The notes under the pieces are model-generated. The model was not told where the DNA came from. It did no database searches and was given only the letters and a program-made list of their open reading frames with translations. A stretch of DNA of 42,303 nt from Chloroflexota bacterium (lineage in GTDB: Bacteria > Chloroflexota > Limnocylindria > Limnocylindrales > Limnocylindraceae). The position numbers were made by a program, and so were the translations under genes. This document shows, in pieces, positions 1 through 42,303 of this stretch. The stretch's first letter is position 1; every line of letters starts with the position of its first letter. The stretch covers positions 1 to 42,303 of the forward strand of contig JBEDBF010000001.1 in assembly GCA_041177405.1 (NCBI GenBank), in the 5' to 3' direction.

Positions 1-22
1 GTGAAACGCGCCGCTGGGCTGT

Positions 23-852
23 GTGAGCCCCTCCTGCTACACTCCGCCCGTGGGAGAGGTCGTCGAGCCAAGGAACCTCGGCCGGGCGCAGGTCATTGTT
101 TGCGCCAACCAGAAGGGAGGCGTGGGGAAGACCACGACCGTGCTCAATCTTGCGGCGGAGCTTGCCCATGCGGGACACAAGGTACTCGTAGTCGATCTTG
201 ACCCCCAACGCAATCTGACGAGTGGCCTCGGCTTTGTTACACCGCAAGGTGCTCCGACCGCCTACGACCTGTTAGTGGGACGTCGTCCGGCGCACGAGCT
301 CGCCCAGGCAACCTCCATTCCGAACCTGAGTCTGATCCCAGGTTCGGCCGATCTGGCAGGCATTGATGTTGAGCTCGCAGCGGGCGATGAGAGCGGCGAG
401 CGACAACTTGCTGCGGGTCTGCGGCTGGCTGGCGATGCGGAGGTCGTGCTTGTGGACACTCCGCCCTCCCTTGGGTTGGTAACAATCAGCGCCTTTGCGG
501 TGGCCGACTCCGTACTTGTCCCCGTGCAGTGCGAGTACTACGCGCTTGAAGGCCTCTCCCAGCTCATGGCAACGACGTTCGCGACCGATTGAACCCAGAC
601 TTAGAGGTGAACGGCTTCCTCCTCACCATGCTCGATCCACGCACAAAGCTCGGGGGGGATGTGGTGCGGGAGGTAGAGAGCCACTTCGGCGATCTCGTCT
701 ACCGAGCCCGCGTGCCACGCTCCGTCCGCCTCGCGGAAGCGCCAAGCCACGGGATCTCAATTCGGAGCTATGCGCCTGGGAGTTCTGGCGCGGAGTCGTA
801 TGCTCAGGCGGCGAGCGAGTTTGCAACCCGCGTCTTTGGGAGTGCGGCGTGA
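23..852 (+). pseudogene. parA: ParA/Soj-type chromosome-partitioning ATPase, split by a one-base frame change near 569-572
   Basis: ORF 23..592 carries the deviant Walker A NQKGGVGKTT plus DLDPQ, VLVDTPPS and CEYYALEGLSQL, then hits TGA at 590-592. The family sequence continues without a gap in the -1 frame from about 571 (NDVRDRLNPDLEVNGFLLTMLD ... RVPRSVRLAEAPSHG) to the stop at 850-852. The true start may be GTG 50. Confidence 0.85.
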
Positions 853-871
853 GAGATAGGGGGGTTCGACC

Positions 872-3693
<2,822 letters not shown>

Positions 3694-3745
3694 TCGACTC
3701 GATTGAGTAACGCCACGATCGAACTGATTGAAAGGGGGTGACGAG

Positions 3746-6520
3746 ATGGCAAAGGGTCCAGCTGGCAAGGGTCCAGTAGATAACGGCGCAGACGGGATCA
3801 GCCCGGGCGGCGTGAGCGTCACCAGCGTGAAGTCGATCCGAATCGAAGACGAGATGCGCACGAGTTACCTCGATTACGCCATGAGCGTGATCGTGGCTCG
3901 TGCCCTCCCAGACGTGCGTGACGGCCTCAAGCCAGTCCATCGCCGCATCCTCTACACCATGGGCGAGATGGGTCTCTCAGGGGGCTCGGCCTATCGGAAG
4001 TGCGCCGCGATCGTCGGTGAGGTCATGGGTAAGTACCACCCGCACGGCGACGGCGCCCTATACGACGCACTTGTCCGCCTGGCGCAAGACTTCTCCATGC
4101 GCCACCCGCTCGTTGATGGCCAAGGAAACTTCGGCTCCGTCGACGGCGACTCGGCCGCTGCGATGCGCTACACCGAAGCGCGCCTCACCGCGATCGCCGG
4201 CGAAATGCTCGCCGATATCGATCACGAGACTGTTGACTTCACACCAAACTATGACGGCACGCAGAAGGAGCCGAGCGTCCTCCCCTCGCGCATGCCAAAT
4301 CTGCTCGTCAACGGATCGGCAGGGATCGCCGTTGGCATGGCGACCAATATTCCGCCGCACAACCTTGGCGAGATCGCGGACGCCGCCATTGCACTCGTTG
4401 AGAATCCACAGCTCACCGCAGAAGAGTTGAGTGCGATCGTCCTCGCGCCAGACTTCCCAACTGGCGGCGTGCTCTACCGCTACGACCACATCAAGAATCC
4501 ACTCACCGGCAAGACCGAGCGCGTTGACGCGATTCGACAGATGTACGCACACGGTCGCGGGCGCGTCGTTGTAGAAGGGAAGACAAGCTTTGAAGAGGCG
4601 CGTGGCGACCGCACCGCCATCATCATTCACGAACTCCCGTATCAGGTGAACAAGGCGACACTCGTTGAGAAGATTGCCGACCTCGTCAAAGAGGGCCGCA
4701 TTGAGGGGATTTCCGATCTACGTGACGAGTCAGACCGCGACGGGATGCGCATCTACGTTGAGGTGAAGCGCGACGGCAATCCGCACAAGGTGCTCAACAA
4801 GCTCCTGAAGCTCACACCGCTTCGCGCCGCATTCAGCATGAACATGCTCGCGCTGGTCGATGGTCAGCCACAAACACTCTCGCTGAAGTCTGTACTGCAG
4901 CACCACATTGAACACCGCCGCGTCATCGTTCGTCGACGCACGGAGTTTGAACTGAAGAAGGCGCAGGAGCGCGCACACATCTTGGAAGGCTTGAAGATTG
5001 CGCTGGACAACCTTGACGCAGTCATCAAGACAATTCGTGCCGCCGCAGATGTGGACGTTGCGCGCGAACAGTTGATGACCAAATTCAAGCTGAGCGAACT
5101 GCAGGCGCAGGCAATCTTGGACATGCGCCTCGCCCGACTCGCCGCACTCGAGCGCAAGAAGATTGAAGACGAGTACCTAGAGGTTCTTGCGCTGATCAAG
5201 GAGCTTCAGGACATCCTTGCGAATCCGAAGCGTGTCTCCAAGATCATTGCTGCTGAGTACGCGAAGATGAAGGAGAAGTTCGGAGATACGCGACGCACTC
5301 GTATCGCACAGGACGCCACACGCGAGATGTCCGACGAGGATCTCATTGCGGACGAAGACGTGGTGATCACGGTTAGCGGTCGCGGCTACATCAAGCGCCA
5401 GCCGCTCACGGCGTACCGACAACAGCATCGCGGCGGCAAGGGCGTGCGCGGGATGACCACGCGTGAAGAGGATGCAGTGAAGTCACTCCAGGTTGCGAAC
5501 ACGCACGACTGGGCCTTCTTCTTCACAAACAAGGGTCGCTGCTTCAGCACCAAGGTGCATGAGATTCCAGACGCATCTCGACAGAACAAGGGAATCCCGA
5601 TCGTCAATCTGCCAGGTGTCCAGGTCGAATCTGGTGAAGTTCCGGTTGCAACGGTCATCCTGCAGAACTTCAACGCTGGTGGCTACCTCGCCTTCTCCAC
5701 CAAGAAGGGTGTGATCAAGAAGACGGCGCTCGAGCAGTTTGAGAAGGTTCGTTCGTCTGGAATCATCGCGATCACCCTTGATAAGGGCGATGAGCTTGCG
5801 CAGGTGATTCCAACCTCGGGCGAAGACGACATTGTGCTCGCCACGCGACAGGGTCGCATCTGCCGCTTCCATGAGAAGGAGGCGCGACCGATGGGGCGCT
5901 CCGCCGGCGGCGTTATCGGAATCCGCATCGCCCGACAGGGTGACCTTGTGGTGGCCGCGGCGGTGGTGGAGCCTGGAGCCGACCTCCTCGTTCTCACCGA
6001 GACCGGCTTCGGGAAGCGCGTCCCAGTTGGAGCGTTCAGCCGCAAGCACCGCGGCACCCAGGGTGTCCGTCTGATTCCACTTGAGGGTCGAAAGACGGGA
6101 CCGGTTGTGGCCGTGCGCCAGGTGAGTGAGGCCGACGAAGAGGTCATCTTGATCAGCGCTGAGGGCCAGGTGGTGCGCACGAAACTTGAGACCATCGCGA
6201 CTCGCAATGACGGCAGCTCCCAAGGCGTGCGTGTCATGACCCTTCGCGAAGGGGACAAGGTGGCGGGGATCGCCGCCTTCCGCACAGGGCTAGCAAAGCG
6301 CGACGCCGACGGCGAGAATGAGGGCGCCCCTGACGGGGAGGCCAGCCCCCCTCGAACGAAGGCAGCCAAGGCCGCGGCAACGAAGACCCCAGCGAAGGGG
6401 AAGGCGAAGCCAGCGGCTAAGGTGAAGGCGAACAGCGCGAAGGCGAGCGCAACAACAAAGACGAGCAAGGCGAACAAGGCGAACAAGACGGTCAAGACGA
6501 AACCTACGAAGCGGCGATAG
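3746..6520 (+). CDS. gyrA: DNA gyrase subunit A with a Lys/Ala-rich basic C-terminal tail
   Basis: [33 protein letters not shown], the [10 protein letters not shown] active-site Tyr region, and C-terminal beta-pinwheel repeats. I prefer ATG 3746 (preceded by AAAGGGGG at 3731-3738) over the track start TTG 3728. Confidence 0.95.
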
Positions 6521-6536
6521 GGATCGGAGGACGGCG

Positions 6537-7601
6537 ATGAGGGCAGATTCAATCGACGTCTACACGGGAAATGCAAACCCAGAGCTTGCGAGCAAGATTG
6601 CACGCTATCTCGGACGTGAGCTCGGCAAGGCGGAAGTGTTCGCCTTTGCCAACGAGAACATCTTCGTCAAGATCCTTGACAACGCGCGAGAGAAAGATGT
6701 CTTCATTGTCCAGCCAACGTCACGCCCAGTGAGCACCTCCATCATGGAGCTGCTGATCATGATCGATGCATTTAAGCGCGCATCTGCTGGACGCATCACT
6801 GCCGTCATCCCCTACTACGGATATGGACGCTCTGACAAGAAAGACCAGCCGCGTGTGCCAATCACGGCCCGACTCGTTGCCGACATGTTGCAAGTTGCTG
6901 GCGCAAACAGAATCCTCACCATGGACCTCCACCAGGGACAGCTGCAGGGATTCTTCAACGTCCCTGTCGATGAGCTCACCGCGGTGCACATGCTCTCCAA
7001 CTACATCCGACAGAAAGGGACCGAGAACCTTGCCGTTGTGACCGACCTTGGTTTCGCAAAGCGTGCGCGCACCTTTGCAGAACTTCTTGATGCACCGCTC
7101 GCGATCGTCGAGAAGCGACGTGAAGGGAACGACGACCACGCTGAGGTCCTCAATGTCATCGGCGATGTGAAGGGGAAGCGCGTCATCATTGTGGATGATG
7201 AGATCGACACTGCGGGAACGCTCACCGAGACGGTGCGCGCGATTGAGAAGGCGGGGGCGATCGAAGTGACCGCCTGTGCGACACACGGCGTCTTTTCCGG
7301 CCCCGCAATCGAGCGCATCGACGCATCGGCTGTGCGAGAGGTGATCGTCACCGACTCAATCCCAATGCCTGCTGGAGTGAGCAGCCCAAAGATCAAGCGT
7401 CTCTCTTCGGCGCCACTCTTCGGTGAAGCCATCAAGCGCATTCATCTTGGCGAGTCGGTGGGTGCGCTCTTTGGGAAAGAGGCCTCCATGGCGGAGGAGA
7501 TGGTCTTCTGGGATGGCGAACATGCTGGACTCCCATCAACATCGAACGGCAACGGTCGCGCGGCGATCGGCGCCGCTGGTGCGAAGCGCCGGGCGAAGTA
7601 G
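6537..7601 (+). CDS. prs: Ribose-phosphate pyrophosphokinase (PRPP synthetase), with about 40 extra C-terminal residues
   Basis: VFIVQPTS, ITAVIPYYGYGRSDKK, TMDLHQGQLQGFF, VIIVDDEIDTAGTL. Confidence 0.92.
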   Translation: MRADSIDVYTGNANPELASKIARYLGRELGKAEVFAFANENIFVKILDNAREKDVFIVQPTSRPVSTSIMELLIMIDAFKRASAGRITAVIPYYGYGRSDKKDQPRVPITARLVADMLQVAGANRILTMDLHQGQLQGFFNVPVDELTAVHMLSNYIRQKGTENLAVVTDLGFAKRARTFAELLDAPLAIVEKRREGNDDHAEVLNVIGDVKGKRVIIVDDEIDTAGTLTETVRAIEKAGAIEVTACATHGVFSGPAIERIDASAVREVIVTDSIPMPAGVSSPKIKRLSSAPLFGEAIKRIHLGESVGALFGKEASMAEEMVFWDGEHAGLPSTSNGNGRAAIGAAGAKRRAK

Positions 7602-7603
7602 AC

Positions 7604-7837
7604 ATGACGCTGAAGCTGCACCGTCCAGATGAGCGCGGCGTGATCACCGCTCACGAACCAGAGCGGCGCGCAGACTGGCGCGCCACACTTCGCAGTCCGC
7701 GGTGGAACGCGGCACCACTCAAGAATCCTGAGATGAATCCGACGAGCCGCCCCGCGAGCGTCGTCTATTGGCTCGTATTGGGCGCGATCACGTTTGGCAT
7801 TCTCATGCTGGGGTACGGCTCCGGCTTCTGGCGCTAA
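7604..7837 (+). CDS. Hypothetical small membrane protein (one C-terminal TM helix)
   Basis: A 77-codon ORF fills the prs-secA gap exactly. ATG lies 2 nt after the prs stop. Hydrophobic stretch VVYWLVLGAITFGILMLGYG. No family recognised. Confidence 0.4.
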   Translation: MTLKLHRPDERGVITAHEPERRADWRATLRSPRWNAAPLKNPEMNPTSRPASVVYWLVLGAITFGILMLGYGSGFWR

Positions 7838-7846
7838 GGCTCGCTC

Positions 7847-10567
7847 GTGGTGTTTGGCTTCCTCTCACGTCTTGTTGACTCCAACGATCGGGAGCTGAAG
7901 CGACTCGAGCCAATCCTCACCGCCGTCAACGCGCGCGCTGACGAAATGGAAGCCGCGAGCGCAGATGAGATTCGTGGCCGCATGGAGGCGATCGCCGCAG
8001 ACCTACGTGCGCAATATGGCGACGAGCAGAAGCAGCGCCTTGAAGCGGCACTTCCAGAAATCTTGGCGGCGGCGCGCGAGGCGGCGAGGCGCACAATCGG
8101 TCTGCGCCCGTATGACGTGCAGATCCTCGGCGCAATCGTCCTCCATCAAGGGAGGATCCCGGAGATGCGCACCGGCGAAGGGAAGACGCTCGTCGCCCCA
8201 CTCGCCGCAGCGGCCAACGCACTCACCGGTGACGGTGTGCACGTCATCACCGTCAATGACTACCTGGCGCGCCGCGACGCCCAGTGGATGGGGCCACTCT
8301 TTGCCTTTCTAGGCATCTCGCTCGGGGTGATCACGCACGACTCCTCATATCTCTATGACCCAGAGTTCAGCAGCGGCGAGGAGCGCACCGCACGTCTGCG
8401 ACCGGTGACTCGCCGTGAAGCGTATGCGGCGGACGTCACCTACGGCACCAACAACGAGTTCGGTTTTGACTACCTCCGAGACAACATGGTCACGGAACTC
8501 GAGGCGCGGGCGCAGCGCGGACACGCCTTTGCGATCGTTGACGAGGTGGACAACATCCTCATCGATGAGGCGCGGACGCCACTCATCATCAGCGGCCAGG
8601 CTGCCGAATCTCAGGATCTCTACCAAGTCTTCGCGAAGCTCGTCCCTCGCCTGAAGGAGCGCCCTGCCGGCACCCTTGAGGGTGGTGACTACTTCGTTGA
8701 CGCAAAAGAGAAGGCGGTTTCACCAACCGAAGAGGGCGTCGCAAAGATTGAGAAGGCGCTCGGCGTTGAGAACCTCTACAGCGGCGACCCGCTGATGGCG
8801 CGACACTTTGAGTCTGCGCTGCGCGCTCACGCGCTCTTCAAGCGCGACCGCGACTACATCATTGAAGACGGCGAGATCGTCATCGTGGACGAGTTCACCG
8901 GACGCAAGATGCCTGGCCGACGCTGGTCAGAGGGTCTTCATCAGGCCGTTGAGGCGAAGGAGGGGCTCCGCGTCCAGCGCGAATCCGTCACGATGGCAAC
9001 GATCACCTTCCAAAACTATTTCCGCCTCTACAAGAAGCTCGCTGGCATGACGGGAACCGCAATGACCGAGGCGGAAGAGTTCAGCAAGATTTACAACCTT
9101 GAAGTCACATCAATCCCAACGCATCGACCCATGGTCCGCGTTGACGAACCAGACCTTGTGTATCGAACGGTTCGAGCAAAAGATGCGGCGATCGTTGCGC
9201 ACATCAAAGAGCGCAGCGCTGCTGGCCAGCCCGTGCTTGTAGGAACGACTTCAGTGGAGCGATCCGAACACCTCTCTTCGCTCCTGAAGCGTGAAGGTGT
9301 TGCGCACAACGTCTTGAATGCGAAGCAGCACGAGCGCGAAGCGCCCGTTGTTGCACAGGCGGGACGGCCAGGTACGGTCACGATTGCAACCAACATGGCC
9401 GGACGCGGAACAGACATCAAGCTCGGTGGAGATCCGGCGGGGCTCGCCTCTGAGGCGCTCCGCGTGAAGGGGCTGAACCCGGCCGAAGTAGACCGCGAAA
9501 CATATGCAGCGGCACTTGCAGACGCGGAGCGCACATGTGAATCCGAGCGTCAGGTTGTGCTCGCGGCGGGTGGCCTGCGTATTGTTGGTACAGAGCGTCA
9601 CGAATCTCGCCGCATCGACAACCAGTTGCGTGGACGAGCGGGGCGACAGGGTGATCCTGGTTCGTCGCGCTTCTATCTCTCGCTTGAAGACGATCTGATG
9701 CGACGCTTCGCTGGCGAACGAGTGGTTGGCCTGATGGATCGACTCGGCTTCGACGAGAGCCAGGCGCTTGAGTCCGCAATGGTGAGCCGCACCATTGAGG
9801 GCGCGCAGACGCGCGTAGAGGGCTACAACTTCGATATTCGAAAGCGCGTCGTGGAGTTTGACGACGTGATCAACATGCAGCGTGCAACCGTGTACGGGGA
9901 ACGCGACCGCGTGCTGCGCGGCGAAAACCTCACTCGCACAATCCAGGATGCGCTGTATGGCGAAGTTCGCGCACTTGCAGTTACGCACTGCCCCCCAGGT
10001 CTCACTGGGGAGTGGAACCGAGAGGCACTTGCCACTGAGCTGAAGCGATTCGGCGTAGAGCCACCGGCCGCACTGGAAACGATCGTTGAAGACTCGGTCT
10101 TGTATGAAGCGCTAGAGGCTGCGGCTGATGCCGCGCTCGAGAAGAAGGCGGCTGAGGTGGGCGAAGCGCTTTGGCCGCGCGTTGAGCGTGCGGTGATCCT
10201 GCGCAGCATTGACCAACTCTGGGTTGAGCACCTCACCGAGGTTGATGATCTTCGTCGCGGGATTGGTCTGCGCGGGCATGCACAGGTTGACCCGTTGAAC
10301 GCGTTCAAGATCGAGGCGTTCAAGCTGTATGAGGAGTTCCAGTCGCACATTCGCGTCAGCATTGGGCGAGCCATTTTGCGCGTCAGCCTTGTTCAGGAGA
10401 AGCGAGCACCTGCACCGGTCGCAGTAAAGACCGTTGGCGGGAGCTCCGAGGCGGCGAGCGCCGCTCCGCGCGCGTCCGCAACGGTATCGCCTGCGTTGAA
10501 GGCTGGCCGAAACGACGCCTGCCCGTGTGGTTCGGGGAAGAAGTTCAAGAAGTGCCACGGGGCATAG
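7847..10567 (+). CDS. secA: Preprotein translocase ATPase SecA
   Basis: MRTGEGKTLVAPL, DEVDNILIDEARTPLIISG, TNMAGRGTDIKLGG, GTERHESRRIDNQLRGRAGRQGDPG, C-terminal zinc motif CPCGSGKKFKKCHG. Confidence 0.96.
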   Translation: MVFGFLSRLVDSNDRELKRLEPILTAVNARADEMEAASADEIRGRMEAIAADLRAQYGDEQKQRLEAALPEILAAAREAARRTIGLRPYDVQILGAIVLHQGRIPEMRTGEGKTLVAPLAAAANALTGDGVHVITVNDYLARRDAQWMGPLFAFLGISLGVITHDSSYLYDPEFSSGEERTARLRPVTRREAYAADVTYGTNNEFGFDYLRDNMVTELEARAQRGHAFAIVDEVDNILIDEARTPLIISGQAAESQDLYQVFAKLVPRLKERPAGTLEGGDYFVDAKEKAVSPTEEGVAKIEKALGVENLYSGDPLMARHFESALRAHALFKRDRDYIIEDGEIVIVDEFTGRKMPGRRWSEGLHQAVEAKEGLRVQRESVTMATITFQNYFRLYKKLAGMTGTAMTEAEEFSKIYNLEVTSIPTHRPMVRVDEPDLVYRTVRAKDAAIVAHIKERSAAGQPVLVGTTSVERSEHLSSLLKREGVAHNVLNAKQHEREAPVVAQAGRPGTVTIATNMAGRGTDIKLGGDPAGLASEALRVKGLNPAEVDRETYAAALADAERTCESERQVVLAAGGLRIVGTERHESRRIDNQLRGRAGRQGDPGSSRFYLSLEDDLMRRFAGERVVGLMDRLGFDESQALESAMVSRTIEGAQTRVEGYNFDIRKRVVEFDDVINMQRATVYGERDRVLRGENLTRTIQDALYGEVRALAVTHCPPGLTGEWNREALATELKRFGVEPPAALETIVEDSVLYEALEAAADAALEKKAAEVGEALWPRVERAVILRSIDQLWVEHLTEVDDLRRGIGLRGHAQVDPLNAFKIEAFKLYEEFQSHIRVSIGRAILRVSLVQEKRAPAPVAVKTVGGSSEAASAAPRASATVSPALKAGRNDACPCGSGKKFKKCHGA

Positions 10568-10640
10568 CCCCTGCTACGATCGCGAACGTGAAGCAGCAAC
10601 ACCCCGTCGTCGCCTCCGTGCGACCGAGTGAGCGCCTCCG

Positions 10641-11772
10641 GTGAGCGTCGACGCCGCCGGCCTGCGCGACCTGCTCGGCCGTATCGAAGCCACGTCGGGG
10701 CGGCTTTGACCCAGCCCTAAAGGGGGCGCGCCTCGCAGAGATTGAGACGCAGATGCTCGCCCCAGGGTTCTGGGATGACCAGCGCAGCGCACGTCGACTC
10801 GCCCGCGAAGCGGAGGGGCTCCGTGAAGAGATCACCCTCTGGCAAGAGCTCACCACCGCGGCGCGCGACCTCGGGGAACTCTTCGAGTTAGCCACTTCGG
10901 AGGGCGATGAGGCGCTGCTCGCTGAAGTGGCGCAGAAGAGTGCGCAGGTGGAGCTGGACTTCCAGAAGGCACGCACTTCACTCCTCTTTGCTGGTGAGTA
11001 TGCGGACGCGGATGCGATCGTAACCATCCAGGCTGGAGCTGGCGGTACTGAAGCGTGCGATTGGACCGCCATGCTGCTTCGCGCGTACATGCGGTGGGCG
11101 GAACGACACGGATTTGCCCACGAGATCGTTGACTTCACCGAGGGTGAGGGTGCGGGCTACCGAAGCGTTGCGCTTGAGATTCGTGGCCGCAATGTGTTTG
11201 GCTGGTTGCGCGCAGAGCGTGGCGTCCACCGCATGGTGCGCATCTCTCCGTTCGATGGACAGAAGCGGCGACAGACCACCTTCGCCATGTTTGAGGTGAT
11301 CCCAGAGGTTGAGGATGATCAGGACGTGGTGTTGAACTGGGATGAGATTCGCGTTGATACATTCCGGTCAAGCGGTGCTGGCGGACAACACGTCAACAAG
11401 ACAGAGTCGGCGGTTCGACTCACGCACCTTCCAACCAACATTGCGGTCTCAAGCCAGAATCAGCGCTCACAGATGCAGAACCGTGAGACGGCAGAGAAGA
11501 TGCTGCGCGGCAAGTTGATCGAACTGAAGATTCGAGCGCGCGAGGATGAGCTGGCGCGCGTGCGAGGAGAGACCGTCGTTGCAGGCTGGGGAAGCCAAAT
11601 TCGCAGTTATGTCTTCCATCCGTATCAGATGGTGAAAGATCACCGCAGTGGACACCAGACCGCAGATACCGCTGGCGTCATGGATGGGGACTTTGACCCC
11701 TTCATTCTTGCGGAACTTGAGCGGCTCGCGATCGGTGCGCCAGCTGCAGCGGCGGGGCCAGACGATGAGTAA
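10641..11772 (+). CDS. prfB: Peptide chain release factor 2, decoded as join(10641..10706,10708..11772) through a +1 frameshift
   Basis: Frame-0 leader GTG 10641 MSVDAAGLRDLLGRIEATSGRL ends at CTT TGA (10704-10709). The +1 frame continues DPALKGARLAEIETQMLAPGFWDD. The body has the RF2-type SPF (RISPFD) and GGQ (SGAGGQHVNKTESAVR) motifs. Confidence 0.92.
10695..10710 (+). promoter_or_regulatory. RF2 autoregulatory +1 recoding site (TCG GGG CGG CTT TGA C)
   Basis: Slippery CTT followed by in-frame TGA with a 3-prime C, and a G-rich SD-like GGGG three nt upstream. This is the same layout as the classical prfB shift site. Confidence 0.85.
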
Positions 11773-12511
11773 CCTAGAGCGCATGGAGCGTGACGCCGCC
11801 GTAGATGGACCGGCTACTGAACCAGTCGTTACCCTGCGTGACGTAAGTGTTCGATACCCGAGCGGACACACGGCGCTTGAGGGCGTCAGCCTCACGATCA
11901 ATCGTGGTGAGTTCGCCTTCCTTGTTGGCCCCTCTGGTGCAGGCAAGTCATCGCTGATCGGCCTTCTTGTCCGCGACGTCGTCCCCGCCGCTGGCGAGGT
12001 GCACGTTGCAGGACATGCGGTGCACAGCCTCGAACCGAGCGAGGTCCCGTACCTACGCCGACGTGTTGGCGTGGTCTTTCAGGATTTCCGCCTCCTCCAG
12101 CGGCGAACCGTTCGCGAGAACACCGCCTTTGCGCTTGAGGTTACGGGTGCCCCGCAGGAAGAGGTTGACGCTGCCGTAGAGCGCGCGCTCCGCATTGTTG
12201 GACTATCGGCGCTTGCTGAACGCTACCCCAGCGCTCTCTCAGGAGGTGAGCAGCAGCGCGCGGCGATTGCGCGCGCGATCGTTGCAAATCCAGAGCTGTT
12301 GATTGCCGATGAGCCGACCGGCAACCTTGATCCGCTGATCAGTTGGGAGATCATGGAGCTGCTCGGACAGATCAATCAACTCGGTGTCACGGTACTTGTG
12401 GCAACGCATGACTCTGACGTTGTCACCACGCTACGAAGACGCGTGATCGGCCTTGAGGGGGGGCGCCTGATTCGGGACGAGGCGCGCGGGACATACCATC
12501 GTGCAGGCTGA
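11765..12511 (+). CDS. ftsE: Cell-division ABC transporter ATP-binding protein FtsE
   Basis: Walker A GPSGAGKSS, signature LSGGEQQR, Walker B LLIADEPTGNLD. ATG 11765 overlaps the prfB stop (ATGAGTAA). The longer track ORF from 11648 lies inside prfB. Confidence 0.9.
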   Translation: MSNLERMERDAAVDGPATEPVVTLRDVSVRYPSGHTALEGVSLTINRGEFAFLVGPSGAGKSSLIGLLVRDVVPAAGEVHVAGHAVHSLEPSEVPYLRRRVGVVFQDFRLLQRRTVRENTAFALEVTGAPQEEVDAAVERALRIVGLSALAERYPSALSGGEQQRAAIARAIVANPELLIADEPTGNLDPLISWEIMELLGQINQLGVTVLVATHDSDVVTTLRRRVIGLEGGRLIRDEARGTYHRAG

Positions 12512-12538
12512 GCAGCACAACCGCGAAGGGGGCTGATC

Positions 12539-13450
12539 GTGAGTAGAGCGCAGAACGGTCGTCTGATTCGGCTAAGCATCTCAGCCGCGGTCAACGGCCT
12601 TTCCCGAAACAGGCTCGCCACAGTTGCGGCGACCATGACCATGACGCTGATGCTGCTCGTTCTCGCCTCGGTGCTGGTGATCCGTGCCGGACTTGATGCC
12701 GCCCTCAGCTATGCAGACTCGAAGGTGGAGGTGGTCGCCTACCTGAAGGTCGGCGCCTCCGAGGAGCGTGCGAACTCGCTTCGCAACGAGATCCTCAAGA
12801 TCGATGGGGTGAAGGAGGCTACCTACATTACCGCCGACGAGGCGCTCGCCGCCTTCCGTGAACGGCTGAAAGAGCGAGGTGAACCGGACCTCACGGGTGA
12901 GCTCGATCAGAATCCGCTCCCGGCCAGTTTTGAGATCGCCCTCAACAGCCCAGGTGAAACCGCGAAGGTGGCAGACGCGCTGAGTCGACTTCCCTCCGCC
13001 GCACTTTTTTCACGAATCGTTGACGGCCGCGCGGTCGCAGAGAGCCTTGCTGGCATCACCTCAGCGCTTCGCATCGCCGGTTTGATCGTGTTGATCGGTT
13101 TCTCACTCGCCGTCCTTGCCGTTGTTGTCAACGCCATTCGACTCGCGATCCTCGCGCGAAGCGATGAGATCGCGATCATGCGCCTTGTCGGCGCAACATC
13201 AACGTGGGTGCGCCTCCCCTTCATCATTGAAGGGTTGATCATTGGAGGCGCGGGCGCGCTGATCACGCTCTTCATCTTCGGCATCCTTGGCGCGGGAATC
13301 AGCACCATCATGCTGAACCTCTTCCGCGTCCTCCCTATTGAGACGTCTGGCATTCTTCTTGGGCAGGTTGCCGTCACCGTGCTCGTCGCCGGATTTGGGC
13401 TTGGCGCGCTCGGTGCACTACTCTCACTTCGTGGTCGTCTGAACTCGTAG
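12539..13450 (+). CDS. ftsX: Cell-division permease-like protein FtsX
   Basis: It follows ftsE. N-terminal TM helix, a periplasmic-type domain, then three C-terminal TM helices. GTG 12539 follows GAAGGGGG. Confidence 0.85.
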   Translation: MSRAQNGRLIRLSISAAVNGLSRNRLATVAATMTMTLMLLVLASVLVIRAGLDAALSYADSKVEVVAYLKVGASEERANSLRNEILKIDGVKEATYITADEALAAFRERLKERGEPDLTGELDQNPLPASFEIALNSPGETAKVADALSRLPSAALFSRIVDGRAVAESLAGITSALRIAGLIVLIGFSLAVLAVVVNAIRLAILARSDEIAIMRLVGATSTWVRLPFIIEGLIIGGAGALITLFIFGILGAGISTIMLNLFRVLPIETSGILLGQVAVTVLVAGFGLGALGALLSLRGRLNS

Positions 13451-13465
13451 GGCGCAGGAGGGCGT

Positions 13466-14707
13466 ATGCAACAACGTGAGGACTTAGGTGGTGCTGGTCG
13501 GCGGCCACTCGTCACACGAGTAGGGGCTCTCCTTCTCGCAGCCCTCCTCGCATTTGGCGCGTACACGCTCGGATATAACAGTGGCAGCACGGCAGCCAGC
13601 GGTACTGGTGCCGCTGGCGCAATCGACCTTTCACGATTCAACGAAGTGCTCGACCTTGTTGAATCACGGCATGTTGGCGACAAGACGGAAGAGGCACTCG
13701 TTGACGGTGCCATCAAGGGCCTCGTTGAGTCCCTCAACGATCCGTACTCGCAATATCTCACCGGCGAAGAGATGGATGCACTTGTTGAGGGGCTCTCTGG
13801 AAGCTTCGAGGGGATTGGTGCCGTCATCGAGAGTCGCGGGCCAGAAGGCGAAGCGTGCACGACGCTCGGGCCAGACTGTTACCTCTTGGTGGTCTCCCCG
13901 ATTGATGGTTCGCCAGCAAAGGCGGCGGGCGTTCAGAGCGGCGACCGCATCACCTTGGTTGACGGTGCCACCGTGGATGGAGAGACGTTAGACGAAGCGG
14001 TCCTACGAGTGCGCGGCGAGAAGGGGACGAGCGTCGTGATTACCATCGTTCGAGGCGACGCCGCACCGATCAACCTGACGATCGTCCGCGACGTCATCAC
14101 CGTTCCTGCAGTTGAACCAAAGACGCTTGAGACGTCAAGCGGTGCACCGGTGAGCTATCTGCGACTCGCTGAGTTCAGTGAGATTGCGGGTGATCAGTTT
14201 GATCAGGCGCTGCAAGAGGTGATTGATGCGGGAGTCAAGCGAATCATCTTGGACTTGCGAGATAACCCGGGCGGATACCTCTCTACCGCGTTGCAGATCG
14301 CAAGTGAGTTCATCCCTGATGGTGTGGTCTACATGGAGGAGACGAGCGACGGGAGGCGGACCGAAACCTCCGCGAGCGGCGGGGGTCTCGCAACCGATCC
14401 GTCCATCAAGCTCGTCGTGCTCATCAATAAAGGGAGTGCGTCTGCGAGCGAGATTTTGGCTGGCGCGTTGCGCGACCGCGGGCGCGCAACTCTTGTTGGA
14501 GAGACCACCTTTGGCAAGGGTGTGGTGCAGACCTTCATCGACCTTAAGGATGGGTCGGGCTTGAAGCTCACGATCGCAAAGTGGCTCACCCCAAACGGCA
14601 CGTGGGTAAACAAGGTGGGGCTCGCCCCGGATTACCCGGTCGCAACGCCCGCCACCCCTGGCGAGAGCGATCCTGCCCTAGAGAAGGCGTTGGAACTCCT
14701 GAAGTAG
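13466..14707 (+). CDS. ctpA: S41-family carboxyl-terminal processing protease (PDZ domain plus Ser/Lys dyad)
   Basis: N-terminal TM/signal anchor, GIGAVI, PDZ segment SPIDGSPAKAAGVQSGDRI, LDLRDNPGG, INKGSASASEILAGAL, TFGKG. Confidence 0.88.
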   Translation: MQQREDLGGAGRRPLVTRVGALLLAALLAFGAYTLGYNSGSTAASGTGAAGAIDLSRFNEVLDLVESRHVGDKTEEALVDGAIKGLVESLNDPYSQYLTGEEMDALVEGLSGSFEGIGAVIESRGPEGEACTTLGPDCYLLVVSPIDGSPAKAAGVQSGDRITLVDGATVDGETLDEAVLRVRGEKGTSVVITIVRGDAAPINLTIVRDVITVPAVEPKTLETSSGAPVSYLRLAEFSEIAGDQFDQALQEVIDAGVKRIILDLRDNPGGYLSTALQIASEFIPDGVVYMEETSDGRRTETSASGGGLATDPSIKLVVLINKGSASASEILAGALRDRGRATLVGETTFGKGVVQTFIDLKDGSGLKLTIAKWLTPNGTWVNKVGLAPDYPVATPATPGESDPALEKALELLK

Positions 14708-14869
14708 CGCGCCGTACGCTCAGTCGCGTCGCCCCTTGCGTCAGAGCGCGCCGAGCCGTATCGTCTACGGCAGACGGAAGGAGGTGGTGTGCAGTGTCAA
14801 TAGACAGTTGTACGACCGCCTCTCGTGAGGTCGGCGAATAACCGATCCCGAGAGCGGTAACGTTCTGAG

Positions 14870-14904
14870 AGGGCGCTGGCCGCAAGGTCAGCGCCCTTTC
14901 TATT
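14870..14904 (+). terminator. Intrinsic terminator (12-bp GC-rich stem, GCAA loop, T-rich tail)
   Basis: AGGGCGCTGGCC GCAA GGTCAGCGCCCT (one G-T wobble) followed by TTCTATT. It lies 160 nt after the ctpA stop and 43 nt before smpB. Confidence 0.7.
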
Positions 14905-14946
14905 CGCATCAGCCACGCTCCGCCCACCCGCGGAAAAGGAGGTCTC

Positions 14947-15435
14947 ATGGCTACGAAGAAGTCGGTCGTCGCTGCTGACGGTACGACGCTGTCTTCGAAC
15001 CGGAAGGCCACCCACGAGTACGAGATCCTCGATCGCTTTGAGGCGGGTGTGGTGCTCACGGGGACGGAGATCAAGTCGATTCGCGCGGGGAAGGCAGACA
15101 TCGGTGACGCCTACATTCGTCTTGACCAAGGCGAGGCGCGCATGATTGGCATGCACATTGCCGAGTGGCCCGGTGCTGCCAGCCAGCAGCACGAGCCGAA
15201 GCGGACGCGCCGCCTCCTCCTCCATAAGGAAGAGATCGTCTCGATCGGCACCAAAGTGAAGGTGAAGGGTCTCACGCTGATCCCGCTACGACTCTATTTG
15301 AGTCGCGGGCGATGCAAGGTGGAGATTGGCCTTGGGCGTGGAAAGAAAGAGTTCGACAAGCGCAAATCAATCGCTGACCGAGAAGGAAAACGTGAGGCTG
15401 AACGCGAACTCTCTGACTGGAAACGCGGGGGCTAG
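14947..15435 (+). CDS. smpB: SsrA-binding protein SmpB
   Basis: NRKATHEYEILDRFEAGVVLTGTEIKSIR, LLLHKEEI, basic C-terminal tail. SD AAAGGAGG upstream. The tmRNA gene follows. Confidence 0.93.
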   Translation: MATKKSVVAADGTTLSSNRKATHEYEILDRFEAGVVLTGTEIKSIRAGKADIGDAYIRLDQGEARMIGMHIAEWPGAASQQHEPKRTRRLLLHKEEIVSIGTKVKVKGLTLIPLRLYLSRGRCKVEIGLGRGKKEFDKRKSIADREGKREAERELSDWKRGG

Positions 15436-15470
15436 CCGCAGCACGCGCCAGCGTGTAGGATTCCCCCCTT

Positions 15471-15846
15471 GGGGATGCGTGGTTTCGACGGGAAACCGCA
15501 CCTTGAGAACGCGAGTCGAGGTTGCTATCAGGCCTCGTTAAACCGGTAGCAAAAAGAAGTAACTGGCAATCGCCAGCCTGCTCTCGCCCTCGCTGCCTAA
15601 GGCAGTAAGGTGAGCGTGGAAGCGGCCCCCGCTTCGCGGGTCGTGGAAGCGTCATTAAGCGAAGCTGCAACAGTGGTGAGTGACACATAGCCACTGGTCA
15701 AGCCCGATGTAGGGGCATGTGACTCGGTTGAGGGTCGATCCGGCCTGTGGGAGCGCCTCAACTCAGACTAAACCGCAGGACACGCTCGTAGTGGTCTCTT
15801 GGCAGGCTTTTCGGACGAGGAGTTCGACTCTCCTCCATCTCCACCA
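15471..15846 (+). ncRNA. ssrA: tmRNA (SsrA), one-piece
   Basis: The 5-prime GGGGATG pairs with 3-prime CATCTCC followed by ACCA, including the G3-U wobble of the alanine identity element. The 5-prime GGTTTCGACGGG is typical of tmRNA. T-arm GAGGAG-TTCGACT-CTCCTC. The tag reading frame GGC AAT CGC CAG CCT GCT CTC GCC CTC GCT GCC TAA (15565-15600) encodes GNRQPALALAA. An out-of-frame TAA lies 2 nt before the proposed resume codon, as in E. coli. Confidence 0.9.
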
Positions 15847-15873
15847 ACACGTGCACGTGGCGCGAATCGCGCG

Positions 15874-16428
15874 CTACCTGATCTCCTTGATGCGCGCCTT
15901 CGCCATCGCCACCAGGAGCTTCTCGTCAATCTCCCAGTCGTTTGGAATCGTGATGGTGTGCTTGAGCACGCGGTACCCCTTCAACCTTGGCCTGAACGCA
16001 TCGATCACCGCCTTGCTAAACGGGTTGATCAGCAGATATTTAGATGACGCCGATGCGCCGAACACATAGTCCTTCTCGGTTCGCAAGATTGGCTGATTCC
16101 AGGCGATCACAAGCTTCAGCTCCGGATGCGCTGCGCGCAACACCTTGAACATGCCCTTCATGGTGCGCGCCTGCTGCGGGTCAATGCTCTTGAAGTAGTC
16201 CGTCGGTGTTGCGTGTCGATGTGCCGTGGTCGAGCCGCGGGTGAACATCACCAGTGCATTGGCATGCGCTTGTGAGAACCCGTAATTCTCTCGCAGGTAT
16301 GCCATCTGCTCTGGGTAACGCTTCCCAGCAACCCTCTTCATTACCGCAAACCAGTGCTTCATCGGTTCGCCGTAACGCTTCTCGATTGCCGGAAAGTGCG
16401 ACTCGCGAGTCGCGCCCGCCTTCGCCAT
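15874..16428 (-). CDS. DUF4287-like N-terminal domain plus YdhG/DUF1801-like C-terminal domain protein
   Basis: The N-terminus FPAIEKRYGEPMKHWFAVM ... YLRENYGFSQAHANALV resembles DUF4287. The C-terminal half (LKLVIAWNQPIL ... LKHTITIP) resembles the YdhG-like fold. This is the last gene of the minus-strand rpmH block. Confidence 0.6.
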   Translation of the reverse strand: MAKAGATRESHFPAIEKRYGEPMKHWFAVMKRVAGKRYPEQMAYLRENYGFSQAHANALVMFTRGSTTAHRHATPTDYFKSIDPQQARTMKGMFKVLRAAHPELKLVIAWNQPILRTEKDYVFGASASSKYLLINPFSKAVIDAFRPRLKGYRVLKHTITIPNDWEIDEKLLVAMAKARIKEIR

Positions 16429-16457
16429 GCCGATAGCCGCTTTCTCTCTGATCCCCT

Positions 16458-17357
16458 TTACGCTGGGATCACGACCACGCGGCGCTCTGGCTCTTCACCG
16501 GCTGACTCCGTTGCGATTCCAGGAGCGCCCTGTAGCTCCATGTGCACCCAACGACGCTCAAGCGCGGTCATCGGCTCGAGCTGCACCGCGCGACCGGTCT
16601 CACGGACCCGCTCGCCCGCCTTGCGTGCGAGCGCGCGAAGCTGCGCTTCACGTCGACCACGGTACTCCTCAATATCAACAGTGACGCGCGCCCACTCGCC
16701 GAGCTTGCGGCTCAACATCAGATTGACAAGGTGCTGAATCGCCTGCAGCCGCTCACCGCGTCGACCGATCAGGCTGCCGAGCTCTTCCGCCGCCTCTGGT
16801 GACGTGCCCGCCACATTCAGCACGGTCTCCGAACCTTCGCCGCTCAGCCGAACCTCTGCCTCGAAGTCAAGGTGCTTGATCAGCGTCTCGAGAATCTCCT
16901 TGCCGCCAGCAATCATCTCTGGCGTGGTCTCACTCCGCTCACGTCGCTCTCGCGGCTCTCGTGTCTCGCTCGCGTCGCGTGGTGCGCGCTCTGGGCGCTC
17001 CGCTCGCTCTGGACGAGCGGCTCGGGCCGGTCGCTCCGCACGGGCGGATGCTGCGCGCTCTGGGCGCGCACTTCGTGAAGGGCGCGGTGCAGACTCTCGC
17101 GGTGAAGCGTCGCGTGGTGCCGCGGCTCGAGGTGCCGCCTCTGTTGCGCGCTTCGGCGTGCTGCCCGCAATTGCGCTTGCGGGTGCAGCAACAATTCGCG
17201 CCGGTTCCGCGCCCATCCCGAGCACGCCCTTGGAGCCTGGCGCGATGATCTCAAAGTCGAGATCGGCGAGACCAACCTTGAAGGACTCGCACGCGATCTT
17301 GAGCGCCTCTTCAACGCTCTTCCCTGTGAACTCCTGGTATGCGCTCTCGCTCGCCAT
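16458..17357 (-). CDS. jag: Jag/KhpB RNA-binding protein (Jag_N, KH and R3H domains) with a long Arg/Pro/Glu/Ala linker
   Basis: N-terminus KSVEEALKIACESFKV ... DFEIIAPGSKGVLGMG, C-terminal KH/R3H region (LGSLIGRRGERLQAIQHL ... EPMTALERRWVHMEL). ATG overlaps the yidC stop (TAATG). Confidence 0.88.
   Translation of the reverse strand: MASESAYQEFTGKSVEEALKIACESFKVGLADLDFEIIAPGSKGVLGMGAEPARIVAAPASAIAGSTPKRATEAAPRAAAPRDASPRESAPRPSRSARPERAASARAERPARAARPERAERPERAPRDASETREPRERRERSETTPEMIAGGKEILETLIKHLDFEAEVRLSGEGSETVLNVAGTSPEAAEELGSLIGRRGERLQAIQHLVNLMLSRKLGEWARVTVDIEEYRGRREAQLRALARKAGERVRETGRAVQLEPMTALERRWVHMELQGAPGIATESAGEEPERRVVVIPA
16923..17186 (-). repeat. Low-complexity imperfect repeats encoding the RPERA-type linker of Jag
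   Basis: The protein reads ...RPSRSARPERAASARAERPARAARPERAERPERAPRDASETREPRERRERSE. At DNA level GCGCGCTCTGGGCGC occurs twice within about 70 nt. Confidence 0.7.
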
Positions 17358-18475
17358 TATCTGCCCCCTCGGCGACCGTGTCGGTCGCGCTTCTTGGCCG
17401 AACGGATCGTGGCGGCCGCAGATGCGGCGCGATCAAGATCCGTGCGGGATTGTGGTGCCCCTTCAACCACGTCGCCCGCCGGAGCGCTCTCCGGCATCGC
17501 CACGGGGAATCGCGGTGCATGGTTCACGGCGAAGGCCGGAGTCCACCCAAAGAGTGGGAAGAGTCCGCCGTAGCCGAGGATCAAATACTGCTGCGCCAAC
17601 GAGAAGATCGTGGACGCAATCCAGTAGATAAAGAGTCCCGCCGGCAAGATGCCGCCGTACAGGATTGAGATGAGCGGCAGGATCACCAGTGTCTGGCTCT
17701 GCATTGCCGCTGCCGGATCACCCTTTGCGGCGCCACCCTTGGGCAGCGTCATGCGGGTCTGTAGCACCTGCAACAGTGCGCTGCCGAGCGCGAGCGGTGA
17801 GATGCCGACTCCCAGGAGAATGATTGGGGCCCACGGTTGCGATACATCAAGCCCGCCGAGCCATCCCACTGTTGTGTCAAAACAACGGACACCATCTGCA
17901 AGGCCATTCACGCAACCCGGATCAAGGACTTGGAGGCCGAAGATGCTCAGCATGGCGCTCGGATCGCTTGTCTTGAGTCCTTGGTCAATCACCGAATACA
18001 TTGGAATCAGCACAATGAACTGAAGCAGGGTCGGCAGACAGCCGCTTAGCGGATTGATACCGCGCGCCTTGTACAGCTCTGCTTGTGCCTGTTGAATCTT
18101 CATTCGATCGCCCTTGTAGCGGCGTTTGATCTCTTCCACCTCTGGCGCGAGCAGCTGTGTGCGTTTCTGTGAAACGAGCTGGCGTCGATATGGTGAGATC
18201 AGGACGACGCGGATGACGATCGTGAGCAAGAGGATTGAGATTCCAATATCTCCAGTCAGGTTGTCAAAGAAGACAAGCCCAATGAAGAGTGCCTGGAAGA
18301 CTGGTGTGAACAGCCATGAGAGGAGGCTGAACGGGTCGGCGCCGGGCGACGCAGGGACGAGTGGCGCGGGTGGAGACGGTGGCACCGCCACGGAGGCGGC
18401 ATCGCACGCGCCAACCACGAGCGCCACAAGCGTCAGCAGGAGAACCGTTGGGAGTAGGTGGCGCAACCGTGACAT
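17357..18475 (-). CDS. yidC: Membrane protein insertase YidC (lipoprotein-type signal LVVGAC)
   Basis: Conserved GCLPTLLQFIVLIPMY and LYGGILPAGLFIYWIASTIFSLAQQ. The start is taken at ATG 18475 (MSRLRHLLPTVLLL...), which overlaps the yidD stop by 1 nt. The track ORF extends to 18544, so the start is uncertain. Confidence 0.88.
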   Translation of the reverse strand: MSRLRHLLPTVLLLTLVALVVGACDAASVAVPPSPPAPLVPASPGADPFSLLSWLFTPVFQALFIGLVFFDNLTGDIGISILLLTIVIRVVLISPYRRQLVSQKRTQLLAPEVEEIKRRYKGDRMKIQQAQAELYKARGINPLSGCLPTLLQFIVLIPMYSVIDQGLKTSDPSAMLSIFGLQVLDPGCVNGLADGVRCFDTTVGWLGGLDVSQPWAPIILLGVGISPLALGSALLQVLQTRMTLPKGGAAKGDPAAAMQSQTLVILPLISILYGGILPAGLFIYWIASTIFSLAQQYLILGYGGLFPLFGWTPAFAVNHAPRFPVAMPESAPAGDVVEGAPQSRTDLDRAASAAATIRSAKKRDRHGRRGGR

Positions 18476-18681
18476 CACTGGACCGGATCCCATCCGCCGG
18501 CGCTGAGAGGTGAGCAGCGCGCAATTCGTCGAGCGCCCATCCACACGCCTTTAAGTACGCCGTACTTCATGATCGCCTCTTCCGTGTAGCGCGAGCAGCT
18601 CGGCTCGAAGCGGCAGCTTGATGGCAGCCATGCAAAAACGATTCGGTAGAGGTGGATGAGTCCAACGGCCAGTCGCTTCAT
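18475..18681 (-). CDS. yidD: Membrane protein insertion efficiency factor YidD
   Basis: LIHLYRIVFAWLPSSCRFEPSCSRYTEEAI ... RIARCSPLSAGGWDPV. ATG 18681 forms an ATGA overlap with the rnpA stop. Confidence 0.88.
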   Translation of the reverse strand: MKRLAVGLIHLYRIVFAWLPSSCRFEPSCSRYTEEAIMKYGVLKGVWMGARRIARCSPLSAGGWDPVQ

Positions 18682-19025
18682 GCGCGGGCCTCCGTCGCGG
18701 ATGTTGTGAGAAGCTTCCCTCTGCGAAGACACTCGGTGAGTGCTGCGCGAAGTTGCGCGCTAGATGCCACGCTCGCTGGCGCGCGAACGCCGATCAAGAG
18801 ATCGGTGCCAGGCTTCACCGATGGCGCAAGGTCGCGTGCAATAGCCTTGAGGCGACGGCGAATGCGGTTGCGCACAACAGCGCCACCAATCTTTTTACCT
18901 GCCGCAATCCCAATGCGCAGTGTGGGGTCGCTTGTTTCGCGCACAACAAAGCGGATACCGAGAAGCGGCGAGTTAACGCCGGGCGCGGCGGCAAGTGCCG
19001 TAAAGTCAGCTGCGGTTCGAATCAT
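18678..19025 (-). CDS. rnpA: RNase P protein component
   Basis: Position between rpmH and yidD. Basic RNR motif KKIGGAVVRNRIRRRLK. Confidence 0.88.
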   Translation of the reverse strand: MIRTAADFTALAAAPGVNSPLLGIRFVVRETSDPTLRIGIAAGKKIGGAVVRNRIRRRLKAIARDLAPSVKPGTDLLIGVRAPASVASSAQLRAALTECLRRGKLLTTSATEARA

Positions 19026-19060
19026 GTCGAAACCTGCGGGGCGCGAGTGCGCCGACCCGC

Positions 19061-19195
19061 TCAGACGGTGAGGCGCTTGCGGCCGCGGGCGCGGCGGCGA
19101 GCCAAGACCTTGCGGCCTGACGTCGTCGACATGCGCTTACGGAAACCGTGTTCGCGGAATCGCTGTCGCTTCTTTGGCTGGTGCGTTCGCTTCAT
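19061..19195 (-). CDS. rpmH: 50S ribosomal protein L34 (below the ORF-track length cutoff)
   Basis: The reverse complement translates to [44 protein letters not shown] followed by a stop. Confidence 0.95.
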
Positions 19196-19555
19196 GTTGA
19201 TCGCTCCCGTCAGAGTGGCCTTGGTGTCGCTCCGCCGTGCGGACCGGGTACCAAGAGGGCTGCCTGGCCCAGAGCCGCGAGGTGGGCGGATCTAGGAAGG
19301 GAAGTATCGTTGGGGAGCCGCCAGGGTGTCAATTCAGGCGTGGTTGGCCTTGCGAAGGGGGCGCAACGCGGGACGGACTCGTCTCCGGAACCCCTCGCCC
19401 CCCGCTGGAAAATGTATGTAACAAAGCCCGCGCGACGCGTCGTACGGGTTGGAGAGTTGCTGCTATTCTCCGCCTCCCCCCAACAGGGTCCGGGCGGCCA
19501 ACACGCTGCCCCGCCGACTCTCTGACGCGGGGAATAGAGAGGGAGGCGCTGCGGC

Positions 19556-20986
19556 ATGGATCGACGACAGGTCTGGCGCGCCACACTCGGAGAGCTAGAG
19601 ATCAGCCTCTCTCAGGCGACCTTCGAAACCTGGTTCCGTCGAACCGCACTCCTTCGCGTTGACGAAGGGAGCAGCACCTTCACCCTCGGAGTTGCGTCGG
19701 GTTTCGCGAAAGATTGGATTGAAGAGCGCTATCGCTCACTGATCGCACAGACGATCGCAAAGATCGTTGGCTACAGCGTCACACTTCAAGTTGAAGTTGT
19801 CAGCGAAGAAGAACTTGACGCGCATGGCGCGCCCGTTGGAAAGAAGAACGCGTCGGCTTACAGCGCATCGCCGTCCCGAACCGCTGCGTCAGCAGGTGAC
19901 GCGGTGCGTGTTGTTGATACAAGTGAGCCAACACGCCCAACAAACTTGAATGCGCGATACACCTTCGCAACATACGTGGTCGGTTCCGCAAGTCGACTTG
20001 CACACGCTGCGTCGCAATCGGTTTCGGAGCGCCCGGGTGGCGCATACAACCCACTCTTCCTCTACGGCGGGACCGGGTTGGGGAAGACACACCTTCTGCA
20101 CGCAATCGGAAATGCGGTGATGGAGCGCTCGCCGAAGCGACGCGTCCTCTACATCACCGGTGAAGCCTTTACCAATGAGTTCATCCTTGGCATTCAGCAA
20201 GGGGCCGCCGATGCGTTCCGATCGCGTTTCAGAAAGATTGATGTTCTTCTGATTGACGACATCCAGTTCATTGCGGATAAGGAGCGAACGCAAGAAGAGT
20301 TCTTCCATACGTTCAACACGCTCCACTCCGCAGGGAAACAGATTGTGATCACATCAGACAGAACACCGAAGGAGATTTCGCTTCTTGAAGAGCGGTTGCG
20401 CTCGCGGTTTGAGTGGGGCTTGATTGCCGATATCTCTTCGCCCGACCTTGAAACGCGAATCGCCATTCTGCGCAGCAAGGTTGAAGAGAGCGGCGTGATC
20501 GTTGCAGATGATGTGTTGGAGCAGGTCGCCCGCCGCGTGCAGAGCAATGTGCGCGAACTCGAGGGTGCGCTGACGCGTCTCGTTGCAGTGGGGCGCCTGA
20601 GTGGTATGCCCGTCACGATGGAGCTTGCGGCGCGTGTCTTGAGCGAGGCGGTATACCCAAGCCCGAAGCGCATCCTTGAACCAGAGCAGGTGGTCGCCGT
20701 CGTTGCAGAGCATTACGGGATGACCGTTGAACAGCTCCGCGGACCGAAGCGCGACCGCGAGATTGTGGTTCCGCGGCAGATCGCCGCCTACCTCTCGCGT
20801 GAGGAGACCGACGCATCGCTGGTTCGCATCGGTGGGGCCCTCGGGGGGCGTGATCACTCGACCATCATCCACGCCTGCGGCAAGATCGAGCGCGAGATGA
20901 GCTACGACGCGGAGTTGCGCCGCGAGGTGGCCCTCCTACGAGAGGCCCTCCTCCGGCACGGCCAGGGGGCTGCCGCCTCTTCATAG
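19556..20986 (+). CDS. dnaA: Chromosomal replication initiator DnaA
   Basis: NPLFLYGGTGLGKTHLLHAIGN, VLLIDDIQF, SNVRELEGAL, C-terminal DNA-binding domain IAAYLSRE ... GRDHSTIIHACGKIE. Confidence 0.96.
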   Translation: MDRRQVWRATLGELEISLSQATFETWFRRTALLRVDEGSSTFTLGVASGFAKDWIEERYRSLIAQTIAKIVGYSVTLQVEVVSEEELDAHGAPVGKKNASAYSASPSRTAASAGDAVRVVDTSEPTRPTNLNARYTFATYVVGSASRLAHAASQSVSERPGGAYNPLFLYGGTGLGKTHLLHAIGNAVMERSPKRRVLYITGEAFTNEFILGIQQGAADAFRSRFRKIDVLLIDDIQFIADKERTQEEFFHTFNTLHSAGKQIVITSDRTPKEISLLEERLRSRFEWGLIADISSPDLETRIAILRSKVEESGVIVADDVLEQVARRVQSNVRELEGALTRLVAVGRLSGMPVTMELAARVLSEAVYPSPKRILEPEQVVAVVAEHYGMTVEQLRGPKRDREIVVPRQIAAYLSREETDASLVRIGGALGGRDHSTIIHACGKIEREMSYDAELRREVALLREALLRHGQGAAASS

Positions 20987-21286
20987 CCTGTGGATATCTG
21001 GTGGAGAAGTGGTGGGTTAGCCACTATCTCGCACGAGGGGCGTGCGCACGCTGAGGACACCTTGTGGAGAACCTGTCTGGGGTTTCCCCCAGCCACTCCT
21101 GGGAAGAGGGGGGTTTACGCGCACCTGGGGTGGGTCGTTCACACTTTAGCGGGGGTTCCCCACGCCTTATAGATGAGGGGTTACGCGTAGGCTCCACAGG
21201 TTCCACACTACGAATACGGCGGTGACGGGTTTAAAGAGATAAGACACTATTAGCAAGACGCCCTGAGGGGTTGTGGAGGAGTTGAG
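20987..21286. promoter_or_regulatory. Candidate oriC / DnaA-box cluster in the dnaA-dnaN spacer
   Basis: DnaA-box-like 9-mers: TGTGGATAT 20989-97, GGTGGAGAA 21000-08, TTAGCCACT 21017-25, TGTGGAGAA 21063-71, GGCTCCACA 21190-98, GGTTCCACA 21199-207, TGTGGAGGA 21272-80. An AT-rich patch TTTAAAGAGATAAGACACTATTAGCAAG sits at 21230-57 in otherwise GC-rich DNA. Confidence 0.65.
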
Positions 21287-22402
21287 ATGAAGCTATCGGT
21301 CATTCAGGAGAACCTCGCGCGGGGCCTCGCCATCGTTGGTCACGGCGTGGCCTCCCGAAACACGCTTCCGATCCTCTCCAACGTATACCTCGGCACCGAA
21401 GACGGCGGCCTTCGTTTGGTGGCGACGAACCTCGAGATTGCTGTCACCCACTGGGTCCCGGCAAAGATTGAAGAGAAGGGCGCCACAACGATCCCGGCGC
21501 GCCTGTTGAGCGACGTGGTGAACGGACTCCCGAACGAGAAGATTGACATCTCGCTTCTCCCAGACGGCCGCGTGCACTTGAAGTGCGGTCGAAGTGCCTC
21601 ACACCTTCGCGCCACACCTGCCGACGACTTCCCGCAAGTGGGAGCCGCAGGCGAGCGCGTCACCGCGCGAATCTCGCAGAAGGAGTTGCGCGCCGCACTT
21701 GACTCAACCGTCTTTGCCGCCGCAGGCGATGAGGCGCGACCGATCCTCACCGGCGTTCTCACAAGTTTCACCGGCGAGAAGGCAACCTTCGCCGCCGCAG
21801 ACAACTACCGGATCGCAGTAGCTGGCGCCGCGCTAGCAGAGGCTGCGCCCGAGACAAGCATCATCGTGCCAGCGCGCGCATACGCCGAACTCCTTCGCCT
21901 TCTCTCAGACGTAGACGATCTGGTTGAGATCACGTTGACGCCAGCAAAAAACCAACTGCAGTTCAAGCTCGGCGACACCATGCTGGTGAGCAGGCTGATT
22001 GACGGACAGTTTCCTCCATTCCAGCAGGTGATCCCAACCTCGCACACCACGAAGGCGGTTGTAGTGCGCGACGACTTCCTGCGCGCGGTTCGTCTTGCAC
22101 AAGTCGTCGCTGATGCGTCAGCTCACATCGTGCGTTTCGCAATAACCTCCGAGGGGGGCGGGGCGATCGATATCACCGCCGCCGCAGATGTTGGAGACCA
22201 CGCCGCGCACGTTGAGGCGAACGTTGAGGGCGAAGGGACAACCATCGCGTTCAATGCGAAGTACCTCGTCGATGTGCTCTCCCGCGTTGAAGCCGATCAG
22301 TTTTCGCTAGAGCTCACCGGGCCGATCGCACCAGGACTGCTTCGCCCGCTTGATGGGCGCGACTACCTCCACGTTGTGATGCCGGTTCGCACCCCCTCCT
22401 GA
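21287..22402 (+). CDS. dnaN: DNA polymerase III beta sliding clamp
   Basis: It follows dnaA and has typical length. MKLSVIQENLARGL ... LPILSNVYL ... ATNLEIA ... LIDGQFPPFQQVIP. Confidence 0.94.
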   Translation: MKLSVIQENLARGLAIVGHGVASRNTLPILSNVYLGTEDGGLRLVATNLEIAVTHWVPAKIEEKGATTIPARLLSDVVNGLPNEKIDISLLPDGRVHLKCGRSASHLRATPADDFPQVGAAGERVTARISQKELRAALDSTVFAAAGDEARPILTGVLTSFTGEKATFAAADNYRIAVAGAALAEAAPETSIIVPARAYAELLRLLSDVDDLVEITLTPAKNQLQFKLGDTMLVSRLIDGQFPPFQQVIPTSHTTKAVVVRDDFLRAVRLAQVVADASAHIVRFAITSEGGGAIDITAAADVGDHAAHVEANVEGEGTTIAFNAKYLVDVLSRVEADQFSLELTGPIAPGLLRPLDGRDYLHVVMPVRTPS

Positions 22403-22466
22403 TCAGGCGCCGCCGCACACTGCGCGGCCCACAGACGCGCGAACCGAAGGAGAGGAGTAAGAGAAA

Positions 22467-23624
22467 TTGATTGAGCGCGTGCGTCTCCAGCAGATCCGCA
22501 GTTGGACCGCCGGAGAGATCCGCTTCTCTCCGGGTCCGCAGATCCTCTGGGGTGCGAATGGCGCAGGGAAAACCACGGCGGTTGAAGCGCTCCTGGTGGC
22601 GGCTACCGGCCGCTCGCATCGAGCCGGCGCCCTGCGTGAACTCGTGCAAGAGGGGGCGAGCAGCGGTTCGTTCACCGTCACGCTCCGCGACCCGGGCGAA
22701 GAGGCGGGCGACCCGCTCGCCGCGACCACGCTTGCGGCCGAAATCGGGCGCTCGGAACGAACACGCTATCTTGTCAACGGCACGGCGCGCAGGAGCGAGA
22801 CGCTCGGAGAGAGGCTCAAGGTTGCCGCCTTTGTCCCTGAAGAGACAGGGCTCGTGGTGGGCGCACCCTCCGTACGCCGCGCGGCACTTGACCGAATCGC
22901 AATCCAGTGGAAGCCCGGATACCGAACAGCGCTGACCAGATACGAACGCACACTTAAACAACGCAACCGCCTCCTGAAAGATGCGCTTGAGAGCGACGGT
23001 GCGGAGCGGCGCGCGATCAGCGCAGAGATGCGGCCTTGGACCGAGCTGCTCATTAGCAGCGGGGCCGAGATCGTTGCCGCTCGAGGTGAACTGCTGCGCG
23101 CACTCGCTGCACCGCTTGCGGCCGCGCATCACGACGTAGCCCCAACCGAGGGCGAACTACGCGTGCACTACGTTTCTCGTGAGGGACATCTGATCGACGA
23201 AGGGGTTGACGCCGCCGCCGCTCGCTTGCGCACCTCGTTCGACGAGACGGCGGAGAGCGAGGGCTACCAGGGACATACACTTGTCGGCCCACATCGTGAC
23301 GACCTCGCGTTTCACGTTGACGAAAAGGATCTCGCGCCCATTGCATCGCGAGGCCAACAGCGCAGCCTCCTCCTCGCGCTCCTGTTTGCCGAGATCGAGC
23401 TGCTCACCACCGATCGTGGCGAGCCGCCCCTCCTCCTCCTCGACGACGCCTTTTCCGAACTCGACCCAGAGCGGCGCGACCACCTCGTAGAGCGGCTCGT
23501 CTCGCTCCCGCAAACAATCATCACCACCACAACGCTTGCAGACCTCGCTCCACGTCTCGTTGCTGTGAGCAGAGCCCAAGAGGTGATTCAAGGTCCACGC
23601 GGAAGCGAAGTGCACCATGGTTGA
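22467..23624 (+). CDS. recF: DNA replication/repair protein RecF
   Basis: Walker A GANGAGKTTAVEAL, signature-like GSRGQQRSLLLAL, Walker B PLLLLDDAFSELD. TTG start after AAGGAGAGGAG. Confidence 0.9.
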   Translation: MIERVRLQQIRSWTAGEIRFSPGPQILWGANGAGKTTAVEALLVAATGRSHRAGALRELVQEGASSGSFTVTLRDPGEEAGDPLAATTLAAEIGRSERTRYLVNGTARRSETLGERLKVAAFVPEETGLVVGAPSVRRAALDRIAIQWKPGYRTALTRYERTLKQRNRLLKDALESDGAERRAISAEMRPWTELLISSGAEIVAARGELLRALAAPLAAAHHDVAPTEGELRVHYVSREGHLIDEGVDAAAARLRTSFDETAESEGYQGHTLVGPHRDDLAFHVDEKDLAPIASRGQQRSLLLALLFAEIELLTTDRGEPPLLLLDDAFSELDPERRDHLVERLVSLPQTIITTTTLADLAPRLVAVSRAQEVIQGPRGSEVHHG

Positions 23625-23964
23625 GAGGCGTGAACGGAAAGGGAAACCACAGAAGCTGAGCGCGCTGATCCCTGAGGCGGCGCGGGCGCTCGGGTATGAG
23701 GAGGAGCTTGAGCTCTCGCGGCGTGCGCGTGTCTTTCAGGAGCTTCTCAATCAAATCGCACCGCACCTCGCGCCGCACTGTCGCCTCACTGGAGGCGAGA
23801 GTGGCCGTCTCATCATTGAGGTTGATGATCGTGCAACTGCACAAGAGCTCCACCTGCGCAGCGCAGAGATCGCGGGCGCGTACTCGAGCCACCCCAGCGG
23901 GATGCGCGCGATCGGCCTGACCGTGCGCCTTGGACGAAGCGGCGACGATACCGAGCGGCACTAG
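23617..23964 (+). CDS. DUF721-domain protein (the family that includes the DciA helicase-loading factor)
   Basis: A small ORF overlapping the recF stop by 8 nt, in the conserved recF-DUF721 position. The pattern LSALIPEAARALG ... GRLIIEVDDRATAQELHL fits DUF721 as I remember it. Confidence 0.7.
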   Translation: MVERRERKGKPQKLSALIPEAARALGYEEELELSRRARVFQELLNQIAPHLAPHCRLTGGESGRLIIEVDDRATAQELHLRSAEIAGAYSSHPSGMRAIGLTVRLGRSGDDTERH

Positions 23965-23980
23965 GCGTATCCTCTGCAGA

Positions 23981-26464
23981 ATGAACGAAGGACGCAGAAC
24001 AACAAACGCGACAACCAACGCGCAGCCAACCCTACTCATCGGCTCGTCGACACTCGTCGCAGCAGGAGATTGCGCACTCCTCCTCCGCATGCCAACAAGC
24101 CCGACCACCGCTCGCACGCTCGGCGCGCGAGCGATACTCCTCTCAGCACCCGAAGCGAGCGCATCGCAGCGTAAGGCAGCAGCGGAACGAGCCCTCAACC
24201 TCTTTGACCAAGGAGACGGGAGTGCCGGTGAGCGCGCGCGCAACGTGATCGTCACCCTCCGCGAGCAGTTGGGTGAGCGCAGCGAGTTCTGCATGGTCGG
24301 CCTCCTTCGCCGCGAGGCGTGGGCCGCATCAAGCGGGAGCATTACCGCAGTGGCCTCACTGCTTCGTGAGAGCCGACACGTCACCGTGCTGCTCCCCAGC
24401 GGCGCACCAGGTGCGACATCCAAAACCGCACAACGACAAGGAGTGATCACCGGGCGCGTGGCGCTCGCCACAGGGGACCGCATCGCCTTGGCTGTTAGCG
24501 AGGAAGAGGCACGAGCGCTGCTAAAGCGTCGTCCAGGTGCGATGGGCGACACCCCGCAACTTGAACTTCTGCTTGCAAATGAAGAGCCCACACCGCCACC
24601 GTCGCGTACCGTCGCACGTACGAGCGACACGCTGTTGACTATCCCGGCAGACAACATCGCGCAGGCGAAAGCACGCGCACGCGCACGATGGGAAGAGGGG
24701 AACGACGAGCGAAGCGAGTTGATCGCCGCCGCCGTGCCACCAAAACCAGAGGGGGATCGCCGCCGCCCTGAAAGCCCAACCGAGCCGTACACGCCGATCG
24801 ATCGAGCGGCACAGGCGGTGCTCGCAGAGCGCCGCGGAGGGGGTCCGCGCGGGGGAGTGCCAACCCGCGGCCCAGTTGAGCCCGCTGCCCAACCGAGTCG
24901 CGAGGCAAGAAGCCGCGAAGCGGTTCGACGCGCGGCGCAAGCACGCGCAGAGCGCAGCCCTGGCGCTGAACCAGCAATCGAGCGATCGCGAGCCGAACGC
25001 GGCGCGCGCCCACTCTCGCCGCTGCAGGTTGCAACCAGACGCCTCGCCAACGCGGCAGAGCGGCGCTTCCCGTGGCTCGCGTCACGAGTGCCGGCCCCAA
25101 GCCTTGATGTCGAACGCAAGCGCGACACCTCACCAGAGAAGGCGATCGTCCGCGGCCGTCGACGCAGCGCCACCGTGCTGCTTGTTGCCATCCTCATCAC
25201 GGCAACCGGCGGAGTGGCAAGTGTGTACCTCAACCGCTCTGACCCAACACTCGACGCGGTGGCGAATGCCCGTGAGGCACTTGCGGAGGCGAGCCGAGCG
25301 GTTGAAGAGGCGCTAAACCCAGTCACCAATTTGTTGGCAAGCGATCCGGAGCGCGCGCGAACACTCCTTGTGGGCGCGACAGAGAAGCTCATCACCGCTG
25401 AAAATGGCGGAGCGTCGCAGACGGAGATCAGCGCGCTGCGTGAAAGAATGGAACCAGCGCTCGACAAACTCTTCCTCCTCACTCGTGCCCCAGTGTTTGA
25501 TGTGTTTGACTTCAGCTCCGCAACGGTGCCAATTAACATCACGGCAATCACGCAAGGCCCAGACGGATATAGCTATATCCTTGATGACTATTCTGGTGCG
25601 GTCTATCGAGTGGATCCAGCCGCCCAGCCAAATCCGCGCGCCACTGTTGTCTATCAACCTGGATATGAACTGTTTGGTAGCACCACAGGGCGCGCACAAA
25701 CGATCACCGCATCAGGACCAGACATCCTGATCTTTGACACATCATCAAACTTGTGGCGCTGGCGACCCGCTGATTTGAGCGGAAAAGGAACGCTTGTCAA
25801 GTTACGTGTTCGAGACGGTGAGCTCTGGGGGAACGACGTAAAGATCATTTCTGGGTTCGCTGCAGATGAGGGGACAGGGCTGTATCGAATCTATGTGGTC
25901 GATCCATCTGCGCGTCAGATTCTGCGCTACACACCGGCCCCCGACGGGACGGGATACCCCGCTGCACCGACCGGATACTTGATCAATCCTGCGTCGCTCA
26001 CCAACGTTGACGCAATGGCAATTGATGGAGACCTCTACCTTGCGCAAGGTGGGGCCGTCCAACGATACGTCGGCGGCTCCGTTGACGAGTGGGCTCCCGC
26101 AGATCCTGGGGACAGTGTGATCCGTCGCGCTCCCGAGATTCGCCTCATCATGTCGGCCGGCGCGAGACGGACGGGCGTTCTATACGGTTGGGACACGCGC
26201 AACCAACGGATGCTTGCGTATAGCAAGGGCGCGTCTGGGAGCGTGCTTGCGCAGTATCAACTCGTGGCGAGCGACGGCGTCGTTGCAGACATCGTTGGGG
26301 GCTACATCGCGCTTGCTCGAGACGGTGGAGCCCCAACGTTTATCTGGGCCGAATCGGGTCGGATTAGAGGTGCGGTGCTCGGCTCGCCGATCACTCCTGG
26401 TGCGAGCCCAACGCCGGTTCCTACCGCCGTTCCCGTGATCGAGTTGCCAAGCTCCCAGCCGTAG
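23981..26464 (+). CDS. Hypothetical single-pass membrane protein: cytoplasmic globular domain, Arg/Pro/Glu-rich disordered region, TM helix, repeat-rich (beta-propeller-like) outer domain
   Basis: Long ORF with protein-like composition. TM helix ATVLLVAILITATGGVASVYL at 25169-25231. The C-terminal half shows recurring strand motifs (AVYRVDP, LWRWRP, ILRYTP, VQRYVG, MLAYSK). I prefer ATG 23981 (17 nt after the DUF721 stop) over TTG 23930. Confidence 0.75.
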   Translation: MNEGRRTTNATTNAQPTLLIGSSTLVAAGDCALLLRMPTSPTTARTLGARAILLSAPEASASQRKAAAERALNLFDQGDGSAGERARNVIVTLREQLGERSEFCMVGLLRREAWAASSGSITAVASLLRESRHVTVLLPSGAPGATSKTAQRQGVITGRVALATGDRIALAVSEEEARALLKRRPGAMGDTPQLELLLANEEPTPPPSRTVARTSDTLLTIPADNIAQAKARARARWEEGNDERSELIAAAVPPKPEGDRRRPESPTEPYTPIDRAAQAVLAERRGGGPRGGVPTRGPVEPAAQPSREARSREAVRRAAQARAERSPGAEPAIERSRAERGARPLSPLQVATRRLANAAERRFPWLASRVPAPSLDVERKRDTSPEKAIVRGRRRSATVLLVAILITATGGVASVYLNRSDPTLDAVANAREALAEASRAVEEALNPVTNLLASDPERARTLLVGATEKLITAENGGASQTEISALRERMEPALDKLFLLTRAPVFDVFDFSSATVPINITAITQGPDGYSYILDDYSGAVYRVDPAAQPNPRATVVYQPGYELFGSTTGRAQTITASGPDILIFDTSSNLWRWRPADLSGKGTLVKLRVRDGELWGNDVKIISGFAADEGTGLYRIYVVDPSARQILRYTPAPDGTGYPAAPTGYLINPASLTNVDAMAIDGDLYLAQGGAVQRYVGGSVDEWAPADPGDSVIRRAPEIRLIMSAGARRTGVLYGWDTRNQRMLAYSKGASGSVLAQYQLVASDGVVADIVGGYIALARDGGAPTFIWAESGRIRGAVLGSPITPGASPTPVPTAVPVIELPSSQP

Positions 26465-26518
26465 CACGCCCCTCACACGTGCCGCGCATGGGGCGGCGAA
26501 GGGTGGGATCATCAAGAG

Positions 26519-27025
26519 ATGGATCTACGTCGAGCGGTGGTCGAGGGGGTTCGCGTCCAGATGCTCTCTGGAACGCACATCCTGTTGCTCCGGGATGCCG
26601 AGGAGCGACGCTATCTGCCGATCCCGATCGGTCCAAACGAAGCGAACGCAATCGCATATCACCTGCAGGGCGTTCGACCTGAGCGTCCACTCACACACGA
26701 CATCGCCACACTGATGATGAGCGCACTCGGGGCAGAACTGCGTGAGGTTCGAATCGTGGAACTTCGTGACGAAACCTTCCGCGCCCGAATGTTGGTCGCC
26801 CCCGCCGGTGGGGAGACGCAGGAACTTGACGCGCGACCGAGTGACGCCGTTGCGCTCGCCCTGAGAGCAAACGCACCGATCTTCATCTCACTCGACCTTC
26901 TGGCGGCCGAGGGGATCGTGCCTGAGGCGGCCGAAGAGGAGCGCCTCTCGCTCTTCCGAGACTTCGTGAACTCGCTAGACGGCGATCAGCCGAACGAGGC
27001 GAGCGGGGGCAACCAGGAGCGCTGA
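26519..27025 (+). CDS. DUF151 / bifunctional nuclease family protein
   Basis: ILLLRDAEERRYLPIPIGPNEANAIAYHLQGVRPERPLTHD ... ARPSDAVALALRANAPIF matches the BFN/DUF151 pattern. Confidence 0.8.
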   Translation: MDLRRAVVEGVRVQMLSGTHILLLRDAEERRYLPIPIGPNEANAIAYHLQGVRPERPLTHDIATLMMSALGAELREVRIVELRDETFRARMLVAPAGGETQELDARPSDAVALALRANAPIFISLDLLAAEGIVPEAAEEERLSLFRDFVNSLDGDQPNEASGGNQER

Positions 27026-27026
27026 C

Positions 27027-27773
27027 CTACAGGAGCGGGAGCCCGCGATTGAGTGCCGTCGCACGACGAAACCACATGGCTAACCGAAGCGACCAAAAGT
27101 CGCGAACCGCCGTAACGACAACAGAGAGCCGCGCGCCACTAGCAGATCCAGCAACACGCGGGAAGTGCGGCACGCCAACTTCAACCATGTGCACGCCACG
27201 AGCACGTAACTTGATGATCAACTCCGCAGAGAAGAATGCGCCGTTAGACGCGATTGAAATGTCTTGCAGCGCAGACCGAGGAAAGAGCTTCATTGCGCAG
27301 TCAACATCACGGACCGGCAACCCAAACCAGAGACGATTCGCCACACGGTAGAGAGCGGCGTACGCTTTTCGTACCAACGGATCAGCGCGCTTGATCCGAT
27401 AGCCGAGCACCACCGTCTCACTGTTTGGCGCACCCGCAATTAGCGCTGCAAGGTCAGCGATTTGAAACTGTCGATCACCGTCGGTAAATGCGATCCACTT
27501 GTATCGCGCGCCGCGAAATCCCGACCGAAGGGCGCCGCCGTATCCGCGATTCACCTCATGCCGAATCACGCGGACGACGTTCGGGTGCGACCTCTCAAGG
27601 TTCGCCGCAACTATTGGCGTCGCGTCGCGTGATCCGTCATCGACAAGAATCACCTCATACCGCACAGCAAGCGCCGGGAGCGCACTCAGAGCGTCGGCAA
27701 CAAGCGACTCAAGGTTCTCCGCCTCGTTGTGACACGGAAAGAAGAGGGAGAGCTCATCAATTGGTATCTGCAC
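27027..27773 (-). CDS. GT2-family polyprenyl/dolichyl-phosphate sugar synthase (Ppm1/DPM1-like)
   Basis: LSLFFPCHNEAENL, EVILVDDGSRDAT, NRGYGGALRSGF, FTDGDRQF. GTG start preceded by GGAGGGGG. Confidence 0.85.
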   Translation of the reverse strand: MQIPIDELSLFFPCHNEAENLESLVADALSALPALAVRYEVILVDDGSRDATPIVAANLERSHPNVVRVIRHEVNRGYGGALRSGFRGARYKWIAFTDGDRQFQIADLAALIAGAPNSETVVLGYRIKRADPLVRKAYAALYRVANRLWFGLPVRDVDCAMKLFPRSALQDISIASNGAFFSAELIIKLRARGVHMVEVGVPHFPRVAGSASGARLSVVVTAVRDFWSLRLAMWFRRATALNRGLPLL

Positions 27774-27801
27774 CTGCCCCCTCCACGGCTACACTCTCCG
27801 T

Positions 27802-30800
27802 ATGAGCACTTCGCTGATCATCGCTTTGGCCGTCGCGCTGCGCATGATCATCGCATACGTGCTCCTGCCGGCAGACGCTGGATTCACAGCAGACCTAGAA
27901 GCATTTCGATTCTGGGCGGCCGACCTTGGCGCGAACGGCCCACTGGGCTCATATGAGCGCGGCTACTTTCTGGACTATCTCCCAGGCTATCTCTGGATTC
28001 TCTGGCCACTCGGCGCACTAAGCGGCGCGCTAACCGGATCCTTCGATCCAGGCGCACTGATCAAGCTTCCAGGGATTCTCGCTGACGGCTTGCTCATCCT
28101 CGTGACGGTTCGGTTGGCGAGCGAGCTTGGTGCATCAACGCGCGCGCAGCGCGTGGTGGCACTTCTGCTCGCGTTCACTCCAGTCGTCTGGCTGAACTCA
28201 GCGGTATGGGGACAAGTTGACGCCGTTGGAACGAGCGCCCTCATCGTTGCGGTGACCGAGCTGATCAAGGGGCGCACGCTCCGCGGTGCCGCTCTTGCAG
28301 CACTCGCCGCGGTGATCAAGCCGCAGTTCGGCATCCTGATTCCACTGATCGCCGTGATCGCCGTTGTGCGTGCGCGGCGCAGTGGCGACGCCTGGTCGCT
28401 CCCGCTGGTCGCGCTTACCGGGACGGCGGTCGTCTCAGTTATCGCACTGCCGTTCGGGCTTACCGTCATCGACGTGATTCAGCGGGTTGGGACGGCGGCG
28501 GCAACATATCCATACCTGAGCGTGAACGCGTGGAATCTCTGGGCACTCGCTGATAGCGGTGGGACAGGCATCATCCTGAACGGCGGCTGGGGGAGCGACA
28601 CGGTCCCGCTCTTTGGGTTCGGCCCACCGGCACTCTTTGTCGGCACACTGTTGCTCGTGGCGGCGATCGCCGTGGCAGGGTGGGCGGCGAGACACGACGA
28701 ACGCACCAGAACGGTCGCCGCACTCGCACTGATCGCGATCGCCTTCTTTCTTCTCCCAACCCGCGTGCACGAGCGCTACCTCTTCCCCGCCGTCCCTCTC
28801 ACCCTTGCGCTTGCGGCAGCGCACCCTCGCTGGCGAATCGTTGCGGCGCTCACCGCCCTCGTGCTGATCATCAACACATGGGGCGTGCTCACCCTTGAGT
28901 ACCTCCAAAGCCCAGGGATTCCAGATCTCGGCCCAATCACCGACGCGCTTCACAGCCCAACCGCGATCATCACCGCCGTTTGCGCAACCACCGTTGCATT
29001 TGCTGTCGCCGGCCATCAACTCCTGCAACTGCCGACGGGTGAATCAAGAGTGGTTCGACGAAGGGCAGCACCCGTTCGGGTGATTGACGAAACGAACAGT
29101 TCCAGCGCTGCACCACGGGCACGCCTCACTCGCGTGGACCTCTGGATGCTCGCCGTTATTGCGGTAACCGCACTCTCGCTGCGTGGATGGCGTGTGGGAG
29201 AGCCAACACGATTCCACTTTGATGAGGTCTACCATGTGCGCACAGCAACCGAGTTCATGCAGCACTGGCGATATGGCGAGCCGCATGCAATCTACGAATA
29301 CACACACCCGCACCTCGCAAAGTACGCGATTGCCGGCGGACTCGAGCTCTTCGGTGCACCACGTGTTGATGGTGGGGGTACGTACGGCGCACCGATCCTG
29401 GCCATTGCATCGCGTCAGGAAGGCGCACAGGGGGCGCCGCGCATCTGGGTTGCGACAGCTGCGGGGATCGATGTCATCAGCTCCGAAACCCGCGCAATCA
29501 TCGCTCGCATTGACGAGCCCGGCGTTCGTGCACTCAGCGTTGCGGGTGACGGATCACTCTGGGGTATCTCAGCGCGCGGAGAGGTGCTTCACGCGCCTGG
29601 CGACGCAGTCGAGGGAGCAGAGAACAACCCGCTCACACGATGGGACATCAGCGTGCCAACCATTCACACGGTGCGCGGTGCTGGTGACGTTGCGTTCGTA
29701 GCCACAACGAGTGAGGTGCTACGCGTAGAGCGCGGTGCGGTTACGGCGCGAGCCGACGTCGATGGTGTGCACGCCATCGAAACCGTACGTGTTGACGAGA
29801 CGAGCCACCTAATCGTCGCTGGAAGTACCGGACTCACGCTGCTGAAAGCGGATGACCTGAGTGGCGCGCAACGCACCGCCGTGACCGGCGGCGTGGTTGC
29901 CATTGGGGTGATTGACTGGTTTGACGAACCGCGCGTCTATGCGGCGGGGAGAGACGAGATCACCGCCTTCACGCTTCGATCAGACACAGAAGCCTCACGC
30001 GTGGCATCGATCAGTATCTCTGGAGCCTCAGCAATCATTGTCAACAACGCAACAAGAGTTGTGCACGCCGTGGCACCAACACGCGCAGCGAGTAGCGGCG
30101 CGGCGCTCTGGAGTATTGAGCCGAACGGAAACGCCTATTTTGCAGACACTGAACTTCGCAACCCAGAGTCGCAGAACCCCGAGCCACTCATGAGCAGTGC
30201 GGTGGTGGGAGCCGTGATCGATGGCTCGGCGGAACTGCCAGACGGTGGACGCGGAGAGTTGATCACCGCTTGGCCCAACGGCGAGATGGTGCAGGTTGCT
30301 GTGGGCGACCTCTCTTCGGGGTGGCGCTGGCCAGGGGTAATCGCGGGAGCCGCCGCTGCGGCACTCCTCGCACTCCTTGCGCGACTACTAACGGAGCGCC
30401 GCGATGTTGCGGCGCTCACCGGTCTCCTCGCGCTGCTTGATGGCGCGGGGTTCGTACAGAGCCGCATCGGGATGAACGACGCCTTCCTGCTCGCGGCGCT
30501 TCTCGCCGCCGCATGTGCGTTTGTTGCGTGGGCTCAAGGTCGAGCGCGCGGAGCCGCAGGGGGAAGCCTCCTCCTCCTTGCCGCCGGTTCCGCGCTCGGC
30601 TTGGCACTCGCAAGCAAGTGGGTGGCGCTCTACGGGATCGGCGCACTCGGGCTGATCTGGCTCGCACGCAGCGCGTGGGGGCGAGCCCTCGCCGTTGTGG
30701 GCCTTATCGGAATCGGCGCGCTCCTCCTCCCCTCCGCACTCTCCGTTCCCGCCGACGGGGGACGCCTCCCCAATCTTCCCTTCCTCGCGGTTGTGACCCT

Positions 30801-31965
30801 CGTCACCGCCGTCGCCGTCGTGGTTACCCGCCGAGCGCGAGACGACAGTCGTGCCTTATTCGATCTGCAGCGTGTGAGTGATGCGGTCGCGTCCGGCGCA
30901 TCAGCACTCCTGGTCGGCGCAACACTTATTGCACTCCCGCTTGCGGTGTATCTCATCAGTTATCTCCCGTGGGCAGCGCTAGGCAATCAAATTGTTGAAG
31001 GGTGGCCGCCTGGCAACGACGGGAGAACGCTCGCCGACCTCACCACCTCCATGTACCAGTACCACGACACGCTTCGCGTCGCGCACGCCGCAAGCTCGCC
31101 GTGGTGGGCGTGGCCGTTTGACCTGAAGCCGGTCTGGTTCTTCCAGGAGAGCTTTGCGGCAATCGGCGGATGGAGCGGTGCAATCTACAACGGAGGAAAC
31201 GTGGCTTCGCGCGTCCTCGGCCTCGCCGCTGGCGCATGGCTTGTTCGCCAAGCCTGGACGCAGAAGAGCTGGGGCCTCGCAAGCATCGCGGTGCTCTTCT
31301 TTGCACTCTGGCTACCATGGGCACGCGTAGATCGCGCGGCATTTCAGTACCACTACTTCCCGTCGTCACAGATTGCGTTGATCGCGCTTGCACTCCTCCT
31401 TGCAGATCTTCGAAACGGAGCGACGCGTGCCGTTCGCATGGCACAACTTGGATTCGCCGCACTCATTCTGGCCGCACCACTTCTCTGGGCGACAACCCCG
31501 CTTCTATGCGCAGCCGCTGGAGTTCTTGACGTTTACCCTGAGAGCCACGTCTGTCTCTCTTCTGGGCTTGCAACACCAGGCCCGGTCGTTGGTGCGCTGC
31601 TCTTGATCCCCGCCGGATATGCGGCCTGGTCGCTACGCCATATCAGCGATCCGCGACGCCTCTTCCGCTGGTTGATCGCCACAATCGGACTCGTTGCGCT
31701 GATCTGGTATCCGAACTGGTCAGCACTCCCCTTGCCAACCGGAGTACACAACGCGTACCAGGGCCTTCTCCCAACGTGGACGTGGTCGTTCCAGTTCGGC
31801 GTGACACTCGAGAAGCCAGTTGACGTCCCGCTCGTGAGTGGAGCAACGTTTCTCTTTGCCGCGGCTCTCGCAGCAGTTGCGCTCCTTACGTATGCGTTAC
31901 TCGAGTACGCGCGGCGACGAGAACTCCACGAGGATCGCGCGAAGCGGAACTCCATCGGTCGCTAG
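27802..31965 (+). CDS. Giant polytopic GT-C glycosyltransferase: N-terminal GT-C module fused to a PMT (GT39)-like protein O-mannosyltransferase module with a large loop insertion
   Basis: The first ~430 aa form a multi-TM module with DLEAFRFWA ... FLDYLPGY (an ALG6/8- or DUF2029-like look). The PMT loop-1 signature RFHFDEVYH ... EYTHPHLAKY sits at 29209-29325. Further motifs are GFVQSRIGMNDAF and C-terminal SSPWWAWPFDLKPVWFF, plus many TM helices. Confidence 0.8.
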   Translation: MSTSLIIALAVALRMIIAYVLLPADAGFTADLEAFRFWAADLGANGPLGSYERGYFLDYLPGYLWILWPLGALSGALTGSFDPGALIKLPGILADGLLILVTVRLASELGASTRAQRVVALLLAFTPVVWLNSAVWGQVDAVGTSALIVAVTELIKGRTLRGAALAALAAVIKPQFGILIPLIAVIAVVRARRSGDAWSLPLVALTGTAVVSVIALPFGLTVIDVIQRVGTAAATYPYLSVNAWNLWALADSGGTGIILNGGWGSDTVPLFGFGPPALFVGTLLLVAAIAVAGWAARHDERTRTVAALALIAIAFFLLPTRVHERYLFPAVPLTLALAAAHPRWRIVAALTALVLIINTWGVLTLEYLQSPGIPDLGPITDALHSPTAIITAVCATTVAFAVAGHQLLQLPTGESRVVRRRAAPVRVIDETNSSSAAPRARLTRVDLWMLAVIAVTALSLRGWRVGEPTRFHFDEVYHVRTATEFMQHWRYGEPHAIYEYTHPHLAKYAIAGGLELFGAPRVDGGGTYGAPILAIASRQEGAQGAPRIWVATAAGIDVISSETRAIIARIDEPGVRALSVAGDGSLWGISARGEVLHAPGDAVEGAENNPLTRWDISVPTIHTVRGAGDVAFVATTSEVLRVERGAVTARADVDGVHAIETVRVDETSHLIVAGSTGLTLLKADDLSGAQRTAVTGGVVAIGVIDWFDEPRVYAAGRDEITAFTLRSDTEASRVASISISGASAIIVNNATRVVHAVAPTRAASSGAALWSIEPNGNAYFADTELRNPESQNPEPLMSSAVVGAVIDGSAELPDGGRGELITAWPNGEMVQVAVGDLSSGWRWPGVIAGAAAAALLALLARLLTERRDVAALTGLLALLDGAGFVQSRIGMNDAFLLAALLAAACAFVAWAQGRARGAAGGSLLLLAAGSALGLALASKWVALYGIGALGLIWLARSAWGRALAVVGLIGIGALLLPSALSVPADGGRLPNLPFLAVVTLVTAVAVVVTRRARDDSRALFDLQRVSDAVASGASALLVGATLIALPLAVYLISYLPWAALGNQIVEGWPPGNDGRTLADLTTSMYQYHDTLRVAHAASSPWWAWPFDLKPVWFFQESFAAIGGWSGAIYNGGNVASRVLGLAAGAWLVRQAWTQKSWGLASIAVLFFALWLPWARVDRAAFQYHYFPSSQIALIALALLLADLRNGATRAVRMAQLGFAALILAAPLLWATTPLLCAAAGVLDVYPESHVCLSSGLATPGPVVGALLLIPAGYAAWSLRHISDPRRLFRWLIATIGLVALIWYPNWSALPLPTGVHNAYQGLLPTWTWSFQFGVTLEKPVDVPLVSGATFLFAAALAAVALLTYALLEYARRRELHEDRAKRNSIGR

Positions 31966-32235
31966 GAGACGTTCAACCGCCGCAGGGAGCGCGACCGCCT
32001 CTCCAGAGGCGACACGTTGACGCTCATCTGCGAGTGCCAGCCACCCACCACCCTCAATGACGATCAAGAGCCCGTCATTCGGAGAGCGAAGTGGACCAAG
32101 CGCCGCGCGTTCGCTCAGTGCGATTTCTGTGATGTGTGCGCTTGCGCCAGCGTGTAGGAGCGCGCTTTCAACGCCGGTTGCTCCGGAGCCGCGATCGGGT
32201 CGACGCTGTCCTGGTCCGAAGCGGCGGATCTCCAC
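31897..32235 (-). CDS. Small cupin-fold protein
   Basis: 112 aa with a beta-rich pattern (HITEIALS ... GLLIVIEGGGWLALADERQRVASGEAVALPA) typical of single-domain cupins. It is downstream of and co-oriented with the 32246..32674 gene. The 3-prime end overlaps the convergent GT-C gene by 69 nt. Confidence 0.55.
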   Translation of the reverse strand: MEIRRFGPGQRRPDRGSGATGVESALLHAGASAHITEIALSERAALGPLRSPNDGLLIVIEGGGWLALADERQRVASGEAVALPAAVERLLATDGVPLRAILVEFSSPRVLE

Positions 32236-32245
32236 CGCGTTACGC

Positions 32246-32674
32246 TCAGCGCTTCTTACTGCCGCCGCGGCGATTCGGTCGCTTCAGAGTCGCTTCAACA
32301 CCGTCGCTCACCTGGCGTCGTGCCCGCAACATCTCCTCATGCGCCGCCTCAGCGGCAAGCTGCGGCGGGAAACGGTTAACGACCGTGTCGCGAAGGAGGT
32401 AGAGGCCAACGGCGGTAGTGATGATGGGGAAGAGGCCGTACCACTGGAATGCCGCGTAGACGAGGTTCAAGCCAAAGGTGCTCACGCCGATCCAGAGCAG
32501 ATACTCCCACTCGGTGCCGATCACTCCTCGCCCATGCGCGCCGCGCGTCGACCATGCGTAGGCGACGATGGTGAAGATGAAGAGGAGTAGGTTCACCACC
32601 CAGAACGGGGTGTAGAACGTGCCAAGCCGCGCATTCAGCGCGACGAAGAGATACTCCCAGGGCCACTGCGCCAT
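32246..32674 (-). CDS. Hypothetical membrane protein (about 4 TM helices, basic C-terminal tail)
   Basis: Hydrophobic segments FWVVNLLLFIFTIVAYAW, LLWIGVSTFGLNLVYAAF, GLFPIITTAVGLYLL. Tail KRPNRRGGSKKR. No family recognised. Confidence 0.6.
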   Translation of the reverse strand: MAQWPWEYLFVALNARLGTFYTPFWVVNLLLFIFTIVAYAWSTRGAHGRGVIGTEWEYLLWIGVSTFGLNLVYAAFQWYGLFPIITTAVGLYLLRDTVVNRFPPQLAAEAAHEEMLRARRQVSDGVEATLKRPNRRGGSKKR

Positions 32675-32747
32675 TCGGTTACCTCACTCGCAACTATTGA
32701 CCCGACAAGTGGTCGGCTCGTCAGGCGAGTATGCCATCATCGCCCTC

Positions 32748-34148
32748 ATGCGGGTCCTCCTCGTCGCCAGCCCAGCGCACCCAACGGTTGCACGGCTCAC
32801 GCCCACACTCGCCACCCTCGTCGCGCAAGGCTGCCGCATCGAGGCGCACCTCCCCCTCTCTGATGAGCTCACTCGTGAAGGGATCCCACACACAGGGCTC
32901 GACGACCCCGCGCTTGACGCTGCACTTCGCGGCCTCACCAGCGTCGATCTCCTTATTGCTCCGCTCGCGGCCGCCGCCGCCTTTGCCGGCGCCGCCGCCC
33001 TCGCCGCCACCGCACACGCCATCGGGAGAGGGGACGACGCACCACTTCTCCTGGTTGATGCGAACGACGCAGGGGATCTCGTTGGGTCGCTCGCCATGGC
33101 GCGCGACGGGGGGTCGGTCGGCGCGGCGGTTCGCGAACGACTGATGCAAAGTGCCGCCTTTGCGCTGGCCTCTGCACTCGCCCCGGTCGCTCACGGCGGC
33201 GACGAATTTCCTGAGCGACAACTCCTCCTCCTCGAACGAATGCGAACCTTTCAGCATGGCGAAAACCCACACCAGCGCGCTGCCGCATACCAGTACGCAT
33301 CACGAAACAGGGCCGGAGTGCTCGGCGCACGCCTTGTCCAGGGCAGTGAGCCAACACTGAACGACTTGTTGGACCTCGATGCTGGTGCGCGACTCGTTGC
33401 CGACCTGCCGATTCCAAGCGCCGCGCTCATCCGTCATACGGATCCAATCGGCGCGGCAACCGCTGAAACTCCGCTCGGAGCGCTGAAGCGCGCACTCGAG
33501 ACTGATCACACGGCAACATCAGGTGCAATCGTTGCGTTGAACACGCCAATCGATCGCGCAGTTGCAGTTGAGATTGCGAGCGGTAGCTACGAAGCGGCTG
33601 TCGCCCCTGGCGTTGCCGATGAGAGTGCCGCCTCTGCGCTTGCCGCGCGCCCAGAACTTCGCGTGCTGCTCTATGCACCAGAGCACCCACAAACCCCCGA
33701 ACTGATTGGGCTCGGCGACGCACTCTTAATGCAGACCCCAGACCACGGCGCCATTGAGCGCAGCGAGCTTCGTGTGGTGACGGAGCGCCGACCCACACTC
33801 GAAGAGCTCACCGATGCCCTCTTTGCCTGGCGAGTCGTACGCCATGTTCGCTCCAATGCAATTGTCGTGGCGCGAAACGCCAGCACGCTTGGCATCGGTG
33901 CCGCACAAGTGAATCGCCGCGTGGCAGTTGAGATTGCGTTGCAACGCGCGGGTGATCGTGCGCGCGGCGCGGTCATGGCGTCAGATGCGTACTTTCCATT
34001 CGCGGAAGGGATCGCCGCTGCCGCCGCCGCGGGCGTGACCGCAGTAGTGCAACCAGGCGGTTCGCGCCGGGATAACGCGGCGATTGAGATTGCAAATCGA
34101 AACGGGATGGCGATGCTGTTTACCGGGCGTCGCCACTACCGAAGGTAG
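32748..34148 (+). CDS. PurH-like protein: recognisable AICAR-transformylase-type C-terminal domain, degenerate MGS/IMP-cyclohydrolase-type N-terminal domain
   Basis: C-terminal matches to PurH: HGENPHQ, GIGAAQVNRR, ASDAYFPFAEG, VVQPGGSRRD, MLFTGRRHYRR. The N-terminal 150 aa lack the SVSDK, STGGT and DGRVKTLHP motifs. ATG 32748 is chosen because the track start 32619 overlaps the divergent gene. Confidence 0.75.
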   Translation: MRVLLVASPAHPTVARLTPTLATLVAQGCRIEAHLPLSDELTREGIPHTGLDDPALDAALRGLTSVDLLIAPLAAAAAFAGAAALAATAHAIGRGDDAPLLLVDANDAGDLVGSLAMARDGGSVGAAVRERLMQSAAFALASALAPVAHGGDEFPERQLLLLERMRTFQHGENPHQRAAAYQYASRNRAGVLGARLVQGSEPTLNDLLDLDAGARLVADLPIPSAALIRHTDPIGAATAETPLGALKRALETDHTATSGAIVALNTPIDRAVAVEIASGSYEAAVAPGVADESAASALAARPELRVLLYAPEHPQTPELIGLGDALLMQTPDHGAIERSELRVVTERRPTLEELTDALFAWRVVRHVRSNAIVVARNASTLGIGAAQVNRRVAVEIALQRAGDRARGAVMASDAYFPFAEGIAAAAAAGVTAVVQPGGSRRDNAAIEIANRNGMAMLFTGRRHYRR

Positions 34149-34153
34149 CGACA

Positions 34154-35332
34154 ATGGAAGAATCGCTCGCCGCGCGTATCGTTGCGGAGATCCGCGAGCG
34201 AGGACCAATCAGTTTTGCGCGATTCATGGAGCGCGCACTCACTGAGCCAGGTATCGGCTACTACGTTGGCCCGCATGCACGCGCAGGGCGAGAGGGTGAC
34301 TTCATTACCGCACCAGAGATGCACGGGATTCTCGGTTCAGCACTTGCACGGCTGTTTACCCAAACATGGGAGCGGCTCGATCGACCAACACCGTTTCGCT
34401 ATACCGAGTACGGCGCCGGATCTGGCACACTCGTCTGCGCCATCATCGATCAGCTCATCAGAGATACATCACCACTCCTTGAGGCGCTTGAGATCCAACT
34501 GATTGAAGTCAATGAACACCGCGTAGAAGAGTTGAAAGCTGCGGTGAGCGCACGTGCGCTCCGTCAGCCGCTGAACATCGTGCACGTTGATGCACCCCCG
34601 GTGGCGGGAGTTGTTGTGGCGAACGAATATCTCGACGCACTCCCGTTTCACATCTATGTGGGACGAGCAGCGACCGCCTGCGGCGTTGCAGAGCGTCGTG
34701 TTGGAGTCAACGAGCGCGGCGTACTTGATTGGGTGGAAGTGCCGCTGGACGAATCCGAAGCTGAGCGAGTGCGTCAGCGGTTTGGGGCACCACTCGCTGA
34801 AGGGCAACGCGCAGAGGCCTGCTTTGCTGCAGACAGATGGCCGTCCGAACTGGCGCAACGAATCAGTCATGGGCTTGTGGTGGTGATTGACTACGGCCGC
34901 GAAGGGGTTGAACTGCGTGACGCTGCGAGCCGCGCGGCCGGGACGGCACTTGCCTATCAGGGGCATCGGGCCACGGACGACCTCTTGGGGGACCCAGGGG
35001 GGCGCGACCTGACCGCCCACGTTGACTTGACCGCCCTGCGAGTCGCCGCCACCGCGGCGGGGCTCACCCCGATCGCCTCCACCAGCCAGGCGGCACTCCT
35101 CGCAGGGGCGGGCCTTGATGACGAAATCGAGCGGATCCGCCGAGGGCCAGAGGCGACCCTTGAGGGGGCGATCGCCCTTCGCGCGGCGCTTGCACGGCTG
35201 ATGAACCCCCGGAGCATGGGTGGCTTTGCCGTTGAGCTCTTCGCCCTCGGCTCGGCTGAGCACATTTCACGCCTCTCAGATGCGAGAAATCCGCTCCCTG
35301 GAGCGGCGGCTCCGATCCGCCCCCTCGTCTAG
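34154..35332 (+). CDS. Class I SAM-dependent methyltransferase of the DUF185 / MidA / NDUFAF7 family
   Basis: ISFARFMERALTEPGIGYY, GDFITAPEMHGILGSALA, EYGAGSGTL, ANEYLDALP, DLTAHVDLTAL match the family pattern. Confidence 0.8.
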   Translation: MEESLAARIVAEIRERGPISFARFMERALTEPGIGYYVGPHARAGREGDFITAPEMHGILGSALARLFTQTWERLDRPTPFRYTEYGAGSGTLVCAIIDQLIRDTSPLLEALEIQLIEVNEHRVEELKAAVSARALRQPLNIVHVDAPPVAGVVVANEYLDALPFHIYVGRAATACGVAERRVGVNERGVLDWVEVPLDESEAERVRQRFGAPLAEGQRAEACFAADRWPSELAQRISHGLVVVIDYGREGVELRDAASRAAGTALAYQGHRATDDLLGDPGGRDLTAHVDLTALRVAATAAGLTPIASTSQAALLAGAGLDDEIERIRRGPEATLEGAIALRAALARLMNPRSMGGFAVELFALGSAEHISRLSDARNPLPGAAAPIRPLV

Positions 35333-35404
35333 AATCCTCGAAGGATCCACCCTTCGCCCCGCACGGGGCGCAGCACGGGAGCAGGGGTCCAACAGAGGAG
35401 CTGC

Positions 35405-35761
35405 ATGAACGGACTCTGGTACGTCCTCGGCTTCGCCGGCGCGGGTGTCTCCTTCGTCTTTTTGACGATCGGGATCGCCTGGCTGATCTCCCACCGTACG
35501 CGCGGAAGCCGAGGGAAGCAGGTGCCATACGAGTCGGGCATCGACACGTACGGCGACACCCACGGCCGCTTCGGCCTCTCCTTCTATCTCTACGCACTTC
35601 TCTTCGTTGCGTTCGATGTTGAGATCGTCTTTATTTACATCTGGGCGCTCAACTTCCAAACGCTCCTCATCGAAGGCCTCGTCTCCATGGCGGTCTTTAT
35701 CGGCGTCTTGCTGATCGGGCTCGCATATGCGTGGCGAAAAGGGGTGCTCGCATGGCGATGA
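35405..35761 (+). CDS. nuoA: NADH-quinone oxidoreductase subunit A
   Basis: 3-TM protein with YESGID ... [19 protein letters not shown]. Confidence 0.9.
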
Positions 35762-36429
35762 CACGCGATCCAAAGAAGGCGTTGCAGGCTCCGATCGTCA
35801 CACCGAACACGCTCTGGACCACCGACGACCCGCGTGCATACGGTGGTCAGCCGCTCGCCGAACATCCGAACCTTGAGCTCGCGCGCTATGACGCCACTGG
35901 CGAAGGTCGCGTGGATGATGCGCGTTGGAGCGGAGCGCTTGGCGCGATCCCAACAAAGGCAGACATTGTGCTCGACCTAATCCGAGCAAACAGCCTCTGG
36001 CCACTTCTCTCCGGACTCGCATGTTGCGCGATCGAGATGATGTCAACCGCGACGCCAAAGAACGATATTGATCGCTGGGGGATGTTCCCCTTCCGCGCGT
36101 CGCCGCGACAGGCAGACGTGTTGATCGTCGCGGGAACACTGACAACAAAAATGGCGGAACCGCTCATTCGACTATGGGAGCAGATGCCAGAACCGAAGTG
36201 GGTTGTTGCAATGGGAGACTGCACCTGTTCAGGCGGTCGCTATAAGCGCAGCTACTCCGTGGTGCAAGGGATTGACCGCGTGATGCCCGTTGATGTCTAC
36301 ATCCCAGGATGTCCGCCACGACCAGAGGGCCTGATCTACGGAATGATGAAACTGCAGCAGCTGATTAAGGATCGTCGTGGACATTGGCCGGAGCGCGCAA
36401 TCGGCCCAACCGTTCCGGACGGAATCTAA
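35752..36429 (+). CDS. nuoB: NADH-quinone oxidoreductase subunit B (all four N2 cluster Cys present) with a long N-terminal extension
   Basis: [45 protein letters not shown]. The start is ATG 35752 or 35758, overlapping the nuoA stop. Confidence 0.9.
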
Positions 36430-36980
36430 TGGATCGCGCGCTCGCCACTGCACTCCAGGAGCGCTTCGGCAACACGCTTCTCGCCCCCGTTCGTCAACGA
36501 TTTGACGAGACGGAGATTCGCGTCAGCATTGCTGATGCAATCCCAACGCTGCGCGCGCTACATGATGAACCTGCATTCGCATATGAAATGCTGATTGACC
36601 TTTGTGGGGTAGATACCGGTGAAGAGATGCAGGTCGTGTATCACCTTTCGTCGTCTCAAAGTGGTGACTGGCTTCGCGTGATCGTCCCCGGTATTGACCG
36701 AAGTGCGCCGCGCGTGAACTCGCTCGTCTCACTCTGGCCAGGCGCCGAATGGATGGAGCGCGAGGCCTACGACATGTTCGGCATCATCTTCGAAGGGAAT
36801 CGCGACCTTCGTCGCATCTACATGCCAGATGATTATGTGAGCCACCCGCTCCGAAAAGATTTCTATCTTGCAGACGACGCGTCGCGGTCACCGGCCGCTG
36901 GCGTTCGCAACATGGAGCGCGTGGGAACGCCCGTTGATGCCACCCGCAGCACGGCACTACGCAAGAGTCCAGGGGCATAA
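36429..36980 (+). CDS. nuoC: NADH-quinone oxidoreductase subunit C
   Basis: LIDLCGVD, SLWPGAEWMEREAYDMFGIIFEGN, DLRRI, HPLRKDF. ATG overlaps the nuoB TAA (TAATG). Confidence 0.9.
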   Translation: MDRALATALQERFGNTLLAPVRQRFDETEIRVSIADAIPTLRALHDEPAFAYEMLIDLCGVDTGEEMQVVYHLSSSQSGDWLRVIVPGIDRSAPRVNSLVSLWPGAEWMEREAYDMFGIIFEGNRDLRRIYMPDDYVSHPLRKDFYLADDASRSPAAGVRNMERVGTPVDATRSTALRKSPGA

Positions 36981-36982
36981 GC

Positions 36983-38197
36983 GTGACCACACCCCTGACG
37001 AAACCATCACTTGACGATCCAAGGATTGCGATCCCCGCTGCCTCCGAGTGGTACGAGCCCGCACCCACGGCGCAGACGGAGCGACAGGCGGAGTTCCTGA
37101 ACCTTCGCGACGGCGAGATGTTCATCAATATGGGGCCGCAACACCCGTCCACACACGGGGTGCTTCGCATCGTCGTCAAGGTGAACGGCGAGCAGGTTGT
37201 TGACCTTGACCCCGTGCTCGGATACCTCCACCGCGGCGTAGAGAAGCTCTGCGAGAACGCCGACTACCACCAGGCGATCTGCTACACCGACCCACTCGAA
37301 TACGTGGCCTCGCTCTTCTGCGAAGCCGCACCCGTGGCCGCCTTCGAGAAGCTGATGGATGTCGACGTCCCGCGCCGCGCGCAGTACATCCGCGTCCTCA
37401 CCATGGAGCTGAATCGCATCGCCAGTCACACCCTCTTCCAGGGGTGGATGGCGCTCGATCTTGGTGGGATCACGCCGATCCTCTGGTCGTTCATTGAACG
37501 CGATGAGATCGTGGACATGCTCGCGGCTCTCACGGGGCAGAAACTGCTCTACAACTACTACCGCATTGGTGGCGTGAACGGCGACCTCAATCACGAATTC
37601 ATGAGCCGACTCGGCAACTGGATGAGCCGCGCCGCCGCGCAGATCGATTCAAACCTTGGGTTGATGAACGAGAACGAAATCTTCGTTCGACGCACGCGCG
37701 GTCTCGGCACGCTTGATGCGGCTACTGCGCTGCGCATGGGTGTCACTGGACCAAACCTGCGCGCCACCGGCGTGCCGTTTGATCTCCGCCGCGATCACCC
37801 ATATCTGGTGTATCCAGAGCTTGAGTTCAACGTGCCAACACGCCAAGAGGGTGACTCGCTTGCGCGCTACATGGTTCGGATTGACGAGATTCGCGAGTCC
37901 ATTCGCATCATTGATCAGGTGCTGCACGAAATGCCAGATGGTCCAGTGATGGCGAAACTCCCGCGCCTGATCCGACCACGACCAGGCCGCGCATTCGGCG
38001 CGGTAGAAGGGCCGCGTGGCGCGTACGGCGTGTACGCAATCTCTGATGGCACCGATCAACCGTTCCGGATGCGCATTCACGACCCATCGTTCGTTCACTT
38101 GCAACTGGTGGGTCCGCTCACGCGCGGCAATTTGATTGCAGACACCATGGCGGTGATGGCAAGCCTTGATCCTGTCATGGGTGGGGTGGACAAGTGA
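36983..38197 (+). CDS. nuoD: NADH-quinone oxidoreductase subunit D
   Basis: NMGPQHPSTHGVLR, LGYLHRGVEKL, ELNRIASH, EGPRGAYGVY, HDPSF, DPVMGGVDK. Confidence 0.93.
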   Translation: MTTPLTKPSLDDPRIAIPAASEWYEPAPTAQTERQAEFLNLRDGEMFINMGPQHPSTHGVLRIVVKVNGEQVVDLDPVLGYLHRGVEKLCENADYHQAICYTDPLEYVASLFCEAAPVAAFEKLMDVDVPRRAQYIRVLTMELNRIASHTLFQGWMALDLGGITPILWSFIERDEIVDMLAALTGQKLLYNYYRIGGVNGDLNHEFMSRLGNWMSRAAAQIDSNLGLMNENEIFVRRTRGLGTLDAATALRMGVTGPNLRATGVPFDLRRDHPYLVYPELEFNVPTRQEGDSLARYMVRIDEIRESIRIIDQVLHEMPDGPVMAKLPRLIRPRPGRAFGAVEGPRGAYGVYAISDGTDQPFRMRIHDPSFVHLQLVGPLTRGNLIADTMAVMASLDPVMGGVDK

Positions 38198-39531
38198 GCG
38201 GCGCACAGATGGCATGGTCACGAATGACGCCAGGCGGACGCGCACTCGCCGTGCTGCTGCCACTTCTCTCCGTTGGGGGCGCGGCGATCACCGCCCTGCT
38301 CGTTGTAGCGGGACCGTTCATTGGCGCAACCATTGGGGCAAACCTGCCAATCGTGCGCTTCCTCGCCGCGTCGGTGATCACCTTCTTGATCACCGTCCCT
38401 GTTGCATTCCTTTTGATTTACATGGAGATGAAGATCATTGCGTTGATGAATCTGCGCATCGGCCCAGATCGCATCGGTCCCGGCGGTGCCGTCATGAGTG
38501 TGGTGCACGGGCTCAAGGTGCTGATGAAGGAGGACTACACGCCGCCGAGCGTTGATGTTCCTGTCTTCACGCTCGCACCCGTCGTTGTCTATCTGGCGAG
38601 CTTCATGACGATCATGGTCATTCCGTTTGCGCCAGACCTCACGAGTATCGGACTCGAGTTCGGCCTCCTCTACTTCTTCGCTATCGGCGGACTCGGCGTA
38701 GTGGGCTTGATGATGGCGGGCTGGTCCTCGTTCAACAAGTATTCGCTTTTGGGCGGCATTCGAGCCGCAGCGCAGGCGATCAGCTATGAGATCCCCCTGA
38801 CACTCTCCGTCGTAGGAATCATCATCTTGACCGGCACACTCTCGCTCCCAAAGATTGTGGAGGCGCAGAGCGGTTCCCTGCTTGACTGGTTCATCTTCCG
38901 TCAGCCACTTGCGGCGATCATCTTCTTCATTGCAATCACCGCAGAGGCGAACCGCACGCCGTTTGATAACACCGAAGCCGATCAGGAGATCGTTGCCGGA
39001 TTCGCAACGGAGTACTCCGGCATGCGCTTCGGCTTCTTCTTCTTTGCGGAGTACGTCAACGTCTTCATCGTCTCAGCACTCTTCTCCGCCGTCTTCCTTG
39101 GCGGATCCAATGCACCGCTTGTTCTCCCCTTCAACCCTGAGATCAATGTGGACCTGAGCGGGCTCGGCCTCCTCCTCCCGATCGCGGCGGGGATCGCTCC
39201 GCTGCTTGGGACGTTGGCGATCGGCCTCCCCATCTACGCGATTAGCGCGCGCATCAAGGCCTGGCAGGCACTCCTCGCCGGCTTCCTCATCTTCGGCGCG
39301 CTTTCGACAGCGGCCATCGGCTTCTGGGCCTGGGCGATGCTTCCACCCGTCGCGGACCTTGTCTGGTTCCTGCTGAAGACGTTCACCCTGATCTTCATCT
39401 TCGTCTGGATGCGCGCAACGTTGCCGCGCGCGCGCATCGACCAGCTGATGGGCTTCGCCTGGAAGTGGCTCCTCCCCGCCTCACTGCTCAACCTATTTGT
39501 CACGGCTGCCGCCGTGTTGCTGACGGCATAA
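38194..39531 (+). CDS. nuoH: NADH-quinone oxidoreductase subunit H, about 100 aa longer than usual
   Basis: EMKIIALMNLRIGPDRIGPGG, LKVLMKEDYTP, AEANRTPFD, EADQEIVAGFATEYSGMRFGFFFFAEY, WMRATLPRARIDQLM. GTG 38194 overlaps the nuoD stop. Confidence 0.9.
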   Translation: MSGAQMAWSRMTPGGRALAVLLPLLSVGGAAITALLVVAGPFIGATIGANLPIVRFLAASVITFLITVPVAFLLIYMEMKIIALMNLRIGPDRIGPGGAVMSVVHGLKVLMKEDYTPPSVDVPVFTLAPVVVYLASFMTIMVIPFAPDLTSIGLEFGLLYFFAIGGLGVVGLMMAGWSSFNKYSLLGGIRAAAQAISYEIPLTLSVVGIIILTGTLSLPKIVEAQSGSLLDWFIFRQPLAAIIFFIAITAEANRTPFDNTEADQEIVAGFATEYSGMRFGFFFFAEYVNVFIVSALFSAVFLGGSNAPLVLPFNPEINVDLSGLGLLLPIAAGIAPLLGTLAIGLPIYAISARIKAWQALLAGFLIFGALSTAAIGFWAWAMLPPVADLVWFLLKTFTLIFIFVWMRATLPRARIDQLMGFAWKWLLPASLLNLFVTAAAVLLTA

Positions 39532-39541
39532 GGAGGGTCTG

Positions 39542-40363
39542 ATGGCACGAATCCCAGGCTCAGGCATCGTCCGCGGAATGGCCCTGACGCTCACGCGCTT
39601 CTTCCAGCCGAAGAAGACGGTGATGTACCCCGAAGTGAAGCCAGACATTCCGCCGCGCAACCGTGGTCGCTTGGAACTGGTGACCGACGAGCGTGGCACG
39701 CTGAAGTGCGAAACCTGTTTCCAGTGCGCGCAGGCGTGCCCAATTGAGTGCATTGACATGGGCGGAACAGATACCAAGGGAAGGTACGCCGTCCACTGGG
39801 GGCCGGCGGAGCAGTACGCCGAGCGCCGCGAAGAGTCGGCGATGCGTCGCTCCGGACGAACCGTCTCCGACGCTGCGGCAGCACAAGAGAGCAGTGTTGA
39901 CCTTCGACCCGTTGAAGCGGCGTTGGAACGCGTTGACTACGACCCGCATCACATGTTGCAGATCCTTGAGTCAGTACAGCGCGCGTACGGATATCTGCCG
40001 GTTGATGCATTGAAGCGCATCAGTCGCGCCACTGGCGCCTGGTACGCCATGGTCTATGGCACCGCAACCTTCTATAAACACCTCACGTTTGAGCCGGGAC
40101 GCAATCGCACGATCGCGGTCTGCCGTTGTGCAAACTGCTTGGTTGCCGGCGCAGGGCGCGTGATCAACACGCTCTCGTTCGAATTTGGAACAGAGTTCGG
40201 ACAGGCGATCCCGTGGAGCAACCTGCGGCTCGAAGCCCTCCCAACACACCTTCCTGACGCCCCATCGCCGCTCGTGGTGATTGACGGCGAACCACAGCGC
40301 GAGCTCTCAAGTCGCAATGCCGAGTCGTGGGCCGCCGCGCTTGCGGGGAGGTACGCCGCGTGA
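39542..40363 (+). CDS. nuoI: Fusion protein: N-terminal half of NuoI (single 4Fe-4S motif) joined to a NuoE-like thioredoxin-fold domain with an incomplete 2Fe-2S ligand set
   Basis: NuoI part: KKTVMYPE, RNRGRLEL, CETCFQCAQACPIEC (39707-39751). NuoE-like part: LQILESVQRAYGYLP, VYGTATFY, IAVCRCANC (40121-40138). SD AGGAGGG precedes ATG 39542. Confidence 0.8.
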   Translation: MARIPGSGIVRGMALTLTRFFQPKKTVMYPEVKPDIPPRNRGRLELVTDERGTLKCETCFQCAQACPIECIDMGGTDTKGRYAVHWGPAEQYAERREESAMRRSGRTVSDAAAAQESSVDLRPVEAALERVDYDPHHMLQILESVQRAYGYLPVDALKRISRATGAWYAMVYGTATFYKHLTFEPGRNRTIAVCRCANCLVAGAGRVINTLSFEFGTEFGQAIPWSNLRLEALPTHLPDAPSPLVVIDGEPQRELSSRNAESWAAALAGRYAA

Positions 40364-41622
40364 AGCAACTGAGCGCACCAAAGGGATGGTCACAGATCCT
40401 CATGACGCCACCGGCAACGCCGTGGAGCGCGCTGCGCGCTGCGCTCGCCGCTGGTGGCGCGGCAACCGCGCAGACACTCATTGATGCCGGCCTGCGCGGA
40501 CGCGGCGGTGGGGGTTTCTTGACCGGTGAGAAGTGGCGTGCAGCTGCGCAGAGCGACGCGTCGCCGAAATACGCGGTGGCAAACGCATACGAGTCAGACC
40601 CAGCCGTCTTCACGAACCGTCTCCTTCTTGAAAAGAATGCACTCGGAGTCATTGAGGGCCTCGCGATCGCCGCACTCAGTGTTGGCGCGCGTGAAGCGAT
40701 GATTGGCGTGCGCGCGGAGTACAGCGACGCAATCCGTTCGCTTGAAGTGACCATCACCACCGCAGAGCGCGAAGGCGTTCTCGGGGCCAACGTGCTCGGA
40801 AGCGGTCGCGAGCTCACCGTGCGCGTCATCCCACTTCAAGGCTCAAGCATGATCGGTGAAGAGACGGTGCTGCTCAAGGCGCTTGCAGGAAAACGCGGTC
40901 AGCCAGAGCAGACGCCGCCGTATCCATCGGAAGTTGGCTATCTCGGCAAGCCGACCGTGGTGAACAACGTGGCAACACTCGCCGCCGTCTCTTGGATCCT
41001 TGCCAACGGCGCCGCTGCATTCAAGCAGATTGGCGACCCAGCGCAGCCTGGAACCATGCTCGTTCAGGTGAGCGGCTCGATCACTAACTCCGGCGTCCTC
41101 GAAGTTCCGACAGGAACCCCACTCGCGGAGATCCTCGCAGTGGCGGGAGGCCCCGCACGCGGAGCCACGATCAAGGCGCTTCTTGTTGGCGGCCCATCGG
41201 GCGGATTTGTTCCTGCGCAGCTGTTGGCAAGTACGCCGTATAGCGGCGCCGGACTCGCCGCGGTTGGCGCGCACATTGGTTCGGGCGCGCTGCTTGCCCT
41301 CGACGGGAGCGCATCAATTCCTGAGCTCGCCGCCATGTTGACGCGCTGGTGTGCCGACGAAGCCTGCGGAAAAACAATTCCATGCCGCATCGGCACCCGT
41401 CGCCTTGCTGAGATTGGGCAACGCTTTGTCGACGGTCTCGCTGGCCCGCAAGACGGCGAGCGACTCCAGGCGCTCGCGGCAGATGTTGCAGATAGCGCGC
41501 TCTGCGCGCATGAGCGGCTCACGCCAAGCCCACTCCTGACGGGGATGCGATACTTCAAACACGAGTTTTATCCGGCCAACGTCGCGCAGCCAAGCGGCGC
41601 AGTAGCAGGACGGAGTACGTAG
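40360..41622 (+). CDS. NuoF (51-kDa subunit)-like protein with divergent cofactor motifs
   Basis: GLRGRGGGGFLTGEKW, IGEETVLLKALAGKRGQP, PPYPSEVGYLGKPTVVNNVAT, EACGKTIPCRIG. GTG 40360 forms a GTGA overlap with the upstream stop. Confidence 0.8.
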   Translation: MKQLSAPKGWSQILMTPPATPWSALRAALAAGGAATAQTLIDAGLRGRGGGGFLTGEKWRAAAQSDASPKYAVANAYESDPAVFTNRLLLEKNALGVIEGLAIAALSVGAREAMIGVRAEYSDAIRSLEVTITTAEREGVLGANVLGSGRELTVRVIPLQGSSMIGEETVLLKALAGKRGQPEQTPPYPSEVGYLGKPTVVNNVATLAAVSWILANGAAAFKQIGDPAQPGTMLVQVSGSITNSGVLEVPTGTPLAEILAVAGGPARGATIKALLVGGPSGGFVPAQLLASTPYSGAGLAAVGAHIGSGALLALDGSASIPELAAMLTRWCADEACGKTIPCRIGTRRLAEIGQRFVDGLAGPQDGERLQALAADVADSALCAHERLTPSPLLTGMRYFKHEFYPANVAQPSGAVAGRST

Positions 41623-42303
41623 ATGGCAGGCCTCATGGAGCGACCAACGAGTGGTGTGACACCAGTTGATGCCACCGCGGTGCAGACCACCTCAGAGAGC
41701 CAAGCGGTTGAGCAGATGCTCTCCACGCGCAGCCCACAACGCCCGCAGCGCACCCCAACCTTCTATGTAGAGATTGACGGGAGGCAGCTCGAGGCGTTTG
41801 AGGGACAGACAATCCTCGAAGTCTGCCGCGCAAATGGCATTGAAGTCCCAACGCTCTGCTACGACCCGAAACTTCCTGGATTCGGCGCATGCCGCATGTG
41901 TGTGGTCGACGTTGACGGGTGTGACTCACCGCAGATCAGCTGTTCGGCAAAGGCGGAACCCGCAGCGGTCATTGCCACACAGACCGATCGGCTGCGTGAG
42001 ATTCGTCGCACCAACCTGGAGTTGATCTTTAGCGACCACAACGCGTACTGTCTGCCGCCGTGCCAAAACAAGTGCCCGAGCCACATCGACATTCCAGGTT
42101 TCTTGAAGGCGAACGCCGAGTCGCAGTTCCGCGAGTCGGCGCGCATCTTCAAGCGCACCATCCCGTTCCCAAGCATCCTCGGTCGCGTCTGCCCAGCACC
42201 TTGTGAAGACCACTGCCGTCGTGACGAAGTTGACGAAGCGATCGCGATCCGCGACAGCCACCGCTACGCAGGCGACCAGGTGCTCAAGTCAATGTGGGAC
42301 GAG
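41623..42303 (+). CDS. Partial CDS (3-prime end outside the window): NuoG-type N-terminal 2Fe-2S domain fused to a GltD (glutamate synthase small subunit)-like Fe-S/NAD(P)H oxidoreductase domain
   Basis: Not in the ORF track because it has no stop. I translated it by hand from ATG 41623 (TAGATG with the nuoF-like stop): FYVEIDGRQLEAFEGQTILEVC ... LCYDPKLPGFGACRMCVVDVDGCDSPQISC (C-x10-C-x2-C-x13-C), then CLPPCQNKCPSHIDIPGFLKANAESQFRESARIFKRTIPFPSILGRVCPAPCEDHCRR ... IAIRDSHRYAGD. The second part parallels the GltD N-terminal Fe-S region. The frame stays open to the last base. Confidence 0.8.
   Translation, partial: MAGLMERPTSGVTPVDATAVQTTSESQAVEQMLSTRSPQRPQRTPTFYVEIDGRQLEAFEGQTILEVCRANGIEVPTLCYDPKLPGFGACRMCVVDVDGCDSPQISCSAKAEPAAVIATQTDRLREIRRTNLELIFSDHNAYCLPPCQNKCPSHIDIPGFLKANAESQFRESARIFKRTIPFPSILGRVCPAPCEDHCRRDEVDEAIAIRDSHRYAGDQVLKSMWDE

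Follow-up and report, generated by a model that had tools for sequence, protein, structure and literature searches.

The locus described here lies in a window of 42,303 nucleotides, which is the whole stretch of DNA analyzed. It belongs to the genome of a freshwater Candidatus Limnocylindrus (Chloroflexota, Limnocylindria, Limnocylindrales), which comprises 1.07 Mb, is 88% complete and has a G+C content of 62.5%. The gene under study, midA, encodes a protein of the MidA/NDUFAF7 methyltransferase family. It is preceded by a purH-like paralogue and followed by nuoA, with all three genes on the same strand (Table 1). The stop codon of the purH-like gene is separated from the ATG of midA by only 5 nt, and both genes are probably co-transcribed. 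On the other side, the spacer between the end of midA and the ATG of nuoA measures 72 nt. Downstream of nuoA the genes nuoB, nuoC, nuoD and nuoH follow on the same strand, and then non-canonical genes. An earlier reading of the sequence alone (the sequence-only reading) had described a 392-aa ORF with the motifs GDFITAPE and EYGAGSGTL, located on the strand of nuoA and ending 72 nt short of this gene. Both motifs were located in midA, and the distance and orientation were found as given there.

Table 1. Coordinates of the features at the midA-nuo locus, counted from the first nucleotide of the window
Feature	Position	Strand	Evidence or remark
purH-like paralogue	32619..34148	+	Pfam AICARFT_IMPCHas E=3e-59; below NCBIfam equivalog cut-offs
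Shine-Dalgarno-like GAAGG of midA	34141..34145	+	abuts stop codon of the purH-like gene; read from sequence
midA, 392-aa SAM-dependent methyltransferase, MidA/NDUFAF7 family (PF02636, COG1565)	34154..35332	+	Pfam E=4.6e-44
GDFITAPE family motif, residues 48-55 of MidA	34295..34318	+	D49 and T52 invariant in alignment
SAM-binding motif I EYGAGSGTL, residues 85-93 of MidA	34406..34432	+	family alignment
Putative nuo promoter inside the 3'-end of midA	35300..35335	+	-10 hexamer TAGAAT at 35330-35335
GC hairpin CGCCCC-GCAC-GGGGCG, no U-tract	35355..35370	+	midA-nuoA spacer
Shine-Dalgarno GAGGAG of nuoA	35395..35400	+	read from sequence
nuoA	35405..35761	+	Pfam Oxidored_q4 E=1.8e-31
nuoB	35731..36429	+	cluster N2 Cys ligands C98, C99, C164 and C194 present
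nuoC	36384..36980	+	profile searches (Pfam, NCBIfam)
nuoD, predicted substrate subunit	36983..38197	+	NF004739 419.5 bits, cut-off 360
NuoD Arg84 codon (YLHRGVEK, HRGxE motif)	37232..37234	+	equivalent of bovine NDUFS2 Arg-85; predicted methylation site

Several details of the surrounding genes may be added. With the GTG start as annotated, nuoB and nuoA share 31 nt; the true start of nuoB may instead be an ATG located a few codons further on (MAMTRD). After nuoH, at 39542-42303, the canonical gene order is replaced by a fusion of NuoI-like and NuoE-like parts, then a gene of NuoF type and one 2Fe-2S/GltD-like gene. Upstream of midA, purH-like genes are also found in relatives across the order, at distances of 0-5 kb.

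Family and fold of MidA and the predicted target arginine in NuoD

The ORF matched the Pfam family PF02636 (Methyltransf_28, formerly DUF185) with 151.2 bits at a cut-off of 23.3 (E=4.6e-44), and the match extends over profile positions 2-245 of 249. None of the NCBIfam models matched this ORF. In a PDB search with the single sequence, the COG1565/DUF185 protein of Burkholderia thailandensis (4F3N/4G67) was found with E=2e-34, the DUF185 protein of Rhodopseudomonas palustris (1ZKD) with E=8e-27, and MidA of Dictyostelium discoideum (5ZTZ) with E=6e-18 over the N-terminal part only. A profile built from 62 homologous sequences, which represent many phyla, could be aligned to 5ZTZ over the full length (E=8.6e-55). 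The AlphaFold2 model of the protein (pLDDT 95.1, pTM 0.93) comprises the seven-beta-strand core of SAM-dependent methyltransferases as well as the N- and C-terminal parts of the family, and thus corresponds to the full-length MidA fold. In a Foldseek search it was superimposed on 4G67 with a TM-score of 0.82 and on 5ZTZ with 0.81, as compared to at most 0.38 for all methyltransferases outside the family. SAM motif I is present as E85-Y-G87-A-G89-S-G91; in the alignment of the 62 sequences E85 and G87 are invariant, and G89 and G91 nearly so. Further positions that are invariant in this alignment (D49, T52, N157, E158, D161, D246, Y247, G282 and D285) or nearly invariant (G248) are all retained in the protein described here. 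Judged by the profile match, the fold model, the superposition and the motif residues, the ORF codes for a true MidA-fold enzyme and can be placed in this family securely. The proposal of the sequence-only reading that a MidA/NDUFAF7-type methyltransferase is encoded upstream of nuoA is borne out: along its whole length the protein is homologous, in sequence as well as fold, to 5ZTZ and the bacterial COG1565 structures.

In human and Dictyostelium, NDUFAF7/MidA is an arginine methyltransferase and assembly factor of complex I (PMC3829151, PMC9006661). The function of bacterial MidA proteins has so far been derived in silico only (PMC12455994, PMC9006661). Our protein shares PF02636, the SAM motif and the fold with the eukaryotic proteins (structures 5ZTZ, 5ZU0 and 5ZZW), and the arginine known as their substrate, in the HRGxE motif of NDUFS2, is conserved in the neighboring NuoD. 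Sequence identity is low (about 21%), however, and the bacterial protein has no targeting peptide. A further difference is that midA adjoins the genes of the presumed substrate complex, and its activity is a predicted one. The nearest solved relative is not a mitochondrial-type MidA but the protein of B. thailandensis. This protein and that of R. palustris, to which the TM-score is 0.74-0.75, are structural-genomics entries to which no substrate has been assigned.

In the bovine enzyme, the 49-kDa subunit carries a symmetric dimethylation on Arg-85, with a glycine as the next residue (Carroll et al. 2013, PMC3750175). Arg-85 corresponds to Thr64 in Nqo4 of T. thermophilus (Rhein et al., PMC3829151), and the methylated arginine has been described as that of the HRGxE motif, 3.7 A distant from the iron-sulfur cluster N2 (Hameedi et al., PMC8042128). 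The alignment offsets of NuoD, which are +1 to the mature bovine chain and -20 to the Thermus chain, identify bovine Arg-85 with R84 in the sequence YLHRGVEK. The sequence-only reading had noted the conserved segment HGVLR in NuoD, which was found at residues 58-62, and had placed the methylated arginine in this segment. The latter assignment has to be corrected, since the arginine of HGVLR is R62, equivalent to bovine R63, and both the literature and the offsets point to R84 in HRGxE. NuoD is encoded by a single copy in this genome, with one match. As a side note, NuoB carries the sequence FRASPRQ, and in mammals this segment of the PSST subunit bears a hydroxylated arginine (PMC3750175).

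Dimethylation of the HRGxE arginine beyond mitochondria is known from Paracoccus denitrificans, where the residue of Nqo4 equivalent to R84 is symmetrically dimethylated (Carroll et al. 2013, PMC3750175). In the literature searched, this is the sole bacterial complex I for which such a dimethylation has been shown, and neither an experimentally identified enzyme nor a linkage to nuo genes is given for this organism. Unlike our Chloroflexota host, Paracoccus is an alphaproteobacterium and belongs to the lineage of mitochondria. In E. coli the equivalent arginine is unmodified (PMC3750175).

The presence of the HRGxE arginine in NuoD is a weak test of a substrate relationship, because this residue is also kept in relatives that have no MidA. 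These are the Chloroflexota family f3, in which none of 16 genomes matched MidA and the arginine was checked in four, and the genome G031 of one Limnocylindrales genus. The arginine as a correlate of MidA was therefore discarded as uninformative. Its retention in these relatives and its unmodified state in E. coli imply that the presence of the arginine does not predict methylation. Evidently, the modification is dispensable in some lineages and cannot be essential for every complex I.

Linkage of midA to complex I genes

Adjacency of midA and nuoA in related genomes had been named by the sequence-only reading as a test of its proposed link to complex I. Comparison with 24 other genomes of the genus yielded 22 informative loci, i.e. 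loci with sequence present downstream of midA, and all of these 22 have the order midA-nuoA-nuoB-nuoC on one strand. In the sister family, all 11 loci retrieved have midA 0.2-2 kb upstream of nuoA, with both genes in the same orientation. The same relative position was found in 17 out of 18 named contigs of the Limnocylindrales clade. Hence, the adjacency is kept within the genus, and the relative position in the sister family and the order. A loss of midA was observed in G031, a genome which is 95% complete: the gap between purH and nuoA is 2.2 kb long, NuoD retains the HRGxE arginine, and the ORFs in this gap (L177:6865-9115) showed neither a Pfam match nor similarity to MidA.

In some genomes of the sister family, genes have been inserted between midA and nuoA (L035:7785-8627; L042:7379-8485). 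They encode either an HTH_37/HTH_3 protein or an orphan protein of 368 aa, and the start of the orphan ORF overlaps the stop codon of midA. These genes were considered as partners of midA and rejected, since one HTH protein and one orphan ORF provide no consistent pattern.

At 45 Chloroflexota loci outside the order, which represent about 30 families, no nuo gene was located within about 6 kb of midA. Looser arrangements were found in two Chloroflexota families. In one of them (f4, also seen in locus L138) a second nuo-like cluster is followed by midA after approximately 3 kb, and in the other (f13, also L168) midA is divergently oriented at a distance of 2-3 kb from nuoA. The second cluster was also noted for its composition. 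In other Limnocylindria it is a divergent nuoB-nuoD-(nuoI/E-like)-nuoF-like cluster, beyond which midA is located on the same strand at a distance of about 3 kb downstream (L043:131-3123, L044:10682-14001, L138:1546-5322), and its NuoD is about 44% identical to the NuoD described here.

In a survey of the neighborhood of DUF185 genes, as had been suggested along with the sequence-only reading, 62 loci from outside the Limnocylindrales were retrieved via conserved MidA motifs, and 11 of these carry complex I genes within 8 kb of midA. Nitrospirota contributed two loci with midA next to nuoA, and in a wider sample of this phylum the pair was found in 9 out of 30. In cyanobacteria, ndhH adjoins midA in 6 out of 7 loci of the motif-based survey, three of which have only 42-66 nt between the two genes, and in a wider sample ndhH was located at most 1.3 kb upstream of midA in 11 out of 30. 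In a tree of 133 MidA sequences, which comprises neither alphaproteobacterial nor eukaryotic ones, the genes linked to complex I fall into at least five separate clades. Thus, the linkage arose repeatedly and in different forms. In the literature searched, in which the structure and origin of MidA are incompletely covered, we found no description of a midA-nuo or an ndhH-midA linkage. Nothing relevant was found there on methylation of NdhH in cyanobacteria or on complex I of Limnocylindria.

The distribution of MidA was determined in a sample of 401 Chloroflexota genomes. It was found in 179 out of 382 genomes with NuoD, as compared to 1 out of 19 genomes without NuoD (Fisher p=2e-4, kinship ignored). 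The single exception is a metagenome-assembled genome of 74% completeness. Among 14 control genomes, PF02636 was detected only in Caulobacter, Synechococcus and Haloferax, all of which are NuoD-positive, and E. coli lacks it. These patterns of distribution and linkage fit an enzyme that is dedicated to complex I. The link to complex I suggested in the sequence-only reading is supported by the conserved adjacency in the order and by its recurrence in Nitrospirota and, beside ndhH, in cyanobacteria. From the perspective of comparative genomics, the predicted functional link of midA to complex I is well supported.

Putative nuo promoter at the 3'-end of midA

The stop codon of midA (TAG, 35330-35332) forms the first half of the hexamer TAGAAT. 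Within the genus, where MidA identity falls to 57%, this hexamer is invariant and its distance to the ATG of nuoA is 75 nt in all but two genomes. In the sister family, almost all genomes carry an extended -10 box of the type cTGnTAGAATg 75-142 nt ahead of nuoA, with TAGACT, TAGGAT and TACGAT as variants of the hexamer. Here, the box is kept near nuoA even if the end of midA is hundreds of bases distant or a further gene lies in between. Therefore, the box belongs to nuoA and not to midA.

A sigma-70 consensus scan of the region 31800-36500 did not identify a promoter. Since this consensus does not model the promoters of the lineage, genome-wide statistics of TAGAAT were used instead. Of 41 copies of the hexamer in the genome, 15 are located 5-200 nt upstream of an ORF start on the same strand, as compared to 9.3% for permuted hexamers, which corresponds to an approximately 4-fold enrichment. 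The geometry of leaderless mRNAs, with 5-9 nt between hexamer and start codon, was found for 8 copies. These positions point to frequent use of leaderless mRNAs in the host and to TAGAAT(C) as its -10 consensus. The eight sites, given as contig and position in this genome, are C63:7394(-), C3:18239(-), C8:7093(+), C13:15124(-), C24:4400(-), C32:9990(-), C99:1029(+) and C77:3651(+).

Nowhere in the region is conservation higher than in the final 30 nt of midA, where pairwise identity is 0.90-0.93. Identity at third codon positions is 0.78 in the last 14 codons of midA versus 0.50 upstream thereof, which fits a constraint at the DNA level overlying the coding sequence. Together with the occurrence of a -10-like TAGAAT upstream of nuoA across the order, this is the pattern that would be expected of a promoter, and the nuo genes probably have one of their own with TAGAAT as -10 element. 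Its -10 box would contain the stop codon of midA, and its upstream half would reside within the last approximately 30 nt of the gene. Transcription would start at about position 35342 and produce a leader of approximately 62 nt, with the GC hairpin near its 5'-end.

The sequence-only reading had pointed out this hairpin in the spacer and the lack of a T-tract, and had regarded read-through into nuoA as plausible. The hairpin was found as described and is not followed by a run of T residues, and a terminator scan of the region 31800-36500 detected none in the midA-nuoA spacer. Read-through from midA into nuoA is possible because no terminator is present; its expected contribution is reduced by the conserved -10-like TAGAAT overlapping the stop codon of midA. 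As for a riboswitch or attenuator in the 72-nt leader region, no claim is made. Folding of a 101-nt region around the spacer was no better than that of shuffled sequences (z = -0.45). RNAalifold applied to 15 sequences of the genus returned only a consensus hairpin of 3 bp without covariation, with the CCCC/GGGG stem kept, and a search of the leader against Rfam gave no match at E<=1.

An alternative view of these data is that midA is the first gene of the nuo operon, that a transcript starting at midA or at the purH-like gene continues into nuoA, and that TAGAAT is no promoter element. The shared strand, the short spacer devoid of terminator-like sites and T-tracts, and the negative sigma-70 scan would all agree with this. 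It does not account for boxes of the TAGAAT type upstream of nuoA across the order, which are present even where midA is 0.2-2 kb away, for the enrichment of the hexamer just upstream of ORF starts including the eight copies at leaderless distance, or for the unusual degree to which the 14 terminal codons of midA are conserved at their synonymous sites. We therefore regard a common midA-nuo operon of this kind as quite improbable.

Proposed role of MidA in the maturation of complex I

From the family, the fold, the conserved target arginine, the gene order throughout the order and the independent linkages described above, we infer both the substrate and the chemistry of the enzyme. MidA would be a SAM-dependent protein arginine methyltransferase, the most likely job of which is dimethylation of Arg84 in NuoD. 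The modification is expected to take place before NuoD joins NuoB. In the assembled complex Arg84 of the HRGxE motif would adjoin cluster N2, for which the ligands in NuoB are intact. Dimethylation would thus belong to the maturation of the quinone module, as it does for complex I of mitochondria and Paracoccus. With midA presumably transcribed along with the upstream purH-like gene, a separate nuo promoter may allow the enzyme to be made in catalytic amounts and the structural genes to be expressed strongly, and some read-through may occur. Based on sequence comparison, structural modeling and analogy, we consider it fairly likely, with clear reservations, that this MidA-type methyltransferase dimethylates NuoD Arg84 and that nuo is expressed from its own promoter overlapping the end of midA.

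The protein may have a genuine MidA fold and act on another substrate, be it a different protein, a different residue or a small molecule; the position next to nuoA would then be an inherited gene order without functional meaning. Such an explanation is in line with the separation of midA from nuo in most Chloroflexota families, with the retention of the NuoD arginine in the MidA-less f3 and G031, and with the nearest solved homologues 4F3N and 1ZKD being without assigned function. It is less easily reconciled with a complex I linkage that recurs in at least five MidA clades in varied arrangements, among them the cyanobacterial pairing with ndhH, with the near confinement of MidA to NuoD-positive genomes, and with the retention of midA in a streamlined genome of 1.07 Mb. 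On balance, it appears unlikely. It has also been proposed for MidA of Wolbachia that the protein is a global regulator acting on DNA or on DNA-binding proteins, as its expression in E. coli resulted in adenine and cytosine methylation of DNA (PMC12455994). For the protein studied here this would be very surprising: the locus shows no restriction-modification or DNA-binding context, the genes to which midA is recurrently linked are those of complex I, and the fold agrees, from end to end, with that of the protein arginine methyltransferase MidA.

If dimethylation of NuoD is indeed the function of this gene, the annotation 'SAM-dependent methyltransferase (DUF185)' can be replaced by a specific and testable prediction. 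Limnocylindrus has kept midA in a streamlined genome of 1.1 Mb, packed so tightly that its stop codon would be part of the nuo promoter, and this would imply that the modification is of importance even where the electron-input module of complex I is non-canonical.

In a broader sense, MidA-type enzymes may have dimethylated the N2-proximal arginine of NuoD or NdhH since early times, as a maturation step common among bacteria and extending beyond mitochondria and alphaproteobacteria; we hold the arguments for this generalization to be evenly balanced. It would imply that the step operates in Chloroflexota, in Nitrospirota and in the photosynthetic NDH-1 of cyanobacteria. In mitochondria the role of the dimethylated arginine is hard to separate from assembly defects. 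The recurrent linkage across phyla provides comparative support for these enzymes serving complex I. The ndhH-midA pairs of cyanobacteria are the clearest case, because these lineages include genetically tractable strains. A variation of this pairing was observed in a member of the Chroococcidiopsidaceae (L151:5449-7941), where two tandem ndhH genes are located directly upstream of midA. The product of the midA-proximal copy has HGCFR instead of HGVLR/HGVMR and keeps the sequence LHRGMEK.

What the first reader, a model, noticed from the sequence alone, without database searches (positions are those of the whole stretch)
35405..42303. Non-canonical nuo operon architecture: A-B-C-D-H-I'::E'-F'-(2Fe-2S/GltD)
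The canonical 14-gene order is A-B-C-D-E-F-G-H-I-J-K-L-M-N. The 11-subunit NDH-1/Fpo-type clusters run A-B-C-D-H-I-J-K-L-M-N. Here the order begins like the 11-subunit type, but after the truncated nuoI come divergent E-, F- and G-position genes instead of nuoJ. NuoB (all N2 ligands) and NuoD (HPSTHGVLR, YLHRGVEKL) look fully functional, whereas every component that would feed electrons to N2 is altered. Gene junctions from nuoA to the last gene overlap by 1-10 nt or are separated by at most 10 nt, which implies translational coupling as a single unit. This looks like a distinct electron-input solution for a complex-I-like core, analogous in concept to the replaced NuoE/F of epsilonproteobacteria.
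Basis: inference. Interest (0 to 1): 0.75.

Follow-up and report, generated by a model that had tools for sequence, protein, structure and literature searches.

The report
Complex I with split NuoI, NADPH module
This freshwater Chloroflexota bacterium encodes a respiratory complex I in which the NuoI subunit gene is cut in two and a three-protein, NADPH-binding module related to soluble transhydrogenases is inserted between the halves, an arrangement that appears undescribed yet is conserved across a whole bacterial class.

Summary
Window 35405-42303 encodes nuoA-B-C-D-H, a NuoI(N-half)::NuoE-like fusion, a NuoF-like protein and the first 227 aa of a 2Fe-2S/GltD-like protein. All are tightly coupled, with junctions from -10 to +10 nt.

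In relatives 97-99% identical (Ca. Limnocylindrus) the last gene is 849 aa. It ends in the missing C-terminal half of NuoI and is followed by nuoJ-K-L-M-N. The two halves together align collinearly with full-length NuoI.

The inserted E'-F'-G' genes are closest to the NfnABC/StnABC (Bfu-type) NADPH:NAD+/ferredoxin transhydrogenases, not to canonical NuoEFG. In Limnocylindria the module is reduced:
- F' lacks the accessory domains of bifurcating enzymes.
- F' has an invariant 3-Cys N3 site.
- E' has Cys3+His.

All Fe-S, FAD and NADPH-type motifs of G' are invariant in 59 sequences. dN/dS is 0.05-0.17.

The architecture recurs in hundreds of Limnocylindria genomes. A fuller Bfu-type form occurs in a lineage one source names Thermoleophilia. 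The module also sits next to nuoB in cultured Thermogemmatispora.

Best reading: a proton-pumping NAD(P)H:quinone oxidoreductase with a dedicated NADPH/FAD entry. It is a new variant of a known kind. Its function has not been tested.

The parts
34154..35332 (+). Methyltransf_28 (NDUFAF7/MidA-family) methyltransferase gene directly upstream of nuoA. It is a possible accessory or assembly factor and is not proven to belong to the unit.
   Evidence: PF02636, E 4.6e-44. The same neighbour lies upstream of nuoA in L001 and L004. A 72-nt gap separates it from nuoA.
35405..35761 (+). nuoA
   Evidence: PF00507, E 1.8e-31.
35752..36429 (+). nuoB. It carries the N2 ligands and a lineage-specific N-terminal extension.
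   Evidence: PF01058 and TIGR01957, 220 bits. The CC, C and CPP motifs are read. The ATG start at 35752 matches the orthologous gene calls. The extension is shown.
36429..36980 (+). nuoC
   Evidence: PF00329, E 5.9e-39. Its start overlaps the nuoB stop by 1 nt.
36983..38197 (+). nuoD. The quinone-site motifs HPSTHGVLR and GYLHRGVEK are present.
   Evidence: PF00346, E 6.9e-83; NF004739, 419.5 bits, above its cut-off of 360.
38194..39531 (+). nuoH. It has an N-terminal extension and a hydrophobic insertion of about 70 aa.
   Evidence: PF00146, E 7e-101. Alignment with the L093 and L090 NuoH.
39542..39805 (+). The N-terminal half of NuoI (aa 1-88 of the fusion). It contains the membrane/Q-module docking N-terminus and the first CxxCxxCxxxCP motif (C56, C59, C62, C66).
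   Evidence: TIGR01971 model positions 1-65, 50.5 bits. PDB NuoI chains align over residues 17-81/86. The four Cys are invariant in 24 sequences.
39794..39913 (+). Conserved linker (aa 85-124) between the NuoI half and E'. The motif HWGPAE..ERREESA..RRSGR is largely invariant.
   Evidence: Alignment A1. AF2 pLDDT is below 50 here.
39914..40363 (+). E': a NuoE/BfuC-like thioredoxin-like domain. It has invariant C194, C196, C199 and H236 in place of the canonical four-Cys [2Fe-2S] site.
   Evidence: PF01257, E 1.1e-18. Best PDB matches are HydC 7p5h_C, NfnC 9n5u_C, 9bov_C and StnA 8oh5_A. AF2 pLDDT is 70-95.
40360..41622 (+). F': a NuoF/BfuB-like core (FMN/NAD(H) domain, SLBB, N3 domain) of 420 aa. 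It lacks the N- and C-terminal cluster domains of bifurcating BfuB. Its N3 motif EACGKTIPCRIG has 3 Cys.
   Evidence: Pfam matches. Best PDB matches are StnB 8oh5_B residues 146-512 of 584, NfnB 9bov_B and HydB. The motif is invariant across the F' sequences collected from 73 related loci (one is cut short before it).
41623..42303 (+). G', first 227 aa only because the window ends. The fragment holds an N-terminal extension, a [2Fe-2S] Fer2_4 domain (about 41767-41985) and the start of the GltD/NfnL-like Fer4_20 domain (about 42049-42288). In orthologues 97-99% identical the protein is 849 aa. It continues with FAD and NADPH domains and three more 4Fe-4S motifs, and ends in the C-terminal half of NuoI.
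   Evidence: for the window part. for the full-length orthologues (L001, L004, L006).

Best explanation
The window carries the first two thirds of a 13-gene operon for a complex-I-type proton-pumping quinone reductase. Its electron-input module is not NuoEFG. It is a reduced NfnABC/StnABC (Bfu-family) module, physically grafted on through a split NuoI.

Shown:
- The gene for the two-cluster subunit NuoI is interrupted in the loop between its two Cys motifs.
- The N-half is fused to the N-terminus of the NuoE-like protein (E').
- The C-half is fused to the C-terminus of the 849-aa NfnA/StnC-like protein (G'), where soluble enzymes carry a dead formate-dehydrogenase-like domain.
- F' lies between E' and G', and nuoJ-N follow G'.

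Inferred:
- The two NuoI halves reassemble into one 2x[4Fe-4S] fold. Each of N6a and N6b would then be ligated by both polypeptides. This bolts E'F'G' onto NuoB/D/H.
- Electrons enter from NADPH at the FAD of the GltD-like domain of G'. In most lineages they also enter from NADH at the FMN of F'.
- They run through the NfnA-type cluster chain. They leave through the ferredoxin-like domain that is a 'dead-end branch' in soluble NfnABC, and pass into N6a/N6b, then N2, then quinone. This drives proton pumping by NuoH and NuoJ-N.
- The Limnocylindria form lacks the BfuB accessory clusters and has an altered BfuC cluster, so it is most likely non-bifurcating. It would be an NAD(P)H:quinone oxidoreductase, not a ferredoxin-coupled enzyme.
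For: Anatomy:
- Searches give the genes and junctions.
- Searches give the full order A-B-C-D-H-[I'::E']-F'-G'-J-K-L-M-N in relatives with 57-99% identical I'::E' proteins.

Split NuoI:
- The N-half matches NuoI model positions 1-65 and the G' tail matches positions 71-117.
- A concatenate of the two aligns as a single collinear stretch with NuoI: TIGR01971 positions 1-117 of 121 (97 bits), E. coli 7awt_I 17-129, Thermus 2fug_9 6-128 and Arabidopsis 7ar7_I 23-144.
- For the tail alone, NuoI is the best NCBIfam family. The alignment extends past the Cys motif into the FELA segment.
- All eight Cys are invariant.
- No intact nuoI lies in any of the loci.
- AF2 folds E' confidently but not the orphan half.

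Origin of the module:
- G' matches 9bov_A (C. saccharolyticus NfnA, E 2e-165), 8oh5_C (StnC, 8e-142) and 9n5u_A (NfnA).
- F' is closest to StnB/NfnB/HydB, ahead of canonical NuoF.
- E' is closest to HydC/NfnC, ahead of NuoE.
- The structures are identified in PMC10482914, PMC11829005 and PMC12018979.

FAD/NADPH entry:
- The GSGPAG motif, the VYRRxxxxMPA motif shared with NADPH-binding StnC/NfnA, and all cluster motifs are invariant in 59 G' sequences.
- In NfnA/StnC, NADPH->FAD is a non-bifurcating entry (PMC10482914, PMC11829005).
- One Limnocylindrus lineage (L020/L021) has destroyed the FMN loop of F' while G' stays intact.

Non-bifurcating reading:
- F' covers only the StnB core.
- Characterised non-bifurcating homologues lack clusters B2-B5 (PMC9304861).

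Selection and breadth:
- dN/dS is 0.05-0.10 for I'::E', 0.15-0.17 for F' and 0.07-0.09 for G'. Core subunits give 0.02-0.13.
- 576 matching stretches were found in GTDB species-representative genomes.
- The two NuoI halves co-occur in the L090, L092 (Thermogemmatispora) and L093/L094 lineages.
Against: - No biochemical, structural or expression data exist for any member.
- The second NuoI half lies outside the window and is taken from relatives 97-99% identical.
- The concatenated NuoI scores 97 bits, below the TIGR01971 cut-off of 113.
- NADPH rather than NADH specificity rests on motif conservation with StnC/NfnA, not on a test.
- The Lys ligand reported as strictly conserved in StnC (K170) is His here, so the potential of the cluster next to FAD may differ.
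- F' keeps most FMN/NAD(H) motifs in most lineages, so NADH may be the main donor.
- The 3-Cys N3 site and the Cys3-His E' site might mean lost clusters rather than altered ones.
- In canonical complex I the exit to NuoI is from N5 of NuoG, so the proposed exit through the ferredoxin-like domain implies a different geometry.
- Whether these genomes also hold a canonical nuo operon is unknown.
Confidence: 0.6

Rival explanations
1. An ordinary NADH:quinone complex I. F' (FMN) would be the only working entry. The GltD-like FAD/NADPH domain of G' would be a structural leftover, as the Fdh-like domain is in canonical NuoG.
For: F' keeps GLRGRGGxGF, GEET and GGPSGG, plus three of the four N3 cysteines, in nearly all lineages. 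NuoG itself carries a dead molybdopterin domain (established knowledge).
Against: The FAD motif, the NADPH-type motif and both Fer4_20 clusters of G' are invariant over 59 sequences. G' is the best-conserved of the three module proteins between lineages: 44-47% identity, against 28-32% for I'::E' and 37-42% for F'. L020/L021 lost the FMN loop but not the G' motifs. F' has the highest dN and dN/dS of the nuo-cluster genes.
Confidence: 0.15
2. A flavin-based electron-bifurcating or confurcating complex I (a 'Nuo-Nfn-Bfu'). It would couple NADPH, NAD(H) and ferredoxin to quinone reduction, as proposed for Nuo-Bfu.
For: All three module proteins belong to the Bfu family. The L093/L094 lineage has the same split-NuoI operon with a complete BfuB (N-terminal thioredoxin-like domain, canonical N3, C-terminal 2x[4Fe-4S]) and a canonical BfuC cluster. 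Membrane-bound Bfu enzymes have been predicted (PMC9304861).
Against: In the window's lineage F' lacks the N- and C-terminal BfuB domains, where ferredoxin binds (PMC11829005, PMC12018979). The E' cluster (C1 of the flavobicluster) has non-canonical ligands. The B1/N3 cluster has only 3 Cys. Limnocylindrus is described as an aerobic planktonic lineage with rhodopsins (PMC6169038, PMC13212565), where ferredoxin-coupled bifurcation is less expected.
Confidence: 0.1
3. Two separate enzymes share one operon: a soluble Nfn/Stn-like transhydrogenase and an 11-subunit complex I. The NuoI-like ends would be generic ferredoxin-like extensions.
For: Soluble NfnABC/StnABC exist (PMC10482914). In Thermogemmatispora the module is not next to nuoA/C/D/H.
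Against: No intact nuoI is present between nuoH and nuoJ in any locus. The ends match NuoI-specific regions outside the Cys motifs, and they match complementary halves of the model. The two halves always co-occur. In Thermogemmatispora the module is clustered with a nuoB, whose product is the direct partner of NuoI. The Fdh-like domain that mediates tetramer formation in the soluble enzymes is missing (PMC10482914).
Confidence: 0.08
4. A decaying or non-functional paralogous operon (the outcome the first reader named as refuting the finding).
For: Non-canonical ligands in E' and F'. Profile scores fall below the NuoE/F/G/I cut-offs.
Against: dN/dS is 0.05-0.17 for the module genes. The motifs are invariant across sequences down to 57% identity. 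Synteny is conserved in about 60 loci, and there are 576 hits in species-representative genomes. The altered residues (Thr339, His236, His213) are themselves invariant.
Confidence: 0.02

Closest known systems
NfnABC / StnABC (Nfn-Bfu) electron-bifurcating transhydrogenase. Structures: Sporomusa ovata 8OH5 (PMC10482914), Caldicellulosiruptor saccharolyticus 9BOV/9BP5 (PMC11829005), Thermococcus sibiricus 9N5U (PMC12018979).
   Same: It has three subunits in the same gene order: a NuoE-like, a NuoF-like and a large subunit. The large subunit starts with a [2Fe-2S] domain and has a GltD/NfnL-like FAD/NADPH domain inserted ahead of a ferredoxin-like 2x[4Fe-4S] domain. These are the best PDB matches for all three window proteins. 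The YRR NADPH-type motif and the cluster motifs are shared.
   Different: Here the large subunit ends in half of NuoI instead of the dead Fdh-like domain. The NuoE-like subunit starts with the other half of NuoI. F' lacks the BfuB N-terminal thioredoxin-like domain and the C-terminal 2x[4Fe-4S] domain. N3/B1 has 3 Cys. The E' cluster is Cys3+His. The Lys ligand reported as strictly conserved in StnC (K170) is an invariant His. The genes are embedded in a nuo operon.
Canonical 14-subunit complex I (E. coli Nuo, T. thermophilus Nqo).
   Same: Subunits A, B, C, D and H are present here, and J, K, L, M and N in orthologues. The N2 ligands and the NuoD quinone-site motifs are present. All eight NuoI cysteines are present. 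It has an FMN/NAD(H)-type subunit and a [2Fe-2S]-containing large subunit.
   Different: The order is A-B-C-D-H-I(N)::E-F-G::I(C)-J..N instead of A-B-C-D-E-F-G-H-I-J..N. NuoI is on two polypeptides. NuoE/F/G score below their family cut-offs (45 vs 142, 306 vs 559, 71 vs 470 bits). There is an extra FAD/NADPH domain.
Predicted Nuo-Bfu (Geobacter, Deferribacteres, Planctomycetes, Nitrospirae) and Mbh-Bfu (Dehalococcoides) of Schut et al. 2022 (PMC9304861).
   Same: The idea is the same: a Bfu-family module sits in the middle of a complex-I-like gene cluster and replaces NuoEFG as the input module.
   Different: As described, Nuo-Bfu is a 14-gene A-N cluster with a NuoG-like BfuA and a full BfuB. 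That paper mentions no GltD/NADPH domain and no split NuoI. The window's F' lacks the ferredoxin-type domain that was used there to define BfuB, so this family would not have been collected.
Complex I of Campylobacter/Helicobacter, in which NuoE/F are replaced by unrelated proteins and flavodoxin is the donor
   Same: A complex-I core with a non-NADH-type input module encoded at the E/F positions.
   Different: The replacing proteins are unrelated. NuoI and NuoG are intact. There is no flavin/NADPH domain.
Mbx-like operons of Thermotoga and proteobacteria, in which a GltD-related flavoprotein takes the place of NuoI (PMC4758237).
   Same: A GltD-type NAD(P)-binding flavoprotein joined to a complex-I-like membrane complex at the NuoI position.
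   Different: In that case, as described, the flavoprotein substitutes for NuoI in an Mbx (hydrogenase-like) complex and reduces NAD(P)+. Here NuoI is kept as two halves, within a true Nuo-type core that has quinone-site motifs.

Membership tests
Respiratory complex I core (Q + P modules, Nuo type) | Genes for NuoA, B, C, D, H, J, K, L, M and N in one cluster. | tested here: met
   A-D and H are in the window. J-N follow directly after G' in L006, L008, L010 and L011, which are 97-99% identical, and in L001-L004.
Respiratory complex I core (Q + P modules, Nuo type) | NuoB with the four N2 cysteines, and NuoD with the quinone-site His/Tyr motifs and no NiFe ligands. | tested here: met
   The sequence reads [31 protein letters not shown] and GYLHRGVEK. 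NF004739 NuoD scores 419.5 bits, above its cut-off of 360.
NuoI (TIGR01971) | One polypeptide with two CxxCxxCxxxCP motifs that reaches the family cut-off of 113 bits. | tested here: not met
   The N-half scores 50.5 bits (model positions 1-65) and the C-half 46 bits (model positions 71-117), on two different proteins. The artificial concatenate scores 97 bits over model positions 1-117.
Canonical N-module NuoE / NuoF / NuoG | Scores above the cut-offs of TIGR01958, TIGR01959 and TIGR01973, with four-Cys N1a and N3 sites and a NuoG C-terminal molybdopterin-like domain. | tested here: not met
   Scores are 45.4 vs 142.4, 306 vs 558.65 and 71.2 vs 470 bits. E' has Cys3+His. F' has Cys3+Thr. G' has a GltD insertion and no molybdopterin-like domain.
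Nfn-Bfu / StnABC | BfuC-, BfuB- and BfuA-type subunits, with an NfnL/GltD-like FAD/NADPH domain inside BfuA. | tested here: met
   The best PDB matches are 8oh5 A/B/C, 9bov A/B/C and 9n5u A/B/C. The Pfam architecture is Fer2_4 + Fer4_20 + Pyr_redox_2 + Fer4_Nqo3/Fer4.
Nfn-Bfu / StnABC | BfuB with an N-terminal thioredoxin-like domain and a C-terminal 2x[4Fe-4S] domain (sites B2-B5). This is the mark of the bifurcating members (PMC9304861). | tested here: not met
   F' is 420 aa and aligns only to residues 146-512 of the 584-aa StnB. The feature is met in the related L093/L094 lineage.
Nfn-Bfu / StnABC | A Lys ligand (K170) on the FAD-proximal cluster, reported as strictly conserved in StnC (PMC10482914). 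| tested here: not met
   The aligned residue is His: H219 in L001, which is H213 in L006. It is invariant in 59 sequences. It is also His in L090 and L093.
Nfn-Bfu / StnABC | A C-terminal Fdh-like domain of BfuA/StnC that mediates tetramer formation, and a soluble enzyme. | tested here: not met
   The alignment to StnC/NfnA stops at about residue 700 of 1172/1178. G' continues with the NuoI C-half instead. Solubility is not testable with these tools.
Nfn-Bfu / StnABC | Catalysis of NADPH-dependent reduction of NAD+ and ferredoxin. | not testable with these tools
   This needs enzyme assays.
Nuo-Bfu as predicted by Schut et al. 2022 | A 14-gene nuoA-N cluster with BfuABC at the E-F-G position, and a BfuB that carries a ferredoxin-type domain. 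| tested here: not met
   The module lies inside nuoI, after nuoH. F' has no ferredoxin-type domain.

The most novel reading that the evidence does not exclude
This is a separate, widespread class of respiratory complex I ('Nuo-Nfn'). A transhydrogenase-type NfnABC module is wired into the enzyme by splitting NuoI, so that clusters N6a/N6b are each held by two polypeptides. This would make NADPH a direct donor for proton-pumping quinone reduction. In the fuller form seen in the lineage one source names Thermoleophilia, it would place a flavin-based bifurcating core on a proton pump. It would also explain why many Chloroflexi genomes were scored as 'lacking complex I' because NuoG was missing (PMC4453560).
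Probability: 0.5. Interest if true: 0.85.

Novelty: new variant of a known kind. Interest (0 to 1): 0.74.

Why it matters
Complex I is among the most studied energy-converting enzymes, and only a few alternative electron-input modules are known (F420, ferredoxin in NDH-1, flavodoxin in Campylobacter, the predicted Nuo-Bfu).

If the reading is right:
- A proton-pumping NADPH:quinone oxidoreductase would change how redox balance and energy yield are modelled. Limnocylindria is described as an abundant freshwater group, and Ktedonobacteria would be affected too.
- A NuoI fold rebuilt from two polypeptides would be a new way of docking a module onto the Q-module. It would also be an unusual example of a whole operon inserted in frame into a gene.
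- The series from a complete Bfu module (L093/L094) to the reduced Limnocylindria form gives a natural series for asking how bifurcating enzymes and complex I N-modules are related.
- It offers an explanation for the 'NuoG-less' Chloroflexi complex I noted in 2015.
- Cultured Thermogemmatispora species carry the module, so the hypothesis can be tested directly.

Tried and rejected
1. Cys331 of F' as a substitute fourth N3 ligand. It varies (C/G/S/A) across the family, so this was rejected. His384 is invariant and remains possible.
2. Pseudogene or relaxed selection. Rejected by dN/dS and the invariant motifs. dS is saturated (about 1-1.7), so the ratios are approximate.
3. Distant 'half-ferredoxin::NuoE' fusions of the P0239/P0297 type as members of the same system. 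Their context is Por-Bfu, not nuo, so they were excluded.
4. Naming the organisms of L086-L091 through cluster look-ups gave no names. A later protein search gave one source name, 'Thermoleophilia bacterium', for that lineage. For relatives of the L090 G' protein the sources gave Dehalococcoidales/Chloroflexi, Ktedonobacterales, Thermogemmatispora and Limnocylindria.
5. Ungapped DNA identity between the window and L006 gave 0.88-0.91. This is probably lowered by indels and was not used. Protein identity is 99%.
6. AF2 of I'::E' alone. The E' domain is confident, but the NuoI half has pLDDT below 50. That is uninformative about reassembly. A chimeric or multimer prediction could not be submitted.
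7. A check for a second, canonical nuo operon in the same genomes was not possible.
8. Literature searches found no description of a split NuoI or of this operon. They covered Limnocylindria + complex I, StnABC, Bfu + Chloroflexi, NuoI/NuoE/GltD fusion, Thermogemmatispora + nuo, and nuoEFG gene order. The library is limited to open-access papers and bioRxiv.

Full report
**1. What is in the window**

ORF listing and profile searches show eight co-directional genes on the + strand from 35405 to the window end:
- nuoA (35405-35761)
- nuoB (35752-36429)
- nuoC (36429-36980)
- nuoD (36983-38197)
- nuoH (38194-39531)
- a 273-aa fusion (39542-40363)
- a NuoF-like gene (40360-41622)
- an ORF that starts at 41623 and is cut by the window end after 227 codons

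The junctions use the start codons that agree with gene calls in orthologous contigs.

NuoB has the tandem CC, the third Cys and the CPP Cys of cluster N2. NuoD has HPSTHGVLR and GYLHRGVEK.

**2. The organism and the rest of the operon**

The fusion protein has 2783 relatives at E<=1e-5. The best 120 are all about 270-305 aa and 57-98% identical. Sources name them Chloroflexota / Candidatus Limnocylindrales.

The best (99% identity) are Candidatus Limnocylindrus MAGs (lineage).

Contigs of close (87-99%) and distant (57-62%) relatives all show one order: nuoA-B-C-D-H-[I'::E']-F'-G'-J-K-L-M-N. G' is 849-878 aa. So nuoJ-N are not missing. They lie just beyond the window.

**3. nuoI is split, not truncated**

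The fusion's aa 9-81 match only the first half of NuoI: NCBIfam TIGR01971 positions 1-65, and PDB NuoI chains such as Paracoccus 8qby_I 17-81.

The full-length G' of relatives ends in ...[44 protein letters not shown].... For this tail alone, NuoI (TIGR01971 positions 71-117) is the best NCBIfam family. PDB NuoI/TYKY chains align over 41-51 residues that include the segment after the Cys motif.

An artificial concatenate of the N-half and this tail aligns as one collinear stretch with full-length NuoI:
- TIGR01971 positions 1-117 of 121, 97 bits (about the sum of 50.5 and 46)
- E. coli 7awt_I 17-129
- Thermus 2fug_9 6-128
- Arabidopsis 7ar7_I 23-144

The break falls in the loop between the two Cys motifs. 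All eight cysteines are invariant: C56/59/62/66 in 24 I'::E' sequences and C768/771/774/778 in 59 G' sequences. No intact nuoI occurs in any locus.

In a 2x[4Fe-4S] ferredoxin fold each cluster takes three Cys from one motif and one from the other (established knowledge). I therefore infer that N6a and N6b are each ligated by both polypeptides, so the fold can only form when I'::E' and G' come together.

AF2 of I'::E' alone folds E' with pLDDT 70-95 but leaves aa 19-114 below 50. That is compatible with an obligate partner, but it is weak evidence.

**4. What the inserted genes are**

All three are closest to the Bfu-family transhydrogenase NfnABC/StnABC, not to NuoEFG.
- G' aligns over aa 54-785 with C. 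saccharolyticus NfnA (9bov_A, E 2e-165), S. ovata StnC (8oh5_C, 8e-142) and T. sibiricus NfnA (9n5u_A).
- F' is closest to StnB, NfnB and HydB (290 bits). The best canonical NuoF gives 226 bits.
- E' is closest to HydC and NfnC.
- The structures are identified in PMC10482914, PMC11829005 and PMC12018979.

In those enzymes NADPH reduces a non-bifurcating FAD in the GltD/NfnL-like domain of the large subunit. Electrons run A7-A6-A3-A2-A1 to B1 and the FMN of the NuoF-like subunit. A side branch (A2-A4-A5; C1/C2 in the Stn numbering) leads into a dead Fdh-like domain and is called an evolutionary remnant (PMC10482914, PMC11829005).

G' keeps every motif:
- the [2Fe-2S] site (C79/90/93/107, L006 numbering)
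- the two Fer4_20 clusters
- the GSGPAG FAD motif
- the VYRRDMKDMPA motif shared with NADPH-binding StnC/NfnA
- CxxCxCx5C
- two CxxCxxCxxxC motifs of the ferredoxin-like domain

G' stops where the Fdh-like domain would begin. About 20 residues after the ferredoxin-like domain it continues with the NuoI C-half.

My inference is that the branch which is a dead end in the soluble enzymes is here the productive exit to N6a/N6b, N2 and quinone.

**5. How the Limnocylindria module differs from NfnABC**

- F' (420 aa) covers only residues 146-512 of StnB. It lacks the N-terminal thioredoxin-like domain and the C-terminal 2x[4Fe-4S] domain. Characterised non-bifurcating homologues lack exactly these B2-B5 sites (PMC9304861).
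- The N3/B1 motif is ADEACGKTIPCRIG in the F' sequences collected from 73 related loci (one is cut short before the motif). The second Cys is replaced by an invariant Thr. The nearby Cys331 is variable, and LCxHE is invariant. A CxxXxxC...C pattern is the classical signature of [3Fe-4S] clusters in SdhB/FrdB (from my own knowledge). Whether F' holds a 3Fe cluster, a His-completed 4Fe cluster or none is untested.
- E' has invariant C194, C196, C199 and H236 in place of the four-Cys site.
- The Lys that ligates the FAD-proximal cluster, reported as strictly conserved in StnC (K170, PMC10482914), aligns with an invariant His.
- The Gly-rich FMN loop of F' is kept in most members. It is destroyed in two independent MAGs of one Limnocylindrus lineage (L020, L021: LHCHRDGGASVASSW; GEST; VTRAAT), while their G' motifs are intact.
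- F' also has the highest dN and dN/dS of the nuo-cluster genes.

Together these points suggest that the FAD/NADPH entry is the indispensable one and that the FMN/NAD(H) entry is secondary.

**6. Selection**

dN/dS was measured against L001, L024 and L020. It is 0.05-0.10 for I'::E', 0.15-0.17 for F' and 0.07-0.09 for the G' fragment. Core subunits give 0.02-0.13. dS is saturated, so the ratios are approximate. The unusual residues are themselves invariant. This is a functional, derived system, not decay.

**7. Distribution beyond Limnocylindria**

A search of 50%-identity representatives found distant (about 30% identity) I'::E fusions that have canonical NuoE cysteines. Their contexts are as follows.
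- **L093/L094** (one source names a member 'Thermoleophilia bacterium'). These have nuoA-B-C-D-H-[I'::E]-[636-643-aa complete BfuB]-[824-aa G' with NuoI C-half]-J-K-L-M-N. This is a full Nfn-Bfu module inside a split nuoI.
- **L090/L091.** These have A-B-C-D-H-[I'::E]-F-G', with nothing nuo-like directly downstream. Their N3 motif lacks the third Cys.
- **Cultured Thermogemmatispora carboxidivorans (L092).** This has a four-gene cluster: nuoB-[I'::E'' without Cys]-F-G' with the NuoI C-half.

G'-type proteins of about 800 aa are also named from Dehalococcoidales, Ktedonobacterales and T. aurantia/argillosa. The Limnocylindria form looks like a reduced derivative. That direction is an inference, since no phylogeny was made.

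**8. Literature**

- Schut et al. 2022 predicted membrane-bound Nuo-Bfu and Mbh-Bfu. As described, however, Nuo-Bfu is a 14-gene A-N cluster with a full BfuB, and the paper mentions no GltD domain and no split NuoI.
- Degli Esposti 2015 notes GltD-like flavoproteins in place of NuoI in Mbx-like operons.
- Spero et al. 2015 reported that many Chloroflexi genomes have 13 of 14 complex I genes, 'missing only NuoG', and scored them as lacking complex I. The G' protein offers an explanation.
- Two Limnocylindria genome papers do not discuss complex I.
- I found no description of this architecture in the searchable library. That library is not exhaustive.

**9. Verdict**

The finding is real and more interesting than stated. 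It is a conserved complex I variant whose NuoI is split, with an NfnABC-type module carrying an NADPH/FAD site inserted into it.

- The anatomy is well supported.
- Reassembly of NuoI, NADPH as the donor and the electron route are inferences.
- The existence of a second canonical operon in the same genome remains untested.

Noticed in passing
window 34154-35332 (+): A Methyltransf_28 (PF02636) gene lies 72 nt upstream of nuoA. This is the family of the complex I assembly factor NDUFAF7/MidA (family role from my own knowledge). The same neighbour is present in L001 and in the 59%-identity relative L004, but not in L093.
   Followed up: partly
window 16458-22402: jag and yidC lie on the - strand, followed by dnaA (19556-20986) and dnaN (21287-22402). 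The window therefore covers the chromosomal replication-origin region, about 13 kb from the nuo operon.
   Followed up: no
window 38194-39531 (nuoH): Limnocylindria NuoH (445-447 aa) has an N-terminal extension of about 43 aa and a hydrophobic insertion of about 70 aa (aa ~305-380, probably extra transmembrane helices). Both are absent from the NuoH of the L093 and L090 lineages, which instead have a C-terminal extension.
   Followed up: partly
window 35752-35960 (nuoB 5' part): NuoB has a lineage-specific N-terminal extension with a conserved motif (IVxPNxLW..DPxAYGG..RYDxxGEGRxDDARW). It is shared with L004 but absent in L093 and Thermogemmatispora. It may be a contact for the grafted module.
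   Followed up: no
L020 and L021, F' genes: Two MAGs of one Limnocylindrus lineage have a destroyed Gly-rich FMN loop, GEET changed to GEST, and NNVAT changed to TRAAT in F'. They keep the 3-Cys N3 motif and all G' motifs. This is a natural loss of the FMN/NAD(H) site.
   Followed up: partly
L092 7150-12409 (Thermogemmatispora carboxidivorans JNIM01000001.1): A cultured Ktedonobacterium has a four-gene cluster: nuoB, a NuoI(N-half)::E-like gene without cluster cysteines, F, and G' with the NuoI C-half. It is separate from nuoA/C/D/H. The location of the remaining nuo genes was not determined.
   Followed up: partly
L093 6255-20762 and L094 602-15092: The same split-NuoI operon occurs with a complete bifurcation-type BfuB (N-terminal thioredoxin-like domain, canonical N3, C-terminal 2x[4Fe-4S]) and a canonical NuoE cluster. 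One source names this lineage Thermoleophilia. It is a candidate bifurcating complex I.
   Followed up: partly
L085 10001-10843 (P0297; Por-Bfu context): The NuoE-like subunit of a Por-Bfu cluster also begins with a single CxxCxxCxxxCP 'half-ferredoxin'. Split ferredoxin domains may therefore be a general way of docking Bfu modules onto partner enzymes.
   Followed up: no
L063 and L071 (both MAG GcC5-39, JBIOII01): One Limnocylindrales MAG carries two different copies of the I'::E' gene (56% and 58% identity to the query) on separate contigs. This could mean paralogous operons or a mixed bin.
   Followed up: no
L090 9115-10521 (F): In this lineage the N3 motif reads EACGRCIPGRLG. The third Cys is missing rather than the second, and an extra Cys appears in LCGLC. 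The N3 site has therefore been altered independently in two lineages.
   Followed up: no
window 23930-26464 (+) and 23521-25551 (-): Two long overlapping ORFs (844 aa and 676 aa) lie on opposite strands. The + strand one has no Pfam match. Which of them is the real gene was not resolved.
   Followed up: no

Follow-up and report, generated by a model that had tools for sequence, protein, structure and literature searches.

A probable division of the complex I subunit NuoI between two fusion proteins in Candidatus Limnocylindrus and related Chloroflexota

Canonical 14-subunit complex I couples NADH:quinone oxidoreduction to proton pumping; in it NuoE, NuoF, NuoG and NuoI are separate polypeptides and nuoEFG lies between nuoD and nuoH. 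An 11-subunit 'ancestral' complex, nuoABCDHIJKLMN, is presented by Moparthi & Hagerhall 2011 (PMC3144371), and linkage of an NDUFAF7-like gene has been reported for an actinobacterial operon of this 11-subunit type (bioRxiv 10.1101/2021.02.01.429150). In Mbx-like operons a gltD-related flavoprotein takes the place of the NuoI homologue (Degli Esposti 2015, PMC4758237). Among soluble enzymes, the Bfu-family transhydrogenases StnABC and NfnABC are three-subunit sets, in which StnC is recognized by the signature motifs HxxxCxxxCxxxCP and CxxCxCxxxxC (PMC7483475). [quoted passage not shown]

The window, i.e. the whole stretch of 42,303 nucleotides analysed here, ends within an operon of the order nuoA-B-C-D-H-[I(N)::E']-F'-[G'::I(C)]-J-K-L-M-N, where I(N) and I(C) indicate the two halves of NuoI, and E', F' and G' the homologues of NuoE, NuoF and NuoG (Table 1). 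The NuoI N-half directly follows nuoH and the C-half directly precedes nuoJ; the three-gene cassette is thus located between the two cysteine motifs of nuoI, with an in-frame fusion at both junctions. Once the cassette is subtracted, the eleven-gene order is identical to that of the 11-subunit complex, and an NDUFAF7-like gene accompanies the operon, which is also so in the actinobacterial case. Unlike that complex, the present one has a covalently attached flavoprotein input module inside nuoI. The operon has the appearance of an 11-subunit complex I that holds a Stn/NfnABC-like trio within nuoI, and the fusion ORF is, with a probability of roughly three in four, one piece of a naturally split NuoI, belonging to a complex I variant found in Ca. 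Limnocylindrus and in Chloroflexota MAGs related to it. As to the surroundings, dnaA lies ~15 kb from the operon, the surrounding stretch is made up of housekeeping genes, and a tRNA/tmRNA scan of the window returned no hits. For nuoC, the ATG at 36429, which overlaps the nuoB stop, is a more likely start than the TTG at 36384 proposed by the ORF tool.

Table 1. Features of the operon and of the fusion gene, with positions in the window.
Feature	Position	Strand	Remarks
NDUFAF7-like methyltransferase (Methyltransf_28)	34154..35332	+	directly upstream of nuoA
nuoA	35405..35761	+	118 aa; PF00507 on the L001 orthologue
nuoB	35731..36429	+	start uncertain, 35731 or 35752; N2 motifs including GCPP present
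nuoC	36429..36980	+	PF00329; gene calls in L001
nuoD	36983..38197	+	PF00346
nuoH	38194..39531	+	PF00146, E 7e-101; NF004741 above cutoff
I(N)::E' fusion gene	39542..40363	+	273 aa, ATG start; NuoI N-half, conserved linker and NuoE-like domain
NuoI N-half, residues ~9-86	39566..39799	+	TVMYPE, RNRGRL, inter-motif strand RYAVHW; TIGR01971, NF004536
Single ferredoxin motif, C56-x2-C59-x2-C62-x3-C66-P and C70	39707..39751	+	CETCFQCAQACPIEC
Linker, residues 86-125	39797..39916	+	first half HWGPAExYxERREESAxRRSGR nearly invariant in alignment
NuoE/HydC/NfnC-type thioredoxin-like domain, residues ~126-263	39917..40330	+	PF01257, AF2, Foldseek
C194-R-C196-x2-C199	40121..40138	+	first ligand pair (C194, C199) and extra invariant C196
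T235-H236-L-P-D239	40244..40258	+	replaces Cys3-x3-Cys4; H236 invariant in the family
nuoF'	40360..41622	+	420 aa from GTG; overlaps the fusion stop as GTGA; NuoF core only
G' start, first ~227 aa	41623..42303	+	ATG right after the nuoF' stop; gene cut by the window end
G' domains inside the window	41623..42303	+	NuoG-type 2Fe-2S domain and start of GltD-like Fer4_20 domain

The fusion ORF contains the N-terminal NuoI-specific segment and the first CxxCxxCxxxCP motif, while the second one, required to reach the eight cysteines of N6a and N6b, is absent from the polypeptide. A reading made earlier from the sequence alone had described a NuoI cut after its first motif, and the profiles bear this out, since only their N-terminal halves are matched: residues 9-81 cover positions 13-86 of the 180 of NF004536 (E 4.6e-17), and TIGR01971 is matched over positions 1-65 of 121 with 48.7 bits, below the curated cutoff of 113.05. 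The motif itself is found exactly where that reading had placed it. The reading had also seen no cluster of Cys codons between 39760 and 40120, which holds: the coding frame has no Cys there, and the other frames contain 3-6 scattered Cys and stops, but no motif. A six-frame scan of the whole 42-kb window detected this single motif and no second C..C..C...C motif, so a concealed second one, whether in a different frame or at another place in the window, was discarded as an explanation.

The remainder of the ORF forms, as had been proposed, an in-frame NuoE-type module. PF01257 is matched by residues 125-259 with 67.9 bits, above the Pfam gathering score of 24.8, and HoxE/NuoE profiles match the same region (residues ~107-263), at scores below the curated cutoffs (57.6 bits against 141 for the NuoE equivalog NF005722, 66.1 against 224 for HoxE). 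The first ligand pair is located where that reading had placed it. In alignments to HydC, NfnC, StnA and to distant fusions with intact clusters, T235 and D239 occupy the places of the canonical Cys3 and Cys4, which upholds the claim that the second ligand pair is missing; the replacing string LPTHLPDAP, placed by that reading at 40232, was given two codons too early, the letters there being EALPTHLPDAP, the one slip among its otherwise accurate statements on the sequence. The four-Cys set C-x4-C ... C-x3-C is incomplete in all Limnocylindrus-type E' sequences aligned. A metal site may nevertheless be kept by the invariant C194, C196, C199 and H236. E' thus shares with NuoE, HydC, NfnC and StnA (PF01257) the fold, the first C-x4-C pair and the position of the gene beside a NuoF-like partner, and differs from them in the T..D second pair, in the extra invariant C196 and H236, and in the NuoI half and conserved linker at its N-terminus. 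Since the first half of this linker is nearly invariant, the linker is not a passive spacer.

In the AF2 model of the fusion alone, the NuoE domain has a pLDDT of about 90, while the NuoI half remains unplaced with values of 30-45, and Foldseek searches with the model return only NuoE-type matches (7p5h_C, 9bp5_C, 9n5u_C, 8oh5_A). An unfolded NuoI half would be expected of a half-ferredoxin in need of a partner, a weak hint from a predicted model.

Such a partner is probably provided by the protein encoded two genes downstream, contrary to the view that the NuoI half stands alone: its C-terminus holds a second motif and the NuoI C-terminal flank. The window itself does not reach this tail, which is known from collinear relatives of 84-87% nucleotide identity; collinearity with L005, L007 and L009 extends to the final base of the window, and in these three G' ends in the NuoI C-half and is followed by nuoJ. 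In these relatives G' is ~850 aa long and consists of a NuoG-type 2Fe-2S domain, an inserted GltD-like FAD/NAD(P)H domain, a NuoG-type ferredoxin domain and, as the last ~50 structured residues, the NuoI C-half, whose cysteines are fully conserved. It ends directly upstream of nuoJ, where nuoI would be expected to have its 3' end. In L001, a relative 87% identical, G' is 855 aa long; its 97-aa tail, searched in isolation, matches positions 71-117 of the 121 of TIGR01971 (E 3.5e-12), and the ten families scoring best with this tail are all NuoI, NdhI or NDH subunit I profiles. When residues 1-86 of the fusion ORF were joined in silico to a G' tail, one TIGR01971 match was obtained over positions 1-117 of 121, with 99.8 bits compared with 50 for the N-half alone. 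The joined Limnocylindrus sequence stays below the curated cutoff; in the more distant L085 lineage the joined halves reach 113.2 bits, against the cutoff of 113.05. A single-stretch NuoI alignment is obtained from the joined halves in three lineages.

The count of motifs points the same way. Three CxxCxxCxxxC motifs follow the GltD domain in G' and one is present in the fusion ORF, therefore each protein has one unpaired motif. In 54 distinct G' sequences all Fe-S cysteines are invariant, including C774, C777, C780 and C784 of the tail. On the fusion side C56, C59, C62 and C66 are invariant in the family alignment, and C70 is conserved in about 90% of the sequences. These five cysteines in a row, together with the lack of any second motif in the window, would fit a one-cluster NuoI stump, in which the N-half binds a single [4Fe-4S] through C56, C59, C62 and either C66 or C70, or homodimerises, within a complex having a shortened, non-textbook cluster chain. 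This is an improbable reading: it leaves unexplained the unpaired, fully conserved NuoI-type second motif and NuoI-specific flank lying right before nuoJ, as well as the continuous NuoI stretch formed by the joined halves, and C70 is replaced by Val or Ala in some family members and in distant fusions.

The architecture is widespread. Searches for the same fusion located it in at least 576 places in a collection with one genome per species, in records titled mostly Limnocylindrus/Limnocylindrales or Chloroflexota, and more than 120 full-length homologues share 57-98% identity with it. The identical junction and frame also recur across numerous separately assembled metagenomes of different origin. 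The order H-I'E-F'-G'-J is maintained in nearly all loci with enough flanking sequence in the 10 kb covered on either side of each match, the few exceptions corresponding to broken matches. dN/dS is about 0.05 for the fusion (0.014-0.115) and listed at 0.03-0.23 for the linker: all three segments of the fusion are under strong purifying selection. In the deepest comparisons G' is the best conserved of the set (~74% identity), followed by I'E and NuoH (~60%) and F' (~50%). The ORF is moreover intact and coupled to its neighbours, as had been noted from the letters: GGAGG is found 5 nt after the nuoH stop, ahead of the fusion start, a GTGA overlap joins the fusion to nuoF', and a TAG-ATG junction connects nuoF' and G'. 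An assembly artefact, a frameshift or a decaying pseudogene, with a canonical nuo operon active elsewhere, is on these grounds practically negligible as an explanation; nothing found around the matches favours it, and recurrence in independent assemblies, the dN/dS values, the tight translational couplings and the housekeeping neighbourhood of the operon all speak against it. Both scenarios that had been named as undermining the original observation, namely misassembly and a decaying locus absent from relatives, are thereby excluded.

Under the split-NuoI reading, two polypeptides would together build the 2x[4Fe-4S] fold carrying N6a and N6b: the fusion ORF would contribute motif 1 with its residues ~45-86, and G' would contribute motif 2 with its final ~50 structured residues. 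The earlier conclusion that the NuoI half cannot work in the textbook way would then lose its basis, as both clusters could be built in textbook style. The shared Fe-S domain would staple the input module to the Q-module. It had been pointed out that NuoE is normally far from NuoI, and the point stands; a possible answer lies in the conserved linker of ~40 residues, along with an input module that may be arranged unlike that of canonical complex I. Compared with NuoI/Nqo9/TYKY (TIGR01971, PRK05888), both motifs are present, together with the N-terminal segment, the inter-motif strand and the C-terminal flank, and the whole lies between nuoH and nuoJ; the differences are that two polypeptides are involved, each half being fused to an input-module subunit, and that each half alone and the joined Limnocylindrus sequence score under the curated cutoff.

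E', F' and G' each have 9bov/9bp5 (C. saccharolyticus NfnABC), 8oh5 (S. ovata StnABC) and 9n5u (T. sibiricus NfnABC) among their top matches. The cassette is a three-subunit set homologous to the BfuC/BfuB/BfuA trio, like StnABC and NfnABC, and G', which contains both StnC signature motifs, shares the GltD-in-NuoG-like design of StnC and NfnA; it differs from canonical NuoG by the GltD insertion and by the lack of the molybdopterin-like C-terminal domain. Unlike those soluble sets, however, the cassette forms part of a nuo operon, and G' has the NuoI C-half where StnC/NfnA has its Fdh-like C-terminal domain. In the alignments to 9bov_A and 8oh5_C, the motif of the G' tail stands at the first cluster motif of the Fdh-like domain, which would correspond to A5. 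The NuoI C-half would accordingly take the position of the last cluster in the ferredoxin-domain branch, a dead end in soluble NfnABC. NADPH would enter through the FAD of G', and there is an even chance that electrons follow the path NADPH, GltD-like FAD, G' clusters, NuoG-type ferredoxin domain, N6a/N6b, N2 (NuoB) and quinone.

The distribution of lost ligands is uneven among the three subunits: E' lacks the second pair of N1a/C1 and F' one Cys of N3/B1, while G' is fully conserved. ACGKTIPC is the N3/B1 motif of F', with Cys at 41365 and 41383, the Thr between them at 41374, and the fourth Cys further on at 41503. The change of this Cys to Thr is found throughout the family, and in the L088 lineage a different Cys has independently become Gly; a cluster can be retained in a three-Cys site. 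For ACGKTIPC and RGQPEQ.PPYP conservation reaches at least 90%, and the Tyr that takes the place of Asp/Glu in NA[DE]E is a conserved residue as well. The FMN loop GLRGRGGxGF...KW and GEETVL are maintained, so that F' may still be an active NADH site. By comparison with Thermus Nqo1, the NADH pocket has presumably been altered: RG.PR.[KR]PP has lost its Lys/Arg and NA[DE]E its Asp/Glu, and the aromatic residue that precedes GEET has also been substituted.

These features bear on a second version of the split architecture, in which NADH at the F' FMN is the main donor and the GltD-like domain an accessory entry or exit for NADPH, making the complex a dual NAD(P)H:quinone oxidoreductase or a quinone-linked transhydrogenase. 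The conserved FMN loop and GEETVL, the selection acting on F', which is not decaying, and the use of both nucleotides by soluble homologues (PMC7483475, PMC11829005) are in its favour. It is rather doubtful, given that F' has diverged faster than the other subunits in the deepest comparisons, that cluster ligands are altered in both E' and F', and that the three pocket positions have all been substituted. Persistence of flavin-based electron bifurcation or confurcation of the Bfu type, with ferredoxin, NAD(H), NADP(H) and quinone as partners, might be expected from the homology of all three subunits to StnABC/NfnABC, but is very improbable. Neither half of the flavobicluster site B1-FMN-C1 has its canonical ligand set, B1 being CGKTIPC...C with three Cys and C1 having no second pair. 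Furthermore, F' aligns to positions ~146-512 only of 584-aa homologues, i.e. to the NuoF core, and unlike BfuB lacks the N-terminal thioredoxin-like and the C-terminal ferredoxin cluster domains, B3/B4 included.

Returning to the path from NADPH through G', E' and F' would most likely be a scaffold or a modified second entry site. As a tentative overall scheme, the cassette would have inserted into the nuoI of an 11-subunit complex, independently of canonical complex I, in Limnocylindria and a few rarer lineages, giving rise to a proton-pumping NADPH:quinone oxidoreductase with a two-polypeptide N6a/N6b, the NfnA dead-end branch as main wire to quinone, and E'/F' as a scaffold with a Cys3-His metal site. 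When the short NuoG::NuoI(C) protein of the L085 lineage was used as query, the tail was found in two homologue clusters only. Mbx-like operons also have a GltD-type NAD(P)H flavoprotein at the NuoI position; in Mbx/Mrp-type complexes, however, NuoI is substituted, whereas here it is retained in split form, within a full nuoA-N operon with E/F/G homologues.

Neither a split NuoI nor a Stn-like module in a nuo operon was found to be mentioned in the literature covered, which included the papers on Limnocylindria genomes (PMC6169038, PMC13212565) and surveys of complex I diversity (PMC4758237, PMC3144371, bioRxiv 10.1101/2025.03.13.643058). If the split is real, the central Fe-S subunit of complex I tolerates being divided and rebuilt in trans, and the 11-subunit core can gain an electron-input module otherwise than through canonical nuoEFG acquisition. 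The operon would also offer a natural experiment on the dispensability of clusters N1a and N3, on the kinship of soluble Bfu-type enzymes with respiratory complex I, and on direct use of NADPH by complex I, in carriers that are abundant freshwater and soil Chloroflexota. In public records the fusion gene is annotated plainly as 'NAD(P)H-dependent oxidoreductase subunit E', and automated pipelines would therefore call nuoI missing in these genomes.

As the sequence-only reading had claimed, the 273 aa ORF on the + strand at 39542-40363 fuses the N-terminal half of NuoI, I(N), to a NuoE-like domain, E'. In profile searches, NuoI models are covered over their N-terminal half only, by residues 9-81 (positions 13-86 of 180 in NF004536, E 4.6e-17; 1-65 of 121 in TIGR01971), and residues ~107-263 match HoxE/NuoE models and PF01257, the thioredoxin-like [2Fe-2S] family (67.9 bits; cutoff 24.8). 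The reported lack of a second NuoI motif alongside was also confirmed: a six-frame search of the whole window gives the single C..C..C...C motif of the fusion and no further one. Similarly, the second ligand pair of E' is missing, the canonical Cys3 and Cys4 positions being occupied by T235 and D239, as assigned by pairwise alignments with solved HydC/NfnC chains and a multiple alignment with distant four-Cys fusions. An AF2 model gives pLDDT about 90 for the NuoE domain and 30-45 for residues 20-115, values which would be compatible, if weakly, with a half-ferredoxin needing a partner.

An assembly artefact was ruled out, as relatives of the fusion are encoded at 576 or more places in a collection with one genome per species, where Ca. 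Limnocylindrus MAGs are the closest among the matches listed, which assigns the window to Ca. Limnocylindrus or to something near it, and a protein search detected more than 120 full-length homologues (270-277 aa, 57-98% identity). The named ones are labelled Chloroflexota or Ca. Limnocylindrales, except for one MAG labelled Saccharimonadales. Decay was ruled out by pairwise dN/dS values of 0.014-0.115 against eight relatives, with constraint in the NuoI half, the linker and the NuoE domain alike, and by the invariant cysteines: C56, C59, C62, C66, C194, C196, C199 and also H236 are invariant in the aligned family, as is most of HWGPAExYxERREESAxRRSGR, directly after the NuoI half. GGAGG lies just upstream of the fusion gene, whose end overlaps the start of nuoF', the next gene, as GTGA; the ATG of the gene for G', a NuoG-type protein, comes immediately after the nuoF' TAG.

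The window reaches ~227 codons into this last gene before ending at 42303. The gene order in a relative of 87% identity (L001) is nuoA, B, C, D, H, fusion, NuoF-like gene, 855-aa gene, nuoJ, K, L, M, N, and the 855-aa product, G', ends in the C-terminal half of NuoI, I(C). A scan of the 97-residue tail alone finds NuoI at E 3.5e-12, the top ten families being without exception NuoI, NdhI or NDH subunit I models. The split is clean, since the N-terminal half stops at position 65 of TIGR01971 and the tail begins at 71. Joining fusion residues 1-86 to the tail gives one unbroken match over positions 1-117, raising the score from 50 bits for the N-half alone to 99.8, still below the curated cutoff (113.05); joined in this way, the halves from the more distant L085 lineage score 113.2 bits, just above that value, and those from a third, L088, whose tail is cut by a contig end, 91.8. 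Of 83 related loci, nearly all of those with enough flank show H - fusion - F' - G' - J, F' being the nuoF' product, the few exceptions having broken matches, and every Fe-S cysteine is invariant in 54 distinct G' proteins, including C774/C777/C780/C784 of the tail. Three congeneric loci (L005, L007, L009; 84-87% nucleotide identity) are collinear with the window to its last base; in all three, nuoJ comes after the gene for G', a protein ending ...CILCGICVDACPYDALRSGFDFELAHTDR..., so that the same tail is probably present in the window's own genome. Since three ferredoxin-type motifs follow the GltD domain of G' and one is found in the fusion, each protein has one unpaired half-domain, the two jointly making up a NuoI; we infer that these halves pair physically.

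E', F' and G' share solved complexes among their best matches: 9bov/9bp5, 8oh5 and 9n5u, which are C. saccharolyticus NfnABC, S. ovata StnABC and T. sibiricus NfnABC, respectively. The two motifs marking GltD integration into the NuoG-like StnC, HxxxCxxxCxxxCP and CxxCxCxxxxC (PMC7483475), are both present in G'. In NfnABC, the FAD of NfnA is reduced by NADPH and electrons flow along A7-A6-A3-A2-A1 to the B1-FMN-C1 site, A2-A4-A5 in the Fdh-like domain being a dead-end branch (PMC11829005). Alignments with 9bov_A and 8oh5_C indicate that the first cluster motif of that domain is replaced in G' by the NuoI-type tail motif. The former side branch would now feed N6a/N6b, the [4Fe-4S] clusters of NuoI, then N2 in NuoB, then quinone; the window NuoB has the N2-related motifs CC..E, GDC and GCPP.

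The other two proteins of the module are altered. Across related lineages, E'-type domains carry an intact C-x4-C...C-x3-C (P0208, P0214), C-x-C-x2-C with both distal Cys (P0226) or with Cys3 only (P0121, P0235), and, in the Limnocylindrus type, C194/C196/C199 with an invariant His at Cys3+1. This series suggests ligand replacement, not simple loss, and E' may possibly hold a putative Cys3-His site. F' (420 aa) aligns only to the NuoF core, positions ~146-512 of 584-aa BfuB homologues of the StnABC/NfnABC (Bfu) family, and thus lacks their N-terminal thioredoxin-like domain and C-terminal B3/B4 ferredoxin domain. Its N3/B1 motif is ACGKTIPC instead of CGKCxPC, with Thr for the second Cys, conserved in at least 90% of 71 family members. 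Relative to canonical F proteins of L084 and L085, NA[DE]EG[DE]PG has become N.Ye.DPA, RG.PR.[KR]PP has become RGQPEQ.PPYP, and the residue before GEET is no longer aromatic; these NADH-pocket substitutions are conserved across the 71 members. From the Thermus Nqo1-NADH structure, the positions presumably line the nucleotide pocket. The FMN loop GLRGRGGxGF..KW is kept. In the deepest comparisons, F' also evolves faster than any other protein of the operon (identity about 50%, against about 60% for the fusion and NuoH and about 74% for G'). In the NuoF-like protein at L088:2811-4217, from a separate lineage, another of the N3 cysteines has been lost (ACGRCIPG, Gly for the third Cys), and the Tyr substitution in NA[DE]E is shared with F'; this case suggests repeated N3 degeneration wherever G' carries the GltD domain.

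Entry of NADPH via the FAD of G' is the favoured main input, with a probability of roughly one half. A dual NADH/NADPH enzyme, the main alternative, is a more doubtful proposition. Bifurcation of the Bfu type is unlikely, because B1 and the NuoE-type cluster C1 are altered and B3/B4 absent.

Coordinates of the features in the window and in the G' protein of L001.
Feature	Position	Detail
parA, parB, gyrB, gyrA, prs, secA, prfB, ftsX, Ctp-type protease, smpB, jag, yidC (minus strand), then dnaA, dnaN, recF	within 1-23624	
Release factor 2 gene (PCRF + RF-1 domains)	10753-11772	ORF begins at profile position 14
smpB	14947-15435	present despite no tmRNA gene in window
dnaA	19556-20986	
1387-aa ORF	27802-31965	weak NCBIfam match only, protein O-mannosyltransferase
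NDUFAF7-like methyltransferase gene	34154-35332	Methyltransf_28, E 4.6e-44; directly upstream of nuoA
Fusion, C56-x2-C59-x2-C62-x3-C66-P plus C70	39707-39751	+ strand; single motif
Fusion, C194-x4-C199 of E'	40121-40138	+ strand
nuoF'	40360-41622	three of four N3/B1 cysteines: Cys 41365-41367, Thr 41374-41376, Cys 41383-41385, Cys 41503-41505
G', NuoG-type 2Fe-2S domain	residues 52-127	
G', GltD-like Fer4_20 + FAD/NAD(P)H domain	residues 149-563	NF009454, 542 bits
G', NuoG-type ferredoxin domain	residues 692-757	
G', NuoI C-half	residues 762-808	TIGR01971 positions 71-117/121

Once the cassette is removed, the operon has the nuoABCDHIJKLMN order of 11-subunit complex I (PMC3144371). It looks as if the input module was captured inside nuoI, separately from the canonical placement of nuoEFG between nuoD and nuoH. 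In L085:1321-6023, nuoH is followed by I(N)::E, with the E domain and the N3 motif intact, F::GltD (1048 aa), a short NuoG::I(C) (265 aa) and nuoJKLMN; the short type is rare (two protein clusters only). L084 contains nuoABCDH - I(N)::E, whose E cluster is likewise intact. Outside nuo operons, a soluble version of the module lies beside genes like those for pyruvate:ferredoxin oxidoreductase (PFOR) in L086:1804-7726 and L087 (PFOR alpha-like, delta-like, NuoI(N)-like::NuoE, 634-aa HydB-like, 1060-aa StnC-like). As it carries both NuoI-like halves, the split ferredoxin occurs outside complex I too. In L086 the first ~21 positions of the NuoI profile have no counterpart in the E-like protein, and the 1060-aa protein extends beyond its NuoI(C)-like motif into a further domain, which looks PFOR-beta-like by sequence.

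Source annotations call the fusion 'NAD(P)H-dependent oxidoreductase subunit E', HndA or NuoE. No description of the split-NuoI/embedded-module architecture was found by literature searches or by targeted term searches within papers; the closest described ideas are the GltD insertion into a NuoG-like protein in StnC/NfnA and the Mbx-like operons, in which the NuoI homologue has given way to a gltD-type flavoprotein (PMC4758237).

The gene upstream of nuoA belongs to the family of NDUFAF7, an assembly factor of eukaryotic complex I, and is here linked to a bacterial nuo operon; such linkage is described for an actinobacterial 11-subunit operon (bioRxiv 10.1101/2021.02.01.429150). Only ~15 kb separate dnaA, part of a replication and housekeeping cluster (1-23624), from the start of the nuo operon. 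ARAGORN found no tRNA or tmRNA genes in the 42-kb window, and the 844-aa ORF at 23930-26464 and the 180-aa ORF at 18753-19295, between yidC and dnaA, match nothing in Pfam at E <= 1e-5. The L001 orthologue of the 1387-aa ORF has PMT and PMT_4TMC Pfam domains and is adjoined by a family 2 glycosyltransferase on the minus strand. CTTTGAC, the sequence at which prfB usually undergoes programmed +1 frameshifting, occurs at 10704-10710, about 45 nt upstream of the release factor 2 ORF.

Follow-up and report, generated by a model that had tools for sequence, protein, structure and literature searches.

The window analysed here, a stretch of 42,303 nt, belongs to the genome (~1.1 Mb) of a Candidatus Limnocylindrus, the SL56 lineage, which belongs to the abundant bacterioplankton of fresh waters and has widespread soil relatives. 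Its sole complex I operon contains nuoF', encoding a NuoF/BfuB-like subunit (F') that lies between two fusion genes, each of which carries one half of NuoI (Table 1). The second fusion gene carries on into contig C37 via a 99-nt overlap with C1, and nuoJ-K-L-M-N follow downstream on C37; the operon thus holds NuoA, B, C, D, H, I, J, K, L, M, and N in co-linear order. The gene after nuoF' carries an apparent 41-nt deletion in this MAG. The start codon of nuoF' overlaps the stop of the preceding ORF as GTGA, is preceded by a Shine-Dalgarno sequence (GGGGAGG, 40345-40351), and encodes a start residue matched by the starts of its relatives.

Table 1 Features of the nuoF' locus (positions in the window; residues of F')
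Feature	Position	Strand	Residues	Remarks
nuoA, nuoB, nuoC, nuoD, nuoH	35405..39531	+		upstream section of the nuoF' operon
NuoI N-terminal half fused to NuoE/BfuC-like thioredoxin-fold domain (E')	39542..40363	+		NuoI half carries the first CxxCxxCxxxCP
nuoF' (NuoF/BfuB-like subunit F')	40360..41622	+	420 aa	GTG 40360 to TAG 41622
Glycine-rich loop GLRGRGGGGFLTGEKW	40489..40536	+	44-59	largely canonical
NAYESDPA	40582..40605	+	75-82	canonical NADE(G/S)(D/E)PG; D77Y, G82A
LQGSSMIGEETVL	40834..40872	+	159-171	canonical GAGA(Y/F)(V/I)CGEETAL
NNVATL	40963..40980	+	202-207	canonical NNVETL; E205A
N3/B1 motif CGKTIPC	41365..41385	+	336-342	second Cys replaced by Thr (C339T)
C382-A-H384-E385	41503..41514	+	382-385	fourth N3 Cys, then His and Glu; canonical C-G-L-G
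[2Fe-2S NuoG-N]/GltD-like FAD-NAD(P)H/2x[4Fe-4S]/NuoI-C fusion gene, start	41623..42303	+		

F' scores above the gathering cut-offs of three Pfam families (Complex1_51K, 120.7 bits; SLBB, 32.5 bits; NADH_4Fe-4S, 65.9 bits), and combines a Rossmann-like FMN domain, an SLBB domain, and a four-helix N3 domain. An AF2 model (pLDDT 89) has NfnB (9bov_B, TM 0.89), HydB, and StnB (8oh5_B) as its best structural matches. Together with the HMMER alignments, these data place F' in the NuoF/BfuB superfamily and bear out the NuoF-like fold that an earlier, sequence-only reading had assigned by eye. Aligned by HMMER with the solved chains of HoxF/StnB, NfnB, and HydB, F' shows the register of that reading, and the agreement of these three solved homologues rules out a misregistered alignment. 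As a NuoF equivalog, F' falls short: it reaches 306 bits with TIGR01959 (nuoF_fam) against a cut-off of 558.65, and stays below the cut-off of each of the remaining NuoF equivalog models. BfuB proteins are defined by a NuoF core plus a C-terminal 4Fe-4S ferredoxin-type domain (IPR017896), commonly with an N-terminal 2Fe-2S domain or Zn site (PMC9304861). F' lacks both Bfu extensions, matching residues 146-512 of StnB (584 aa), and no Fer4 domain was found in it.

The three products encoded from 39542 onward match the subunits of NfnABC and StnABC, electron-bifurcating transhydrogenases (PMC10482914, PMC11829005, PMC12018979), better than any other known system. NfnB/StnB (PDB 9bov, 9bp5, 8oh5, 9n5u) are the best matches of F' (E ~1e-85, TM 0.86-0.89) and share its three-domain core, E' matches NfnC/HydC, and residues 49-779 of the second fusion protein align colinearly with residues 6-700 of NfnA (9bov_A, E = 1e-165, best PDB match). 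Gene order is also that of NfnABC/StnABC, with adjacent NuoE-like, NuoF-like, and 2Fe-2S/GltD-like FAD-NADPH/ferredoxin (BfuA) genes. Unlike these soluble enzymes, the module is covalently joined to complex I by the two NuoI halves, which are complementary, covering TIGR01971 positions 1-65 (residues 12-77 of NuoI(N)-E') and 71-117 (in the fusion protein). This split-nuoI layout is kept in all 80 fetched loci and is found in more distant lineages too. Within the GltD fusion, every cofactor motif is retained in ~73-78 of 79 relatives: the 2Fe-2S ligands, HxxxCxxxCxxxCP, the Lys ligand in IFKRTIPFP, RVCPAPCE, GxGxxG, VTLVYRR, and three CxxCxxCxxxC(P) motifs; the conserved YRR we take to specify NADPH. 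The sequence-only reading saw the changes in F' and overlooked the context that explains them, an Nfn/Stn-type module sitting within a split nuoI.

Several elements of the bifurcating enzymes are missing from the module. F' is devoid of the N-terminal 2Fe-2S/thioredoxin-like domain and of the C-terminal 2x[4Fe-4S] domain (the ferredoxin site) of NfnB/StnB, its flavin-site Asp is Tyr, and one B1 ligand is Thr with a Glu gained nearby. The C1 partner cluster also has fewer ligands, as E' lacks the second Cys pair of its 2Fe-2S site and reads LPTHLP where canonical NuoE has CxxxC. Since the ferredoxin domain is absent and both C1 and B1 ligands are altered, the sequence argues against electron bifurcation between NADPH, NAD+, and ferredoxin at the FMN/B1/C1 centre.

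Residues of F' were compared between 81 Limnocylindrales orthologues (the clade) and 138-144 outgroup homologues. Among 80 columns invariant across the family, 58 persist in at least 90% of the clade, and 10 have disappeared from more than half of its members. Much of the nucleotide/FMN site is conserved: of the residues that touch FMN or NADH in canonical enzymes, GRGG, K58, N75, D80, GEET, N203, T206, the GSG loop, and the aromatic clamp F53/Y188 are 95-100% conserved in most of the clade, this genome included, with GEET present in 81/81 members and G47/G49/G50/K58/W59 of the glycine-rich loop in 98-100%. F' itself retains the glycine-rich loop, N75, E78, D80, GEET, N203, and T206, and has changed at D77Y, G82A, Y163S, C165I, A170V, and E205A. 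Tyr occupies position 77 throughout the clade (81/81), compared with Asp in 113 and Glu in 11 of 144 outgroup sequences, the homologous CNADEGDPG being aligned to ANAYESDPA of F'. We take Asp94 to have a role in FMN binding; since Asp is also missing from position 77 in ~10% of homologues whose site is otherwise canonical, D77Y alone is no proof of FMN loss. The nicotinamide-contact triad E78-S79-D80 is present in this genome, and position 78 is Gly in 34/81 clade members. Glu205 is never found in the clade (A39/Q32/V8/L2) and is present in 128/144 outgroup sequences, whereas Y163S is limited to the genus Limnocylindrus, with Tyr kept in soil relatives. The replacements at NADESEPG, at the glycine-rich motif (canonical GAGAFVCGEETAL, here LQGSSMIGEETVL), and at NNVET described beforehand are all present in the HMMER alignments. 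The Glu-to-Asp difference within the first of them is no departure but usual in Bfu-type relatives, Asp occupying residue 80 in 89/144 outgroup sequences, and the original list had missed S335A, Y116A, A170V, L384H, and G385E.

At the cluster motif, canonical CGKCxxCR is aligned to CGKTIPCR in F', and, with C382 kept, three N3 Cys remain, exactly as first read; the four Cys ligands of the N3/B1 [4Fe-4S] cluster (CxxCxxC...C) are therefore incomplete. Position 339 is Thr, Ser, or Ala in the clade (71, 9, and 1 sequences) and Cys in none of the 81, against 137 of 144 outgroup sequences, while ADEACGKTIPCRIG flanking the motif is invariant in relatives. H384 and E385 follow the fourth Cys in 81/81 members; Glu385 is found only where Cys339 is lost, and the change arose in two separate lineages. 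Because the missing Cys comes with a conserved Glu, the site looks remodelled rather than lost. The cluster of F' is probably religated by three Cys and Glu385, which makes F' a candidate for a naturally occurring exchange of Cys for Glu among the N3 ligands.

Purifying selection acts on the gene. The dN/dS ratio of F' is about 0.06-0.19 (median 0.125), compared with medians of 0.052 (GltD), 0.042 (NuoD), and 0.018 (Fd-NuoI(C)). Constraint varies along F': it is strongest in the N3 domain (dN/dS 0.04-0.09) and weaker in the FMN domain (0.13-0.25), an order of conservation reversed relative to canonical homologues. In a tree, the check proposed with the sequence-only reading, complex-I-attached F' proteins are monophyletic, and Asp77 is absent from all but the basal branch, where P0252 has a fully canonical site within an identical operon layout. 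At the other extreme, the glycine-rich loop, N75, E168, and N202/N203 are destroyed in one Limnocylindrus sublineage (L042, L109, P0053, and P0055), the only one in which that loop is lost; the operon is intact there, the N3 motif untouched, and dN/dS of F' is 0.10. No second Complex1_51K protein was found in these pocket-dead genomes (one 92% complete), and their Pyr_redox_2 complement, limited to Lpd, TrxB, and a pair of GltD-like proteins, includes no NDH-2. The clade forms a natural series from canonical over remodelled site to destroyed pocket, which could show non-catalytic contributions of the FMN pocket, the N3 cluster, and the NuoE cluster.

A second, canonical NuoF was found neither in this genome nor in 30 further Limnocylindrus genomes; NuoF paralogues are present in soil relatives. 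As the Pfam NDH2_C model proved too insensitive, missing the E. coli control, all Pyr_redox_2 proteins were listed instead, and none of the four per Limnocylindrus genome is NDH-2-like. Of 61 genomes from the order, 59 encode PntB transhydrogenase, a circumstantial point in favour of the main reading given next.

We consider it slightly more likely than not that electrons enter complex I at the flavin of the GltD-like domain, with F' retained as a structural bridge on a side branch. A trimmed NfnABC/Stn-type (Bfu family) module, set inside split nuoI, takes the place of the usual NuoEFG input module and yields NuoI(N)-E', F', and [2Fe-2S]-GltD-like-[2x4Fe-4S]-NuoI(C). NAD(P)H, probably NADPH, would reduce the FAD in the GltD-like domain by hydride transfer, and from this flavin electrons would pass over the two [4Fe-4S] clusters of the same protein and the clusters of the ferredoxin domain to N6a/N6b, built by the two reunited NuoI halves, and on to N2 in NuoB and quinone. 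A precedent is StnABC, in which NADPH is oxidised at the FAD of StnC and electrons follow the StnC cluster chain (PMC10482914). F' would sit off this path, past the 2Fe-2S domain, bridging E' (tethered to NuoI-N) and the GltD fusion (tethered to NuoI-C) and perhaps carrying a side-branch Fe-S cluster. The former bifurcating centre of FMN, F' cluster, and E' cluster appears dismantled, judging by the lost Bfu terminal domains, the lost E' ligands, the religated F' cluster, and the replaced residues of the hydride-transfer centre (D77Y, G82A, E205A, L384H, G385E, and here also Y163S). Key NADH/FMN-site residues of F' and one cluster Cys were apparently lost because the adjoining NADPH-type flavoprotein domain now supplies the pump's electrons. 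The sequences directly show the residue states and their conservation, the operon layout, the homology, and the selection; the electron path, cofactor content, and donor specificity given here are what we infer. Since contact residues are conserved, yet decay fast once binding is lost, something may still be bound by the pocket in this genome, possibly flavin or nucleotide; the enzyme would not depend on it. With F' inactive, NADH would have to enter via PntAB, which costs energy, unless the GltD-like site takes NADH too. In its strictest form, which we put forward only tentatively, Limnocylindria complex I would be an NADPH:menaquinone oxidoreductase, F' a silent bifurcation relic and bridge with a Cys3-Glu cluster, and conversion to NADPH by the conserved PntAB the only route for NADH; we know of no such respiratory wiring in cultured organisms.

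The sequence-only reading had left the choice between a non-catalytic scaffold and an altered cofactor or substrate specificity. A scaffold is favoured, as F' would lie off the shortest route that electrons can take between the GltD-like FAD domain, which is intact, and split NuoI, as its FMN domain is fairly relaxed beside a tightly constrained N3 domain, and as a sister sublineage with a destroyed pocket still keeps the gene under purifying selection, having neither another NuoF nor NDH-2; altered specificity is a serious rival for this genome, if the less likely one. F' would then be a working flavoprotein with FMN and a retuned site (Tyr77, three Cys plus Glu at the cluster), so that quinone would receive electrons from two donors, NADH oxidised by F' and NADPH oxidised by the GltD-like FAD, bifurcation being lost and the NADH site kept. 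The conserved pocket, the E78-S79-D80 triad, and Tyr163 in the soil subclade are in line with this, as is the canonical site of the basal P0252 in an operon of identical layout; the joint change of Cys339 and Gly385 looks like tuning rather than loss, and direct NADH entry would be physiologically convenient in a genus without NDH-2. Against it, pocket-dead lineages survive with an identical gene set, the FMN domain is less tightly constrained than in canonical enzymes, position 78 is Gly in many members and Glu205 is kept in none, and ligands are lost from the partner cluster in E'. His384 and Glu385, moreover, sit in the loop after the fourth Cys, which in Aquifex NuoF contacts the NADH phosphate (G394; PMC6560083).

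Binding without turnover is a further reading, to which we assign a low probability: the pocket would hold NAD(P)(H) or flavin as a redox or nucleotide sensor gating or regulating entry at the GltD-like domain, similar to the regulation of canonical complex I by N1a and NAD+ binding. Conserved binding loops beside replaced catalytic-centre residues would suit such a role, and in NfnABC and Stn the BfuB/BfuC core is known to change conformation in response to nucleotides (PMC11829005; PMC10482914). The pocket is nevertheless dispensable in one sublineage, and by sequence alone a sensor is inseparable from both the scaffold and the working flavoprotein. That nuoF' is a decaying remnant, or its substitutions artefacts of assembly or alignment, is very improbable, even though F' evolves fastest among the peripheral-arm genes of the operon and the next gene carries the deletion. 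The frame is open, with a good ribosome-binding site and translational coupling, the register is fixed by HMMER and the fold confidently modelled, and the altered states recur across many independent assemblies. Because the core changes are common to all 81 orthologues and dN/dS is low, nuoF' is not decaying, which rules out a pseudogene or relaxed drift.

F' and its module have partial parallels in other complex I variants. F' resembles NuoF/Nqo1/NDUFV1 of 14-subunit complex I in fold, Pfam domains, and nuo operon location, and keeps the glycine-rich loop, GEET, NNV-T, and three of four N3 Cys; it differs by D77Y, G82A, E205A, C339T, L384H, and G385E, by a gene position after nuoH and nuoI(N) instead of between nuoE and nuoG, and probably by not being the electron entry point. 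Replacement of NuoEFG by a Bfu-type module has been predicted for the Nuo-Bfu complex I of Geobacter, Nitrospina, Kuenenia, and others (PMC9304861, PMC3578206), and the FMN-binding pattern is reported missing from Nitrospina NuoF2 (Luecker et al. 2013, PMC3578206). Unlike in the Limnocylindrus module, BfuB of these complexes still has its ferredoxin domains, additional clusters are kept, a GltD-like domain is missing, and NuoI is left unsplit. Mbx-like clusters similarly couple their complex I-like membrane part directly to a GltD-related flavoprotein for NAD(P)H, but there the flavoprotein replaces NuoI, no NuoE/NuoF-like subunits are present, and NADP+ reduction is proposed (Degli Esposti 2015, PMC4758237). 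The Nuo-Bfu prediction, the note on Nitrospina NUO-2, and that on Mbx/GltD were the nearest reports in a literature search, which returned no published account of the split-nuoI/Nfn architecture or of Limnocylindria complex I. The Bfu survey admitted only those BfuB proteins that have a ferredoxin-type domain, so that the clade would have escaped it (Schut et al. 2022, PMC9304861).

If entry has moved from the FMN of NuoF to a GltD-type FAD, metabolic models of these organisms are wrong on NADH versus NADPH as well as on the energy yield per electron pair, and in Candidatus Limnocylindrus the only complex I is affected. Complex I would then also be able to take up a whole foreign transhydrogenase module by splitting of a core subunit. 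Annotation pipelines label F' as 'NADH-quinone oxidoreductase subunit F (NADH-binding)', a name that may mislead.

The nuoF' start codon overlaps the upstream stop as GTGA, with a GGGGAGG Shine-Dalgarno sequence 8 nt upstream, and the ATG of the next gene directly adjoins its TAG. Its NuoF/BfuB-like product, F', exceeds the Pfam cut-offs of Complex1_51K, SLBB, and NADH_4Fe-4S, and falls far short of the curated NuoF equivalog (306 bits, cut-off 558.65). HMMER alignments to solved chains fixed the register and bore out all substituted motifs listed in the sequence-only reading: CNADEGDPG is replaced by ANAYESDPA, GAGAFVCGEETAL by LQGSSMIGEETVL, NNVET by NNVAT, and CGKCxxCR by CGKTIPCR, with the fourth N3 cysteine kept. 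A confident AlphaFold2 model computed with 25 relatives as input (pLDDT 89) superposes best on NfnB, HydB, and StnB, followed by NuoF. Thousands of homologues were retrieved by word-indexed search, the top 120 forming a tight family; in an HMMER scan of 1.84 billion representatives this family spans 461–368 bits, followed by a steep fall to ordinary HydB/HoxF/NuoF-type proteins at ≤300 bits and ≤43% identity.

The window is the entire contig C1 of the host MAG (1.07 Mb, 62.5% GC, 88% complete), and shares a 99-nt overlap with the reverse complement of contig C37. The joined operon reads nuoA-B-C-D-H-[NuoI(N)·NuoE']-nuoF'-[2Fe-2S·GltD-like·2x4Fe-4S·NuoI(C)]-nuoJ-K-L-M-N, the NuoI halves being complementary (TIGR01971 positions 1–65 in the NuoI(N) protein, 71–117 in the fusion protein encoded after nuoF'). 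This layout is present in 80/80 fetched loci, and also surrounds the more distant F' relatives P0122, P0136, P0130, P0181, P0231, and P0252. Compared with L038, a relative of 95% identity, the host's fusion gene lacks 41 nt, a deletion that splits it into two ORFs of 661 and about 177 aa; the stop created in this way is followed by a GTG in frame that has an AAGGA box. The gene is a single ORF in 67 of 69 relatives; the split could be tolerated or an assembly error.

Coordinates of nuoF' and of other features discussed (positions in the window unless stated otherwise)
Feature	Position	Strand	Remark
PurH-like gene	32619-34148	+	509 aa
MidA/NDUFAF7-type methyltransferase gene	34154-35332	+	Pfam Methyltransf_28, E = 5e-44
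nuoB	35731-36429	+	
nuoH	38194-39531	+	445 aa
nuoF'	40360-41622	+	start GTG 40360, stop TAG 41622
C1–C37 overlap	42205-42303		99 nt
Deletion in fusion gene	about 43,595-43,600 of joined C1–C37 sequence		outside window
Second GltD-like fusion gene	G000 (host genome) contig C24:9299-10945	+	outside window; open frame ~626 aa
pntB	G000 contig C102:1255-2634	-	outside window; proton-translocating transhydrogenase subunit
Fusion gene of distant relative L108	6001-7824 (metagenome contig ERZ27247322 k141_221460)		607 aa

For all three module proteins the best match is a subunit of NfnABC/StnABC, a transhydrogenase of the Bfu family: F' pairs with NfnB/StnB, the NuoE-like domain E' with NfnC/HydC, and the fusion protein is colinear with Caldicellulosiruptor NfnA (9bov_A, E = 1e-165), StnC (8oh5_C), and Thermococcus NfnA. 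[quoted passage not shown] F' lacks both terminal domains of StnB; E' lacks the second cysteine pair of its 2Fe-2S site; and in the fusion protein the second NuoI half takes the place of the dead-end formate-dehydrogenase-like domain of StnC. Every cofactor motif of the fusion protein is kept in about 73–78 of 79 relatives, including an unusual lysine ligand (IFKRTIPFP) and VTLVYRR. Past the second Rossmann strand lies a conserved YRR, in alignment with NfnA; in GltD/NfnB-type enzymes such a motif binds the 2'-phosphate of NADPH. In L108, a distant family member, a single gene between nuoH (directly upstream) and the GltD fusion joins NuoI(N) to a NuoE-like domain devoid of cysteines and to a NuoF that is canonical throughout (CNADEGDPG, four N3 cysteines), likely an early stage of the split-NuoI architecture.

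The pre-triad aspartate of canonical NuoF, Asp94 in Aquifex numbering, presumably holds the FMN ribityl chain; in F' it is tyrosine, the closing glycine of the motif is alanine, the NNVET glutamate is alanine, and the loop past the fourth cysteine reads A-H-E versus canonical G-L-G. In Aquifex NuoF, NADESEPG spans N92–G99, water bridges link the nicotinamide to the E95-S96-E97 triad, and G394, just past the fourth cysteine, contributes to NADH phosphate binding (PMC6560083; PMC11677225). Mapped from this enzyme, F' keeps the triad (E78-S79-D80), the Gly loop, K58, GEET, N203, and T206. The nucleotide-binding frame is thus preserved, with residues around the reaction centre and the cluster replaced.

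In a fast approximate, midpoint-rooted FastTree LG+gamma phylogeny with 40 representatives of the clade and 138 outgroups, the complex-I-attached F' proteins form a single nested series (supports 0.91–0.99). P0252/P0187 branch first (canonical CNADEGDPG, four Cys, L-G), followed by P0130/P0181/P0231 (Tyr77, four Cys), P0136 (Met77, C-A-C-C, Glu385), P0122 (Ile77, four Cys, His384, Gly385), and the Limnocylindrales (Tyr77, C-T-C-C, His384, Glu385), so that loss of Asp77 came after attachment to complex I. Two separate losses of Cys339 each coincide with Gly385 to Glu, the intervening lineage keeping Cys and Gly. These two events support a ligand swap yielding a putative [4Fe-4S] cluster with three cysteines and a glutamate, with a 3Fe-4S cluster as a possible alternative state; Glu and Lys are documented as non-cysteine cluster ligands within this enzyme family.

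Conservation was assessed in 81 clade members from 80 genome loci and 138–144 outgroups, every sequence coming from a MAG. The outgroups have 80 near-invariant columns; 58 of these are retained by ≥90% of the clade, and in ten the majority of the clade has departed from the outgroup residue: G82A, Y116A, A170V, N202 (H/Q), E205 (A/Q/V), F330 (aromatic swaps), S335A, C339 (T71/S9/A1), L384H, and G385E. Tyrosine occupies the D77 position in 81/81 members; Y163S and P54L are confined to the genus Limnocylindrus. The gene is clearly under purifying selection, with pairwise dN/dS of 0.06–0.19 against 16 congeners (median 0.125). This is two to seven times the values of the GltD-like gene (0.052), nuoD (0.042), nuoB (0.041), and the Fd-NuoI(C) part (0.018); dS is close to saturation in the more distant pairs, and the three closest pairs (dS ~0.4) give the same ranking. 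At 45–60% identity, the FMN domain of canonical homologues is better conserved (0.553) than their N3 domain (0.454), whereas the clade at matched divergence shows the reverse order (0.578 versus 0.604).

Several pocket elements of F' are destroyed in one Limnocylindrus sublineage (L042, L109, P0055, and the related P0053; genomes G030 and G008 for the first two): the Gly loop has become AQLHCHRDGGASVASSW or EGAARHQPTARVTVEGW, and N75, E168, and N202/N203 are gone. The N3 domain (ADEACGKTIPCRIG..., SALC-x-HE) and the entire operon are intact. In these proteins dN/dS is ~0.10, and surplus substitutions lie mostly in the FMN domain (dN 0.36 versus ~0.20 in comparable pairs), N3-domain dN being unchanged at ~0.11. 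No other Complex1_51K gene was found in these genomes, one of which is 92% complete. Pyr_redox_2 proteins number just four in each of them, as in the host genome and genome G006: dihydrolipoamide dehydrogenase, thioredoxin reductase, and two GltD-like fusions, that of complex I and a second one with ferredoxin; none is an NDH-2 candidate. On this gene content, the GltD-like domain is the only dinucleotide site open to the respiratory chain in these cells, and F' is retained for something besides its pocket. The second GltD-like fusion, a flavoprotein with ferredoxin-type 4Fe-4S domains, is conserved in three further Limnocylindrus genomes. Outside the sublineage, host included, pocket residues are 95–100% conserved; because they decay fast once released, this suggests that the host pocket still binds a ligand.

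Decay or artefact as the source of the F' substitutions is excluded. The choice posed by the sequence-only reading, scaffold or altered specificity, was a reasonable one, and we lean, with modest confidence, towards F' serving as a structural bridge whose cluster has been remodelled and which lies outside the main route of electrons, as its persistence in one sublineage without an intact pocket and the stronger conservation of its N3 domain would suggest. The preserved nucleotide-binding frame would also suit a retuned, still active NADH site; with reaction-centre residues replaced and the pocket dispensable in one sublineage, this ranks second and seems distinctly less probable. A pocket that binds without turnover would make F' a non-catalytic nucleotide sensor, an improbable third reading to which the same sublineage is also awkward. 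No published description of this complex I or NuoF variant was found in the literature; nearest are predicted Nuo-Bfu complexes (PMC9304861), Nitrospina NuoF2 without the FMN motif (PMC3578206), and GltD-type subunits of Mbx-like clusters (PMC4758237). A supply of NADPH from NADH would fit, circumstantially, the distribution of the membrane transhydrogenase subunit PntB, present in 59/61 sampled Limnocylindrales genomes (39/39 high-quality ones), those of the pocket-dead sublineage among them, and in only 4/14 control genomes.

Further features of the window lie upstream of nuoF'. The PurH-like protein matches a single profile, AICARFT_IMPCHas, from profile position 54 and residue 188 onward, its N-terminal part being without a Pfam match. 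NuoH is long, its Pfam NADHdh match covering residues 61–438 on a profile of 298 positions, and NuoB has an N-terminal extension of ~95 residues ahead of the Oxidored_q6 domain. The MidA/NDUFAF7-type gene lies immediately upstream of nuoA, and also precedes the operon in one freshwater and one soil relative (L016, L015); eukaryotic NDUFAF7 methylates the NuoD homologue in complex I assembly.

Follow-up and report, generated by a model that had tools for sequence, protein, structure and literature searches.

The DNA analysed here, referred to as the window, was a stretch of 42,303 nucleotides (positions 1-42,303 of contig JBEDBF010000001.1, assembly GCA_041177405.1) from a freshwater Candidatus Limnocylindrus (Chloroflexota), and all of the features described below lie on its forward strand. 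The nuo operon at its 3' end begins with nuoA (35405..35761), followed by nuoB (35947..36429), with the N2 ligand motifs including PGCPP, nuoC (36429..36980), nuoD (36983..38197), with the quinone-site motifs GPQHPSTHG and LEY, and nuoH (38194..39531), the 445-residue product of which has an insertion of approximately 80 residues relative to the Pfam profile. The Q-module motifs, the N2 ligands in nuoB and the quinone site in nuoD, were intact. A longer nuoB reading frame is possible from a GTG at 35731. Directly upstream of nuoA was a gene for an NDUFAF7/MidA-family methyltransferase (Methyltransf_28, 34154..35332), which adjoined nuoA in 71/71 Limnocylindria loci and is likely to be an accessory or assembly gene.

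Three genes followed nuoH. The first (39542..40363; Pfam, TIGR01971 and solved-structure matches) encodes a fusion protein, designated I_N::E, the second (40360..41622; Pfam and StnB alignment) a NuoF/StnB-like flavoprotein core of 420 residues as called, with an alternative GTG start at 40327, and the third, the gene at the NuoG position designated G* (41623..42303; translation, Pfam and near-identical contigs), is represented in the window by its 5' part, 227 of 849 codons. The genes of the operon abut or overlap. A promoter and terminator scan of the operon returned one promoter-like and eight terminator-like matches, at or below the shuffle expectation, and zero matches at the F/G* or G*/nuoJ junctions, so the scan lends no support to a separate transcription unit for the trio. 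A first-pass annotation, made from the DNA alone, had proposed that the trio forms one chain with the genes of the Q-module and membrane arm unless a terminator and promoter separate them; no excess of such signals was present, and extension of the sequence showed nuoJKLMN downstream, starting 3 nt after the full G* gene.

As the same annotation had recognised, the G* reading frame runs off the window, its 3' end being expected approximately 1.87 kb past the edge. A near-identical contig (L001), identical to the window at 903/904 nt of the overlap, supplied the remainder, and the full-length protein obtained from near-identical contigs has 849 residues. The start codon is considered sound because M1, R7 and P8 were invariant across homologues and the ATG directly follows the TAG stop of the NuoF-like gene. 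The peptide quoted earlier was the exact translation of 41623-42303; ELIFSDH corresponds to residues 133-139, CLPPCQNKCPSHIDIPGFL begins at residue 143 (nt 42049) and is followed by FPSILGRVCPAPCEDHC and then IAIRDSHRY.

The order of domains in G* was 2Fe-2S, GltD-like FAD/NAD(P)H, two-cluster ferredoxin domain and NuoI C-terminal half, and its Pfam matches were Fer2_4, Fer4_20, Pyr_redox_2 and Fer4. The Fer2_4 [2Fe-2S] domain spanned residues 49-121 (41767..41985; Pfam E 1.6e-17 to 9e-17) and is the counterpart of N1b of NuoG and A1 of NfnA. Its ligands, C79-x10-C90-x2-C93-x13-C107, lie at 41857-41943, exactly where the first-pass annotation had placed the NuoG-like beginning of the protein, and were invariant in 34 sequences, soluble Stn/Nfn types included. 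A junction motif, H139-x3-C143-x3-C147-x3-C151-P (42037..42078), common to StnC/NfnA, marks the splice point of the GltD-like module into a NuoG/HydA-like scaffold. Fer4_20 (residues 143-222, 42049..42288; Pfam E 3.9e-17 to 2.2e-18), with two [4Fe-4S] clusters beside the FAD that correspond to A6 and A7 of NfnA, begins at residue 143, in agreement with the switch to a GltD-like region at about 42049 that had been read from the letters. This domain contains C190, C194, C198 and His213 (42259-42261). His213 occupies the position of the Lys ligand of A7, which is described in the literature as 'conserved in all NfnABC'.

The GltD-like part proved to be real and complete when its FAD/NAD(P) domain was checked, as had been recommended: the Pyr_redox_2 match (E 3e-32) extended over 314 residues, the whole of a flavin and NAD(P) domain, and the fit to NfnI-L and GltD structures (5jca_L, 6s6s_E, 2vdc_G) had a target-normalised TM score of 0.79-0.81 with an rmsd of 2.3-3.6 Å. 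The NADPH-type motifs GGGxTxMD and VYRR..MPA were present, and within Limnocylindria the motifs for FAD and NADPH were invariant, as were the A6/A7 ligands. Beyond this 480-residue insertion, the motif C625-x2-C628-x-C630-x5-C636-DL appeared and the protein reverted to a NuoG/HydA-type two-cluster domain, followed by the second half of NuoI. The AF2 model of full-length G*, a monomer model calculated from a 39-sequence alignment spanning two phyla, was good over the 2Fe-2S and GltD-like domains but unreliable over residues 628-849, where the pLDDT was 22-35, so that it gives no geometry for the NuoI half.

The N-terminal 2Fe-2S domain and the ELIFSDH sequence look NuoG-like, and one possible reading was that G* is a plain NuoG in which the likeness to GltD is an artefact of Cys-rich motifs. 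That reading is refuted by the Pyr_redox_2 match and the good structural fit, and also by the NuoG profile TIGR01973, which aligned with residues 49-183 only and scored 80.7 bits against a cut-off of 470.05. A Pfam search of the full protein gave no match to a Molybdopterin or Molydop_binding domain, and G* ends about 70 residues past the NuoI-like motif. The earlier statement that the molybdopterin-like and N5 parts of NuoG are missing therefore stood for the former, while the absence of N5 was not established: the NuoG N5 profile (NADH-G_4Fe-4S_3), which represents a contiguous domain with H-x3-C-x2-C-x5-C ligands, matched over its first 17 positions only (20.2 bits, cut-off 27), but His139 of ELIFSDH was invariant and common to StnC/NfnA, and the motif C625 to C636 lies on the far side of the GltD insertion. 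Nor is G* a plain GltD. The gltD_gamma_fam score was 308.7 (cut-off 482.95), and stand-alone GltD/NfnB is a subunit of about 470 residues partnered with GltB or NfnA(S), whereas the version in G* is a domain inside an 849-residue protein; no gltB or nfnS was found in this operon. Proteins in which Fer2 is fused to GltD have been catalogued before, as PRK12814 (NF009454, 'putative NADPH-dependent glutamate synthase small subunit'), but G* is no member of that family, as it scored 538.3 bits against a cut-off of 916, with residues 49-705 aligned to positions 6-630 of 657.

The Stn/Nfn-Bfu structures used for comparison were those of S. ovata (8OH5), C. saccharolyticus (9BOV) and T. sibiricus (9N5U). 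Residues 49-779 of G* were collinear with NfnA 9bov_A (residues 6-700, E 1.8e-165) and StnC 8oh5_C (residues 6-701, E 2.6e-143), and also with NfnA 9n5u_A; these were the top three Foldseek matches of the G* model. The closest solved relatives of the other two proteins were StnB 8oh5_B for the F-like subunit and HydC and NfnC for the E-like part. All three members of the trio were thus closest to Stn/Nfn-Bfu subunits among solved structures, which bears out the kinship with Stn-type enzymes suggested in the first-pass annotation. StnABC and NfnABC comprise the same three proteins in the same gene order, and the cluster Cys were all conserved apart from the losses in the F-like and E-like proteins given below. 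Both StnC/NfnA and G* have a C-x2-C-x-C-x5-C cluster and a two-cluster ferredoxin domain. However, StnC/NfnA continue into an Fdh/NuoG-like C-terminal domain with cluster A5, whereas the C-terminal half of NuoI takes its place in G*, and the solved StnC/NfnA proteins have 953-1178 residues while the alignment with the 849-residue G* stops at about 780, the remainder being NuoI-like.

The other half of NuoI was located on the first protein of the trio. Residues 9-84 of I_N::E correspond to the NuoI N-terminal half, with the motif C56-x2-C59-x2-C62-x3-C66-P at 39707-39742, and a conserved linker joins this half to residues 125-260, a NuoE/HydC-like thioredoxin fold. Positions 1-65 (of 121) of TIGR01971 matched residues 12-77 of I_N::E (48.7 bits) and positions 71-117 matched residues 756-802 of G* (50.2 bits), so that either half alone gave about 50 bits against a cut-off of 113. 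The first-pass annotation was consequently right that the first member of the trio is fused to NuoI, but the fusion involves the N-terminal half and not the whole protein. When NuoI was rejoined in silico, it aligned in a single stretch to solved TYKY/NuoI (79.8 bits, E 1.6e-21), compared with 39.5 and 48.1 bits for the halves singly. The likeness extends beyond the Cys motifs to YPE..RGR in the N-terminal half and FELA in the C-terminal half. C56, C59, C62, C66 and P67 of I_N::E were invariant in both phyla compared, and C768, C771, C774, C778 and P779 of G* were also invariant. In motifs B and C of G*, the eight Cys were invariant and common to StnC/NfnA, where they bind two clusters. Since these residues would already serve two clusters, the fourth Cys motif of G* needs the I_N::E motif as a partner. 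The alternative that a complete NuoI-like domain is made up by motifs C and D of G*, leaving the I_N motif without a partner, was rejected, because B and C are the homologue of the StnC/NfnA two-cluster domain and because the NuoI-specific N-terminal region was found only on I_N::E. As judged from the predicted proteins, nuoI is split across two polypeptides, with E-like, F-like and StnC-like genes between the halves.

The remainder of I_N::E and the F-like protein have lost several features of their solved relatives. The thioredoxin-like fold is without its second Cys pair, Thr and Asp being in place, and a C-x-C-x2-C motif and a nearby His are conserved instead of the four-Cys set; relative to the NfnC-type C subunit, two cluster ligands are missing and the NuoI half has been added. 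The F-like protein has Complex1_51K, SLBB and NADH_4Fe-4S domains only, aligned to residues 146-512 of the 584 of StnB, and lacks both the 2Fe-2S domain at the N-terminus of BfuB and the 2x[4Fe-4S] domain at its C-terminus. Its N3/B1 motif reads CGK(T)IPC, the second N3 Cys having been lost, and an invariant Tyr replaces the Asp of NADE at the FMN site, while the FMN-loop, GEET and GGPSGG motifs were mostly conserved. The product had 383-474 residues across the 79/79 Limnocylindria loci measured. It was the least conserved subunit, with a median identity of 53%, whereas G* was among the best conserved (median 75%). NADH oxidation at the putative FMN site of the F-like subunit is uncertain.

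The gene order nuoA-B-C-D-H-[I_N::E]-F-[G*::I_C]-J-K-L-M-N was found in 86/86 Limnocylindria loci examined, and all of the Cys motifs were invariant across the aligned homologues; all of the sequences compared were from MAGs or metagenomes. The same operon design occurred in Thermoleophilia (Actinomycetota), but with a full BfuB, the N-terminus of which carries a 2Fe-2S or Zn domain and the C-terminus a ferredoxin-binding 2x[4Fe-4S] domain, and with a canonical NuoE as the C subunit. In a tree built from a distance matrix, the nuo-embedded G* proteins of Limnocylindria and Thermoleophilia formed one clade (200/200 bootstraps). Moreover, the A7 ligand position was His in 12/12 nuo-embedded proteins and Lys in 22/22 soluble relatives, so that the Lys-to-His exchange is a derived change common to both nuo-embedded lineages. 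The nuo-embedded proteins of the two phyla are, on this sequence evidence, of single origin. One Thermoleophilia subclade (P0141, P0273, P0276) had lost the second Rossmann and YRR motifs while the whole architecture was kept, indicating that the design does not depend on NADPH turnover in all cases.

We consider it fairly probable that G* is the NuoG-position subunit of a variant complex I, the input module of which was derived from a soluble Stn/Nfn-Bfu enzyme and which functions in Limnocylindria as a non-bifurcating NAD(P)H:quinone oxidoreductase. The module would consist of the E-like, F-like and StnC/NfnA-like genes placed inside the nuoI of an 11-subunit-type operon, with the NuoI N-terminal half fused to the E-like protein and the C-terminal half replacing the Fdh-like domain of the StnC-like protein. 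The Limnocylindria enzyme is taken to be non-bifurcating because the ferredoxin-reducing, bifurcation-specific parts are gone. Stn and Nfn are soluble and ferredoxin-linked; here the position of the genes in a nuo operon suggests a membrane-bound, quinone-linked complex. NADPH would be oxidised at the FAD of the GltD-like domain and NADH probably at the FMN of the F-like subunit, and the electrons would pass along a StnC-type cluster chain, A7-A6-A3-A2 from the FAD and B1-A1-A2 from the FMN. They would leave by the A2-A4 branch, a dead end in soluble Nfn/Stn, enter N6a/N6b of the NuoI assembled from two polypeptides, and reach quinone through N2 in NuoB, with NuoH/J/K/L/M/N pumping protons. 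NADPH electrons would probably feed the proton pump in this manner. We infer that the proteins assemble into one complex, that NADPH is a substrate, and that electrons flow along this route and in this direction. In published Stn/Nfn structures, A2-A4-A5 is a side branch into the Fdh-like domain, and the N-terminal domain of NfnC contacts the Fdh-like domain; since these two domains touch, the two fusion points would have been neighbours in the ancestral complex.

Other functions can be envisaged for the same proteins. Complex I is reversible in general, and the complex might run mainly in reverse or as a transhydrogenase, with the pmf and quinol, or NADH, making NADPH at the GltD-like FAD. 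The FAD-to-FMN wire is kept in the Limnocylindria proteins, and the parent Stn/Nfn enzymes are described in the literature as reversible, physiologically NADPH-making and capable of NADPH:NAD+ activity. The sequence gives no sign of direction, however. Aerobic heterotrophy is generally ascribed to both Limnocylindria and Thermoleophilia, and reverse electron flow would be costly for such organisms; we regard this mode of operation as unlikely. A complex I that uses NADH only, the F-like FMN being the sole entry and the GltD-like domain no longer turning over NAD(P)H but serving in regulation or persisting as a relic, either structural or as an electron wire, would accord with the lost motifs of the Thermoleophilia subclade and with the mostly conserved FMN-loop, GEET and GGPSGG motifs. 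It is rather improbable in view of the invariant FAD/NADPH motifs and A6/A7 ligands in Limnocylindria, the conservation of G* far above that of the F-like subunit, and the B1/N3 Cys and FMN-site Asp that the latter has lost.

Stn/Nfn trios are soluble elsewhere, and the literature describes eleven-subunit operons that lack an N-module as common in Chloroflexi and Actinobacteria, so that the operon could be thought to encode two enzymes, a soluble Stn-like NADPH/NADH oxidoreductase and an 11-subunit complex I-like enzyme that receives its electrons from a different donor, for instance ferredoxin. No intact nuoI is present in the operon, however; one half is covalently joined to the first protein of the trio and the other half to the last, and both are invariant in two phyla. 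The trio lies between nuoH and nuoJ in a run of genes that overlap or abut, and the Fdh-like domain, on which the tetramerisation and stability of soluble Stn depend (literature), is missing. All of this makes two separate enzymes very improbable. The descent of the module from Bfu enzymes, the full BfuB and canonical C subunit of the Thermoleophilia version and the membrane-bound Bfu complexes predicted by Schut et al. (PMC9304861) would instead favour a bifurcating or confurcating complex I of the 'Nuo-Bfu' kind, with a flavobicluster site that couples ferredoxin and quinone to NADH and NADPH. Such an activity is hardly credible here, as the B subunit of 79/79 Limnocylindria loci is without the ferredoxin-binding CTD, the C1 ligands are incomplete and one B1 Cys is missing, B1-FMN-C1 being the minimal bifurcation site according to the literature.

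The variant NAD(P)H:quinone oxidoreductase proposed here shares features with several known systems. Canonical complex I (T. thermophilus Nqo1-14, E. coli Nuo) has the same membrane-arm and Q-module genes; the N1b and N4 domains of NuoG are homologous to the 2Fe-2S and ferredoxin-like domains of G*, and the NuoF flavoprotein fold and NuoE thioredoxin-like fold are matched by the F-like and E-like proteins. In the canonical order, however, E, F and G lie between nuoD and nuoH, whereas here they lie between the nuoI halves, G* has gained an NADPH/FAD domain and the N3 and N1a ligand sets are altered. The 'Nuo-Bfu' predicted by Schut et al. 2022 (PMC9304861) to be membrane-bound in Geobacter, Deferribacteres, Planctomycetes and Nitrospirae embodies the same idea, a Bfu-type ABC module replacing NuoEFG in the middle of a nuo operon. 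As described, it has a NuoG-like BfuA without a GltD/NfnL domain, an intact separate NuoI and a 14-subunit A-N operon; it concerns other phyla, and neither a split NuoI nor an NADPH site was described. The B2-B5 cluster/Zn content and four-Cys C1 that characterise BfuB and BfuC of the Bfu family are both lacking in the Limnocylindria proteins and both present in those of Thermoleophilia.

In the 'mbx-like' operons of Thermotoga and proteobacteria (Degli Esposti 2015, PMC4758237), too, a GltD-type NAD(P)H flavoprotein is attached where NuoI would be, on a membrane module related to complex I. These operons belong to the Mbx/Mrp hydrogenase-derived family without NuoE/F-like partners, and their flavoprotein was proposed to substitute for NuoI (PMC4758237), whereas the present operon retains the two halves of NuoI and its flavoprotein forms one part of a StnC-type chain. 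Cyanobacterial NDH-1 (ferredoxin) and archaeal Fpo (FpoF, F420H2) have an A-B-C-D-H-I-J-K-L-M-N core with lineage-specific input at NuoI, and an NDUFAF7 homologue is associated with operons of eleven-subunit enzymes, as here. In contrast to those enzymes, the input in the present case would be a large Fe-S/flavin module that is covalently tethered, oxidises NAD(P)H and derives from a bifurcating enzyme. A search of open-access and bioRxiv literature and the Schut supplement found no description of a GltD-containing NuoG substitute, a split NuoI or a Chloroflexota/Actinomycetota Stn-Nuo hybrid; the arrangement is accordingly undescribed in the literature searched, although absence there is no proof.

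In the prevailing view, complex I pumps protons with NADH as its specific substrate and has 14 fixed core subunits, the known exceptions being enzymes in which the input module is exchanged for one that uses ferredoxin or F420H2. Somewhat more tentatively than the function proposed for G*, and with a little less than even confidence, we suggest that the insertion of a stnA-stnB-stnC-type cassette into nuoI gave rise to an unrecognised, environmentally abundant class of complex I, the first with a dedicated NADPH site and energy-conserving NADPH respiration. If so, the class would span Limnocylindria of lakes and soils and soil Thermoleophilia, and the insertion of a three-gene soluble enzyme into a core subunit gene would be a case of modular evolution, in which a two-cluster ferredoxin fold was split into a two-polypeptide NuoI and a 'dead-end' Fe-S branch, vestigial in the soluble enzyme, was reused to feed a proton pump. 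The class would, in addition, be a surviving instance in which an 11-subunit ancestor acquired an N-module independently. The NADPH/FAD entry site would permit energy-conserving NADPH oxidation or pmf-driven NADPH formation, which would change the redox-balance models for two very abundant, mostly uncultured groups, and the Thermoleophilia form, with its complete bifurcating core, could couple NADH, NADPH, ferredoxin and quinone in one pump.

Pipeline annotations of these proteins read 'FAD-dependent oxidoreductase', 'formate dehydrogenase major subunit' and 'NuoE/HndA', with the consequence that nuoG and nuoI will be listed as absent in metabolic reconstructions and complex I may be rated incomplete. 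According to a remark by Spero et al. 2015, 13/14 subunits are present in many Chloroflexi and NuoG alone is missing, which the split-nuoI arrangement may explain. In an exhaustive representative search, several matches of about 810-850 residues were considered as further G* proteins and rejected, as all of them end in NNIDHCARL and were read as FdhA-type proteins truncated at the selenocysteine codon; P0141 was the only true distant member of the G* group that this search recovered.

Translation of window positions 41623-42303 (+) gave an open frame of 227 codons, the start of the protein at the NuoG position (G*), whose ATG immediately follows the TAG of the NuoF-like gene (F-like, window 40360-41622 (+)). 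The [2Fe-2S] motif C79-x10-C90-x2-C93-x13-C107 (nt 41857-41943) is followed by ELIFSDH at residues 133-139, then by CLPPCQNKCPSHIDIPGFL, which begins at nt 42049, FPSILGRVCPAPCEDHC and IAIRDSHRY. Pfam assigned residues 49-121 of this portion to Fer2_4 (E 1.6e-17) and residues 143-222 to Fer4_20, the GltD/DPD N-terminal two-cluster domain (E 2.2e-18), while the NuoG N5 domain matched at its first 17 positions alone, with a score below threshold. The motifs reported in the first-pass annotation, the 2Fe-2S cysteines, ELIFSDH and a GltD-type region, were identical on translation. The genes 5' of G* are, in order, nuoA, B, C, D, H, a 273-aa protein with a NuoE-type fold (I_N::E, window 39542-40363 (+)) and F-like.

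The sequence of the 273-aa protein is present in identical form on many public contigs. One public contig, L001, was identical to the window at 903 of its last 904 nt and was therefore used for the sequence beyond it. The extension that the first-pass annotation had called for gave a G* of 849 aa, with nuoJ, K, L, M and N beginning 3 nt after it. Domain scans of the full-length protein showed a variable leader (residues 1-48), the [2Fe-2S] domain (49-121), an H-x3-C-x3-C-x3-CP junction (139-152), Fer4_20 (143-222), FAD and NAD(P)H Rossmann domains (244-557; Pyr_redox_2, E 3e-32), a C-x2-C-x-C-x5-C motif (625-636), a NuoG/HydA-type two-cluster ferredoxin domain (686-751) containing motif B (C693...C703) and motif C (C736...C746-P), and a terminal segment (756-802) in which motif D (C768...C778-P) precedes GFDFELAH. 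This segment matched the NuoI profile at positions 71-117 of 121 only. The molybdopterin-like domain is absent, as had been anticipated, and with a NuoG score of 80.7 bits against a cut-off of 470, an ordinary NuoG was excluded.

G* residues 49-779 aligned in one piece to three solved proteins, C. saccharolyticus NfnA (9bov_A, E 1.8e-165), S. ovata StnC (8oh5_C, E 2.6e-143) and T. sibiricus NfnA (9n5u_A). The same three ranked first in a structure search with an AlphaFold2 model that was confident for the 2Fe-2S and flavin domains only, the C-terminal part not being modelled reliably; NfnI-L and GltD came next (target-normalised TM about 0.8, rmsd 2.3-2.6 Å). F-like scored about 290 bits against StnB, NfnB and HydB versus 208-225 bits against true NuoF/Nqo1, aligning to the core only (StnB residues 146-512 of 584), and the NuoE-like part of I_N::E was nearest to HydC and NfnC. 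Since the nearest solved relatives of all three proteins are Stn/Nfn/Hyd subunits, the earlier identification of a Stn-type trio was correct. An exhaustive search of 1.84 billion representatives returned, as the next relatives beyond the G* families, StnC/NfnA-type proteins of 1,000-1,400 aa with about 40% identity that matched residues 49-780 only; P0141 (816 aa) was the sole match among them with a G*-like NuoI-type end. Six StnC-like proteins of ~810-850 aa (P0134, P0150, P0171, P0182, P0205 and P0206) all end in '...NN(I/V)DHCARL', at the position of the formate dehydrogenase Sec/Cys active site, and look like GltD-containing FdhA genes in which gene callers took a UGA selenocysteine codon for a stop.

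Residues 9-84 of I_N::E matched NuoI profiles at positions 1-65 only and hold YPE...RGR and one CxxCxxCxxxCP motif. When this piece and the C-terminal piece of G* were joined in silico, they gave a single end-to-end alignment to solved NuoI/TYKY (79.8 bits, E 1.6e-21), roughly the sum of the separate scores (39.5 and 48.1 bits). Motifs B and C together contain eight invariant cysteines, which soluble StnC/NfnA share and use to bind two clusters. Because these cysteines already serve two clusters, motif D needs a partner, and the only one available is the I_N::E motif; the L001 operon contains no other nuoI. At the sequence level the order of the parts is nuoI(5' half)::E-like, F-like, StnC-like (minus Fdh domain)::nuoI(3' half), and we infer that a cassette with the gene order E-F-G entered nuoI in a single insertion, which would give exactly this arrangement. 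In the NfnABC structure, the C-subunit N-terminal domain packs on the Fdh-like domain of the A subunit, so that the two fusion points would be neighbours and reassembly of NuoI from its halves is geometrically plausible.

The strand preceding the second motif of normal NuoI occurs twice here, once in each NuoI half, as GRYAVHW in I_N::E (residues ~83-124 region, window 39788-39913) and as LTKYEVD in G* (residues ~755-765, L001:14344-14376), with SKYLLP and QSYDLD as the Thermoleophilia versions; a conserved charged linker, ERREESA.RRSGR, is also present. The duplicated strand could be overlap remaining from the insertion, or the two copies may pair and so zip the NuoI halves together.

More than 120 clusters at ≥73% identity make up the G* family; their labels are Candidatus Limnocylindrales, Chloroflexota or Candidatus Aquidulcis. 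When species-representative genomes were scanned, at least 547 relatives emerged, and the best 80 were without exception Chloroflexota. L007 (Candidatus Limnocylindrus sp.) was 100% identical to the query. The order nuoA-B-C-D-H-[I_N::E]-F-G*-J-K-L-M-N held in 86 of 86 loci as far as the contigs reach (63 are complete). All sequences were from MAGs or metagenomes; because the arrangement recurs in over 80 independent assemblies, some of them with contigs >1 Mb, an assembly artefact was ruled out. The cluster ligands were all invariant in the homologue alignments, and median identity was 75% for G*, 90% for NuoB, 76% for NuoD and 53% for F, making F the least conserved subunit and G* among the best conserved. 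A terminator and promoter separating G* from the nuo genes had been raised as a possible objection; promoter- and terminator-like sites are not enriched in the operon, whose genes adjoin or overlap.

A second large lineage, the P0141 family, labelled Thermoleophilia/Actinobacteria, has the same nuoI-split Stn-type operon in undegenerated form, found on three Thermoleophilia (Actinomycetota) MAG contigs (L087:7324-12475, L088 and L089). I_N is fused to a canonical four-Cys NuoE, G* carries the NuoI C-half, and the 633-aa B subunit (633-638 aa across the three contigs), with its N-terminal thioredoxin-like domain, canonical FMN and CGKCVPC motifs and C-terminal 2x[4Fe-4S] domain, is by its sequence features a full BfuB. 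The nuo-embedded proteins of both phyla formed one clade nested among the soluble Stn/Nfn-type proteins (200 of 200 NJ bootstraps), and a derived His occupies the A7 Lys-ligand position in 12 of 12 nuo-embedded versus 0 of 22 soluble proteins; structure papers describe this Lys as conserved in all NfnABC. In a Thermoleophilia G* subclade (P0141, P0273 and P0276), GDGFAA.EA and LSPCAR replace GGGxTxMD and YRR; the degenerate second Rossmann and NADPH motifs suggest that NADPH turnover was lost, while the Fe-S ligands and NuoI C-half are all kept. Divergently transcribed tatA/tatC lie upstream of the operon.

No Cys ligand is missing from G* of the window organism, whether for A1, for A6/A7, for the 625-636 cluster or in motifs B, C and D, and the N2 motifs of NuoB and quinone-site motifs of NuoD are canonical. 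By homology, NADPH would reduce the FAD of the GltD-like domain, and electrons would travel via A7, A6 and A3 as far as A2, the cluster at the Y-junction; NADH, if still oxidised at FMN, would supply this junction by way of B1 and A1. The third arm of the soluble Nfn/Stn enzymes, A2-A4(-A5), runs into the Fdh-like domain and leads no further. In G* the NuoI C-half takes the place of this domain, about 20 residues past motif C, so that electrons on this arm would reach N6a/N6b of the bipartite NuoI, move on to N2 and quinone, and power the antiporter-like subunits. The substrate, direction of flow and physical assembly are putative.

Four less likely readings were also considered. Bifurcation by the complex would agree with the Stn/Nfn ancestry of its input module. 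According to the published criteria, bifurcation takes a BfuB that has additional clusters and binds ferredoxin through its C-terminal domain, together with B1-FMN-C1 as the minimal site. F-like measured 383-474 aa in 79 of 79 loci, none near 630 aa. It keeps the FMN loop, GEET and GGPSGG; the Asp of NADE is replaced by an invariant Tyr, the second N3/B1 Cys is Thr or Ser in 80 of 80 sequences (C-G-K-(T/S)-I-P-C), and an invariant His lies two residues past the fourth Cys. In the E-like part (window 39914-40321) the second Cys pair is replaced, and C-x-C-x2-C and a nearby His are conserved. These family-wide non-canonical ligand sets may form 3Cys+1His clusters or reflect lost clusters. By these criteria the Limnocylindria enzyme should be non-bifurcating. 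The Thermoleophilia operon, which keeps a full BfuB and canonical NuoE, is a candidate for a truly bifurcating, NADPH-linked complex I, and its enzyme might bifurcate.

If NADH were the only substrate and the GltD domain a vestige, the enzyme would recall the degenerate Thermoleophilia subclade; G* of the window organism keeps the NADPH-type motifs GGGYTSMD and VYRRDMKDMPA. Reverse or transhydrogenase operation would match the activity of the soluble relatives. The locus might also encode two separate enzymes, one of them akin to the soluble trio, a reading against which count the fusion of the NuoI halves to two trio members and the nesting of the trio between nuoH and nuoJ.

The 11-subunit core is known with alternative input modules, as in NDH-1 with ferredoxin and Fpo with F420. 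Schut et al. (PMC9304861) predicted 'Nuo-Bfu' complexes which, unlike the present one, combine a NuoG-like A subunit with an unsplit NuoI and a B subunit rich in clusters, and which belong to other phyla. GltD-like proteins replace NuoI in mbx-like operons (Degli Esposti, PMC4758237), and Spero et al. reported Chloroflexi genomes with 13/14 subunits, 'missing only NuoG'. The searchable literature contained no description of a StnC/NfnA-type NADPH module in complex I or of a split NuoI; public annotation names the proteins 'FAD-dependent oxidoreductase', 'formate dehydrogenase major subunit' and 'NuoE/HndA'. The arrangement is not ordinary, yet its parts are known ones, and modular exchange of the N-module, the principle it follows, is established.

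Directly upstream of nuoA lies an NDUFAF7/MidA-family methyltransferase (window 34154-35332 (+); Methyltransf_28, E 4.6e-44). In mitochondria the family acts as an assembly factor for complex I and methylates the NuoD homologue. All 71 Limnocylindria loci with nuoA show the adjacency, which was absent in Thermoleophilia loci; a 2021 preprint associated the family with 11-subunit complex I in Ca. Actinomarina. The nuoH gene (window 38194-39531) encodes 445 aa, and the 298-position Pfam profile is spread across residues 61-438, indicating an insertion of roughly 80 aa; Thermoleophilia NuoH has 371-372 aa. The longest nuoB ORF (window 35731-36429), from GTG 35731, would add a 72-aa N-terminal extension overlapping the end of nuoA, and gene callers gave NuoB lengths of 160 aa and 223 aa on different contigs.

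The housekeeping block at window 23-15435 (parA, parB, gyrB, gyrA, prs, secA, prfB, ftsX, S41 protease and smpB) is typical of an origin-proximal region. Within it, the RF2-like ORF of the prfB region (window 10545-11772; PCRF and RF-1) starts at profile position 14, consistent with the programmed +1 frameshift usual near the start of prfB. A very large PMT-family (dolichyl-phosphate-mannose-type) membrane glycosyltransferase of 1387 aa is encoded at window 27802-31965 (+).
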